The translations under genes were made by a program, and so were the position numbers. Under the pieces are notes generated by a model. That model ran no database searches. It had not been told where the DNA came from and worked only from the letters and a program-made list of their open reading frames with translations. From Methanoregulaceae archaeon (GTDB taxonomy: Archaea > Halobacteriota > Methanomicrobia > Methanomicrobiales > Methanospirillaceae), in the NCBI GenBank assembly GCA_035505975.1, contig DATJQJ010000021.1, positions 1 to 35,418 on the forward strand: 35,418 bases of DNA. The letters are read 5' to 3'. Numbering within the stretch: position 1 is the first letter of the stretch; the number at the start of each line of letters is the position of its first letter. Of the stretch, positions 1 to 35,418 are shown in pieces.

Positions 1-1
1 T

Positions 2-457
2 ATTCCGAACATAAATTGCTATGTTGGAATGCAAACCGGGAGTGTTGTTACCTGGTCAACAGCGCCATATGGAGCAGGAACAGGGATTAACGCAACTAAT
101 ACAAACTTAATGGATCCATTCGGTAAAGCATCTAGCAGCTATTATCAATCGATCATGTGGTTCGGAAATTACACGCTCAGAGAAGGTGTGGACTTATTTG
201 CCCTGCCCTATGGATCGGATGATGGTCAAGCAATAGGAGGAAAAGCAGGATCTGCGGCAACTAGCGGATATAATGGTCAGGTACCATATGCATATGTAGC
301 CGGAAAGTTTGCGAATGGTCAGTGTGATCCCACTTCAGCTGTACTTGGTACCGGATGGGAACAGCTCCGCCCCGGTGATACTGTAAATGTAAAAGTCATT
401 TATACACCTACTGGAGCAGCTATTTTCAGCAAGGACATTGCGGTCACGGAGGCATAA
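2..457 (+). CDS. Pilin-like secreted protein, 5'-truncated by the window edge. Probable paralogue of the next gene; both share a C-terminal 'PGDT..V' region.
   Basis: The frame is open from the window edge; the first in-frame Met is at 29. It is Gly/Ser/Thr/Asn-rich like the downstream pilin. The stop TAA at 455-457 lies 4 nt before the next gene's ATG. Confidence 0.45.
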   Translation: MPNINCYVGMQTGSVVTWSTAPYGAGTGINATNTNLMDPFGKASSSYYQSIMWFGNYTLREGVDLFALPYGSDDGQAIGGKAGSAATSGYNGQVPYAYVAGKFANGQCDPTSAVLGTGWEQLRPGDTVNVKVIYTPTGAAIFSKDIAVTEA

Positions 458-461
458 GATC

Positions 462-1094
462 ATGAAACAGAATAGCGAACATGCAGTTTCACCTGTTGTT
501 GGTGTAATGCTCATGCTGGTTGTCACCATTATTATCGCTGCAGTCGTCAGCGGGTTTGCCGGAGGCCTTATAAAAGGTCAGGCAAAGGCACCTCAAGCTA
601 CCATCCAAGGCAAATTCAGTGTTACATCAGGCTTACAAATCATCCATGCCGGAGGCGATGCAATTCCAACCTCTGGTATTGAGATCTCAACCACATGCGG
701 ACCAACTTTTGGCTCTAATTTAGAACTTATGACAGCAAATGTGGTCAATTTGTCAACCGTTACAAATTCGGCAGGAACACCTGTACTTTATATTAATCCC
801 ACCACCGGTATGCCTGATGGGTATAACATTACCTCGTTCAATCCCGGTGACACCTTATATGTAAGTATAGCGAACTGTGCCCCCGCGATTTTACAGCCAA
901 CAGTAGTGGCTCTCGGTGGGGGGTCGGTTTATGCATTCGATGGTACTCACTGGACATATAGTGGACAAAAAGGCCAATACTGGGGTCTGAACTTTGTTAA
1001 TCCCAATAACGTCGGAAAGCAGTTCTACCTTGATGTTCATGACAAAGCAAGCGGAGCATTGATTTCACGTTCAGTTGTAACGATCACCGGATAG
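462..1094 (+). CDS. Archaeal type IV pilin-like protein with a class III signal peptide (DUF361/archaeal pilin N-terminal domain).
   Basis: The N-terminus 'MKQNSEHAVSPVVGVMLMLVVTIIIAAVVSGFAGG' has the canonical archaeal prepilin pattern: a short charged leader, AVSPV.G, then a hydrophobic helix. The ATG is at 462 (internal to the track ORF 438..1094). The rest is a Ser/Thr/Gly/Asn-rich mature domain. Confidence 0.75.
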   Translation: MKQNSEHAVSPVVGVMLMLVVTIIIAAVVSGFAGGLIKGQAKAPQATIQGKFSVTSGLQIIHAGGDAIPTSGIEISTTCGPTFGSNLELMTANVVNLSTVTNSAGTPVLYINPTTGMPDGYNITSFNPGDTLYVSIANCAPAILQPTVVALGGGSVYAFDGTHWTYSGQKGQYWGLNFVNPNNVGKQFYLDVHDKASGALISRSVVTITG

Positions 1095-1149
1095 TGGAGA
1101 ATATCGCGATCTCAACGTAATCCATGACAGAATGAAAATGGATAACTGC

Positions 1150-1200
1150 GGCAGGAAACGGCTTGTTCGCTCCTGCCAGCAACCAATTTTTTTCTTCCTT
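1150..1200 (+). terminator. Putative intrinsic terminator after the pilin gene pair: a hairpin followed by an oligo-T run.
   Basis: A 7-bp stem GGCAGGA/TCCTGCC (about 1150-1156 and 1171-1177) is followed by TTTTTTT at about 1187-1193. This fits the archaeal oligo-T termination signal. Confidence 0.35.
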
Positions 1201-1534
1201 TATTGGTATCGTTAACATTAATACGAAAATGCAGCATTGTTCCGGGAGTTTTTTCTCAATAAAATACATCTGCCTGGTTTTATGGATTCAGATGTGTTCA
1301 CCGGAATTATTGGTCTGAGTTCAATCAGGCAGGGATAATTGACGATGCAAAAAATGGGTACCTGTTTCCTTTTTTCACCAGGTACAGCAGGGATCAGGAA
1401 ACCCCCCCAATCATATTCCGTTAACCATTTACTTTTGTTAATCATTCTATGATCTATATGGGGCACAGGACCGACAGAATACGTCACAAATCGACGGTAT
1501 CCCGAAAATCCGGATATAACCTGGGAGATAAACA

Positions 1535-2392
1535 ATGATCGACATCGACACAATCGACTGGAACGAGGCCTGGAAGGAGGTTGATCGGCGCAAACGTGCC
1601 GATGACGCACTGGCCAACTGCACGGACCGCTGGAACGATCCGGAACGGTGCAGGAAGTTTAACCAGCGGATCCAGGACGAAAACTGGAAACATTCCTGGG
1701 ATCGGATCCATGCAATGCAGGTGACATCGGGATCGCGGGTCCTCGATATCGGCGCTGGTCCCGGAACACTTGCGGTCCCCCTCTCCGGGATCGTCAGGCA
1801 CGTCACTGCGGTCGAACCCTCCCCGGGGATGCTCGAATGCCTCCATGGTCATATTCAGGAGCGGCAGATCAGGAATATCACGACGGTTCAGAAAAAATGG
1901 GAGGACATAGACCCGGACAGCGACCTCAAGGCACCTTACGACGTGGTGGTCGCATCATACTCGCTCGGGGTCCCTGACCTCCGGGATGCCCTGGAGAAGA
2001 TCGATTTAGTCTCTTCGAAATATGCGTACATTTTCTGGTTTGCCGACATGATGTCGCCCCGTCTCCAGAATTACCTCGAAATATGGGAGGATCTCTTCGG
2101 GAAACCTCCTCTCCCGCGGTATTCCTCGAATATTATATTTAACCTTCTCACCCAGATGGGGATTTATGCGAATGTGGAGGTTACCCGGACGGATCATACC
2201 ACCCGATTTTCCAGCGTGGAGGATGCGGTGTCCAGCCAGCGTAACGAGTTGGATCTTAAGGATGACCGACAGGTGTCCGTGCTCAGGGCTTACCTCGAAA
2301 AAACCCTGATACACGACAACGGGGATTACATCCTGAAACGGCAGTCATACCAGGCAAAGATCTGGTGGGACAAGGAAATTCAGCCGGCCTGA
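1535..2392 (+). CDS. Class I SAM-dependent methyltransferase, paralogue 1 of a three-member lineage-specific family (MT1).
   Basis: Motif I 'VLDIGAGPGTLAVPL' is followed by 'VTAVEPSPGM'. Later motifs are 'KKWEDI', 'VVVASYSLGV' and 'YAYIFWF'. The C-terminus has 'QMGIYANVEV' and 'AKIWW'. The N-terminus is Trp-rich (WNEAWKE...WNDPE). The same motif order occurs in the ORFs at 8410 and 11635(-). Confidence 0.85.
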   Translation: MIDIDTIDWNEAWKEVDRRKRADDALANCTDRWNDPERCRKFNQRIQDENWKHSWDRIHAMQVTSGSRVLDIGAGPGTLAVPLSGIVRHVTAVEPSPGMLECLHGHIQERQIRNITTVQKKWEDIDPDSDLKAPYDVVVASYSLGVPDLRDALEKIDLVSSKYAYIFWFADMMSPRLQNYLEIWEDLFGKPPLPRYSSNIIFNLLTQMGIYANVEVTRTDHTTRFSSVEDAVSSQRNELDLKDDRQVSVLRAYLEKTLIHDNGDYILKRQSYQAKIWWDKEIQPA

Positions 2393-2408
2393 ACAGGAAT
2401 ATCATACC

Positions 2409-3323
2409 ATGCCTATCAATAACGTCTCACAAACCCTTCCCGGCTCGATCCTTGAAGAAACAGTTCAGCAGGTCAGGGACGAACTGGGCGCCGGTTTTGA
2501 CAGAATCCTCATCGAGCGGGTGGTAATCGGGATATTTTTCATCGGCGTCAAGCTCAGCGACGGTTCGGCAGGGATCTGCGCCACCCCGATCAAGGAGATC
2601 CCGGAAGCCGTCTGCTGCCCGAGCTCGGCACGTGCCATGCCCTACCCCGGAATGTTCAGAGGACGCAGGGCGGGGGATTTCCTCAGGGACCTGCCTTCCC
2701 AGCCGCCCCTGAAAAAGGCGATCGGGATCGCGATCCTTAACGCATTCTCGGCATCGATCATCAGGTCCCGGCTTACAACAGAGTATATCGTCGAAGTCGG
2801 CCCCGATGCCCTCGATCTGATTGAGTTCCCGGAGGATGCATACGTGGTAGTTGTGGGAGCACTTGTGCCGGTCCTGAAAAGGCTGGTTGCACGGGGAAAA
2901 ACATTCGGGATCCTTGAACTTGACAGGCGGACCCTGAAAGAGAACGAACTGCAGTTCTGGGTCCCACAGGAGAATTCCAGCGACGCGATCGTTAAGGCGG
3001 ATATGATCATCATAACTGGTACGACATTGTTGAACAACACCCTCGAACCTCTCCTGGGTCTTGCACACCCCGGTGCGAGGATAATTGTTGTCGGACCTAC
3101 GGCCGGCATGATTCCGGATGCATTCTTCCGGCGGGGTGTAACCATGCTCGGCGGGGATATTGTTACCAATGCCGACCTGCTGCTTGATACGCTTGCCGAG
3201 GGAGGATCGGGGTACCACTTTTTCGGGAAATCCGTAGAAAAGATCTGCATCACGCGGGTTGGAGCCCGGGAATTTATTAATGAGCATTTGCCTGCCAGCA
3301 CCGGAGGCAGGTCCTGCCTATAA
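2409..3323 (+). CDS. DUF4213/DUF364-type Rossmann-like protein (annotated in that family as 'putative heavy-metal chelation'), co-transcribed with MT1.
   Basis: It starts 17 nt after the MT1 stop. 'YVVVVGALVPVLKRLVARGKTFGILELD' and 'ADMIIITGTTLLNNTLEPLL...ARIIVVGPTAG' are typical of the DUF364 Rossmann-like C-domain. The N-terminal half resembles DUF4213. Confidence 0.55.
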   Translation: MPINNVSQTLPGSILEETVQQVRDELGAGFDRILIERVVIGIFFIGVKLSDGSAGICATPIKEIPEAVCCPSSARAMPYPGMFRGRRAGDFLRDLPSQPPLKKAIGIAILNAFSASIIRSRLTTEYIVEVGPDALDLIEFPEDAYVVVVGALVPVLKRLVARGKTFGILELDRRTLKENELQFWVPQENSSDAIVKADMIIITGTTLLNNTLEPLLGLAHPGARIIVVGPTAGMIPDAFFRRGVTMLGGDIVTNADLLLDTLAEGGSGYHFFGKSVEKICITRVGAREFINEHLPASTGGRSCL

Positions 3324-3546
3324 TTCAGTTGTAGTTGTCAGCCGGCTGTGCAAGGGTCTTTTCCGGGACCGGTACTTCCGGTCTTGGCCAGGGAGGTTCC
3401 GGCTGCCGGTATGATCATTTCTTTTGGGCCTTAACAATGATAATAACGGGAAATTCCCGTTCATCATCGGGTTCTTAATAAAACCCGGTTATATCAAACC
3501 CTGCCTTAACAAACAACGCAAAGATATCCTGCAGGGAACGGTGATA

Positions 3547-4135
3547 CTACAGTTGCATTACCGGCTGTCCCCATATTGCTTCTCCTTCATGGACAGCAGG
3601 AGTGAGGTATACTCCCTCCGGTTTGAGAAAACAGGGAGGGTGCATTGAAAAGACAAAAATTCCTCCATGTATGAGCAGATCGGCAATCGCTCTGAATAAC
3701 GTTCTGATATCTGCGATATCCATGGCCGCCATGTTTGCCACTGCCTTATCGAAGGGCCTCTCCCGTTTCAGCTCAAGGACCCGGCTATAGTCCGTGGCAT
3801 CATAGGTATGAAATGAAATGCTGCCTGAATAGGCGGCCCGCCGCCGCCTGGCATGGACAACCAGTTTTTCACAATATCAAACGCAACAACTCGTGCCTCC
3901 AATTCAGCAAGCCGCTGAGAAAAATTGCCGGTACCACACGCGGTATCAAGGACAAGGTCCCCTTTCTGGATTGCGAGCATCTCTTCGGTATGCGGACGGA
4001 CAACCCTGCTGTGAAACGAGTTGGATTCATCTCCCATCGGCATCCCGGTAATCGGCATTGGTATCCCAGCGGCGCCTGCTCTCATTGGTTGTCTCCCTGA
4101 AATCATCCATTATAATCCCTGCACCCATGATATCC
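3547..4135 (-). pseudogene. UbiE/Methyltransf_11-like SAM methyltransferase, disrupted by at least two frameshifts.
   Basis: Three overlapping minus-strand ORFs in different frames carry successive pieces of one methyltransferase. Frame a (4027..4365) has 'IMDDFRETTNESRRRWDTNADY'. Frame b (3768..4106) has 'EEMLAIQKGDLVLDTACGTGNFSQRLAE...AFDIVKN'. Frame c (hand-translated near 3850, then 3547..3741) has 'VVHARRRRAAY...YDATDY...FDKAVANMAAMDIADIRTLFRAIADLLIHGGIFVFS'. One frameshift lies in a GC run 'GGCGGCGGCGGGCCGCC' at about 3838-3856. Confidence 0.5.
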
Positions 4136-4396
4136 ACACCTGGATTGCGCTCTGCATTCCCCCGTTGTATTCTCCTGAAACAATATGTAATCCCGGACCT
4201 TAAACGCTGTATACCAGCCGGTTCCCCGAACTCGATCCCTTGCTTCCGGCATACTCTCCAGACCTGGGATGGTTTGGAGACAGGGAAACAGGTTATCAAT
4301 GATTTGAGGAGATTTTTCAGATGTTTTCCGTTCACAGTCCGTATCCACTGCCGGGCAATTGACATGCCGGCACACCTGAACGGGTCCTTCGAACAT
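4103..4396 (-). CDS. Hypothetical small Cys-containing protein. It could instead be the remnant N-terminal extension of the methyltransferase pseudogene.
   Basis: It has an ATG start at 4396, facing the AT-rich divergent promoter region. It contains 'CRHVNCPAVDTDC'. I recognise no family. It overlaps the start of the frameshifted methyltransferase. Confidence 0.2.
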   Translation of the reverse strand: MFEGPVQVCRHVNCPAVDTDCERKTSEKSPQIIDNLFPCLQTIPGLESMPEARDRVRGTGWYTAFKVRDYILFQENTTGECRAQSRCGYHGCRDYNG

Positions 4397-4551
4397 TGGC
4401 AGGACGAAAATGAGGAGTATTATGTAATTAGTTAATATTTTAAAAAAGTAAAATATAAAATATTACCAACAAAGGCAGCACTACTGCCCACTCGTCCCGA
4501 CAAGGGCTGGGGTGAGCGAAGTGCCAAATCCAGGAGAAGAGTGTATCGCGC
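4397..4551. promoter_or_regulatory. AT-rich divergent intergenic region with TATA-box-like elements. It would serve the radical SAM gene (+) and the 4396 ORF (-).
   Basis: 'TTAATATTTTAAAAAAGTAAAATATAAAATATTACC' at about 4431-4466 is strongly AT-rich in a GC-rich genome. 'AAATATAAAATATT' resembles an archaeal TATA box, and an AGGAG lies 16 nt before the ATG at 4552. Confidence 0.35.
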
Positions 4552-6252
4552 ATGGAATGCAGTTATTGTGAACGGGCCTGCGAGATCCCGGAAGAAACGA
4601 ACGGGCACTGCCGGATGTACCGCAACGAAAAGGGAAAGATCACGGAAAATTATCCGGATGCCTATCTCAATATCTACCCTGTTTCGAGCGAATCCATACC
4701 GATGCTTCATTTTTACCCGAACAGTATCTTCCTGCTCATCAGCACTATCGGGTGCAATTTTTCCTGTGAAGGCTGTATATCTGAATTCCAGACCACCCGG
4801 CCCGGCACGCTGCAGGAAGTCCTTACCCCCTACACACCGGAAGAGATCCTTGCCATTGCACGGGAAGGCGGGTGCAAGGGTATAACGTTCTGCCTGAATG
4901 AACCCACCGTCTCTCTTCCCACGTTCCTTAGGGTGGCGCAAGTGGCAAAGGGAGAAGGTCTCCTTGTCGGGTGCTCCAGTAATGGATATATGACTCCGGA
5001 AACCCTGCAGGCCATGATTCCGTACCTGGACTTTATCAATATCGGTCTTAAGGGATCAACCGACGGGCGATACAAGGAATGCGGGGCAAAATCGGCCGGC
5101 CCGGTCTACCGTAACGTAAAATCCCTGTACGATGCCGGCGTTGCCGTTGAAGTCTCTGTCATGTATATTAACGGGAGGGAATCAGAGGTGACAGGGGCAT
5201 CAGACCGCATCAGGAAAATATCACCGGCGATCCCGTTCCAGGTGATGCGATTTGTGGCGACCCATGAGAACCTCAAAGGATCCGAACCCGACAGGGAGCA
5301 GGGCGAACACCTCTGCACAGAACTGCGAAAATACCTTGATCACGTGTACCTGTTTAATACGCCGGCAACAACGGAACTCGACTCCCGGTGCCCGGTTTGC
5401 GGGGAAACCATTCTTCACCGGGTTTTTTTCGGGCCCATGGCAGCGAGGGTTCTCTCCTGCCGGACCGAAGGGATATGCAGTTGCGGGTACAGATTTCCCT
5501 GCCGGGGTGAGATAGAACCAATCCCAAAAACCGGCCCCCGTCTCCTCGGTGGATACAAGTCGGTTATGGGTGCCCGGTATATTGTGGATCTTCTCACATT
5601 TCTCGGGGTTAAGGATGACCTGGAGATCGACCGGATCTGCAATACAGTGATCGCCAGCGGTTATCTTCGCGAGCTCCAGGACAAGGAGGACTCGGTTGAG
5701 ACGTTCACCGGCATGCTCCGGTATATTGCGGGGCTTGCCCAGCGTGAAGAGGCAGCAGAACGGATCACAGACTACGTGCAGTCGGTTTTCAATGACATAG
5801 GAAACCGGGCAGCTGACGCAGAAAAACCCAGGGTCTATGTGGTCTTCTGCCACCCGCTTTTTCCGGTTTATGCAGCCAAGTTCGTGAACAGCCTTGTCGA
5901 GACGGCTGGAGGAACCAGCGTAAACAGGGAGCAGGACTTCAGGGAGAGTGCAGATGCAGAATATTCCGTTCAAGCACTCAACCAACTCGACCCGGAGGTT
6001 ATTCTCGTCACAGGCCCTTCTGTTCCGTCTCTCGGTGAATTCCTTGATACATGCAAAGAACTGGGAATAACCTGCAGAGGAATCTCTGAACACAGGGTAT
6101 ATCTCACGGAAGGCATGCACGCGACGGGATCTCTTGGATGGATCATCAGTCTCATGGATGTCGCAAACATCCTGCATCCTGAGATCTTCCATTATTCCCT
6201 CGCTGAAGAAAAAGAGAAACTTGATAGGGCAGTGACCAGGTTTATGGGATAA
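4552..6252 (+). CDS. Radical SAM enzyme (COG1180 / PflA-like, AmmeMemoRadiSam-type core) with a Cys-rich linker and a C-terminal BtuF/FepB-like periplasmic-binding-protein (PBP) fold domain. No signal peptide.
   Basis: The N-terminus 'CSYCERAC...GHC' and 'PMLHFYPNSIFLLISTIGCNFSCEGCIS' match the COG1180 pattern (CxxC..C..GxC, then the CxxxCxxC cluster at aa 68-75). The linker 'CPVCGETILH...SCRTEGICSCGYRFPC' has six Cys. The C-terminal ~230 aa ('PRVYVVFCHPLFPVYAAKFVNSLVETAGGTSV', 'LNQLDPEVILVTGPS', '...ANILHPEIF') look like a type-III PBP. Confidence 0.8.
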   Translation: MECSYCERACEIPEETNGHCRMYRNEKGKITENYPDAYLNIYPVSSESIPMLHFYPNSIFLLISTIGCNFSCEGCISEFQTTRPGTLQEVLTPYTPEEILAIAREGGCKGITFCLNEPTVSLPTFLRVAQVAKGEGLLVGCSSNGYMTPETLQAMIPYLDFINIGLKGSTDGRYKECGAKSAGPVYRNVKSLYDAGVAVEVSVMYINGRESEVTGASDRIRKISPAIPFQVMRFVATHENLKGSEPDREQGEHLCTELRKYLDHVYLFNTPATTELDSRCPVCGETILHRVFFGPMAARVLSCRTEGICSCGYRFPCRGEIEPIPKTGPRLLGGYKSVMGARYIVDLLTFLGVKDDLEIDRICNTVIASGYLRELQDKEDSVETFTGMLRYIAGLAQREEAAERITDYVQSVFNDIGNRAADAEKPRVYVVFCHPLFPVYAAKFVNSLVETAGGTSVNREQDFRESADAEYSVQALNQLDPEVILVTGPSVPSLGEFLDTCKELGITCRGISEHRVYLTEGMHATGSLGWIISLMDVANILHPEIFHYSLAEEKEKLDRAVTRFMG

Positions 6253-6515
6253 GATTCTGTGACCAATTTACCCCTAATGGTAATCCCGATTAAATTCAGG
6301 ACGTCTTGCATATGCCACAATAATACCGGCAAGCCGGCGATTGGCATTATATGATGCAATAAACAATAATTATTGGTTAAAAAAGGTAACTAATATAAAT
6401 TTATTTACATGCAATGTTAACCAATTCTTAAGGATCCCCCGTGATACCGGGGAACTACCGTATATCCATCAAATATATCAAAGGATTGACGTAACTAATC
6501 AAAGAAGGAGGAAAA

Positions 6516-8360
6516 ATGGATTTCTTTACTCTGTTGTTGTCGGTCATACTCGTAATAATCGTTTTATGGCTGATACTGAAGGGATTGGTCCTGATTCATG
6601 CAAATGAAGTAGGCGTCGTCACCAGGAAGATGTTCGGACCCACGCTGCCTCAGGGCAAGATCATCGCGACCAAAGGAGAGGTCGGCGTTCAGGCCGATAT
6701 CCTGATGCCCGGGCTCTATTTCTATATTCCGATCCTATGGAGAGTTGACCGTGAGAGCGTCACTAAGATAACACCAGACCACATTGGCATCGTCTCCTCC
6801 ATTGACGGCCTGCCTATGAAGCCTGGTCGGTTGCTTGCTGATGAAGTGCAGAGCAACTCGTTCCAGGACGCAGGTATGTTTCTTGAGAACGGCGGGTTTA
6901 AAGGTCCGCAGATTGCAATCCTAAAGCCCGGGACCTATCGTATCAATACCCGTCTCTTTGCTGTCATCGAGAAACCGATTATCGCAGTACCACAGGGGAA
7001 AGTAGGGATCGTCACCGCTCTTGACGGTATCCCGCTTCCATCACGGTTTGCCATTGCTCCCGCACCCCTCGAAGATCACAGTCATTTCCAGAACGGGCAG
7101 GTATTCATCGTGAGCCAGGGGTACCGCGGTACTCAGCTCGAGACGTTGCAACCCGGGGATTACTATATCAACCCGCTCCTGTTTGAAGTTACACCGGTCG
7201 ATATGACCATCGTCCCGCCCGGTAATGTCGCAGTAATCATATCAAGTGTCGGGGAAGAACTTGAAAAATCCCCTGATCGAGCCCCTAAAATATCGAATCC
7301 TCCCAATCTCGACCAGCCCGTGCATGAAGATGCCGAGAAGCTCCTGATCACCGATAAGACAAAAAGAGGAATACTCAGGGATCCTGTTGCACCCGGTAAG
7401 TACAACCTGAATACGGCCGCATACAGGGCAGAAATTGTGCCAACCAGTGCCGTTACGATCGACTGGGCAAGCGAGGACGGGACAAAAGAGACCCTAAAGT
7501 ACGTCAAGGAAAACAAGGACAATAACCCGAACGTAGCGGAATTCTTTAAGTTCGGACAACTACGGGTCACCTCCCAGGACGGGTTCCAGCTCGAGGTGGA
7601 TGTACGACTTATCGTCCGGATCCCGGCGGACGACGCTCCGTTCGTCATCGCCCGGTTCGGGAGCGTCTACAACCTGATCGAACAGGTAGCACACCCGTTG
7701 ATCGATGCATCATTCAGGAACGAGGCCGGGAATCAGCAGGCGTTACAGTTCGTCCACGACCGGACGAAACTGCAACAGACAGCATTCGAGAGGGCGCAGG
7801 AAGAGTTCGAGAAATACCACGTCGAAGTCCAGGGACTCCTGATTGCCTATATTAAGGTCGACGAAGCCTTGTTGAAGACGCAGACCCTGAAACAGATTGC
7901 CGTCCAGCAGCAGCAGCAGTACCAGCAGGAGGCGAAGGCGCAGGAGGAACGGATCGCCGTCACCGAGAAGACAGCCCGGGCCGATATGCAGGGGCAGGTC
8001 ATCGCCGCAAAATTATCGATCGACATCAACAAAGACAATGCACAGGCTGCCCGTGAATCTGCATACGGCACTCGTGACGCAACAAAAGCGAATGCAGACG
8101 GATCTGCGTATGCGAACGAGCAGATCGGTATCGGCACCGCCAAGGCATATATCGCGCAGAAAGAGGCCCTTGGTGCTGAAAACGTAGCGATGCTGCAGGC
8201 AATCCAGAAGATCGCGGACGGGAAGATCGTTATCACCCCGAATGTACTTGTGACGGGAGAGGGTTCGCAGGGAGGTAATCTCCTGACTGCATATTTTGCT
8301 ACATTACTCGAACAGACCAAACGGCAGGCTACGGCAATCTCGCAGAAAACCCCGGAATAA
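6516..8360 (+). CDS. Flotillin-like SPFH (band 7) domain protein with an N-terminal transmembrane anchor and a Gln/Ala-rich coiled-coil tail.
   Basis: GGAGG lies 5 nt upstream of the ATG. The N-terminal transmembrane helix is 'FFTLLLSVILVIIVLWLILKGLVLI'. A long SPFH-like region is followed by a 'QQQQQYQQEAKAQEERIAVTEKTARADMQGQ' coiled coil typical of flotillin/FloT-YqiK proteins. Confidence 0.8.
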   Translation: MDFFTLLLSVILVIIVLWLILKGLVLIHANEVGVVTRKMFGPTLPQGKIIATKGEVGVQADILMPGLYFYIPILWRVDRESVTKITPDHIGIVSSIDGLPMKPGRLLADEVQSNSFQDAGMFLENGGFKGPQIAILKPGTYRINTRLFAVIEKPIIAVPQGKVGIVTALDGIPLPSRFAIAPAPLEDHSHFQNGQVFIVSQGYRGTQLETLQPGDYYINPLLFEVTPVDMTIVPPGNVAVIISSVGEELEKSPDRAPKISNPPNLDQPVHEDAEKLLITDKTKRGILRDPVAPGKYNLNTAAYRAEIVPTSAVTIDWASEDGTKETLKYVKENKDNNPNVAEFFKFGQLRVTSQDGFQLEVDVRLIVRIPADDAPFVIARFGSVYNLIEQVAHPLIDASFRNEAGNQQALQFVHDRTKLQQTAFERAQEEFEKYHVEVQGLLIAYIKVDEALLKTQTLKQIAVQQQQQYQQEAKAQEERIAVTEKTARADMQGQVIAAKLSIDINKDNAQAARESAYGTRDATKANADGSAYANEQIGIGTAKAYIAQKEALGAENVAMLQAIQKIADGKIVITPNVLVTGEGSQGGNLLTAYFATLLEQTKRQATAISQKTPE

Positions 8361-8409
8361 AGCCGGGGTTTCACCGGTCCGATTTAACAATTACCATGAT
8401 AGGATAACT

Positions 8410-9351
8410 ATGAACCCCACAACTCCAATAATTACTTCAGGATCAGATATTTCCGGATTCTCCAGCCTCCCGGGTACGTTCTGGCGAGAACGATGGAAAG
8501 AGCAGCGGCTTGCCCTGCTCGAAACCCGGAAATCCGAAGGTACAAGTTTCTGGAACGATAAAAAATCTGTAAAAAATCATTTTATCCGGGATCTTGACGA
8601 ATGGAGGGACCATGCCGAAGCCCGGATTGCAGGCATGCAGATCAGGGACGGCTCGCGTGTGCTGGATATCGGCGCAGGTACCGGCACCTTAAGTGTCCCT
8701 CTCGCGGCACACGGGTGCGATGTGACCGCTGTCGAACCGTCGCCGGCGATGGGTGAAATACTAAAGGAATACCAGCAGGAACAAAAGGCCCGGGAAATTA
8801 CCGTGATCCCAAAACGGTGGGAAGATGTCACACTCGAGGAACTGGGGGAACCGTTCGATGCCGTCATCGCTTCCTATAGCCTCATGGTCACCGATATTGG
8901 CGAGGCAGTTGCAAAGATGCATCGTTCCTGCAGGGGAACCGCCCATATTTTCTGGTTCCTGACCCAGCCGTTATGGGCCCAGGTCAATGCCGGCGTCTGG
9001 AAGGAGTTGTACGGAACGGAATTCTGCGGCGAACCGACCGCCGATATCCTGTGGTCGGCACTGTATGAAATGGGGATCTACGCAAATCTTTTAGTTGAAC
9101 CCGGTTGCGATCCGATGATATATCCATTAGTTGAAGATGCCGTGAAGGAGTTTCACGGTCGCATGAACTGCACGACTGATGGGCAGGACGCGATACTCAG
9201 GGACTATTTCACGAGGACCCTTGCAAAGTCCGATAAAGGATATTACGTGAACGGGCAGGCGCTCGGGGCCCATATATGGTGGAATGCCGGTGAGCAGCAG
9301 GGATTCAAGTTCAACGATACATCCGTGGAGTCTACGATAGTCACCGAGTGA
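8410..9351 (+). CDS. Class I SAM-dependent methyltransferase, paralogue 2 (MT2).
   Basis: It shows 'VLDIGAGTGTLSVPL...VTAVEPSPAM', 'KRWEDV', 'AVIASYSLMV', 'TAHIFWF', 'EMGIYANLLVE' and 'AHIWW'. The ATG at 8410 (Met39 of track ORF 8296..9351) lies 50 nt after the flotillin stop and aligns with the N-termini of MT1 and MT3. Confidence 0.85.
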   Translation: MNPTTPIITSGSDISGFSSLPGTFWRERWKEQRLALLETRKSEGTSFWNDKKSVKNHFIRDLDEWRDHAEARIAGMQIRDGSRVLDIGAGTGTLSVPLAAHGCDVTAVEPSPAMGEILKEYQQEQKAREITVIPKRWEDVTLEELGEPFDAVIASYSLMVTDIGEAVAKMHRSCRGTAHIFWFLTQPLWAQVNAGVWKELYGTEFCGEPTADILWSALYEMGIYANLLVEPGCDPMIYPLVEDAVKEFHGRMNCTTDGQDAILRDYFTRTLAKSDKGYYVNGQALGAHIWWNAGEQQGFKFNDTSVESTIVTE

Positions 9352-10245
9352 TTCTTTCAACAAGCTGGCTATCATTTTGAGATCTTTACGGGATACTTTC
9401 TTCAATACAGCCCTGATGAGATGGACGTGGCACATTTGCCGGGAGGAACCATGGAATGAGCGTTCTACGGCTTTCCGGATACCTTTGTGACCATCTGAAA
9501 CAACCATATTGACATCGCGAAGCCCGCGATCTTTCAGGCCTTGAACAGGTCCTCCCAGGTTAGCTCATCCTCACAATCTGCGATCCTGGCACCAAGAATC
9601 TCTCATATTCCATCTTCCCGAACTCCGGCACTTACAAGCAGAGCTGTGTTAGAATACTTTATTCCATCCCTTATTTTGAAATATGACACATTTAAAAAAG
9701 AGATAAGGAATGTGAGATTCAATAGGTCTGGAGAGAAATTCAATAACCTTAGAATCCAGTTCTTTAGCAACGCTGGAAACAAATAAGGCTGATATCTTCT
9801 CAATACCGAGATGCGAGATTACATCCTCAATCTTCCTCGTTGAGATTCCCTGTAGGTACGATTCAATGATGGCATTCTCAAGTGCCTTTTCGATCCGTGA
9901 GTATCTTTCAAAAATCCGTGTCTTGAAGGAGATATCCCGCAATAATGGGTTTCAAGGTTTAATGGGCCATATCGCGATTTCAGAGTACGGCATCTGGTAT
10001 CATTGCGATACTTCCGTCTTGTCCCGGTCCTTTCATATTTAGCTGCCCCGACCTGTTCCAAGGCTTCTTTCTGCATCACCTCGTTCAAAAACCAGGTGAT
10101 CAGATTCTTCATTCCATCTTCATTATCGGTAAGGTAATGTGCTACCAGGTCTTTACTATTCATGCCCTGTTCCTTCCTTTTTCTGCAATCTAAGGTGGAT
10201 ACAGGGCGTCTTCAATTTTACAGCTTTATACGCACACTACCTTCA
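9336..10245 (-). mobile_element. IS256-family (Mutator-type) transposase remnant: at least two frameshifts, and the 3' end is truncated at the MT2 stop codon.
   Basis: Three minus-strand ORFs in different frames match successive segments of an IS256 transposase. 10163..9819 carries 'LNEVMQKEALEQVGAAKYERTGTRRKYRNDTRCRTLKSRYGPLNLE'. 9942..9649 carries 'FERYSRIEKALENAIIESYLQGISTRKIEDVISHLGIEKISALFVSSVAKELD...YLFFKCVIF'. 9507..~9336 carries 'VVSDGHKGIRKAVERSF...CHVHLIRAVLKKVSRKD'. Roughly 110 C-terminal aa are missing. Confidence 0.75.
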
Positions 10246-10269
10246 AAAAAAAAAAAAAAAAAAAAAAAA
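10245..10269. repeat. Homopolymeric poly(A) tract, about 25 nt.
   Basis: Read directly: 'cttc' + A(25) + 'tttgacatc'. It is flanked by ~250 nt of very AT-rich sequence at the upstream boundary of the IS remnant. Confidence 0.9.
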
Positions 10270-10434
10270 TTTGACATCTATATTATCAATTATTATTGTT
10301 TAATTTTTTCAATTATCAACTGAAAGTAATATATTCAATGAGATCATAATTATGTGTGCACCTTCGGAATCACACCTTCCGGAGTGCTCATGAATCGGCA
10401 AAAGTCAACATAGGAAGTTATTCATAAAGCATTT

Positions 10435-10530
10435 TTCAAACCAGGGACATTCTCTGGTTTGAATTTATCATTAGCCGAATTTGCACAAATATTATATAGC
10501 CTGATTACTCATTAGCGGTTGGTGAAAACA
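10435..10530 (+). promoter_or_regulatory. Putative promoter and operator of the mop gene: a perfect 10-bp inverted repeat upstream of a TATA-like box.
   Basis: The inverted repeat is TTCAAACCAG-N9-CTGGTTTGAA at about 10435-10463. 'AAATATTATATA' lies at about 10488-10499, ~32 nt upstream of the ATG at 10531. GGTGA lies 5-9 nt before the ATG. Confidence 0.3.
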
Positions 10531-10740
10531 ATGGAGATTAGTGCACGAAACAAGATCAAGGGAACCGTCAAGATGATCAAGAAAGGTCCGGTCAGCACGG
10601 AGGTAGTCATTACCATAGCGGGCGGGAATGAGATCGTCTCATCCATAACGACCTACTCGGCAGAGAAAATGAAATTGAAGGAGGGTTCGCCCGTGTATGC
10701 GGTGATGAAGGCCTCCGAGGTAATGGTCGGGATTGACTGA
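10531..10740 (+). CDS. mop: Mop/TOBE-domain molybdate- or tungstate-binding protein (molbindin).
   Basis: At 69 aa, 'MEISARNKIKGTVKMIKKGPVSTEVVITIAGGNEIVSSITTYSAEKMKLKEGSPVYAVMKASEVMV' matches the mono-Mop TOBE pattern (SARN.L.G.V.....G....V.......I.S.IT..S...L.L..G..V.A.IKA..VM). Confidence 0.8.
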   Translation: MEISARNKIKGTVKMIKKGPVSTEVVITIAGGNEIVSSITTYSAEKMKLKEGSPVYAVMKASEVMVGID

Positions 10741-10776
10741 CCTGAATTTCCCCTATTTTCAAAAAGAGGATTTAAA

Positions 10777-11061
10777 TCAGAACCGTGTCGTCAGCAGGGC
10801 CTCGAGGTATTCAAGGGGATATGACCCGGCTTCGGGATCGTACCATACCTCGACTTCAGGGTCATTGACAATGAAATGGATCTCAAGGATCCCGAATTTA
10901 TGGATAATATTAATCAGGCCCGATTCGGTCTCCCTGACATACAGGTCCTGGTCGCCCAGAAACGCCTTGATATCGTCGTCCGTAACAGGGCGGGAAAGAC
11001 GATATATCCGGCGTTTCCAGCCGGGATACGGTGAAACCGGGTTTCGGAACAGGGTGTTCAT
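10777..11061 (-). CDS. Hypothetical protein, 13 nt downstream of the FmdE-like gene on the same strand.
   Basis: It has an ATG at 11061 (Met8 of the track ORF). Its acidic C-terminal half is 'EIHFIVNDPEVEVWYDPEAGSYPLEYLEALL'. I recognise no family. Its operon position supports it being real. Confidence 0.4.
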   Translation of the reverse strand: MNTLFRNPVSPYPGWKRRIYRLSRPVTDDDIKAFLGDQDLYVRETESGLINIIHKFGILEIHFIVNDPEVEVWYDPEAGSYPLEYLEALLTTRF

Positions 11062-11074
11062 AATCCAGATAATG

Positions 11075-11638
11075 TTACACACTCACAATCTTATAATACG
11101 AACCATTTGCACAATTTTTACACTTCACACTACCCTCCCTGCTGACTTCACGATGATCGAGAATCTGTTCACCGCAGACACTGCAAATTTCCTTATGCAG
11201 GGGAAAACCGGGAATATCATCCTCCGATAGATCGACCGTCACATTTTCAATTTTGAGTATTTCGTCCTCGGGTATACCAGACAGGAGGGCCAAAACTTCA
11301 CTCCTGTCCAGTTTATCGTGCTCCTCACGGTTTTTCTCATGGATCGATACCCGTACTGCCTTCCGTGTTTCCAAATCCAAAAATGTAGCGGCAAATTTCC
11401 CGTAATCCCTGAACTTGAGGGTTCTGTGGCCAAGCGAGCACCCGGTAATTGCCTGAACAGCATCCGTCCCGCAGCGATCGATTTCAAGATATACGACAAG
11501 GTTGTTGTTGTGGACATGTGGGTTCATTCCCAGTTCCCGGAGGCCTGCAATTGTCATCCGGGTCCCAAGAACGATCCCCGGACAGACATGCCCATGGAAT
11601 TCCCTTGCCTTATTAAAGAGAACACTATAATCGCTCAT
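11075..11638 (-). CDS. FmdE-family protein (formylmethanofuran dehydrogenase subunit E-like domain) with a C-terminal zinc-ribbon.
   Basis: It carries the FmdE signature 'FHGHVCPGIVLGTRM'. The C-terminus 'CSVCGEQI...CKNC' is a CxxC...CxxC ribbon. Its ATG at 11638 overlaps the stop of MT3 (ATGA). Confidence 0.8.
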   Translation of the reverse strand: MSDYSVLFNKAREFHGHVCPGIVLGTRMTIAGLRELGMNPHVHNNNLVVYLEIDRCGTDAVQAITGCSLGHRTLKFRDYGKFAATFLDLETRKAVRVSIHEKNREEHDKLDRSEVLALLSGIPEDEILKIENVTVDLSEDDIPGFPLHKEICSVCGEQILDHREVSREGSVKCKNCANGSYYKIVSV

Positions 11639-12504
11639 TCCTGGTTCACCCCCGGAATCCCCTGATGTTTCGTTGTCCACCAGATATGTGCCCCGAGGAC
11701 TTCATCTCCAAGCACCAGCCCGTCACCCTCCTGTCTCAACATCGCATGGAGGTAATTTTTCACCGTTGTTTCCTGCAGAGGAGTAGTGCAGTTCAAACGC
11801 TGGATATACTCAGACATGGCATCATCGAACGTAGGGTAGAATGTGCGTGAGGATTTGGTTTCCACCTCAAGGTTTGCATAAATTCCCATCTCGATGAGCA
11901 CCTGCCAGAGCCAGTCAGCCAGGGGTTCTCCCGGGAACTCCCCGCCATGCAGCAGGGGCCATAAATCCATGTTCACCTTCGCCCAAGTCGGTGGAGTAAG
12001 GAACCAGAATAGGTGTATGCTCCCCCTGCAAAAGGTCTCCATCTTCGCTATCGCCTCTGCGATGTCCATCATGGTCAACGAGTAGGACGCTATAACGGTA
12101 TCATAGTGCTCGTCCCCCAGTTCTTCCGGTTTCACGTCCTCCCATCGTTTTGGAATTACGGTAATACCAGCGATATTTTCCTTCGCTATCCGTTCATTAA
12201 GCGCCTCCCTCATCACGGGTGAAGGTTCAACTACTGTAACCTGACATCCTTTCAGTGCAAGCGGGATTGCGAATGTCCCTGGTCCTGCACCGATGTCGAG
12301 GACAAGGGAATGTTCCGGAACATCCATCGTATCAAGACGCGCCTCCCACTGGTGCCGGTTATTCTCTCTTCCCTTCATGAAAACATTCTGGACATGTTTT
12401 TTATTGTTCCAGAACTCTTTTGAATTGCCATAGTTTGGGACGGCACAATGGGCGAGTTTCAGTTGCCGCCATTGTTCCCGCCACGATCCCGCTGTGGGTC
12501 TCAT
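11635..12504 (-). CDS. Class I SAM-dependent methyltransferase, paralogue 3 (MT3).
   Basis: It shows 'VLDIGAGPGTFAIPL...VTVVEPSPVM', 'KRWEDV', 'TVIASYSLTM', 'SIHLFWF', 'EMGIYANLEVE' and 'AHIWW'. The ATG at 12504 is preceded by a very AT-rich promoter region at 12505-12700. Confidence 0.85.
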   Translation of the reverse strand: MRPTAGSWREQWRQLKLAHCAVPNYGNSKEFWNNKKHVQNVFMKGRENNRHQWEARLDTMDVPEHSLVLDIGAGPGTFAIPLALKGCQVTVVEPSPVMREALNERIAKENIAGITVIPKRWEDVKPEELGDEHYDTVIASYSLTMMDIAEAIAKMETFCRGSIHLFWFLTPPTWAKVNMDLWPLLHGGEFPGEPLADWLWQVLIEMGIYANLEVETKSSRTFYPTFDDAMSEYIQRLNCTTPLQETTVKNYLHAMLRQEGDGLVLGDEVLGAHIWWTTKHQGIPGVNQE

Positions 12505-12706
12505 GAAATAATCAATTCTCCTTTTTCGGGCATTTTATAATAATTCCCATAATTGTTCATTAATTTATGTTTATTTTTTCAGAGAATTAATAATTATTAA
12601 AAATACAGATTATCTTGGGCACCGGCAACCACCTGGTGATAAGACTTACCTTTGTCGGGTCGATTAATCTCGTCAGAAAATTTAACGAATTTTCCACATA
12701 CAAGGA

Positions 12707-12934
12707 GTGAATAGGAAAATGAACATGGTTTGGGACAAAAAAAAAAGTCATGGTATCCGCCGTCTCGGGTACGACATGGGTACCCATACAATGACGATCG
12801 AATTCACCGGGAAACCAAGAATATCACATTCGCCGGTACCGTACGCTGTATATGAATCGATCAATAACTCCACATTCCCCGAGAAACTCTACCGGAGAAT
12901 TATCCTTGGAAAAATTCCGATAGTTGCCCGTTAG
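12707..12934 (+). CDS. KTSC-domain protein.
   Basis: 'IRRLGYDMGTHTMTIEFTGKPRISHSPVPYAVYESINNS' fits the KTSC pattern (S..i..igYD.....L.veF.sG..Y.Y..VP..vy..l). The start is ambiguous between 12707, 12719 and 12725. Confidence 0.55.
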   Translation: MNRKMNMVWDKKKSHGIRRLGYDMGTHTMTIEFTGKPRISHSPVPYAVYESINNSTFPEKLYRRIILGKIPIVAR

Positions 12935-13007
12935 ATTGTGAAATATACCGATAAACGGGCCGGTTCTCACCGTCAGATCCATCCCGGCCTGTTTATTTTT
13001 CGCACCA

Positions 13008-13727
13008 GTGATTCAGGACAAACACTTCATCGAAACGAGCAATACCGTGATAATCCGAAACCATGTTAGTCTGGCATTGGGTAGCGTGCTTATCTTGTAT
13101 TTTCCGCTGATCGCGACAGACCCTGAAATTTTGATTGCGATCGCGGCAGGTACATTTGTCGGGGTGGTCCTTCCGGATATTCATATAAAAAACCACTCCG
13201 GGATAAAGAACTCTTTTTTCCATGGTTTATCGTTCTGATATTCAAAAAAACATTATTACAGCGGTATCTCTGGATATACCGGAAATTATCTTTCAGCAAC
13301 TTTGGAACCGAAGATAAACGACTGACACTCGTTGCCCGGCCTGTTTTTCATCGCGCTGGTATCAGGTTGTCTTGTCTGTCTTACGATCTGGGTATTTCCC
13401 TTCAGCCAGGGAACGTATCCCCTGGAAATTTTGCTTTCCGGGATCGTCATCGGTTTCATCCAGCATTTCATCGAGGACAGTTGCACAAAAAAAGGTGTAA
13501 TGCCCCTCTTTCCACGTAACGACAAATTTCGGATATCGGGGAGCATCAGGCCTTGCGAAAGAAGCGATCGCCGTATCCTCTATTTCCATGCCTATCTCAT
13601 TGGTACCGTTGTGCTTCTGTTCCTGCTCTATTATACCGGGGCGTGCCCCGGCTACCTCGAATGGCCGGTGAGCATCGTGGCCCTGGCGATCTGCATCATC
13701 GCAATGATGTATCCGATGTCAGGATAA
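13008..13727 (+). pseudogene. DUF457/YdjM-like membrane-bound metal-dependent hydrolase, interrupted by in-frame stop codons.
   Basis: Two ORFs share one frame. 13008..13238 carries 'VLPDIHIKNHSG'. 13332..13727 carries 'HSLPGLFF...IGFIQHFIEDSCTKKGVMPLFP'. Together these give the DUF457 order LPDIDH...THSL...H..D..T..G.P..WP. In-frame TGA stops sit at about 13236 and 13326. The second piece has only a TTG start. Confidence 0.4.
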
Positions 13728-14372
13728 CCAGGAGCGCGGGTCGTTTCGGTTCGTGATGCCTTATCTCAAACAGATGCAGCCAGGTCGGGATGAAAACGTT
13801 CAGCATTTTTCTTTTTCGTAAGCCAGACCAGCTCCCTGTCCGAAAAACCAAATGCTTTCGTGGTGAGAATCCTGATACCGTCCGGGGCGCACGATACGTC
13901 TGAGGTTTGGGGAACGAGCATGTACCGGGTGATTTTTTATGGTTCCCTGATTGTGCCGAGATTAGGCCGGCAATGCAACGGTCGGACGGTTTTTGATCAT
14001 AGGAAACCGCTACTATCGCCGATTGCTGTTGACCGTGATCTCCGCGTGTAACCCTGAAAATAAGGTTGCCCCATGTATCCTTGCTGGGACTTTCCATTTT
14101 CCACCCATCGAACCGGTAAATCCGGCGGACAGGGTTTCCGGATGAGGGAATTTCTCGCTGATGATTTAACCTGCCTGATGAAGGATATCCTGATTTCCGG
14201 GACTTATATCGAATTTTCAGCTGGCAGGCTTTGATGACCTGGTACCTCGTACTAACCTGAAACGATAAACTGTTCAAAACCCATTACGAGTAATTTTAAG
14301 ATTATGGAGTGTTCTGAAATTCTTCTCCGGGAAATAACATCGGAGATTCAAAAAGGAAAAATATCAGCCCGC

Positions 14373-15341
14373 TCAAGCCGCCGATGGTGATGTAATATTC
14401 CCGGAATCTGTTATGGCAAGATCTACCGGCAATGCCCCTGCGCGCAGGTGAATTTCAAGGTTGGTCGCCTCGTCCTCCCCGATGTTACCTGTTCCCGTCG
14501 AAGCATAGAGTCGATTGATGGTCTTATTCTGGAGTTCTCCTGCAAGAGCCACTGAAAGGGGAGCGGAGTATACGGTATTGTTGTCAAGGAGCATGATCAC
14601 GAAATGCTTCGGAGGTTCTGCTATTGCACCATATTTGATCATAGCAGTCCGGAATGCTTCGGCACCGCTTTCACTTAAATTAAACGCCACACCCCAGTTA
14701 TCGCTACCCGGAGGCTGCTCACTGGGAATTTGGACACTGGTGATTTCGTCTTGAGACAGGACGTGCTCGGTCTGGTTACCATTTGTCTTAATACGAATCT
14801 CGAACTTTCCCTGTTTTCCAACAATTTCCTGTGCCTGTTTCATATCGACACCGGGTAGCTCAACCTGGATATATTGGGTAATATTGTTTGTGCTGGTAAG
14901 GAGTCCAACCTTCGCATCCCTGGAACCAAGGATTTCAATCTTGTTTTCAAGGATGTACTTTACCAGATCTGCAGTAGAATTTGAAATGCCTGATTCATAT
15001 GAGGTTATCTTCCCTCCCTCACGTTCAAAGGCCGGTTCAAGTTCAGCCTGTGAATAGTATTTCCGGATCTCGAGCTGACCGGGATAAGCGGGTCCTGCCA
15101 TTACGACTTCGGCATTAAGTTGTTTTGAAAGATTTGTGATAAACGCATCTGCCTGTTGATCGGTAGTAAACCCAACTACCTCGGCGCGGGGTTCCAGTTC
15201 AAGCCATGACCCTTGTTTTGGGGGTGTTGGTACAGGGGTCACCGTTGATTCCAGGGAAGGCGATTGGGATTGGCTTATGCAACCACAAAAGAGGCAGGTC
15301 CCGGCCACTAAGAGGATAAGAAAGATTATTTCTTTTTTCAT
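14373..15341 (-). CDS. Secreted or lipid-anchored protein of unknown function (signal peptide followed by Cys).
   Basis: The ATG at 15341 gives 'MKKEIIFLILLVAGTCLFCGCISQSQSP'. A Pro/Thr-rich linker follows, then a soluble domain. Confidence 0.55.
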   Translation of the reverse strand: MKKEIIFLILLVAGTCLFCGCISQSQSPSLESTVTPVPTPPKQGSWLELEPRAEVVGFTTDQQADAFITNLSKQLNAEVVMAGPAYPGQLEIRKYYSQAELEPAFEREGGKITSYESGISNSTADLVKYILENKIEILGSRDAKVGLLTSTNNITQYIQVELPGVDMKQAQEIVGKQGKFEIRIKTNGNQTEHVLSQDEITSVQIPSEQPPGSDNWGVAFNLSESGAEAFRTAMIKYGAIAEPPKHFVIMLLDNNTVYSAPLSVALAGELQNKTINRLYASTGTGNIGEDEATNLEIHLRAGALPVDLAITDSGNITSPSAA

Positions 15342-15551
15342 GAATGTTGAATAAGGTTTCAATGTATTATTAATTTCATTGAATTATTTAACAAAAATAA
15401 TAAACCGAGCGATCATGGATCCGGACCTGGAACTTGCAGGTACACCTCGCAGTGGTATGATCAGGACAGAGTACATTACGTGGATAAAAAACCCATATCT
15501 ATCCGATTAAACAGGCAATAATCCATATGGAGGTGAATAACGATTCCGACA

Positions 15552-16223
15552 ATGATAAAGGGAATAATTTTCGATATGGACAATACCCTCTTCGATCTCG
15601 TCGCCGCAAAAAATGAGGCCTGCCGGTCGGTTGTCAGGCATTTCGGGAGGGATGACTGGGAAGATCTCTTCGACTATTTCACGAGGCCGCAATACGGGTT
15701 CGAGGACTGGCGCAATATCCGGGACTATCTCGTAGACCGGAATATCTTCGCCCCGTCAGAATACCACCTGTCATGCAGTATGTATGAGACCGTAAAACTA
15801 GAGGCGATACGGCCGTACCCTGGAATTTCAGAGATAATCAGAACCCTGAAGTCGATGGAAATACCCCTCGCACTGGTGACCGATGCCGATATGGGACATG
15901 CCAGGAGTCGCCTCGGGGTTTCCGGTTTATCAGGGTCCTTTTGCCACACGGTTACGTATGAAATGACCGGCCGGAAGAAACCGGACCATGCCCCTTTTCT
16001 CATGGCCCTGGAAAAACTCGGGTTACCGGCATGCGAGACGGTCATGGTCGGCGACAGCCCGGTAAGAGACCTCGCCCCGGCAAGGGAGATCGGGATGCAG
16101 ACGGTCTATGCCCGGTACGGTGACCGGATGGCCGGGACAAGGGGTGAAGTTACCGGGCACGATTGTGCCGGTGACCCGGCAGAACTCGCAGCCCTGCTCC
16201 TGCCCCTGATCGGTTCCGGTTGA
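15552..16223 (+). CDS. HAD-superfamily hydrolase (subfamily IA-like).
   Basis: It has motif I 'IIFDMDNTLFD'. 'LALVTDAD' fits motif II, 'GRKKPDHAPF' motif III and 'MVGDSPVRD' motif IV. Confidence 0.8.
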   Translation: MIKGIIFDMDNTLFDLVAAKNEACRSVVRHFGRDDWEDLFDYFTRPQYGFEDWRNIRDYLVDRNIFAPSEYHLSCSMYETVKLEAIRPYPGISEIIRTLKSMEIPLALVTDADMGHARSRLGVSGLSGSFCHTVTYEMTGRKKPDHAPFLMALEKLGLPACETVMVGDSPVRDLAPAREIGMQTVYARYGDRMAGTRGEVTGHDCAGDPAELAALLLPLIGSG

Positions 16224-16298
16224 GGAAATTAACTATCCGGTTACAGCGATTCTGGAGGTCCTGATGAGCTCCCGACATGACCCCGCCGCTACACCATG

Positions 16299-17744
16299 TT
16301 ATTCTGCTGCCGGTTTCTCCCTGAGCCTGATCTGAAGGATGCTGTGCCGCCGGCTGTAGAGGAAGTAGACGAGAAGCCCGACAATCAGCCAGATAACGAA
16401 CCTTAAATGGGTAATGAACGGCAGGACATAGATGAGGCCCGCACAGGAAACGATGCACAGGAGGGGCAGGTACGGGACGAACGGGCACCTGAACGGGCGG
16501 GGGATGTCAGGCCGGGTATATCGGAGCGCGATCACCCCCGCACTGACGATGATGAAAGCCGCGAGCGTCCCGACATTCACGAGTTCGGCGATGTCCTGGA
16601 GAGGGAGGAACCCTGCGAGGGTCGCGGTCACTATCCCGACGAAGATGGTGACCCTGAACGGCGTCCTGAATCTCGGGTGAACTTTTTTAAAGACAGGTGG
16701 CAATAGGCCGTCACGCGACATGGCGAAGAAAATCCGGGACTGTCCAAAGAGCAGCACAATCATTACCGAGGTTATGCCGAGCAATGCACCCACCGATACC
16801 AGGGCGGCACCCCACTGGATCCCGATCTCGACCAGGGCGTACGCCACGGGTGCCGGGGTATCAAGTGTCGTATACGACACGATCCCGGTCAGGACTGCTG
16901 CAACGGCGACATAGAGAAGGGTACAGATAAGGAGCGATCCGAGGATTCCGATCGGAAGGTCACGCTGGGGGTTTTTGACCTCCTCACCGGCCGTCGAGAC
17001 GGCGTCGAACCCGATGTAGGCGAAAAAAACGATGGCCGCACCGGTAATAACCCCGCTCCATCCAAAAGGCGTGAAGTTAGCCCAGTTGACCGGGTTGATA
17101 TGGGAAAAACCAAGGTACAGGAAGAGCAGGACGATGCCGACCTTGATGGCGACGATCACATTGTTTATCCGTGCACTTTCTTTCACCCCGATGACCAGGA
17201 GGACCGTGATCAGGGCGATGATGACCATCGCAGGCAGGTTAACCACACCCCCGTTAAATCCCGGTGGATTGACGAGCGATTGCGGCAGCGAGACACCGAG
17301 GTCTGAGAGGAGGTTCGTGACGTACCCCGACCAGCCGATCGCAACTGCGGATACCGAAACTGAATATTCAAGGATCAGGTCCCATCCAATAATCCAGGCA
17401 AAAATCTCTCCGAGGGAGGCGTAACTGTAACTGTACGCGCTCCCTGCAATCGGGACCATCGTAGCAAACTCTGAATAGCTCAGTGCTGCGAACAGGCAGA
17501 CTATTCCAGCGATAATAAACGATACAACGAGGGCCGGGCCGGCGAATTCGGCGGCGGCTATCCCGGTGATTACGAAAATCCCTGTTCCGATGACTGCTCC
17601 TATCCCGAAAAAAATCAGTTCCACAGGGCCGAGGACGCGCCGCAGCTGGTGTTCCCCTGCACAGCAGTCCAACAGGTCGTTTATGGACTTTGTCTGGAAT
17701 ATCGGCCGGTAGGACTGTAAAAATTTTCTCATCCTTTCAGACAT
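16299..17744 (-). CDS. APC-superfamily amino acid permease.
   Basis: It has about 12 predicted transmembrane helices. 'FFGIGAVIGTGIFVITGIAAAEFAGPALVVSFIIAGIVCLFAALSYSEFATMVPIAGSAYSYSY' is the APC signature region. Confidence 0.85.
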   Translation of the reverse strand: MSERMRKFLQSYRPIFQTKSINDLLDCCAGEHQLRRVLGPVELIFFGIGAVIGTGIFVITGIAAAEFAGPALVVSFIIAGIVCLFAALSYSEFATMVPIAGSAYSYSYASLGEIFAWIIGWDLILEYSVSVSAVAIGWSGYVTNLLSDLGVSLPQSLVNPPGFNGGVVNLPAMVIIALITVLLVIGVKESARINNVIVAIKVGIVLLFLYLGFSHINPVNWANFTPFGWSGVITGAAIVFFAYIGFDAVSTAGEEVKNPQRDLPIGILGSLLICTLLYVAVAAVLTGIVSYTTLDTPAPVAYALVEIGIQWGAALVSVGALLGITSVMIVLLFGQSRIFFAMSRDGLLPPVFKKVHPRFRTPFRVTIFVGIVTATLAGFLPLQDIAELVNVGTLAAFIIVSAGVIALRYTRPDIPRPFRCPFVPYLPLLCIVSCAGLIYVLPFITHLRFVIWLIVGLLVYFLYSRRHSILQIRLREKPAAE

Positions 17745-17917
17745 TCAAATATCCATCTCATCCATTCCAGCCAGGCTGTTGTTTGTTATGTCGTTCTTTA
17801 TGACTTTTTTTTAAAATGATACCCGGGAATATGGATCCATGAGCTGGACCAATGCGCAGTCAGGCCGCCGCCGTCTGTGCCCTTTCCCCGCAGGCCGTAC
17901 AGGCTAGAACGACCGGG

Positions 17918-18520
17918 TTACTTGTCTTTCCTGAAATACTTCATAATGTCCCTGTTGCTCATAAAATATTTCGATTTCTTTTCAGGGAAGACACCTTCGG
18001 TCACTGTTTTTACCTCCTCGATCGAATAAAATGCATCGGGCTGGAATCTCCTGATGACCCCGACGACTTCTCCAAGGTCCTCTCGTCTGATGACCGTGAA
18101 AAGAATAGTCACGGGCCCTGTAGACCCTGCTGCATCCATGGATGTGACACCGTAACCACCGGACCTCAGGTACTCGAGCAGATCTTTCGCCGGCTTATTG
18201 GTAATGACCCTGACGATCACGTTGCCAAGTGACAAACGTTCCTCGATCCTCATACCAATGTACGTCCCTGTTGCAAATCCCGCACCGTAAGCGATATATG
18301 ATGCGGCATCGGTGATATTGCTCATCACCTGGCCGATGGCGAGGAGCCAGATGATCACCTCGAAAAAACCGATAAAGGGGGCAATATTCCGATAACCTTT
18401 CGAGATGAAAATAACCCTGATCGTTCCGAGACTGACGTCGCAGACCCTGGCGGAGAAGATGAACAGCGGCAGGAGAATATACGTAAAAAACGGGGTATTA
18501 CTTACGAATGCCTCGATCAT
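17918..18520 (-). CDS. UPF0316/DUF2179-family membrane protein.
   Basis: The N-terminal membrane segment 'ARVCDVSLGTIRVIFISKGYRNIAPFIGFFEVIIWLLAIGQVMSNI' and the C-terminal 'GYGVTSMDAAGSTGPVTILFTVIRREDL' match the UPF0316 layout. Confidence 0.7.
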   Translation of the reverse strand: MIEAFVSNTPFFTYILLPLFIFSARVCDVSLGTIRVIFISKGYRNIAPFIGFFEVIIWLLAIGQVMSNITDAASYIAYGAGFATGTYIGMRIEERLSLGNVIVRVITNKPAKDLLEYLRSGGYGVTSMDAAGSTGPVTILFTVIRREDLGEVVGVIRRFQPDAFYSIEEVKTVTEGVFPEKKSKYFMSNRDIMKYFRKDK

Positions 18521-18684
18521 CCGAACATCACCGGATACACAGTCTGATCAGATCATGTGCCTGCGTCTGCAATTATGGTTCCGTTACCCATAGGTTTTCA
18601 CGACCATCAGGACATCCATAAGATCTTGTCGTGCAGGTACCGGTGCGGAAGAAGATTGTGTTCTTTTCTCCGCACCTGAAGATA

Positions 18685-19932
18685 TTATACCCAGCCGCGG
18701 AGTTTCATCGCTTTCACGACACGGCTCACGGCAATGGTGTATGCAGCCTGGCGGATCGTGACGTTGTGGTCATTTGCGAGTTTCCTCACGTCATGGTAAC
18801 ATGACACCATCTTTGTTTCGAGTCTCCGGTGGATCTCTTTTGCGTCCCAATGGTCGATATTGAAGTTCTGGACCATCTCGTAGTACGAAACGACAACACC
18901 CCCGGCATTGCAAAGAAAATCAGGAATAACCGGTATTTGATGCTGGAAAAGGATTCTCTCGGCATCCTTCGTCATGGGCCCGTTTGCAAACTCCGCAATC
19001 ATTTTTGCACGGATGCGACCGGCGTTGTTCGTGGTGATGACGTTTTCAAGGGCTGCCGGAATGAGGATATCGGTCTCGAGCTCCAGGAGTTCAGCATTGG
19101 TTATCTCTGCAGAACCTGGAAATCCTTTCAGGGAGCCTGTCGTTTCCTTGTATCTCATCACATCACCGATTGAAAGCCCATCCCTGTTCAATATCCCGCC
19201 CTGGCTGTCGCTGACGGCAATAACGCGGACACCATACTCCTGGCTGCCGATCAGGGCGGCATTCCCCCCGACATTGCCGAACCCCTGGATGACAACGGAT
19301 GCATCCTTAAGTGGCACTCCGAAATCTTTCGATGCCTCTGAGACCACGTACCATCCGCCCCGGGCCGTCGCATCGTCCCGGCCTTCGGATCCGCCAAGGC
19401 TGACGGGTTTCCCAGTAATGACGCCAAAGGTCGTCTTCCCTGCTATCCTCGAGTATTCGTCCATCATCCATGCCATGATCTGCTGGTTTGTATAGACATC
19501 GGGGGCGAGAACGTCCTTGTCAGGCCCGATAAACTGATGAATCGCCTGTATATACGATCTGCTCAGCCGTTCCAGTTCTCCCTTCGACATTTCCTTCGGG
19601 TTGCATACCACACCACCCTTCGCCCCGCCGAGAGGCAGGTTATGTATCGCACATTTCCACGTCATCAGGCTCGCAAGCCCGCGGATGGTATCGATGGTCT
19701 CATCAGGGTGAAACCGGACGCCCCCTTTTGTCGGACCCAGCGCGTCGTTATAATGAACGCGGAAGCCGGGGAAAACGTTAAGGCGACCGTTATCCATCCT
19801 GACCGGCACCGAGACGTGAAGTTCCCTTACCGGTAATTTGAGACTTGTTTCAATATCGGGGGTCAGGTCCAGGTCTGAAGAACAGGTACATATGTGTTCT
19901 TTCACCATCTCGAAGAGGTTTGGTTCGTTCAT
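18685..19932 (-). CDS. gdhA: Glutamate dehydrogenase (Glu/Leu/Phe/Val dehydrogenase family).
   Basis: It has the catalytic motif 'PLGGAKGGVVCNPKEMS' and the dinucleotide-binding 'IQGFGNVGGNAALI'. The ATG at 19932 (MNEPNLFEMVKEH) is 16 nt after the korB stop. Confidence 0.9.
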   Translation of the reverse strand: MNEPNLFEMVKEHICTCSSDLDLTPDIETSLKLPVRELHVSVPVRMDNGRLNVFPGFRVHYNDALGPTKGGVRFHPDETIDTIRGLASLMTWKCAIHNLPLGGAKGGVVCNPKEMSKGELERLSRSYIQAIHQFIGPDKDVLAPDVYTNQQIMAWMMDEYSRIAGKTTFGVITGKPVSLGGSEGRDDATARGGWYVVSEASKDFGVPLKDASVVIQGFGNVGGNAALIGSQEYGVRVIAVSDSQGGILNRDGLSIGDVMRYKETTGSLKGFPGSAEITNAELLELETDILIPAALENVITTNNAGRIRAKMIAEFANGPMTKDAERILFQHQIPVIPDFLCNAGGVVVSYYEMVQNFNIDHWDAKEIHRRLETKMVSCYHDVRKLANDHNVTIRQAAYTIAVSRVVKAMKLRGWV

Positions 19933-19948
19933 GGTTGTATTCCGTGTT

Positions 19949-20800
19949 TCAGGTCTTTTCATCAAGTATCCTGCGAATTGCGTCCATTTTATCGGGTACA
20001 TGGCCATGACGTGTCAGGATCCGTTCTTCGAATGTCGGAGCTGACTTTTGGAAGAAGATGCCGAGGCCGATCCCCGAGTCAGTGTTGTAATCCCATTCCC
20101 GGGCTTTTTCGCATGCATCGTTGAAATTCGAAGTATCATGGTCCCCGAGTTCGTATACATGGGAATTATAGTAATCGGTCATGTTGTTGTACGTCGCACA
20201 TATCTGGAGGACATCGACGAATGAAAATCCGTGGTGGGCGACTGCGTCCGAAACCAGCATCTTCAGCTGGTCCGGCCTTCTGGTATACCCCCGGGCGATG
20301 AACGTAGCCCCGCTCGAAAGCATGATCTCCAGGGGATTGAAGGGAAGTTCAACAGTCCCGGCGGGCGTCGATTTCCCCCTGAAACCCAGGGGGGAGGTTG
20401 GTGTATACTGCCCTGTCGTCAGGCCATAGACACGGTTGTTGTGAACGAGGACGGTAATGCCGATATTCCGTTTCGCTGCAAATATCAGGTGATCGAGTCC
20501 TTCTGCATAACAGTCGCCATCGCCTGCACAGCATATGACCTCAAGATCAGGGTTTGCAAGCTTGATCCCGGTTGCAGCAGGGATTGTCCGCCCATGGAGA
20601 GAGTAAAAACTGTTGATGTTTAAGTAGTCTGCCATCTTCGCATGGCACCCGATTCCCGTGACAAGGACCACATCGTCAAGCGATCGCCCCTCCTTTTTGA
20701 GTCCTTCGAGCAGGGCCTTTAAGGTAAACTGGAGGGAGAAGTTACCGCATCCCGGACACCAGGTATTCTGTGCCGGCGTGATCAGGTTCCCTTCTGTCAT
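19949..20800 (-). CDS. 2-oxoacid:ferredoxin oxidoreductase, β (TPP-binding) subunit.
   Basis: 'WCPGCGNFS', 'GIGCH' and 'VICCAGDGDCYAEGLDHLIFAAKRNIGITVLVHNNRVYGLTTGQ' form the TPP-binding fold of OFOR β subunits. It overlaps the α gene by 4 nt. Confidence 0.85.
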   Translation of the reverse strand: MTEGNLITPAQNTWCPGCGNFSLQFTLKALLEGLKKEGRSLDDVVLVTGIGCHAKMADYLNINSFYSLHGRTIPAATGIKLANPDLEVICCAGDGDCYAEGLDHLIFAAKRNIGITVLVHNNRVYGLTTGQYTPTSPLGFRGKSTPAGTVELPFNPLEIMLSSGATFIARGYTRRPDQLKMLVSDAVAHHGFSFVDVLQICATYNNMTDYYNSHVYELGDHDTSNFNDACEKAREWDYNTDSGIGLGIFFQKSAPTFEERILTRHGHVPDKMDAIRRILDEKT

Positions 20801-22452
20801 GGCACCACCTCCCGCACCTTCCCTGTCAGTTCCTCAACCGTGAACGGCCGGCCGTCGTATTTCAGGACTTGTGAACCGACGGAAAATCCATGAGCAGACA
20901 GGAGCCCTGCAAGTTGTCCCTCTGAATTATCCTCGACGGTGATCACCCTGGTCACTCCGGAAAGGGCCCCTTCCATCTGGCGTTTTGGGAACGGCGAAAG
21001 AACGAGCGGCCTGACAAGACGGAGACCTAATGGTCCGGCTACCTCAGATGCCACCCCTTTGTTCGAGCCCCATGCCACGAGGGCGGTCCGGCCTGCCGTG
21101 TTCCCGGAAACGGCAACCTGTACCATCCGGTCGAGTTCTGCCGCCAGTTCATATCTCTTCCTCATCCGTTTCCCGGCCATCAGGGTGGTCATCCCGGCGT
21201 CTTCTGTCGTCACACCAGATTCGTCGTGGGTATAACTGTTCACTTTGACGACGGTGTCCTGCGATCCCGGGTACAGGACAGGGGATATCCCGTCCGGGGT
21301 GTTACGATATCTCCCATAGTCCGGGCCCGGGATGGCTTGCGTGAACCCGGGCTCTGCGCTGTAACCGGCAATTTCGGAATCGTCGAAACAATACGTCCCT
21401 TCGCAGAGTGTTTTATCGACGAGGATGATTGCCGGTACCTGGTATTTCCAGGCGATCTTTACCGCTGCTGAAGACCATTCGTATGCCTCTTCGGCATCCC
21501 CGGGTGCAACGACCAGGCGTGGGAACTCTCCCTGCCCGGCATGGCAGGCAAAATACAACTCTGTCTGCCCGGTATAAGTCGGAAGACCGGTGCTCGGCCC
21601 TGTCCTCTGGCCAAGCACGATAACAACGGGTATTTCCGCCTGTCCCGAAAACGAGACCCCTTCGGTCATGAGGCAGAACCCTCCGCCCGAGGTACCGACG
21701 GCCGTTTTCCTGCCGGCATAGGCAAACCCGAGCGCCATAATAATAACACTAATCTCGTTCTCGGGGTGCACGACGGTCATCGGATAGACCTGTGACTGCT
21801 CGGCCAGGAAGTGAAGGAGATTCGATGTCGGGGTCATCGGATACGCCACGTAAGCCTCAAGGCCGCCATCTATAAGGCCGAGGCCGATCGCTTCGTTACC
21901 GGTAACCAGCGGAAGCGGAGGATTGCCGATCCTGGGTATTGTGACCTTTTCTCCTGCTGCATCAAAAGCCCTCCTCGCCACGGCCAGGTTCTTTGCCGTA
22001 CCTTTCGGCAGGTGCCGCGTGAAGACTTCTTCCACGACATTCCAGGGAATACCGGCCGTTTTTGCAAACGCGCCGATGATTGCAGAATTTCCCATGATCG
22101 GGGGTGCAGATTCTGCCAGGAGGATCTCGTTTACCCGGACACCGGTCCCCTCGCTCCTGACATTATCGGCATGGTATACAGTCACAGTCCCGGGGTGGGC
22201 GAGCCCCTTGTGATACCTGACCGTATCGTTATTGAGTGCGAGGATGAAATCGACCCGGTCACGATGGGCCCCGGTTTTTCCAGGGGTCGCCCGTACGATC
22301 GCAAAGTTATGACCGCCTTTGATCAGCGAGGGATAATCAAAATACATGTAGACCCGATAGCCCACGTGGTTCAGGAGATGCGCAATAACAAGGCCCGCAC
22401 TATTGATCCCGTCGCCTGCTTTTCCTCCGATGAGCACTGAGAAATCTTCCAT
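20797..22452 (-). CDS. 2-oxoacid:ferredoxin oxidoreductase, fused γ-α subunit (two-subunit-type OFOR).
   Basis: The N-terminus 'MEDFSVLIGGKAGDGINSAGLVIA' is a γ-domain. It is followed by an α-domain ('AYPMTPTSNLLHFLA', 'GGGFCLMTEGVSFSGQAEIPVVIV'). At ~551 aa it fits the fused two-subunit architecture. The ATG is at 22452; the track's earlier start is GTG. Confidence 0.85.
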   Translation of the reverse strand: MEDFSVLIGGKAGDGINSAGLVIAHLLNHVGYRVYMYFDYPSLIKGGHNFAIVRATPGKTGAHRDRVDFILALNNDTVRYHKGLAHPGTVTVYHADNVRSEGTGVRVNEILLAESAPPIMGNSAIIGAFAKTAGIPWNVVEEVFTRHLPKGTAKNLAVARRAFDAAGEKVTIPRIGNPPLPLVTGNEAIGLGLIDGGLEAYVAYPMTPTSNLLHFLAEQSQVYPMTVVHPENEISVIIMALGFAYAGRKTAVGTSGGGFCLMTEGVSFSGQAEIPVVIVLGQRTGPSTGLPTYTGQTELYFACHAGQGEFPRLVVAPGDAEEAYEWSSAAVKIAWKYQVPAIILVDKTLCEGTYCFDDSEIAGYSAEPGFTQAIPGPDYGRYRNTPDGISPVLYPGSQDTVVKVNSYTHDESGVTTEDAGMTTLMAGKRMRKRYELAAELDRMVQVAVSGNTAGRTALVAWGSNKGVASEVAGPLGLRLVRPLVLSPFPKRQMEGALSGVTRVITVEDNSEGQLAGLLSAHGFSVGSQVLKYDGRPFTVEELTGKVREVVP

Positions 22453-22619
22453 ACCTAATTGCCCCGATATCACGATGATAACCCGTAACGATTAAATAAG
22501 TTCCTCTGATCGGGCGAAAAAAAACCTGCTGAACACGTCATCCGATTCTTTATCCTGAAGATGTCAGAATTAAAAAAAATACCTGATACCGTCAAGCATG
22601 CACGATTCCTGTCGTTGAG

Positions 22620-23120
22620 TTATAAATTCCTGATAAGCGATGGCAGTACGTCGTCAAGCTTTGCTTTTATCGGCATCGGGTTATGGACCGCATTGATGGC
22701 AATTTTTTCTGCAGGGAACCCGATTAAATTGCTGATTTCCGTGTAATGCTCCCCGAAGATGATCACGACCATGGCGGCCGAGGAAAGAGCCTGAATAGTT
22801 GCCGCGTACGTGACTCCCGCGTCGTTATGGATGAATGCGAAACAGTACCTGAAGTCACGCTTCTTCTCTGCCAGTTCTGCGATACAGCGGTCGATATCGA
22901 TTACTTCCCCGATATAATGCCGGTCAGGATCGGACACTTCGATGTTCGTCCTCGCCGCCCGGTTGCCGGCCACCACAGATATTACCCCGAGCTTGCGCAG
23001 TTTGTTGATCAGGTACAACGCAGAACCCGTCTGGACCGGGACCTGAGGGCAGCCGAGAAGGACCAGGGCTGCAGGGTTCCCGCTAATACGTGTATCTGTC
23101 ACTTCGTTCACTCCTGACAT
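22620..23120 (-). CDS. Conserved hypothetical protein, possibly the methanogen DUF1890 family.
   Basis: A 166-aa ORF with 'ALVLLGCPQVPVQTGSALYLINKLRKLGV'. The family name is recalled from memory only. Confidence 0.45.
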   Translation of the reverse strand: MSGVNEVTDTRISGNPAALVLLGCPQVPVQTGSALYLINKLRKLGVISVVAGNRAARTNIEVSDPDRHYIGEVIDIDRCIAELAEKKRDFRYCFAFIHNDAGVTYAATIQALSSAAMVVIIFGEHYTEISNLIGFPAEKIAINAVHNPMPIKAKLDDVLPSLIRNL

Positions 23121-23194
23121 TGGTAACGGTTTCCTGTTATTTCAAAGGTTGTATGATCCCCGATCGCCGGCATTGGAATACCCCGGGCCGGATC

Positions 23195-23548
23195 TCAGGG
23201 GGGGCCGGTCCTTGTCTCCTCCTCGATCCATGCAAGGTAGGGTGGAAAACCCCCGATAACCGGGAGCACGATCATCTCCGGCAGTTCGTAGGTATGGAGT
23301 TCCCGGATTTTATTCAGGACTGCTGTTTTTCTCGATTCCATCGTCTTGATGACCATGAGGACTTCGACGTCATCTGAAAATGTTCCCTGCCAGTAGTAAA
23401 ACGACCTGACCTCCATCATGTTCACGCACGCGACCATGTGGTCGTCGAGAAGTGTCCGGGCGATGACCACGGCATTCTCACGGGACGCTGTGGACAATAG
23501 CACGATCGGGTTGTTTACCGTTTCCTTCATCCCTGCCATAGGATTCAT
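23195..23548 (-). CDS. cutA: Divalent-cation tolerance protein CutA.
   Basis: 'IVLLSTASRENAVVIARTLLDDHMVACVNMMEVRSFYYWQGTFSDDVEVLMVIKTMESRKTAVLNKIRELHTYELPEMIVLPVIGG' matches CutA1 end to end. Confidence 0.8.
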   Translation of the reverse strand: MNPMAGMKETVNNPIVLLSTASRENAVVIARTLLDDHMVACVNMMEVRSFYYWQGTFSDDVEVLMVIKTMESRKTAVLNKIRELHTYELPEMIVLPVIGGFPPYLAWIEEETRTGPP

Positions 23549-23678
23549 TCTGGGAGTCCCGGGTTATCAACTTCACGCCGGTAAGACGATGGTGTTGATG
23601 ATGATTCGGGATCCGGCCGCGGACAGGATTTTCCGGATCCCCGGGGAATGAGTGCTGACGGCTTTCCTGACAACGACT

Positions 23679-24175
23679 TCAAATCCCGTCTGATCCCGGT
23701 TCCGGGTGCAGGGGATAAACAATCAGTCCTTCCTTAACCCCACGTCTGAACCCGGCCTTTTCGTACAGCCTGAATACGGCGGGATCGGTCCGGCCCGTCA
23801 GGAGCATGACCTTGTAGCAGCCTGATTTCCATGCGACATCCAGGACATGGCCAAGAAGTGCCGTGCCATACCCCTGGTTCCGGTATTCCCTGCGTGTCAC
23901 GACATTCTCGATCAAACCGTACCGCCGGGCCCCGCTGTAAGATTGGGAATAATATCGAGGACACACATGGAAACGGGAATTGAGAACCTTTCAAGGATAA
24001 AAAAATGCATCCTGGGATCGTCAAGGATATCCTGCCAGGCTTTTTTCAGCATACCATACCCGGCCGGTTCATCGTTGTCAAAAAGATGAGTATAGAGGAG
24101 CGCAACAGAGTCCAAATCCCCGGGAACCGCTTCCCGTATGAAAATTCCGCCTTTCTGTTTTCCTTCGTTCTCCAT
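23679..24175 (-). pseudogene. GNAT-family N-acetyltransferase with a single-nucleotide frameshift (or a sequencing error) at about 23930-23945.
   Basis: Two overlapping ORFs carry the gene. 23912..24175 ends '...CVLDIIPNLTAGPGGTV*'. 23679..23966 reads '...SGARRYGLIENVVTRREYRNQGYGTALL'. Deleting one base from 'ACAGCGGGGCCCGG' restores 'IPNLTGARRYGLIENVV...YRNQGYG', the GNAT motif A. Confidence 0.6.
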
Positions 24176-24307
24176 GGTTTTCCTTATGGAATTTTATTTT
24201 TTTCCGGATTGGCAGTTGTATTTTGGTGCCTTTTGCATTATTTTCGGTATCCCGTGTATCGTAAGATTGGCGAACTTGGTTTTCTGTTCCCAAAACAGAG
24301 AAATGCT

Positions 24308-25237
24308 TCAGAACACATAGGTCGTCCCGACCGTGTTCAGGATACATCGCCCCGGCATCTCGACCATGAACCTGTTGATCGCTTCCCACCCGGTGCAGTG
24401 CATCGGGACCACGTAATCGGGACTGATCTGCTTCATCCCGTCCACAGTGGGTGGAATCACTTCGGCGAACCCCTGTCCCGCGAGATGGAACCCACCGAGC
24501 ACGGCATGGACATGTTCGATCCCGGTGATCTTCCGCGCGTAGCGGACCGTATTAATGATCCCGGCATGGGCGCAGCCGCTGATAACGACAAGGCCCTTGT
24601 CACTTACGTTTACGATAAGGGCCTGGTCGTCCCTTATCGGATCGGGTGCCCATGAGCCGTCTATACACGCCTCCATCCCCGGCATGCCTTTCTCGAACGC
24701 TGTGGTGCGTTCCACTTCCCCGGTTACCAGGAGGTGGCCTGCAGCGAGAGATGTGGGGCCGCTGTGCCGGAGGATGTCGGCCCCCGCCTTCTTCAGGGTC
24801 ACGGCATCGGGCGAAGGAAGGTCGACCGTCGCCATACGGCCTTTCAGTCGCCTGCGGAGAAATACATCCGGGTGCGCGACGAGCGGGACCTGGTGTCCCG
24901 CCTCACCGAGAAGTCCTGGGAGTCCTCCTGTATGGTCAAAGTGTCCGTGGCTCAGGACCACGGCCTCGATTGTCGTGAGGTCAATTCCAAGCTGCCGGGC
25001 ATTGTACGGCATGCATACAGGCGTCAGACCGGTATCGAACAGGACCGCATGCTCTTTCTTCCCGGAGAAGACCCGGACGAGGCAGGAAAGCCCGTGCTCG
25101 GCAAGCAGGGTCCGTTTCGTTGAGAACGGCAGGCGCCGGTCAACGGGCGTTGCAGGTGCCGTAAACATGTCGGTATAGTTATCGACGAGGACGGTGATCT
25201 CCACGCGGTCCGTATCTTTAAGAGAGATTTCAGTCAT
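24308..25237 (-). CDS. Metallo-β-lactamase-fold hydrolase.
   Basis: 'VLSHGHFDHTGGLPGLL' is the HxHxDH motif. 'CAHAGIIN' and 'VPMHCTG' supply further metal ligands. Confidence 0.8.
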   Translation of the reverse strand: MTEISLKDTDRVEITVLVDNYTDMFTAPATPVDRRLPFSTKRTLLAEHGLSCLVRVFSGKKEHAVLFDTGLTPVCMPYNARQLGIDLTTIEAVVLSHGHFDHTGGLPGLLGEAGHQVPLVAHPDVFLRRRLKGRMATVDLPSPDAVTLKKAGADILRHSGPTSLAAGHLLVTGEVERTTAFEKGMPGMEACIDGSWAPDPIRDDQALIVNVSDKGLVVISGCAHAGIINTVRYARKITGIEHVHAVLGGFHLAGQGFAEVIPPTVDGMKQISPDYVVPMHCTGWEAINRFMVEMPGRCILNTVGTTYVF

Positions 25238-25323
25238 TTACATCATCGTTACCGGTTCAATGGGGGGTTATCTGATATGAAATGCGCATACGAAGGCCCC
25301 GGTCCGGGATTAATTTTATTCTC

Positions 25324-25962
25324 CTAGTCGATCAGCAGGATTGCCATCAGTTCAGGGTGCCCGCTCACGGGGAACCGGATCGACATCCCCGCCCGCTCGG
25401 CAGTCCTGACCATGTTCACGCCGACGGCGTGCTCAGGGATCCTTGCCTGCGTCGGGTGGAGGCAGACACCTCCTTGTACGTTGCAGGTCTCGCAAAGCCG
25501 GCATGAGCCGTTGATGAACGCGAGTGCAAACGGGTTACCTGCATTGAATGCGATACGCTCGAGTTCGAGCATCAGGGGAGCGAATGTTCCCGTCCCGTCG
25601 AAATGTTCCTTCCAGAACTGCGTCGCCTTCTCTTTCTTGTCGGCCGGCGCCCCCGGATCGAGCCAGTATTTGTAGATCGAACAGATCACATCAGGATCGG
25701 CATCTGCAGGAGAGATAAATTTTACAAGAAGCGCATACCGGTATTCGGTGAGGATCTTCCGGAATTCATCGGGAGTCGGGACGTGGGGCGGGCATGTCAG
25801 TTTCTTCCCGTACCCGATGCACCCCGCCCGGCACCTGAGAGGGACACGGTTTTCAACGACAATATCTGATGCGGTAATAATCTTCGCACCGGATGCCCCA
25901 AGCGTTCGGGCGGCATCGGCGAGGAATTCGAATGATTCCGGGTTTTTCATATCGTTATTCAT
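25324..25962 (-). CDS. DUF2284-like predicted metal-binding protein.
   Basis: It carries Cys motifs 'CRAGCIGYGKKLTCPPH' and 'CRLCETC...GGVC'. The family is recalled by resemblance only. Confidence 0.5.
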   Translation of the reverse strand: MNNDMKNPESFEFLADAARTLGASGAKIITASDIVVENRVPLRCRAGCIGYGKKLTCPPHVPTPDEFRKILTEYRYALLVKFISPADADPDVICSIYKYWLDPGAPADKKEKATQFWKEHFDGTGTFAPLMLELERIAFNAGNPFALAFINGSCRLCETCNVQGGVCLHPTQARIPEHAVGVNMVRTAERAGMSIRFPVSGHPELMAILLID

Positions 25963-26089
25963 GCGAACTATTCATATATCGATGACATCGGATATCCATA
26001 TTTTCCAGTCCGCAGCAATAGTCTGTATCGGCTTCATTCGCGGCGGATCATTGATCCATTGATAATGCTTCAGGTCGACCTATGAGTAC

Positions 26090-27241
26090 ATGTTGTACGC
26101 GAAACGTATGGGTAACCTCCCCCCCTACCTGTTTGCCCGGATCGATGAGATGAAAGCCGGGAAAATACGAGACGGCGTGGATGTCATCGACCTCGGGGTA
26201 GGCGACCCCGACCTCCCTACACCCGCCCACATCGTGGAATCTCTCTGTCAGGCAGCCGCAAAACCAGAGAACCATCATTACCCGAGCTATGCAGGGATGC
26301 CCGCGTTTCGCGAAGCGGTTGCAAAGTGGTACCAGTCGCGTTTCGGTGTAACCGCGGACCCGGGTTCGGAGATTATTGCCCTCATGGGGTCAAAAGACGG
26401 CATCGCCCATATCGGCGAGGCGTTTATCAACCCCGGCGACTATGTCCTGGCCCCGGGCCCGGGATACCCGGTCTACCGGACCGGTACTCTGTTCGCAGAG
26501 GGAAACCTCCACGAAATGCCCCTCAAAGAAGAGAATGGGTTTTTACCAGACCTCGATGCCGTTCCGAAAAAGATCGCCAAGCAGGCCGGGTTATTGTTCA
26601 TCAACTACCCGAACAACCCGACAACGGCTATCGCACCGCCGGGGTTTTACGAGGAAGTCGTGGATTTTGCCAGGGAATACGGGATTGTCGTCGTGTCCGA
26701 TAACCCGTATTCGGAGATCACCTTCGACGGATACCGGGCACCATCTTTTCTCTCGACCGATGGCGCCATGGAGGTAGGGGTCGAGATGCATTCCCTGTCA
26801 AAGACCTACAATATGACAGGATGGCGGATAGGGATGGCCGTCGGTAACGCCGGTGTGATTTCAGGGCTTGGACGGGTAAAGACCAATGTCGATTCAGGGG
26901 TTTTCAACGCCGTTCAGGAAGCGGCAATAACGGCCCTTTCGGGACCGCAGGACTGTGTACGGAAAGCCTGCGGGATATACGAGGAACGGAGGGACATCCT
27001 GGTGAAAGGGCTTCGAAGCCTGGGTTACGAAGTAACCGCCCCGAAAGCGACCTTCTACGTCTGGATGCAGGTCGACGACTGCATGGCATTCGCGGCTGGC
27101 ATGCTCGACAAAGCAGGTATCGTCGTTACTCCGGGACTTGGGTTCGGCAGTGGTGGTGAGGGCTACGTACGGTTCGCGCTGACCCGTCCGAAAGAACGGA
27201 TCACCGAGGCTCTCGAGCGGATGAGGGGACTCACACCATGA
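26090..27241 (+). CDS. dapL: LL-diaminopimelate aminotransferase (class I/II PLP aminotransferase).
   Basis: The N-terminus 'NLPPYLFARIDEMKAGKIRDGVDVIDLGVGDPDLPTP' is DapL-like. 'SLSKTYNMTGWRIG' holds the PLP lysine. Its stop overlaps the lysA start (ATGA), which supports a lysine-pathway role. Confidence 0.65.
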   Translation: MLYAKRMGNLPPYLFARIDEMKAGKIRDGVDVIDLGVGDPDLPTPAHIVESLCQAAAKPENHHYPSYAGMPAFREAVAKWYQSRFGVTADPGSEIIALMGSKDGIAHIGEAFINPGDYVLAPGPGYPVYRTGTLFAEGNLHEMPLKEENGFLPDLDAVPKKIAKQAGLLFINYPNNPTTAIAPPGFYEEVVDFAREYGIVVVSDNPYSEITFDGYRAPSFLSTDGAMEVGVEMHSLSKTYNMTGWRIGMAVGNAGVISGLGRVKTNVDSGVFNAVQEAAITALSGPQDCVRKACGIYEERRDILVKGLRSLGYEVTAPKATFYVWMQVDDCMAFAAGMLDKAGIVVTPGLGFGSGGEGYVRFALTRPKERITEALERMRGLTP

Positions 27242-28530
27242 ACCTGCCTCCCCACCTTTCGATCAGGAATAACCATCTCTATATCGGTGACTTCGACACG
27301 AACGCCCTTGCAGGGGAATTCGGGACTCCCCTCTATGTGACCGACGAAGAGAGGATAATGGAGAAATACCGGCAATATGAATGCGCACTTTCGTCTCGCT
27401 ACAACAAGGTGAAGGTACTGTATGCAGCAAAGGCCAACGGGAACCTCTCGATATTGAGGACGCTGGCTGCGCTTGGTGCCGGTGCCGATGTGTTTTCAGC
27501 CGGGGAACTTGAACTGGCGCTGAATGCGGGGATGAAACCTGGAGACCTCCTCTTTAACGGCAGTTCAAAAACCCCTTCCGATTTAACGTTTGCCGTTGCA
27601 AGGGATGTCTGTGTATCGGTCGATTCGCTCGATGAACTTCATCAGCTCAATGCCGCAGCAAAGGCCGCCGGGAAGGATGCCAGGATCTCTTTCCGTGTCA
27701 ATCCTGCCCTCCATATCCCGACGCACCCGAAAATTGCGACCGGGATTGCAACCAGCAAATTCGGTATCGCGTCAGGCCTGATAACGGCCGCTTACCGTGA
27801 AGCGCTGGCCTGCAGCAACATCCTCCCTGTCGGGGTGCACTGCCATATCGGGTCGCAGATACTCGAGATCGATCCTTTTGTAAAGGCCGCGGGGGTAATG
27901 GGAACCCTCGCAAAGGAACTGACTGATATCGGGGTAAACCTCGAGTTCGTCGACCTTGGCGGAGGTCTTGGGATCCCCTATCACCATGACTCCGATCCTT
28001 CGCCTACCCCGGAGGACTATGCCCGGGCGGTAGTGCCGGTTTTCCTCGACGCGATAGCCGGCACAGGGATCAGCCCTTCACTCTGGGTCGAGCCTGGGCG
28101 GTACCTTGTCGCCGATTCAACCGTTCTGTTGACGAGGGTGAATTCCGTCAAGCGGGCCCATAAAAATTTCGTCAACGTTGACGCCGGGTTCAACCTCCTG
28201 GTCAGGCCGGTCATGTATGATTCGTACCACGAAGTCCTCGTGGCGAACAAAGCGGCGGCATCAGGCGACAACACCTATTCGATAGCAGGTCCGATCTGCG
28301 AAACAGGAGATATTCTTGCCCATGACAGGGTGCTGCCGGAACCAGAGGCAGGAGACCTGATCGCGGTCCTCGATGCGGGTGCCTACGGTTTCGCGATGTC
28401 TTCGCAATACAACTGCAGGCCTCGATGTGCAGAAGTCCTTATCAGGGGAAGGGAGAAAGGCCTGATGCGGCGGGCCGAGGGCACCAGTGATGTGACCGGC
28501 CCGATGCTTATCCCGCCATGGCAACGGTAA
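27238..28530 (+). CDS. lysA: Diaminopimelate decarboxylase.
   Basis: It belongs to the Orn/DAP/Arg decarboxylase family 2: 'VLYAAKANGNLSILRTLAALGAGADVFSAGELELAL', 'HCHIGSQI', 'VDLGGGLGIPY' and 'EPGRYLVA'. Confidence 0.85.
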   Translation: MNLPPHLSIRNNHLYIGDFDTNALAGEFGTPLYVTDEERIMEKYRQYECALSSRYNKVKVLYAAKANGNLSILRTLAALGAGADVFSAGELELALNAGMKPGDLLFNGSSKTPSDLTFAVARDVCVSVDSLDELHQLNAAAKAAGKDARISFRVNPALHIPTHPKIATGIATSKFGIASGLITAAYREALACSNILPVGVHCHIGSQILEIDPFVKAAGVMGTLAKELTDIGVNLEFVDLGGGLGIPYHHDSDPSPTPEDYARAVVPVFLDAIAGTGISPSLWVEPGRYLVADSTVLLTRVNSVKRAHKNFVNVDAGFNLLVRPVMYDSYHEVLVANKAAASGDNTYSIAGPICETGDILAHDRVLPEPEAGDLIAVLDAGAYGFAMSSQYNCRPRCAEVLIRGREKGLMRRAEGTSDVTGPMLIPPWQR

Positions 28531-28545
28531 AGGAGCTCTGCAGCC

Positions 28546-29904
28546 GTGCGGTTTCACTACGCGCTTGTTGACGACCTCCTGCAAAGGGAAGAGTTCGAGC
28601 GTCGCGTCGAGGAAAAAATAAAGGATTGCGGCGACCTGGTGGACGATACCACCGCTGCTCTCCTCGTGGTACGGGATCTCGGGCGCGAACATGTGAAAAT
28701 AAAGGAACTTGCTTCAAAAGCGAGTCTCTTCTCATTTTTTGGTAAAGTCACAGGGAAATCGGAACCCAGGGAATTCGACCGTTCTGACGGTGAAAAAGGC
28801 CTTGTCGCGACGGTAACCGTTGGCGACGAGAGCGGGGAAGCCAGGATCGTGCTCTGGGACGAGAAGGCAATGGCTGTCCAGGAGATCGACACCGGCGATG
28901 TCCTCGAGATCATAGGGAAACCCGGGAAGCGCCCGGGCGATATTACGGTCCTTGCCCTCAGGAAGTCTTCCTGCCTGATCGAGTGCCGGAGCGATGGATC
29001 CGCATTGAACGCTGCCCGAACACCGCAGGTGCGGCTCGATATCGACGTCAAGCTCCTCGCCATTGACGAACCGAGGTCGTTCACCCGCAGGGACGGCACG
29101 ACCTCAGAAATGGTCGGTGCCGCGATTGGTGACCAGGCAGGGACGGCACGCCTGGTATGCTGGGAGCCGGGCCTGCTCGATGAGGTGGTTCCCGGGATGA
29201 CACTGCACATCGCAGGCGCCGTGGACAGGTCCCAGCCTCTGCTCCGGGAATACAGCATCGATGAGAAAAGTACAATCCAGGTAACGGAACTGACGATCGA
29301 CGTACCCCTCACCCCCGTATCAGCGGTCACGGAAGGAAGAGTCTTTTCGGTCGGGGGAAAAGTTACCGGTGTCCTCCCCCCGAAATCCTTCAGGACCAGG
29401 GACGGATCTCTCTCTTCGGTGCGGAATATTGCCATGGATGACGGGACGGGAACAATGCGGGTAGTGCTCTGGGGAGAGATGGCCGAACGCCGGTATTTTT
29501 GTGGCGATACTATATGGCTGTTCAATGTCGCAGCAAGAGCCGGCCGCAACGGAGAGACAGAACTCAGTGCCGGCAGAAGCAGTTCGGTTGTCACCGGGAC
29601 AGAGGGTGGAGATGGTCCGATTGAATTCGAAGGGACGATCATCTCAAGCCGGGAAGGTACCTTTATCGATAACGGAACGGTTTCGTATCTTATCGAGGGA
29701 GACCATCCTTTCGGCAGGGAGATGAGGGTCAGAGGACGGCTCGCAGGTCATACTATTGTTCCCGAACAGATCGTGGCAAGAGACCTGGACCCCGGACACG
29801 TGCTCGAACGAATAATGGAGCCGACGTCTGAAGAGTGTCCCCCGGCACCGGGAACCGGCGATCCTCCGAAAGATGCCCCGGGAGGCAGGAAATCGGAAAG
29901 GTGA
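28546..29904 (+). CDS. Replication protein A (archaeal ssDNA-binding protein) with three tandem OB-folds.
   Basis: It starts at a GTG preceded by AAGGAG. An OB-fold motif repeats three times: 'PREFDRSDGEKGLVATVTVGDESGEARIVLWDEKA', 'PRSFTRRDGTTSEMVGAAIGDQAGTARLVCWEPG' and 'PKSFRTRDGSLSSVRNIAMDDGTGTMRVVLWGEMA'. Confidence 0.8.
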   Translation: MRFHYALVDDLLQREEFERRVEEKIKDCGDLVDDTTAALLVVRDLGREHVKIKELASKASLFSFFGKVTGKSEPREFDRSDGEKGLVATVTVGDESGEARIVLWDEKAMAVQEIDTGDVLEIIGKPGKRPGDITVLALRKSSCLIECRSDGSALNAARTPQVRLDIDVKLLAIDEPRSFTRRDGTTSEMVGAAIGDQAGTARLVCWEPGLLDEVVPGMTLHIAGAVDRSQPLLREYSIDEKSTIQVTELTIDVPLTPVSAVTEGRVFSVGGKVTGVLPPKSFRTRDGSLSSVRNIAMDDGTGTMRVVLWGEMAERRYFCGDTIWLFNVAARAGRNGETELSAGRSSSVVTGTEGGDGPIEFEGTIISSREGTFIDNGTVSYLIEGDHPFGREMRVRGRLAGHTIVPEQIVARDLDPGHVLERIMEPTSEECPPAPGTGDPPKDAPGGRKSER

Positions 29905-30006
29905 GAGGATATGCACGGATCTCGTATTCACTTTCACCCTGTGCACGAGCCGGATGCATATATGGGAGAGTATATGATGTTCTTGTCAGTAAAGAGGTAG
30001 ATAGAG

Positions 30007-30984
30007 ATGACCACCACAGGTCCTTTGGAACTTGATGACTTGCCCGGCGTCGGCCCGACAACAGCCGAGAAACTTCGGGAAGCAGGGTTTGTTACTGTCG
30101 AGAGCATTGCAACGGCTTCACCTGCAGACCTTGCAGAGACCGCCGAGATCGCAGAATCCACTGCAAAGAAGATGATCAAAGCTGCACGCGAAATGGTCGA
30201 GCTTGACGGATTCAAAACCGGAAAAGACGTCTTCGAGCAGAGGAAGGAAGTACGGAAGCTCCAGACCCGCGTCCCGGAATTCGATGCCCTGCTCGGGGGA
30301 GGTCTAGAGACCCAGGCAATCACTGAACTCTATGGTGAATTCGGTTCTGGTAAAAGCCAGATTGTTCACCAGCTTGCCGTGAATGTCCAGCTCCCCGAGG
30401 AGGAGGGCGGGCTGAACGGAAGTACCGTCTACATCGACACCGAAAATACCTTCAGGCCGGAACGTATCGAGCAGATGGTAAACGGTCTGGGGATTAGTGA
30501 TGCAGACCCCCAGGAATTCCTGAGCAATATTCATGTTGCCCGTGCCCATACTTCCGATCACCAGATGCTCCTCGTCGAGACCGCACGGGAGCGGGCGGCA
30601 GAGCTCAGGGATTCCGACCGGCCGGTCAGGCTTTTCATTATCGATTCCCTTACCGCCCATTTCAGGGCAGAATACGCAGGGAGGGGCACCCTCGCTACCA
30701 GGCAGCAGAAGTTGAACCGTCATATGCATGACCTCTTCAAGCTCGTCGATGAGAACAATGCAGTGGCGCTGGTGACGAACCAGGTAATGTCGAACCCGGC
30801 AGTTTTCTTCGGCGACCCGACGAAACCAATCGGAGGGAATATTGTCGGTCATACCGCAACATTCAGGCTGTATCTCAGGAAAAGCAAGGGAGGAAAACGT
30901 GTCGCCCGCCTCGTGGACAGTCCGAACCTCCCCGAGGGCGAAGCAGCATTCATGGTAGAAGAAGCTGGTCTCAAGCCGTGCTGA
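30007..30984 (+). CDS. radA: DNA repair and recombination protein RadA.
   Basis: It has an N-terminal HhH segment '[17 protein letters not shown]', Walker A 'GEFGSGKSQ' and '[15 protein letters not shown]'. AGAGG lies upstream of the ATG. Confidence 0.9.
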
Positions 30985-31676
30985 AGGCGCTCCTTACCGA
31001 TGTGGACGGTACGATTACCGATACAGGACGTGCGGTGAGCACCGGCGCTATCGATGCCATGCGGGCGCTCATCGCACGGGGCGTTGAAGTTGTTCTTGCG
31101 AGCGGCAACACCGCCTGTTTTATGGATGCGTTATCGAGGATAGTTGGTACGAATGGCACCCTGATCGGTGAGAACGGGGGCGTCTACCGCATCGGTTTCT
31201 TTGGAGACCTCCATGTGACCGGTCAGAAATCTGTCAGTCTCGAAGCGCTCGGCATCGTTGAGAATTATTACCGTTCGCGGGGTGTCGGACTTCAGTTATA
31301 CAGCCCGCAATACCGTTTTTCAGATGTTGCTTTTGCGAGGACGGTCCCGGCAGACGAAGTCAGGGCCATCCTTTCGGGACACAACGTGCAGGTCCTGGAT
31401 ACAGGGTTCGCCATCCACCTCCAGGAGCAGGGTGTGAACAAGGGGAGAGCTCTTCTTGACCTTGCACGCGACATGGGGCTGTCGCCAAAAGATTTTCTTG
31501 CGATAGGAGACGGGGTGAACGATGTGGAGACGATCCGAGCCGCTGGAATTGGTATCGCTGTGGGGAATGCTCACCAGCTGGCTAAAGATGCCGCCGATTA
31601 TGTAACAGAAAAAACGTATGGTGATGGGTTTATCGAAGCTATAGAGAAATATTCGTCTTATTTTCTCGAGAGGTAG
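30978..31676 (+). CDS. Phosphoglycolate phosphatase, archaeal type (HAD-IIB).
   Basis: It starts at a GTG 7 nt inside the radA 3' end. It has '[12 protein letters not shown]' (motif I) and '[11 protein letters not shown]' (motif IV). Confidence 0.7.
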
Positions 31677-31909
31677 CGATCGACCACGATATAATCCTTG
31701 ATGTCTTTTACCGCTTCAAAATTTATATAGAGCTTATCGCCCTCGAGTCTGTACCCGGAAGTATCGAAAGACGGATCAGGATGGATGATCAGGTCAACGA
31801 CCTGACCTGTATCGAAATCAACAATGATATTTTTCAGCGTTCCGATCATCTTTCCGTCATTGGTCATAATTTTCTTTCTCGAGAGACTCCGGGCCAATGT
31901 GCGTGTCAT
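31658..31909 (-). CDS. PRC-barrel domain protein.
   Basis: 'MTRTLARSLSRKKIMTNDGKMIGTLKNIIVDFDTGQVVDLII' matches the PRC-barrel pattern (G..V...dG..lG.v.dv..D..tG.v..lv). The ATG is at 31909 (Met24 of the track ORF). A TTTAAATATTT lies ~25 nt upstream on the minus strand. Confidence 0.6.
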   Translation of the reverse strand: MTRTLARSLSRKKIMTNDGKMIGTLKNIIVDFDTGQVVDLIIHPDPSFDTSGYRLEGDKLYINFEAVKDIKDYIVVDRYLSRK

Positions 31910-31994
31910 AAAAAAAGTGATGATATCTAAATATTTAAAGATGTTTAAAAACCTCACATTTTTGCTAATAAAATCCAATAAACTAAAAATAATT

Positions 31995-32204
31995 CTAACT
32001 CAGGATCTCGTGTGCCATCCGGATGTCTTCCTTGGTAATCGTTTTTCTGCCGGCATGAGATGCCAGCTTGATGGCCTCCCTGGTAATTTTCCCTCCATAT
32101 GCTTCCATAAGCTCGGACAGCAGTTCTCCTGCATCACCGCTCACTCGATCGGCACCATGTTTCCTGATTATCCGCATCACCGGGGCAACTGGTAATTCCG
32201 TCAT
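31995..32204 (-). CDS. Archaeal histone (HMf/HTa family).
   Basis: At 69 aa from Met15 of the track ORF, 'MTELPVAPVMRIIRKHGADRVSGDAGELLSELMEAYGGKITREAIKLASHAGRKTITKEDIRMAHEILS' is a histone fold with the conserved 'AGRKTI' loop. Confidence 0.85.
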   Translation of the reverse strand: MTELPVAPVMRIIRKHGADRVSGDAGELLSELMEAYGGKITREAIKLASHAGRKTITKEDIRMAHEILS

Positions 32205-32484
32205 TGGCCTGTATCTCCTTTCGGTTTTTATTGTGATGATTTCCAATCAGATATATCTGGCGGTCAGGACAGGGTTTATCGTGTTGTTGATGGTTTATGG
32301 GGCCTGGGCGGGGCGGAGCCCGGAGGGGCTTTGGAATTATCAGTATTAATATAATTACAATCTATTTCAAAAAAAAAAAATGCAGATTTTTTACAATTGT
32401 CCAAATATGACCGACTGCAAGCCGTTGCGAAAATAGTGGCCGGAGTTTCCGTGATAATTGATTCTCCGGAACCCCACCAGAGTG

Positions 32485-33363
32485 TCAGAGCGACGGGAAC
32501 ACGCGGATAATGTCAGACTGGGTGAGAATTCCTGATGGATGGCCATTCTCTTCGACAATCAGGCGGCCAATCTCCTTTTCCTTGAACCGGGTGATCACTT
32601 CGAACAGCTGGACATCGGCAGAGACTTTCACCACATCATGGGTCATTACCCGGTTCACCTGGGTGGTCAGGGGTGAACCGTGCTCAATTGCTTTGGCGAC
32701 GTCGGAAAGCGTGACAATTCCCCCAAGGGTCCCGTTGTCGATCACCGGTGCTCCATGGATATGCCGTGAATTGAAAAGGTGAAGGGCATCCATGAGTGTT
32801 GAATTCCGTGAAAGAGCAAGAAGTGGAGTGCTCATATAATTCCTGATGGGTTTTTTTGGGAGTGAGATCATCTCGGACGTGGATATGAGGAGGGACTGCT
32901 CCACCTCGTCCTTCCCGTACACTTCCCCCCTGATCAGGAGTTTATTCACGGGTGTTGGCCCGATTGTGATAAGGTCCCCGATTTCAAAGATTTTTGCACT
33001 CCCGATGAGCTTGATGAGGGCATGGCATATGTCGGGGTGACAGAGAGTGGTGAAATCAATTTCTGAGACCTTTGCCCCTTTCACTACCTCACCGTCCCTC
33101 GAAATCAGGACGTCGTACTCCTCGTCAGAGTCGTGGAGGTTGAGTTCATTGTATGCCAGTATTGTCGGATAGTACCCTCCCCTGGGACCCGGGACGCCGT
33201 CAACGAGGCCAATTGCTTTTAAGGCCTGCATCTGGTTCCTGACCGTTCCCGGGTTCCGTTTTATCACCTCTGCGATATCTTCCCCCTTGATCGGGTGAGA
33301 ATGCTGGTGATACAGCGAAATCAATGTAATAAGAATATCTTTCTGGATTAGGGAGAGATCCAT
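32485..33363 (-). CDS. Transcriptional regulator with an N-terminal winged-HTH, a central domain and a C-terminal CBS pair.
   Basis: The N-terminal HTH is 'IQKDILITLISLY...GEDIAEVIKRNPGTVRNQMQALKAIGLV'. Two CBS-like repeats sit at the C-terminus ('MSTPLLALSRNSTLMDALHLFNSRHIHGAPVID', 'MTHDVVKVSADVQLFEVITRFKEKEIGRLIVEE'). Confidence 0.65.
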   Translation of the reverse strand: MDLSLIQKDILITLISLYHQHSHPIKGEDIAEVIKRNPGTVRNQMQALKAIGLVDGVPGPRGGYYPTILAYNELNLHDSDEEYDVLISRDGEVVKGAKVSEIDFTTLCHPDICHALIKLIGSAKIFEIGDLITIGPTPVNKLLIRGEVYGKDEVEQSLLISTSEMISLPKKPIRNYMSTPLLALSRNSTLMDALHLFNSRHIHGAPVIDNGTLGGIVTLSDVAKAIEHGSPLTTQVNRVMTHDVVKVSADVQLFEVITRFKEKEIGRLIVEENGHPSGILTQSDIIRVFPSL

Positions 33364-33409
33364 AATGGTTAATCATTTGAGTACCATAAATAGGTTAGGA
33401 TGAATACTC

Positions 33410-34363
33410 GTGGAATTTGAAAAAATCCCGACCGTACCTACCGCTGATGAGGTCCTTGACCGTTGTTTTCGGCGTGCTGCGGCTAAAATGAAACTGAAAG
33501 CGAATAAAGACCGTGCTAACCAGGACTTCGTACGAGCTGTCAGCCATTCGATCCACGACAGGCTGGTCCATATAATCCAGACCTTCCCCGAGTTTGAGAC
33601 ACTCCCTCCCTTCTATTACGAAACGGTCGATATCCTGTACGGGATCCCCAGGCTGAAGAAATCGCTCGGAGCCATCGGGTGGGCGGCCCGCTGGGCCCGC
33701 CTTCATGGCCCTGACCTCGTATACGAGACGAGAAAAGGAGGAGACCCGCTTGCGTCCCGTAAAAGGGCCGTGGCGAGGCTCGCTTCCGTCGTGCACCAGA
33801 TAGACCCCGATCTCAGGTTTCTCAACGACGTGAGAAACGTGATTCGGAAGCTGCCTCATATCGAGGACGTCTTCACTGTTGTTGTCGCAGGATACCCAAA
33901 TGTCGGGAAGTCGTCGTTTATCAGGCTCGTCTCTTCGGCTTCGCCTGAAGTCGCATCATATCCTTTCACGACGAAAGGGGTGATAGTCGGTCACAGGATA
34001 TCAGGACGGAAACGGATGCAGTTTATCGACACCCCCGGGGTGCTGGATCGGCTCCCCGAAGAGAGAAACCCGATAGAGCGACAGGCGATGGCTGCGATCT
34101 CAAATATCGCCGATGTGATCCTGTTCATTCTCGACCCGAGCGAACAGTGCGGGTTTCCCCTGGAGGACCAGGTCCGGCTATCCGAAGAGATCAGGGCTGC
34201 CATGAATGTGCCTCTGGTAGTGGTGGCCAATAAATCAGACATCAGTTCCCTGGAAGGGTACCTTTCCATGTCGACCTGTGACGGTTCCGGTATCGAAGAC
34301 GTCCTCGAAAAACTCCTTGAATACTGGCGAGACCCCATCGTCTCGGAAGTTCCCTCCTGTTGA
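33410..34363 (+). CDS. Nog1-family GTP-binding protein (archaeal Nog1/MJ1464-like).
   Basis: It has a GTG start. The N-terminal Nog1 domain is 'FEKIPTVPTADEVLDRCFRRA'. G1 is 'VVAGYPNVGKSS', G3 is 'FIDTPGVLDR' and G4 is 'VVANKSD'. Confidence 0.8.
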   Translation: MEFEKIPTVPTADEVLDRCFRRAAAKMKLKANKDRANQDFVRAVSHSIHDRLVHIIQTFPEFETLPPFYYETVDILYGIPRLKKSLGAIGWAARWARLHGPDLVYETRKGGDPLASRKRAVARLASVVHQIDPDLRFLNDVRNVIRKLPHIEDVFTVVVAGYPNVGKSSFIRLVSSASPEVASYPFTTKGVIVGHRISGRKRMQFIDTPGVLDRLPEERNPIERQAMAAISNIADVILFILDPSEQCGFPLEDQVRLSEEIRAAMNVPLVVVANKSDISSLEGYLSMSTCDGSGIEDVLEKLLEYWRDPIVSEVPSC

Positions 34364-34425
34364 ACCGGACATGCACGAAGGCGGGAAATATTCCTTTTTT
34401 CAGGCAGGTCAACTCCCGTATCCGA

Positions 34426-35328
34426 TTAAAATCCTGCCCAGGCCCAACTGCCGCTTATGGCGCAGCCGATAAGGAATCCAATGATCGCTCCGCTGTTGAT
34501 CGGCGGAAGGCCTGCCTGTGGTTTCCCCTTATTGACGAACCAGAGCACGACAAGAAGGCCTACGACAGATCCAAAAATTGTACCGGCCGCAGGAATATTT
34601 ACGAGCAGGCCAGTTTCTGAACCGATGAAGACATTGGCAGAAACGACGAGGATAGAAGGCATGATGAGGTCTCCCATACCGAGAATAAACGCCCCCCTCT
34701 CTCCTTCCCCAATTTTTCCGATACCGTCCCTGATATAGGAGTACGTGGTTTTTTTCGGAATTACGAAGAGGATAGGAGTCTTCATCTCCATCACGCCTTC
34801 GGCGAGGGTGATCATGTGTTTTGTCTTGTATACCGATATTGCGTCGTAGACCGCAAGGATCACGAGAAGTATGATCACCGGTATGATATCGAGAGATATC
34901 CCAAAAATCGACGCCGCCCCCGCGGCGATGAGGATCCCCAGGATATCGATGACATACCATTCAGGGTACCGGTACATGACGAAGATTGCAAGCCCTGCGA
35001 TGATCAGCGGGAGAGCAATACCAAGGATGGTATTTCCTGCAAACAGGATCGTTATCGAACCAAATATGTACACGAAGGTAAAGTAGATGGATACGGCGAT
35101 GATCACCGTGATGAGCGATCGGTACCGGTACCTGAGGAGGAGTAACAGGATAGCCGTGAATACGAGTAAAATTCCAATAAAGATGAGGGGGTTGATGGCC
35201 GATGTGGGGTCCTGGAAAGCCATGATGCCTGCTTCTTTCATCGGGAGGGAGAGCAGTAAAGCCCCTATTTCGACCAGCAGAAGCATTACCGGCATCCCTA
35301 TCAACGGGATGGCGGATTTTACGTTCAT
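34426..35328 (-). CDS. Presenilin/signal-peptide-peptidase homologue (family A22 intramembrane aspartyl protease, archaeal PSH).
   Basis: It is 300 aa and polytopic. The catalytic motifs are 'LAVYDAISVY' (YD) and 'LGMGDLIMPS' (GxGD), with a PAL-like 'NIPAAG' near the C-terminus. AAGGAG lies 7 nt upstream. Confidence 0.75.
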   Translation of the reverse strand: MNVKSAIPLIGMPVMLLLVEIGALLLSLPMKEAGIMAFQDPTSAINPLIFIGILLVFTAILLLLLRYRYRSLITVIIAVSIYFTFVYIFGSITILFAGNTILGIALPLIIAGLAIFVMYRYPEWYVIDILGILIAAGAASIFGISLDIIPVIILLVILAVYDAISVYKTKHMITLAEGVMEMKTPILFVIPKKTTYSYIRDGIGKIGEGERGAFILGMGDLIMPSILVVSANVFIGSETGLLVNIPAAGTIFGSVVGLLVVLWFVNKGKPQAGLPPINSGAIIGFLIGCAISGSWAWAGF

Positions 35329-35418
35329 CACATAACTCCTTCAGCCATATTGTTTAATTAGTTGGTCTTCATTATCTAAAAGCATGGATATTCGTGAGTA
35401 TGCGCGCGATATTATTCT

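Follow-up and report, generated by a model that had tools for sequence, protein, structure and literature searches.

Radical-SAM (rSAM) enzymes usually recruit their substrates through SPASM, RRE, B12 or TIM-barrel extensions. Among the families closest to the protein described here are the AmmeMemoRadiSam (TIGR04337) and PFL-activating COG1180 proteins, which resemble its catalytic half but are devoid of its 245-aa C-terminal extension. The class B and Mmp10-type cobalamin-dependent methylases also combine an rSAM core with an accessory cofactor or ligand domain, and here, too, there is a methylation context nearby; in our family, however, no B12-binding domain or cobalamin riboswitch was detected in the protein and loci searched, and the methyltransferases are separate. 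In ChuW/HutW operons (chuT-W-X-Y-U-V type) an rSAM enzyme gene lies between Peripla_BP_2 and FecCD/ABC importer genes. This layout is similar to that of our loci, and methyl transfer features in both systems, but ChuW is a HemN-like class C rSAM methyltransferase without a lobe of a solute-binding protein (SBP), whereas the present enzyme is PFL-AE-like, has a separate methyltransferase and is associated with Moco riboswitches. The class III, or cluster A-II, SBPs (Peripla_BP_2: 4hn9, IsdE, CeuE, PhuT/ShuT, MolA, BtuF) have an N-lobe, a signal peptide and a lipobox, all of which our protein lacks; its binding module is cytoplasmic, attached to an enzyme and under the Pfam gathering threshold. 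MoeA-PBP_like (PF12727) sets a precedent in that a Mo-cofactor enzyme of the cytoplasm carries a binding-protein-derived molybdate domain, although this domain is complete, belongs to a different SBP class (ModA-like type II fold) and has a different catalytic partner. In MolABC (HI1470-72), a type II molybdate/tungstate importer, MolA is a complete periplasmic SBP, and we know of no rSAM or methyltransferase partners described for this system.

Here, we analysed a stretch of 35,418 nucleotides (the window) from a Methanoregulaceae archaeon, the forward strand of which carries at 4552-6252 a complete ORF with an ATG start, encoding 566 aa. The protein is 100% identical to one Methanoregulaceae MAG protein, and its full-length homologs share 36-78% identity with it. 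The preliminary description had read it as an intracellular rSAM enzyme with a covalently attached module of class III (cobalamin/siderophore-type) binding-protein origin, and our results support this. The ORF and all the motifs quoted for it can be read directly from the translation, and full-length homologs across lineages indicate a real conserved fusion and not a mis-call. As had been claimed, the protein lacks a signal peptide, its N-terminus being hydrophilic and rich in cysteines (mean Kyte-Doolittle value of -1.09 over the first 25 aa). Neither an export signal nor a lipobox was found, and the Kyte-Doolittle profile contains no hydrophobic segment anywhere in the 566 aa; the most hydrophobic 19-mer (1.46) is an rSAM beta-strand at aa 59-77. 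A missed export signal, or a separate exported binding protein, is ruled out by the hydrophilic N-terminus, the uninterrupted ORF and the full-length homologs at 79 loci. As judged from sequence, the protein is a soluble, cytoplasmic rSAM enzyme with an SBP lobe; its family, found in strict anaerobes, is widely conserved yet uncharacterised.

Residues 1-316 form a PFL-activase/AmmeMemoRadiSam-like rSAM core with a Cys4 knuckle on either side. Pfam Radical_SAM (PF04055) matches aa 63-207 (E 1.8e-14, 54.7 bits against a cut-off of 29.5), and the partial TIM-barrel core spans aa ~59-270 (4726-5361, forward strand), so that both the partial or full (beta/alpha) barrel and the cluster motif of the superfamily are present. 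The latter, C68-x3-C72-x2-C75 (aa 68-75, nt 4753-4776), is invariant in 25 of 25 homologs, and a P50-x-L-H-F-x-P-x-S58 segment is also found in the translation. The N-terminal knuckle (C3-x2-C6-x3-C10 ... G18-x-C20; 4558-4611, forward) has four cysteines, each conserved to 90% or more across 25 homologs, and is presumably a Zn or auxiliary Fe-S site. The rSAM module is closed by a second, zinc-ribbon-like Cys4 element (C280-x2-C283 ... C309-x-C311; 5389-5484, forward), whose four cysteines are invariant in the 25 homologs and whose first Cys pair also occurs in a stand-alone D. toluolica paralog. Both elements are within the stretch aligned to NCBIfam AmmeMemoSam_rS (TIGR04337), aa 1-316 against model positions 12-330 of 349, which scores 93.9 bits and thus remains under the curated cut-off of 220. 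No AMMECR1 or Memo genes were found among the Pfam-scanned ORFs of the window or the top annotated neighbour clusters of 79 loci, and no glycyl-radical enzyme among annotated neighbours. The models of glycyl-radical enzyme activases, TIGR02493 and TIGR02494, give only 21-24 bits against cut-offs of 174-232, and the similarity to TIGR04317 ('tungsten cofactor oxidoreductase radical SAM maturase') is weak, 26.5 bits, far under the cut-off of 380. Pfam detected no B12-binding domain (PF02310-type or an Mmp10/TsrM-type equivalent) in the fusion protein.

The claim of a periplasmic-binding-protein (PBP) fold in the C-terminal half is correct as to homology with class III SBPs, but it holds for the backbone helix and the C-lobe only. 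As a single sequence, aa 380-489 match Peripla_BP_2 (PF01497) with 21.2 bits, below the gathering threshold of 27.5, while a PF01497 hit is precomputed for many homologs and a family profile matches solved SBPs at E 2e-15. All these SBP alignments are restricted to the interdomain helix and the C-lobe (profile positions ~55-250 corresponding to SBP residues ~120-340), which rules out a complete BtuF-like two-lobe fold; the arrangement typical of SBPs, in which one long helix connects two Rossmann-like lobes, is not found. In place of the missing N-lobe there is a family-specific helical linker, aa 322-396 (5515-5739, forward), with an invariant G333-G334-Y335. Residues 322-396 are modelled by AF2 as helices only, with no N-lobe beta-sheet, and profile positions 1-55 match fused-family proteins only, never stand-alone SBPs. 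Since the N-lobe is missing, the fusion protein contains half a PBP. The backbone helix (aa 399-420) and the C-lobe (aa ~425-566) are encoded at 5746-6249 (forward) and include the invariant residues C501, W530 and H542. The 'ILHPEIF' sequence, described earlier as terminal, is present, but at aa 540-546, 20 residues short of the end, and this motif is common to the 4hn9-like SBP subfamily. In type, the lobe is that of the class III (4hn9/IsdE/BtuF) binding proteins. Its structural neighbours bind haem (IsdE, PhuT, ShuT, HutB), siderophores, Ni and B12, and also include MolA; therefore, the fold does not identify the ligand.

Full-length homologs occur in Methanomicrobiales, Methanococcus, Methanosarcinales, ANME-1, Desulfobacterota, Geobacter, Holophaga, Spirochaetota and Firmicutes, including clostridia. 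The commonest neighbours of the fusion gene at 79 loci are FecCD-type ABC importers with their binding proteins and class I SAM methyltransferases. Within +-6 kb, genes for an ABC ATPase were found at 48 of these loci, Peripla_BP_2 at 45, a 218-aa methyltransferase at 39, FecCD at 37 and a 280-aa methyltransferase at 18, and in 38 of the 79 a methyltransferase gene is the immediate same-strand neighbour. The order in M. burtonii is PBP - methyltransferase - fusion gene - FecCD - ABC ATPase; in M. maripaludis this set is supplemented by a further PBP gene following the fusion gene, and in D. toluolica the methyltransferase is directly upstream of the fusion gene, with the PBP-FecCD-ABC set a few genes away. 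The extracellular SBPs coupled to the fusion gene belong to the same subfamily as its half-PBP. In one 856-aa homolog (P0026) the 280-aa methyltransferase is fused at the C-terminus. A 387-aa protein encoded after the stand-alone rSAM paralog of D. toluolica was considered as a detached PBP half and rejected (hhalign probability 0.1, no similarity).

The copy in the window is a member of a Methanomicrobiales paralog clade that lies mostly outside transporter operons, and no transporter genes were found within the window. Surrounding genes in this clade encode 280-aa-type methyltransferases, DUF364, FmdE and a Mop-like TOBE protein, all of which can be seen here. Upstream of the fusion gene, on the same strand, are a 280-aa-type methyltransferase gene (MTB paralog 1, 1535-2392; same family as the domain fused in P0026) and a DUF4213/DUF364 gene (2409-3323; Pfam 144 bits). 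Paralog 2 (8296-9351, forward; true start probably near 8410) is 55% identical to the P0026 domain, and the single-TOBE-domain, Mop/molbindin-like protein of 73 aa is encoded at 10519-10740 (forward; Pfam TOBE 66.2 bits). On the reverse strand, paralog 3 (11635-12504) is followed by a gene for an FmdE-domain and zf-dskA_traR protein of the Mo/W formylmethanofuran dehydrogenase subunit-E family (11075-11680; Pfam FmdE 114 bits); an MTB-FmdE pair is also found in locus L006. PDB searches with the 280-aa methyltransferase and DUF364 returned generic or uncharacterised matches only. As the preliminary description stated, the fusion gene is divergent from a frameshifted methyltransferase: the class I SAM methyltransferase pseudogene (3547-4106, reverse) has Pfam methyltransferase hits on its N-terminal fragment, and a homolog aligns in frame -2 at 4016-3906 and then in frame -1 at 3792-3625. 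No Rfam family matched the 445-bp intergenic region between them (4107-4551). The fusion gene had also been called the largest of this island, but the nearby Band7 gene (6516-8360, 614 aa) is larger.

The gene neighbours and riboswitches of the family point to molybdenum/tungsten handling and away from vitamin B12. The Moco/Tuco riboswitch RF01055 was found at 8 of 30 bacterial loci, all in three bacterial lineages (Geobacteraceae, Desulfosporosinus and one spirochaete). Six of these loci have it 0.6-2.3 kb upstream in the same orientation, at the head of units of the type PBP - fusion gene or small rSAM - fusion gene. In a Desulfosporosinus locus (L084) two MoeA genes lie just upstream, and the gene directly upstream of the riboswitch-controlled unit is of the MoeA-PBP_like (PF12727) type. 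Homologs of ModA are near the fusion gene in 7-9 loci, those tested being over the TIGR01256 cut-off, XdhC in 4 and MoeA in 3. Mop-like TOBE homologs lie no more than 8 kb from the fusion gene in 12 other loci (13 with the window), and in the clade of the window copy TOBE, ModA, XdhC or MoeA was found within 8 kb in 12 of 17 loci. Of 87 loci, 16 (~18%) have a DUF364 homolog close to the fusion gene, and FmdE homologs likewise occur in 16. At many loci, for example those of M. burtonii and M. maripaludis, there is no explicit Mo/W marker. In M. maripaludis, DUF364 is located in a modABC operon for which cofitness with nifH is reported (bioRxiv 10.1101/2024.03.05.583561).

On this basis we tentatively favour, with somewhat less than even confidence, an rSAM and methyltransferase module that acts on a Mo/W-related small-molecule ligand and feeds or tailors Mo/W cofactor supply. 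The rSAM barrel would stand in for the lost N-lobe, and the ligand pocket would therefore lie between the C-lobe and the SAM/cluster site, and not between two lobes as in genuine SBPs. An imported Mo/W chelate, a thio-species or a pterin-type intermediate might be held in this pocket and would be attacked by the 5'-deoxyadenosyl radical, while the partner methyltransferase would methylate the substrate or the product; the net outcome would be that Mo/W cofactor supply is fed or tailored. The RF01055 riboswitches and the recurrent ModA, TOBE, MoeA, XdhC, FmdE and DUF364 neighbours argue for this interpretation. However, the TonB-dependent receptors found in 6 loci and the CobN/ChlID genes of two Geobacter loci would likewise be consistent with a cargo of the tetrapyrrole or siderophore type, and the window copy has no transporter in the window.

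An unlikely alternative is biosynthesis of a secreted Mo/W metallophore, in which the fusion protein, the methyltransferases, DUF364 and BioB/HmdB-like rSAM enzymes would build a chelator that is re-imported by TonB/ABC systems, the half-PBP binding the product or a late intermediate. Tailoring-type enzymes (a second, BioB/HmdB-like rSAM, O-methyltransferases, DUF364) and uptake genes do occur together under one metal-cofactor riboswitch, which recalls siderophore clusters under Fur. The sole DUF364 enzyme characterised so far converts a SAM derivative by cyclisation into an azetidine amino acid (PMC12930334), a chemistry that may be related to nicotianamine-type chelators. Nevertheless, we found no recurrent exporter or obvious scaffold-forming enzyme, many loci comprise nothing beyond a methyltransferase, the fusion gene and importer genes, and DUF364 is confined to less than a fifth of the loci.

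Maturation or tailoring of the molybdopterin/tungstopterin cofactor itself, with the half-PBP binding the pterin-dithiolene cofactor or its precursor in a manner akin to the tungsten oxidoreductase rSAM maturases, seems improbable. It would agree with Moco riboswitch control, with MoeA, XdhC (the Moco chaperone family) and FmdE as neighbours, and with the proposal, made in the DUF364 structure paper, that the DUF364 substrate is a pterin or flavin derivative (PMC2954201). The similarity to TIGR04317 is in line with it as well, but far under the cut-off, and the dominant coupling to FecCD importers and same-subfamily extracellular SBPs would be left unexplained.

Equally doubtful, in our opinion, is a role in iron release, in which an imported haem, tetrapyrrole or siderophore would be degraded anaerobically, by analogy with the ChuW/HutW step and with the half-PBP holding the chelate. 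The order PBP - (methyltransferase) - rSAM - FecCD - ABC resembles haem-uptake operons, the haem binders IsdE, PhuT, ShuT and HutB are among the C-lobe matches, TonB-dependent receptors are present in the loci mentioned above, and ferritin and ZIP genes lie near the M. maripaludis copy. In two Geobacter loci CobN-like and ChlI/D-like genes, which are related to the HmuS haem dechelatase, adjoin the unit. Against this, the readable regulation consists of Moco/Tuco riboswitches with no iron signal, the recurrent non-transport neighbours are Mo/W genes, and the core is PFL-AE/AmmeMemoRadiSam-like and not HemN-like as in ChuW. The CobN/ChlID genes occur in only 2 of 87 loci, upstream of the riboswitch, and were set aside as a tetrapyrrole clue. 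The second option of the preliminary description, an enzyme acting on a bound ligand, is compatible with these data in its general form, as a ligand of the metal-chelate type, but the context favours Mo/W over a corrinoid or iron.

The simplest reading offered earlier, a non-canonical cobalamin-dependent rSAM methylase in which the corrinoid of a BtuF-like module would pass the methyl group of SAM on to a radical intermediate, is very improbable and unsupported because Moco/Tuco riboswitches (8/30 bacterial loci) and Mo/W neighbours are present while a search of the window and 32 loci detected no cobalamin riboswitch (0/30 bacterial loci), and it is also countered by the absence of a B12-binding Pfam domain, by the single SBP lobe (BtuF holds B12 between two), by BtuF being among the weakest SBP matches, and by the class I methyltransferases being conserved separate partners, adjacent in most loci and fused in P0026.

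Use of half an SBP as the intracellular substrate receptor of an rSAM enzyme appears to be undescribed so far. Our literature search, which covered the fusion itself, Peripla_BP_2, BtuF or FecCD together with radical SAM, and the Moco riboswitch together with radical SAM, found no paper on the fusion family, and the fusion gene is absent from the main text of an M. maripaludis Mo-source transcriptome paper and of an RB-TnSeq preprint. In sulfidic habitats, the Mo and W that anaerobes acquire are thiolated or complexed; M. maripaludis grows on tetrathiomolybdate (PMC11484787). The fusion family with its methyltransferase partners, carried by M. maripaludis and Geobacter, is a concrete and genetically tractable candidate for a part in such acquisition. 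It spans methanogens, ANME, sulfate reducers, Geobacter and clostridia, with some bacterial operons under Moco/Tuco riboswitch off-control, and a Mo/W role would place the DUF364, FmdE-like and Mop-like genes in context, as well as the methyltransferase expansions of Methanomicrobiales. It is possible, though we consider it doubtful, that an unrecognised route of Mo/W acquisition exists in strict anaerobes, methanogens among them, in which a Mo- or W-bearing complex imported by a FecCD-type ABC system would be received in the cytoplasm by the rSAM enzyme with its SBP lobe as receptor, radical and methylation chemistry would break up or convert the complex and free the metal for Moco/Tuco synthesis, and Moco/Tuco riboswitches would provide feedback in bacteria. 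The cargo of such a route might be a 'molybdophore/tungstophore' or a thio-metalate adduct, and the receptor lobe would be that of the transporter's own binding protein.

The fusion gene (window 4552..6252, + strand) begins with ATG and comprises 566 codons in the window ORF list. In the translation we could read the N-terminal features claimed in the preliminary description, namely the cysteine knuckle C3-x2-C6-x3-C10 with G18-H-C20, the 'PxLHFxPxS' segment (P50-M-L-H-F-Y-P-N-S58) and the CxxxCxxC motif at aa 68-75 (C68-N-F-S-C72-E-G-C75). ILHPEIF, described as terminal, is present but lies at aa 540-546, 20 residues before the end. Radical_SAM (Pfam) matches aa 63-207 (E 1.8e-14), while aa 1-316 cover nearly the entire NCBIfam model of AmmeMemoRadiSam-type radical-SAM proteins, although the score of 93.9 bits falls short of the cut-off (220). 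Further downstream, the single sequence matches Peripla_BP_2 (Pfam) at aa 380-489 below threshold (21.2 vs 27.5 bits), and IsdE and BtuF (NCBIfam) weakly at aa 380-488. The N-terminus is hydrophilic (mean Kyte-Doolittle value of residues 1-25, -1.09), the most hydrophobic 19-mer is a strand of the barrel, and no hydrophobic segment was found anywhere in the protein by the Kyte-Doolittle scan. Thus, the fusion protein is cytoplasmic; no export signal had been overlooked when the protein was described as lacking a signal peptide.

The C-terminal module is half a periplasmic binding protein (PBP). We aligned 25 full-length homologs and made a separate profile from the final ~245 residues. Searched against the PDB, this profile found class III solute-binding proteins (SBPs), with 4hn9 at E 2.3e-15, further 4pag, IsdE 2q8p, 4ovk, Lmo2184 and CeuE, and BtuF weakly (~5e-3). 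However, in every comparison, whether with PDB chains, 100 stand-alone binding proteins of the fetched loci or 1.84 billion representatives, profile positions ~55-250 paired solely with binding-protein residues ~120-340, i.e., the second half of an SBP with its long interdomain helix and C-lobe. For positions ~1-55 (aa 322-376), every match was a protein of the fused family. The AlphaFold2 model built from the alignment is confident (pLDDT 86, pTM 0.84) and contains only helices at aa 336-396, where the N-lobe β-sheet is absent. The homology to SBPs claimed previously is therefore real, but partial, since the interdomain helix and C-lobe alone align; the complete fold did not hold. The AGG..N and LHPE motifs also occur in 4hn9-like SBPs and, judging from the alignment to PDB chains, are an inheritance from that subfamily. 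The stand-alone relatives nearest to the fused C-lobe (P0143, P0148 and P0156 in the large protein search) are exported proteins of 650-1020 aa with two to four tandem complete 4hn9-like SBPs.

The fusion is conserved across lineages. An identical protein is encoded in a Methanoregulaceae MAG. Methanoregula and Methanospirillum have full-length relatives (565-600 aa) with 56-78% identity, and more distant ones, likewise full-length (36-44% identity), were found in archaea (Methanoculleus, Methanolinea, Methanococcus maripaludis, Methanococcoides, Methanohalophilus, ANME-1, Methanolliviera) and bacteria (Desulfobacula, Syntrophobacteraceae, Geobacter, Desulfomicrobium, Holophaga, Spirochaetota, Desulfosporosinus, Clostridium). 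The family is small: clustering at 50% leaves ~15-20 full-length clusters. The window copy belongs to a Methanomicrobiales paralog clade which is mostly detached from the transporter. In this clade and the transporter-linked one alike, the three cluster cysteines, C280, C283, C309, C311, G333/G334/Y335, C501 and H542 are invariant among the 25 homologs, G333-G334-Y335 and C501 being specific to the fused family; ≥90% of the sequences retain W530 and the knuckle cysteines C3, C6, C10 and C20. The C-lobe loop motifs differ, with 'GKPG' and 'WDFGSPRW' in the transporter-linked clade and 'ES.(D/N)AEY' and '(Y/H)A(T/S)G..GW' in the window clade (25 homologs), which suggests that the ligands of the two clades are related, not identical. 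The radical-SAM half also exists alone: in D. toluolica (L004 4210-6420), a second FecCD operon, which includes a 280-aa methyltransferase, contains a 348-aa paralog of it (36% identity), and the next gene encodes a 387-aa protein without detectable family.

The fusion gene is coupled to methyltransferases and FecCD importers. In M. burtonii the order is Peripla_BP_2, a 218-aa UbiE-like methyltransferase, the fusion gene, FecCD permease and ABC ATPase; M. maripaludis has the same set plus a second Peripla_BP_2 after the fusion gene. D. toluolica carries a methyltransferase directly upstream and a Peripla_BP_2 - FecCD - ABC set a few genes off, and in Holophaga two such sets precede the gene. 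When all ORFs within ±6 kb were clustered for 79 loci, the recurrent neighbours were ABC ATPase (48/79), Peripla_BP_2 (45), the 218-aa methyltransferase (39), FecCD (37), the 280-aa methyltransferase (18), DUF364 (11), FmdE (10), NTPase_1 (9), ModA and a ModB-like permease (7 each) and TonB-dependent receptors (6). The adjoining SBPs and the fused lobe share a subfamily (50-77 bits). Since the immediate same-strand neighbour is a methyltransferase in 38 of the 79 loci, the 856-aa homolog P0026 carries a 280-aa methyltransferase at its C-terminus (55%, 48% and 34% identical to the three window paralogs) and importer genes are close by, we conclude that a class I methyltransferase and the radical-SAM/half-PBP enzyme together form the core module, which usually lies in an operon for a type II ABC importer.

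The gene is also associated with Moco riboswitches and Mo/W genes. The Moco/Tuco riboswitch RF01055 was detected by Rfam in 8 of 30 bacterial loci. In four Geobacteraceae loci it heads one or two Peripla_BP_2 genes and then the fusion gene; in two Desulfosporosinus loci the unit it heads is a small BioB/HmdB-like radical-SAM gene and then the fusion gene. PBP - rSAM - FecCD - ABC operons are headed by a second riboswitch copy in L082 (Desulfosporosinus) and by the spirochaete copy. In L079, also Desulfosporosinus, the riboswitch lies just after the fusion gene, before an O-methyltransferase, IclR and another AmmeMemoRadiSam-like rSAM gene. Six of nine instances are on the same strand and ≤2.3 kb upstream of the fusion gene, a placement which serves as an internal control against chance. 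The P3 hairpin is present in the Desulfosporosinus riboswitches and missing from the Geobacter and spirochaete ones; Regulski et al. tentatively link P3-less variants to the tungsten cofactor (PMC2408646). ModA homologs occur near the fusion gene in 7-9 loci (5/5 tested exceed the TIGR01256 cut-off), small Mop-like TOBE proteins in 13, XdhC in 4 and MoeA in 3, and the Holophaga locus has a TOBE-type ABC ATPase and CobW nearby. In L084 (Desulfosporosinus) two MoeA genes lie directly upstream, one fused to a PBP_like domain. In M. maripaludis, DUF364 lies within a modABC operon, and this operon is cofit with nifH (bioRxiv 10.1101/2024.03.05.583561); the only DUF364 enzyme characterised so far uses a methylated SAM, which it cyclises (PMC12930334). 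In the Desulfosporosinus loci (L084 2785-5984; also L082 and L079), one or two Moco riboswitches are surrounded by MoeA, the MoeA-PBP_like fusion, extra AmmeMemoRadiSam-like rSAM paralogs and several BioB/HmdB-like radical-SAM genes; this looks like a more extensive Mo/W gene cluster with multiple rSAM genes. In two Geobacter loci, CobN-like and ChlI/ChlD-like AAA+VWA genes (L038 99-6306; L043 429-7241) stand immediately upstream of the riboswitch heading the PBP - fusion gene unit; the CobN-like protein matches CobN 7c6o (E 2.6e-167), and the haem dechelatase HmuS is also related.

Our favoured, still tentative reading is that the enzyme and methylation together convert a Mo/W-related small molecule for Moco/Tuco supply. 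The radical-SAM barrel would stand in for the lost N-lobe, so that the SAM site and the C-lobe clamp the substrate between them; this substrate may be imported (a chelate or thio-species) or a pterin intermediate, which radical chemistry and methylation would convert. It is unlikely that the enzyme instead makes a Mo/W-metallophore, and still less likely that it tailors the cofactor. We are equally doubtful that haem or a siderophore is broken down for iron; the analogous operon layout, TonB receptors, structural similarity to haem SBPs and CobN/ChlID neighbours in two loci support this reading, but regulation contradicts it. The cobalamin-dependent methylase preferred originally is highly improbable, as Rfam detected cobalamin riboswitches in none of the sequences scanned (the window, two archaeal and 30 bacterial loci), against eight bacterial loci with RF01055. 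We found no paper describing the fused family, annotated at source just as 'radical SAM protein' or 'pyruvate-formate lyase-activating enzyme'; the fusion is a new architectural variant in the radical-SAM superfamily, and its link to Mo/W, which is new and testable, is purely contextual.

The window copy is ringed by 280-aa methyltransferases, at 1535-2392 (+), 8296-9351 (+) and 11635-12504 (-). The listed TTG start of the second overlaps the end of an unrelated 614-aa Band7/SPFH gene (6516-8360, +); its actual start is probably the ATG near 8410 ('MNPTTP'), because homologs align only from residue ~57. The divergent methyltransferase at 3547-4106 (-), previously called frameshifted, is indeed a pseudogene, with a frameshift between ~3906 and 3792 and more in-frame stops downstream of 3547. 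Also nearby are DUF4213/DUF364 (2409-3323, +), an FmdE-domain gene (11075-11680, -) and a single-TOBE-domain, Mop/molbindin-like gene of 73 aa (10519-10740, +; 66 bits), below the 150-aa ORF filter; 12 other loci likewise have close homologs of it near the fusion gene. TOBE, ModA, XdhC or MoeA lies ≤8 kb away in 12/17 loci of the window clade. A decayed insertion sequence (~9355-10163, -) separates the TOBE gene from a methyltransferase gene, its transposase remnant consisting of three consecutive IS256/Mutator fragments (Transposase_mut positions 18-79, 84-169 and 228-278). An archaeal type IV pilin gene (Pilin_N) lies at 438-1094 (+); such genes repeatedly flank Methanomicrobiales methyltransferase/rSAM islands (the window and loci L005, L006 and L021), with no evident functional link. 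The rest of the window (e.g., 18685-22473, 22620-23120 and 25324-25962, all -) holds ordinary archaeal housekeeping genes, among them those for glutamate dehydrogenase, 2-oxoacid:ferredoxin oxidoreductase subunits, DUF1890, DUF2284, RadA, an aminotransferase and a PLP-dependent decarboxylase (Orn/DAP/Arg family).

Follow-up and report, generated by a model that had tools for sequence, protein, structure and literature searches.

The 35,418-nt stretch of Methanoregulaceae DNA analysed here (the window) carries an operon in which a class I methyltransferase (MT) gene, MT3, is followed by the gene for an FmdE-like protein and by that for a small acidic protein, small94 (Table 1), and the pairing of MT and FmdE genes recurs in related genomes. 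We see an even chance that MT3–FmdE–small94 is a molybdenum/tungsten (Mo/W)-trafficking adaptor operon with SAM-dependent enzymes as partners, forming one arm of a Methanoregulaceae Mo/W island. A literature search returned nothing on the MT–FmdE pair, CpaM, methanogen metallophores, or TrmO with molybdenum.

Table 1. Features of the MT3–FmdE–small94 operon and its surroundings, in window coordinates
Feature	Position	Strand	Remarks
MT1, paralogous class I methyltransferase	1535..2392	+	Pfam; 32% identical to MT3
DUF4213/DUF364 protein	2409..3323	+	304 aa; PF04016 2.5e-42, PF13938 3.3e-17
Radical SAM enzyme + C-terminal Peripla_BP_2 (BtuF/FhuD/IsdE-like) fusion	4552..6252	+	566 aa
MT2, paralogous class I methyltransferase	8410..9351	+	Pfam; 48% identical to MT3
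Mop/molbindin, single TOBE domain, convergent	10519..10740	+	TIGR00638 79.4 bits vs cutoff 55
small94, conserved acidic protein	11061..10777	-	94 aa, pI 4.87; gene 3 of operon
FmdE-like protein + C-terminal treble-clef/DksA-TraR-type zinc finger	11638..11075	-	187 aa
ATGA, MT3 stop/FmdE start	11635..11638	-	Sequence reading; overlap unconserved
MT3, class I SAM-dependent methyltransferase	12504..11635	-	289 aa; gene 1 of operon
YdjM-family membrane protein gene	12942..13724	+	Conserved neighbour, here split into two frames

The plus-strand letters 'tcat' at 11635-11638 read ATGA on the minus strand, a 4-nt overlap of the MT3 stop with the FmdE start, as an earlier note had described. An SD-like GGTGA lies within MT3, 9-13 nt 5' of the FmdE start, and the ATG matches the N-termini of 12 homologues in the alignment. 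The small94 gene starts 13 nt past the FmdE stop, and its own stop is separated by 36 nt from that of the convergent Mop gene; the neighbours listed previously (a SAM methyltransferase, an acidic ORF, a convergent mop) all lie where they had been placed. A database record is identical to small94 across its 94 aa, while small94 has no NCBIfam match; no Rfam RNA family was found in the whole window. Four-nt ATGA overlaps are a frequent type of junction in operons. Among relatives the distance between FmdE and MT genes ranges from -8 to +77 nt, with a 7-nt gap in the closest relative, and ATGA is present at the FmdE start in most of them because the protein starts Met-Ser. The same-strand adjacency of MT and FmdE exceeds chance; the overlap does not. 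Being specific to the window, the overlap is therefore weak evidence of a complex, and the earlier reading that it implies coupled translation and probably a complex is not supported by this comparison; as proof of obligatory coupling we reject it on the same grounds.

The FmdE-like protein matches PF02663 over residues 14-110 (114.5 bits, gathering score 22.9) and PF01258 zf-dksA/traR (31.2 bits, cutoff 24.9), and has no NCBIfam match. The HGHVCPG motif and C-terminal CxxC...CxxC previously pointed out are both present, the latter as C152xxC155...C173xxC176, and these four zinc-finger cysteines are invariant in 13 homologues, as are H15, H17, C19 and C56, which align with the Zn/Ni ligands His15/His17/Cys19/Cys55 of PDB 2glz and 2gvi. 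The solved PF02663 proteins Ta1109 (2gvi), DSY1837 (2glz) and SYN_00638 (3d00) have the same alpha+beta core, His-x-His-x-Cys … Cys ligands and C-terminal CxxC…CxxC treble-clef finger, and are likewise encoded outside fmd operons, close to metal-transport genes (PMC2954224), although profile E-values between the window protein and their PDB chains are only 1e-6 to 1e-9 and, unlike here, a methyltransferase partner is described for none of the three. In FmdE structures a His2Cys2 Zn/Ni site is exposed to solvent within a cleft of 30 x 10 Å, and the Cys carries a ligand of unassigned identity; the crystals contained Zn and Ni, neither Mo nor W.

That structural work assigned no function, the paper proposing transcriptional regulation or metal sensing. 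A role as sensor, in which the FmdE zinc-finger protein would detect a metal and control neighbouring genes with no part in catalysis, would accord with its DksA/TraR-type finger and with the fusion of FmdE relatives to a LysR-type HTH (P0346, P0358, P0470) and, in Methanosaeta, to a transcriptional regulator (PMC11237513). We nonetheless consider it improbable: an added HTH would be superfluous on an FmdE that itself bound DNA, most fusions are with enzymes or scaffolds (MobB, TrmO, DUF364), the gene sits mid-operon with enzyme genes on either side, and treble-clef fingers of the FmdE type resemble protein-interaction modules.

Among the Pfam-scanned ORFs, those of the 35 kb window and of a further 8.5 kb to its left, none encodes a Fwd/Fmd subunit, in agreement with the earlier observation that dehydrogenase subunits are missing nearby, and since fwd/fmd genes are absent around FmdE across about 20 kb to the left and 24 kb to the right, we reject its identity as a relocated fwdE. 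The accompanying premise, that FmdE-family proteins normally accompany Fmd/Fwd, is wrong: in a 2010 survey only 13 of 208 PF02663 genes adjoined fmd genes and most neighboured metal transporters (PMC2954224), so that a location away from fmd operons has since then been the known norm for FmdE genes. The proposed decoupling from Fwd/Fmd thus holds in so far as the gene is no displaced piece of a fwd operon, but the Mop and ModABC neighbours and the fusions of relatives to MobB, MobA-like and MoaB-like domains argue that its function probably remains tied to the Mo/W biology of Fmd/Fwd, with Mop as more than an incidental neighbour. The status of FmdE as an orphan 'subunit' dates from the 1990s. 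Canonical fmdE belongs to a Mo-regulated fmdECB operon, and FmdE, while encoded in fmd operons, is yet unobserved in the solved enzyme complex (PMC11237513). The canonical proteins of Methanothermobacter and Methanococcus are of the same Pfam family as the window FmdE and are linked with a Mo enzyme and with expression that responds to Mo; unlike them, the window FmdE is encoded away from fmd/fwd catalytic genes, its operon partners being a SAM methyltransferase and a small protein specific to the lineage. In M. maripaludis the locus tag of fmdE (MMP_RS02690) adjoins modA of a modA-modB-DUF364-modC operon, fmdE is the sole fmd gene raised under N2-fixing sulfidic conditions, and the DUF364 gene of the operon (MMP_RS02675) is cofit with nifH. 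There, a SAM-enzyme-like gene lies inside Mo uptake with fmdE next door, analogous to the ModA>TrmO_N>ModB>ModC and FmdE>DUF364 arrangements of the loci studied here, although the operon as published is without MT3-type paralogues, small94 or Mop.

We surveyed loci with two peptide patterns that mostly sample one methanogen family, and the loci are therefore not independent. Of 43 species-level loci, 23 have an MT3-type gene as the immediate same-strand upstream neighbour of FmdE, and in 33 a class I MT is found no more than two genes away from FmdE. The adjacency is kept at 59-87% FmdE identity amid rearranged flanks. Of the recurrent adjacency or fusion that the earlier note had envisaged, the first is borne out by these counts and the second is not, there being no class I MT–FmdE fusion among the best 150 of 2319 family representatives. 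Membership of PF02663 and the concentration of the survey on one family would fit a relocated canonical FwdE/FmdE, or an adjacency inherited by shared ancestry without functional meaning. Both are by now largely refuted and seem to us very unlikely, given the missing fwd/fmd genes, the survival of the pairing while Mop switches side, MT4 and small94 are variably present and flanks differ, and the independent SAM-enzyme pairings and domain fusions of other lineages.

The operon stands in an island of recurrent order, MT1–DUF364–radical SAM/PBP fusion–MT2 … MT3–FmdE–(MT4)–small ORF–Mop, next to which relatives carry ModABC, TrmO-like genes and chelate importers. In the window, MT1 lies 17 nt upstream of the DUF364 gene, whose product has no NCBIfam match. 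The radical SAM fusion (PF04055 at residues 63-207, PF01497 at 380-489) scores 94 bits against TIGR04337, under the cutoff of 220, and a PDB sequence search with it was without matches; homologues occur at loci L011, L018-L024, L043 and L050, and an MT2-type gene recurs downstream of them at L019-L024. The YdjM gene, in segments 12942-13235 and 13326-13724 by local phmmer (Pfam YdjM, 26.6 bits), belongs to a family found at 8 loci and adjoining the module at L050. The Mop gene (PF03459, 66 bits, cutoff 22.3, 3e-18) has counterparts flanking the module in 21 of the 43 loci, at times on both sides, and next to it also at L001, L004 and L050. DUF364 is directly downstream of FmdE at six loci, with the order FmdE>DUF364>MT207 in four Methanobacterium loci, and in Methanospirillum (L031, L032, L035, L038) an MT1-type gene is convergent to FmdE. 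Locus L043 reads MT207>rSAM>FmdE>ModA>ModB>ModC>TrmO on one strand, its transporter scoring 70-110 bits for modA (cutoff 62.5) and 250 for Mo_ABC_porter (cutoff 210), and the bacterial locus L045, also on one strand, reads FmdE>HTH_1>TauE>MoCF_biosynth (403 aa)>MoaA, an operon that joins FmdE with MoaA and a molybdopterin-binding-domain gene. In the cultured M. palustris E1-9c (CP001338.1, about 1.634-1.637 Mb) the module MT>FmdE>MT>small>Mop is flanked by a FecCD/PBP2 importer operon carrying an rSAM-PBP and an MT, and by a ModA>TrmO_N>ModB>ModC operon.

FmdE paralogues occur in FecCD/PBP2-type and Opp/Nik-type importer operons, and the family may therefore serve several metals. One reading is that an imported Ni/Co/Fe chelate, corrinoid or SAM-derived metallophore is processed here, FmdE taking the metal and the MTs modifying the organic ligand; we hold this to be unlikely, if still worth serious consideration. 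It would account for the Peripla_BP_2 proteins of 16 loci, the FecCD permeases of 7 and the ABC ATPases of 17, for the BtuF/IsdE-like domain on the radical SAM enzyme, and for an FmdE paralogue that closes an Opp/Nik-type operon at L025. A similar Opp/Nik-type operon is found 8 kb beyond the left end of the window; the 213-aa gene after it was tested and is no FmdE paralogue. The Zn and Ni of the FmdE crystals would also fit, as would the only characterised DUF364 enzyme, which cyclises a SAM derivative, and the best NCBIfam match of the MTs, the corrinoid protein-associated methyltransferase CpaM. However, the CpaM scores lie at 41-52 bits (MT3 40.6, MT2 51.6, MT1 45.3) against a cutoff of 180 (NF043040), Mop and ModABC recur closer to the MT3–FmdE unit than other neighbours do, and the fusion partners of FmdE are overwhelmingly Moco proteins, with no corrinoid, Ni or Fe protein among them.

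These fusions were scored in the best 150 of the 2319 family representatives, where MobB is joined to FmdE in 11 of 27 fusion proteins, in both domain orders, and further partners are MobA-like NTP_transf_3, MoCF_biosynth (MoaB-like) with a LysR-type HTH, and HIT; TrmO_N–FmdE fusions number three, and FmdE–DUF364 occurs once (P0345). Aligned along its full length, the window protein shares 44% identity with the fused FmdE domains. Together with published fusions of FmdE to tRNA-methyltransferase domains (PMC11237513), the TrmO_N–FmdE and FmdE–DUF364 proteins independently support the idea that FmdE and SAM enzymes are linked in function. In the TrmO_N fusions FmdE is joined, as here, to a SAM-binding methyltransferase-type domain, although TrmO_N is a Pfam family distinct from the class I domains of MT3 and resides in the same protein, whereas the partner at the window locus is a separate gene. 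The MobB, MobA-like and MoaB-like fusions also invite comparison with scaffolds and chaperones of late-stage Moco/Wco maturation (MobB with MoeA/MobA; FdhD). The tungstate insertase MoeA1 has MobB as its scaffold, and an extended cleft with reactive Cys is a further point of resemblance; FmdE is, however, unrelated to MobB and FdhD in sequence and fold, and any cofactor binding by it is putative.

MT3 scores above threshold for class I SAM-MT Pfam families (e.g. Methyltransf_25, 43 bits, cutoff 27) and has the glycine-rich loop of motif I, the acidic residue after beta-2 and the fold of class I (Rossmann-fold) enzymes. The predicted structure matches generic small-molecule MTs only, and a PDB sequence search with MT3 gave marginal generic matches alone. 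We consider MT3 most probably a small-molecule methyltransferase, with a ligand or intermediate bound or delivered by FmdE as its acceptor. ArsM enzymes bind their substrate through conserved cysteines, and we rejected an ArsM-like MT on finding no invariant Cys in 53 MT family members; against TehB HMMs the MTs score 17-24 bits, with cutoffs of 218-303. Every metalloid-MT score falls far under its cutoff, ars, ter and selenium genes are absent nearby, and to our knowledge such chemistry is without precedent for Mo/W. We accordingly think it quite improbable that FmdE Cys/His residues hold As, Se, Te or thiomolybdate/thiotungstate for methylation by the Cys-free MT, whether for detoxification or for Mo/W release. 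Nor do we know of any Mo/W cofactor synthesis step with a class I methyltransferase.

From the demonstrated gene content, conserved adjacency, domain fusions, metal ligands and MT fold, we infer a Mo/W role for FmdE, physical contact of the MT with FmdE as its partner, and the kind of molecule that accepts the methyl group, as follows. MT3, FmdE and small94 would be co-transcribed, with the Mop gene flanking, within a conserved Methanoregulaceae island that would acquire molybdenum/tungsten and feed pterin-cofactor assembly. The FmdE-like protein may be a dimeric adaptor or chaperone with its exposed His2Cys2 metal site in the long cleft and a zinc finger serving protein contacts; it would link ModABC and Mop, which take up and store the oxyanions, to MoaB/MoeA and MobA/MobB, which act late in the Moco/Wco pathway. 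Membership of the two-domain PF02663 type would also imply an intertwined homodimer whose cleft lies between the subunits. It would cooperate with class I MTs, DUF364, TrmO-like proteins and the radical SAM–binding-domain fusion; MT3 would methylate what FmdE binds or passes on, and small94 is a probable accessory subunit. The earlier suggestion, in which the MT would receive a metal-bound substrate from FmdE, may hold. The case for a Mo/W role of FmdE draws on gene context, fusions and literature, and a direct link of FmdE to Mo, W or Moco is putative. As to the chemistry, FmdE Cys/His might hold thiomolybdate or thiotungstate while the MTs S-methylate and strip sulfido ligands, or the MT, DUF364 and radical SAM enzymes might build a methylated pterin or Mo/W-binding ligand; we offer this as speculation with little probability attached.

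For methanogens of sulfidic, Mo/W-poor habitats, either version would amount to a hitherto unrecognised SAM-dependent Mo/W chemistry, and, if true, would add an enzymatic layer to Mo/W cofactor biology and give FmdE a function. CO2-reducing methanogenesis, at its first step, and wetland nitrogen fixation are both limited by the supply of Mo and W, and accessory factors for acquiring these metals are therefore relevant to methane emission and to growing methanogens in culture. The close FmdE subfamily appears in three consistent settings, namely SAM-enzyme operons, Moco-assembly fusions and Mop/ModABC neighbourhoods, and the conservation of the MT–FmdE operon in peat methanogens offers a testable role for the long-unexplained FmdE family. 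The cultured Methanosphaerula palustris carries the module, so that the FmdE question is open to experiment there; the methyltransferase link, if real, would be chemistry new to Mo/W metabolism.

Three closely spaced genes on the minus strand of the window encode MT3, a class I SAM-methyltransferase (MT), an FmdE-like protein and small94, an acidic ORF product with no family match in Pfam or NCBIfam; a gene for Mop, a single-TOBE molbindin, converges on them. The start sites are predictions. The MT3 stop (TGA) and FmdE start (ATG) overlap as ATGA, seen as 'tcat' on the plus strand at 11635-11638, and the FmdE start is preceded, at a distance of 9-13 nt, by an SD-like GGTGA. Genes, overlap and Mop are thus as the earlier note described them. 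The spacer between MT3 and a divergent KTSC-domain ORF is AT-rich, spans 200 nt and presumably carries both promoters.

Features of the window and of related loci (L0xx, loci of surveyed relatives; L048, the window's own contig in contig numbering; L050, Methanosphaerula palustris E1-9c, CP001338.1)
Locus	Feature	Position	Strand	Remarks
Window	MT1	1535-2392		32% identity to MT3
Window	DUF4213/DUF364 gene	2409-3323		directly after MT1
Window	Two short gene calls	about 3768-4365	-	between DUF364 and radical SAM genes
Window	Radical SAM protein	4552-6252	+	566 aa; C-terminal third Peripla_BP_2 (BtuF/FhuD/IsdE-like)
Window	MT2	8410-9351		48% identity to MT3
Window	Transposase fragments	9127-10163	-	mutator family (IS256-like), several frames; between MT2 and Mop
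Window	Run of ~25 A	about 10240-10275		beside transposase fragments
Window	Mop/TOBE gene	10519..10740	+	TIGR00638, 79 bits vs 55
Window	small94	11061..10777	-	94 aa, pI 4.87
Window	FmdE-like gene	11638..11075	-	187 aa; PF02663 (FmdE), 114.5 bits, and PF01258 (DksA/TraR zinc finger)
Window	MT3	12504..11635	-	289 aa; above threshold for five class I SAM-methyltransferase Pfam families
Window	KTSC-domain ORF	12707-12934	+	75 aa, 26.6 bits vs 25
Window	YdjM-family gene	12942-13724	+	split over two reading frames
Window	137-aa-family gene	13699-14283	-	split over two reading frames
Window	DUF1890, CutA1 (divalent ion tolerance), metallo-beta-lactamase-fold, DUF2284 ('predicted metal-binding protein')	22620-25962	-	little characterised, some metal-related
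L050	Radical SAM–Peripla_BP_2 fusion	2909-4678		
L043	Radical SAM–Peripla_BP_2 fusion	6166-7926		
L050	TrmO_N gene	13049-13549		in Mod operon
L043	TrmO_N gene	11648-12184		in Mod operon
L038	TrmO_N gene	3203-3745		in Mod operon
L025	Divergent FmdE paralogue	11548-12336		closes Opp/Nik-type operon
L015	Divergent FmdE paralogue			closes Opp/Nik-type operon
L048	Opp/Nik-type ABC operon	1238-6577		just left of the window; without the FmdE paralogue
L048	Two short gene calls	12228-12825	-	the window pair listed above, in contig numbering

That no dehydrogenase subunits lie nearby is also correct: when the other large ORFs of the window were scanned with Pfam, no Fwd/Fmd subunit was detected, and on the 85-kb Methanoregulaceae MAG contig the 8.5 kb to its left are taken up by an ABC operon of the Opp/Nik type, pilin genes and a YdjM gene alone. 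The premise that FmdE normally accompanies formylmethanofuran dehydrogenase is not, because of 208 genes in PF02663 only 13 have fmd neighbours, most lying beside metal-ion transporter genes instead (PMC2954224); an FmdE gene outside a fwd/fmd operon is therefore the rule rather than an anomaly.

An alignment of 13 FmdE homologues, searched against one genome per GTDB species, recovered 43 loci from Methanoregula/Methanoregulaceae, Methanospirillum, Methanobacterium and one Thermodesulfovibrionia bacterium, annotated by local phmmer; the survey rested on two peptide patterns and mainly covers related methanogens, so that its counts are of non-independent events. The recurrent methyltransferase adjacency for which the earlier note proposed a survey is found, with a class I MT within two genes of FmdE in 33/43 loci and a same-strand MT3-type gene directly preceding it in 23. 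A further paralogue, MT4, follows FmdE in nine of the 43, small94 follows FmdE or MT4 in ten, and Mop flanks the unit in 21, in varying orientation and at times on both sides. Four Methanospirillum loci have an MT1-type gene convergent with FmdE, and in Methanobacterium (4 loci) the operon is FmdE>DUF364>MT207, MT207 being a shorter, unrelated class I MT. The inference of translational coupling from the overlap fared less well: the overlap is present in the window but is not conserved in relatives, where MT3 and FmdE are separated by anything between -8 and +77 nt, the closest relative (87% identity) having a 7-nt gap, and ATGA at the FmdE start is almost universal solely because the protein begins Met-Ser. 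The conserved feature is thus operonic adjacency, not overlap. A relocated subunit, or synteny without meaning, is very improbable and largely refuted. Genes of the YdjM family and of an unnamed 137-aa family are conserved neighbours of the module elsewhere (the latter in 7 loci); their split copies in the window may be pseudogenes or assembly frameshifts.

Residues H15, H17, C19 and C56 and four zinc-finger cysteines are invariant among the 13 FmdE homologues, and the conserved ligands of the window protein correspond to Zn/Ni ligands of PDB 2glz and 2gvi, in which a 30 x 10 Å cleft between subunits leaves the metal site open to solvent and the ligand Cys bears an unidentified ligand (PMC2954224). 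Among 1.84 billion cluster representatives a profile search identified 2319 relatives, of which the best 150 were inspected, with fusion partners identified by Pfam and local searches. Among these 150, 27 have at least 270 aa with extra domains: MobB in 11 (both orders occur, implying that fusion took place independently); TrmO_N and a LysR-type HTH in three each; DUF4213/DUF364, MobA-like NTP_transf_3, MoCF_biosynth and HIT once each; and a tandem FmdE. The same 150 include no class I MT–FmdE fusion. Fused FmdE domains match the window protein at 44% identity over its full length, zinc finger included. The sole bacterial locus reads FmdE>HTH_1>TauE>MoCF_biosynth (403 aa)>MoaA on one strand. 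A regulator or sensor, as the zinc finger and HTH fusions might suggest, seems improbable for a protein whose relatives are also fused to enzymes and whose gene sits in mid-operon. Zn/Ni in FmdE-family crystals and PBP2, FecCD and Opp neighbours would suit chelate or corrinoid processing, but the fusions are Moco-specific, and we consider this possible though unlikely. A divergent paralogue with FHTYAAPG in place of His-x-His-x-Cys, resembling the Syntrophus 3d00 type, closes Opp/Nik-type ABC importer operons in relatives; the operon just left of the window lacks it.

In the literature, canonical fmdECB is under molybdate regulation. The M. maripaludis fmdE adjoins modA of a modA-modB-DUF364-modC operon (placed by locus tags) whose DUF364 gene is cofit with nifH; fmdE is the only fmd gene raised under N2-fixing sulfidic conditions, where molybdate becomes thiomolybdate. 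MobB is a scaffold with the tungstate insertase MoeA1. Taken with the bacterial locus and the literature, the fusions connect this FmdE subfamily with Mo/W uptake and the late steps of cofactor assembly.

The operon belongs to a larger island. Three MT paralogues are encoded in the window, and the set MT1–DUF364–rSAM–MT2 … MT3–FmdE–(MT4)–small94–Mop is found again, all on one strand and within ~10 kb, in three relatives (L020, L023, L024; rSAM, radical SAM); the window copy is broken up by a Band 7 gene and the transposase fragments, which with the adjoining A run look like a degenerate insertion sequence that has split the conserved island. In cultured M. palustris E1-9c the MT>FmdE>MT>small>Mop module sits between two operons, FecCD/ATPase/MT217/rSAM-PBP/PBP2 (MT217, a small class I MT; rSAM-PBP, the Peripla_BP_2 fusion) and ModA>TrmO_N>ModB>ModC(TOBE). 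Methanospirillum L043 has MT207>rSAM-PBP>FmdE>ModA>ModB>ModC>TrmO, all on one strand, its transporter genes exceeding NCBIfam cutoffs for modA and Mo_ABC_porter and its ATPase being WtpC-like. The rSAM–Peripla_BP_2 fusion recurs beside a small class I MT, both where the importer operon is of FecCD type and where it is of ModABC type; its radical SAM part is AmmeMemoRadiSam-like, below cutoff, its Peripla_BP_2 part is cytoplasmic and of ligand-binding type, and a PDB sequence search returned no relatives. TrmO_N, nominally a tRNA methyltransferase domain, is encoded within ModA–ModB–ModC operons for molybdate/tungstate transport or as their last gene. One of the two short minus-strand genes has a weak Methyltransf_31 match and may thus be what is left of an additional methyltransferase gene.

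SAM is used by all four of the families class I MT, DUF364, TrmO_N and radical SAM, so that SAM chemistry abounds in the island, beside Mo/W genes. The first characterised DUF364 enzyme takes a SAM derivative as substrate and co-occurs with radical SAM methylases. Across 53 members of the MT family many Trp residues are invariant, which would suit an aromatic pocket that takes a planar or cationic ligand, and no Cys or His is, which argues against an ArsM-like mechanism; methylation of a metalloid or thiolated oxyanion we hold to be quite improbable. CpaM, the best NCBIfam match of the MT, falls far under cutoff. All 89 small94 homologues are from Methanoregula or Methanosphaerula; with a predicted structure (pLDDT 82) having only nonspecific neighbours, small94 is probably a lineage-specific accessory subunit.

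The protein families of the module are already known, and FmdE has been reported outside fmd operons, near metal transporters (PMC2954224) and fused to a 'tRNA methyltransferase domain' (PMC11237513). In the literature searched we found no description of a conserved MT–FmdE–small ORF–Mop operon, of its placement inside a SAM-enzyme-rich Mo/W island, or of the pattern of fusions to MobB, MobA-like and MoaB-like domains as a clue to function. From sequence comparison we give about even credence to FmdE being a Mo/W-trafficking adaptor, which would link Mo/W uptake and storage to cofactor assembly and would cooperate with SAM-dependent enzymes, with MT3 methylating a small ligand or intermediate that FmdE would hold.
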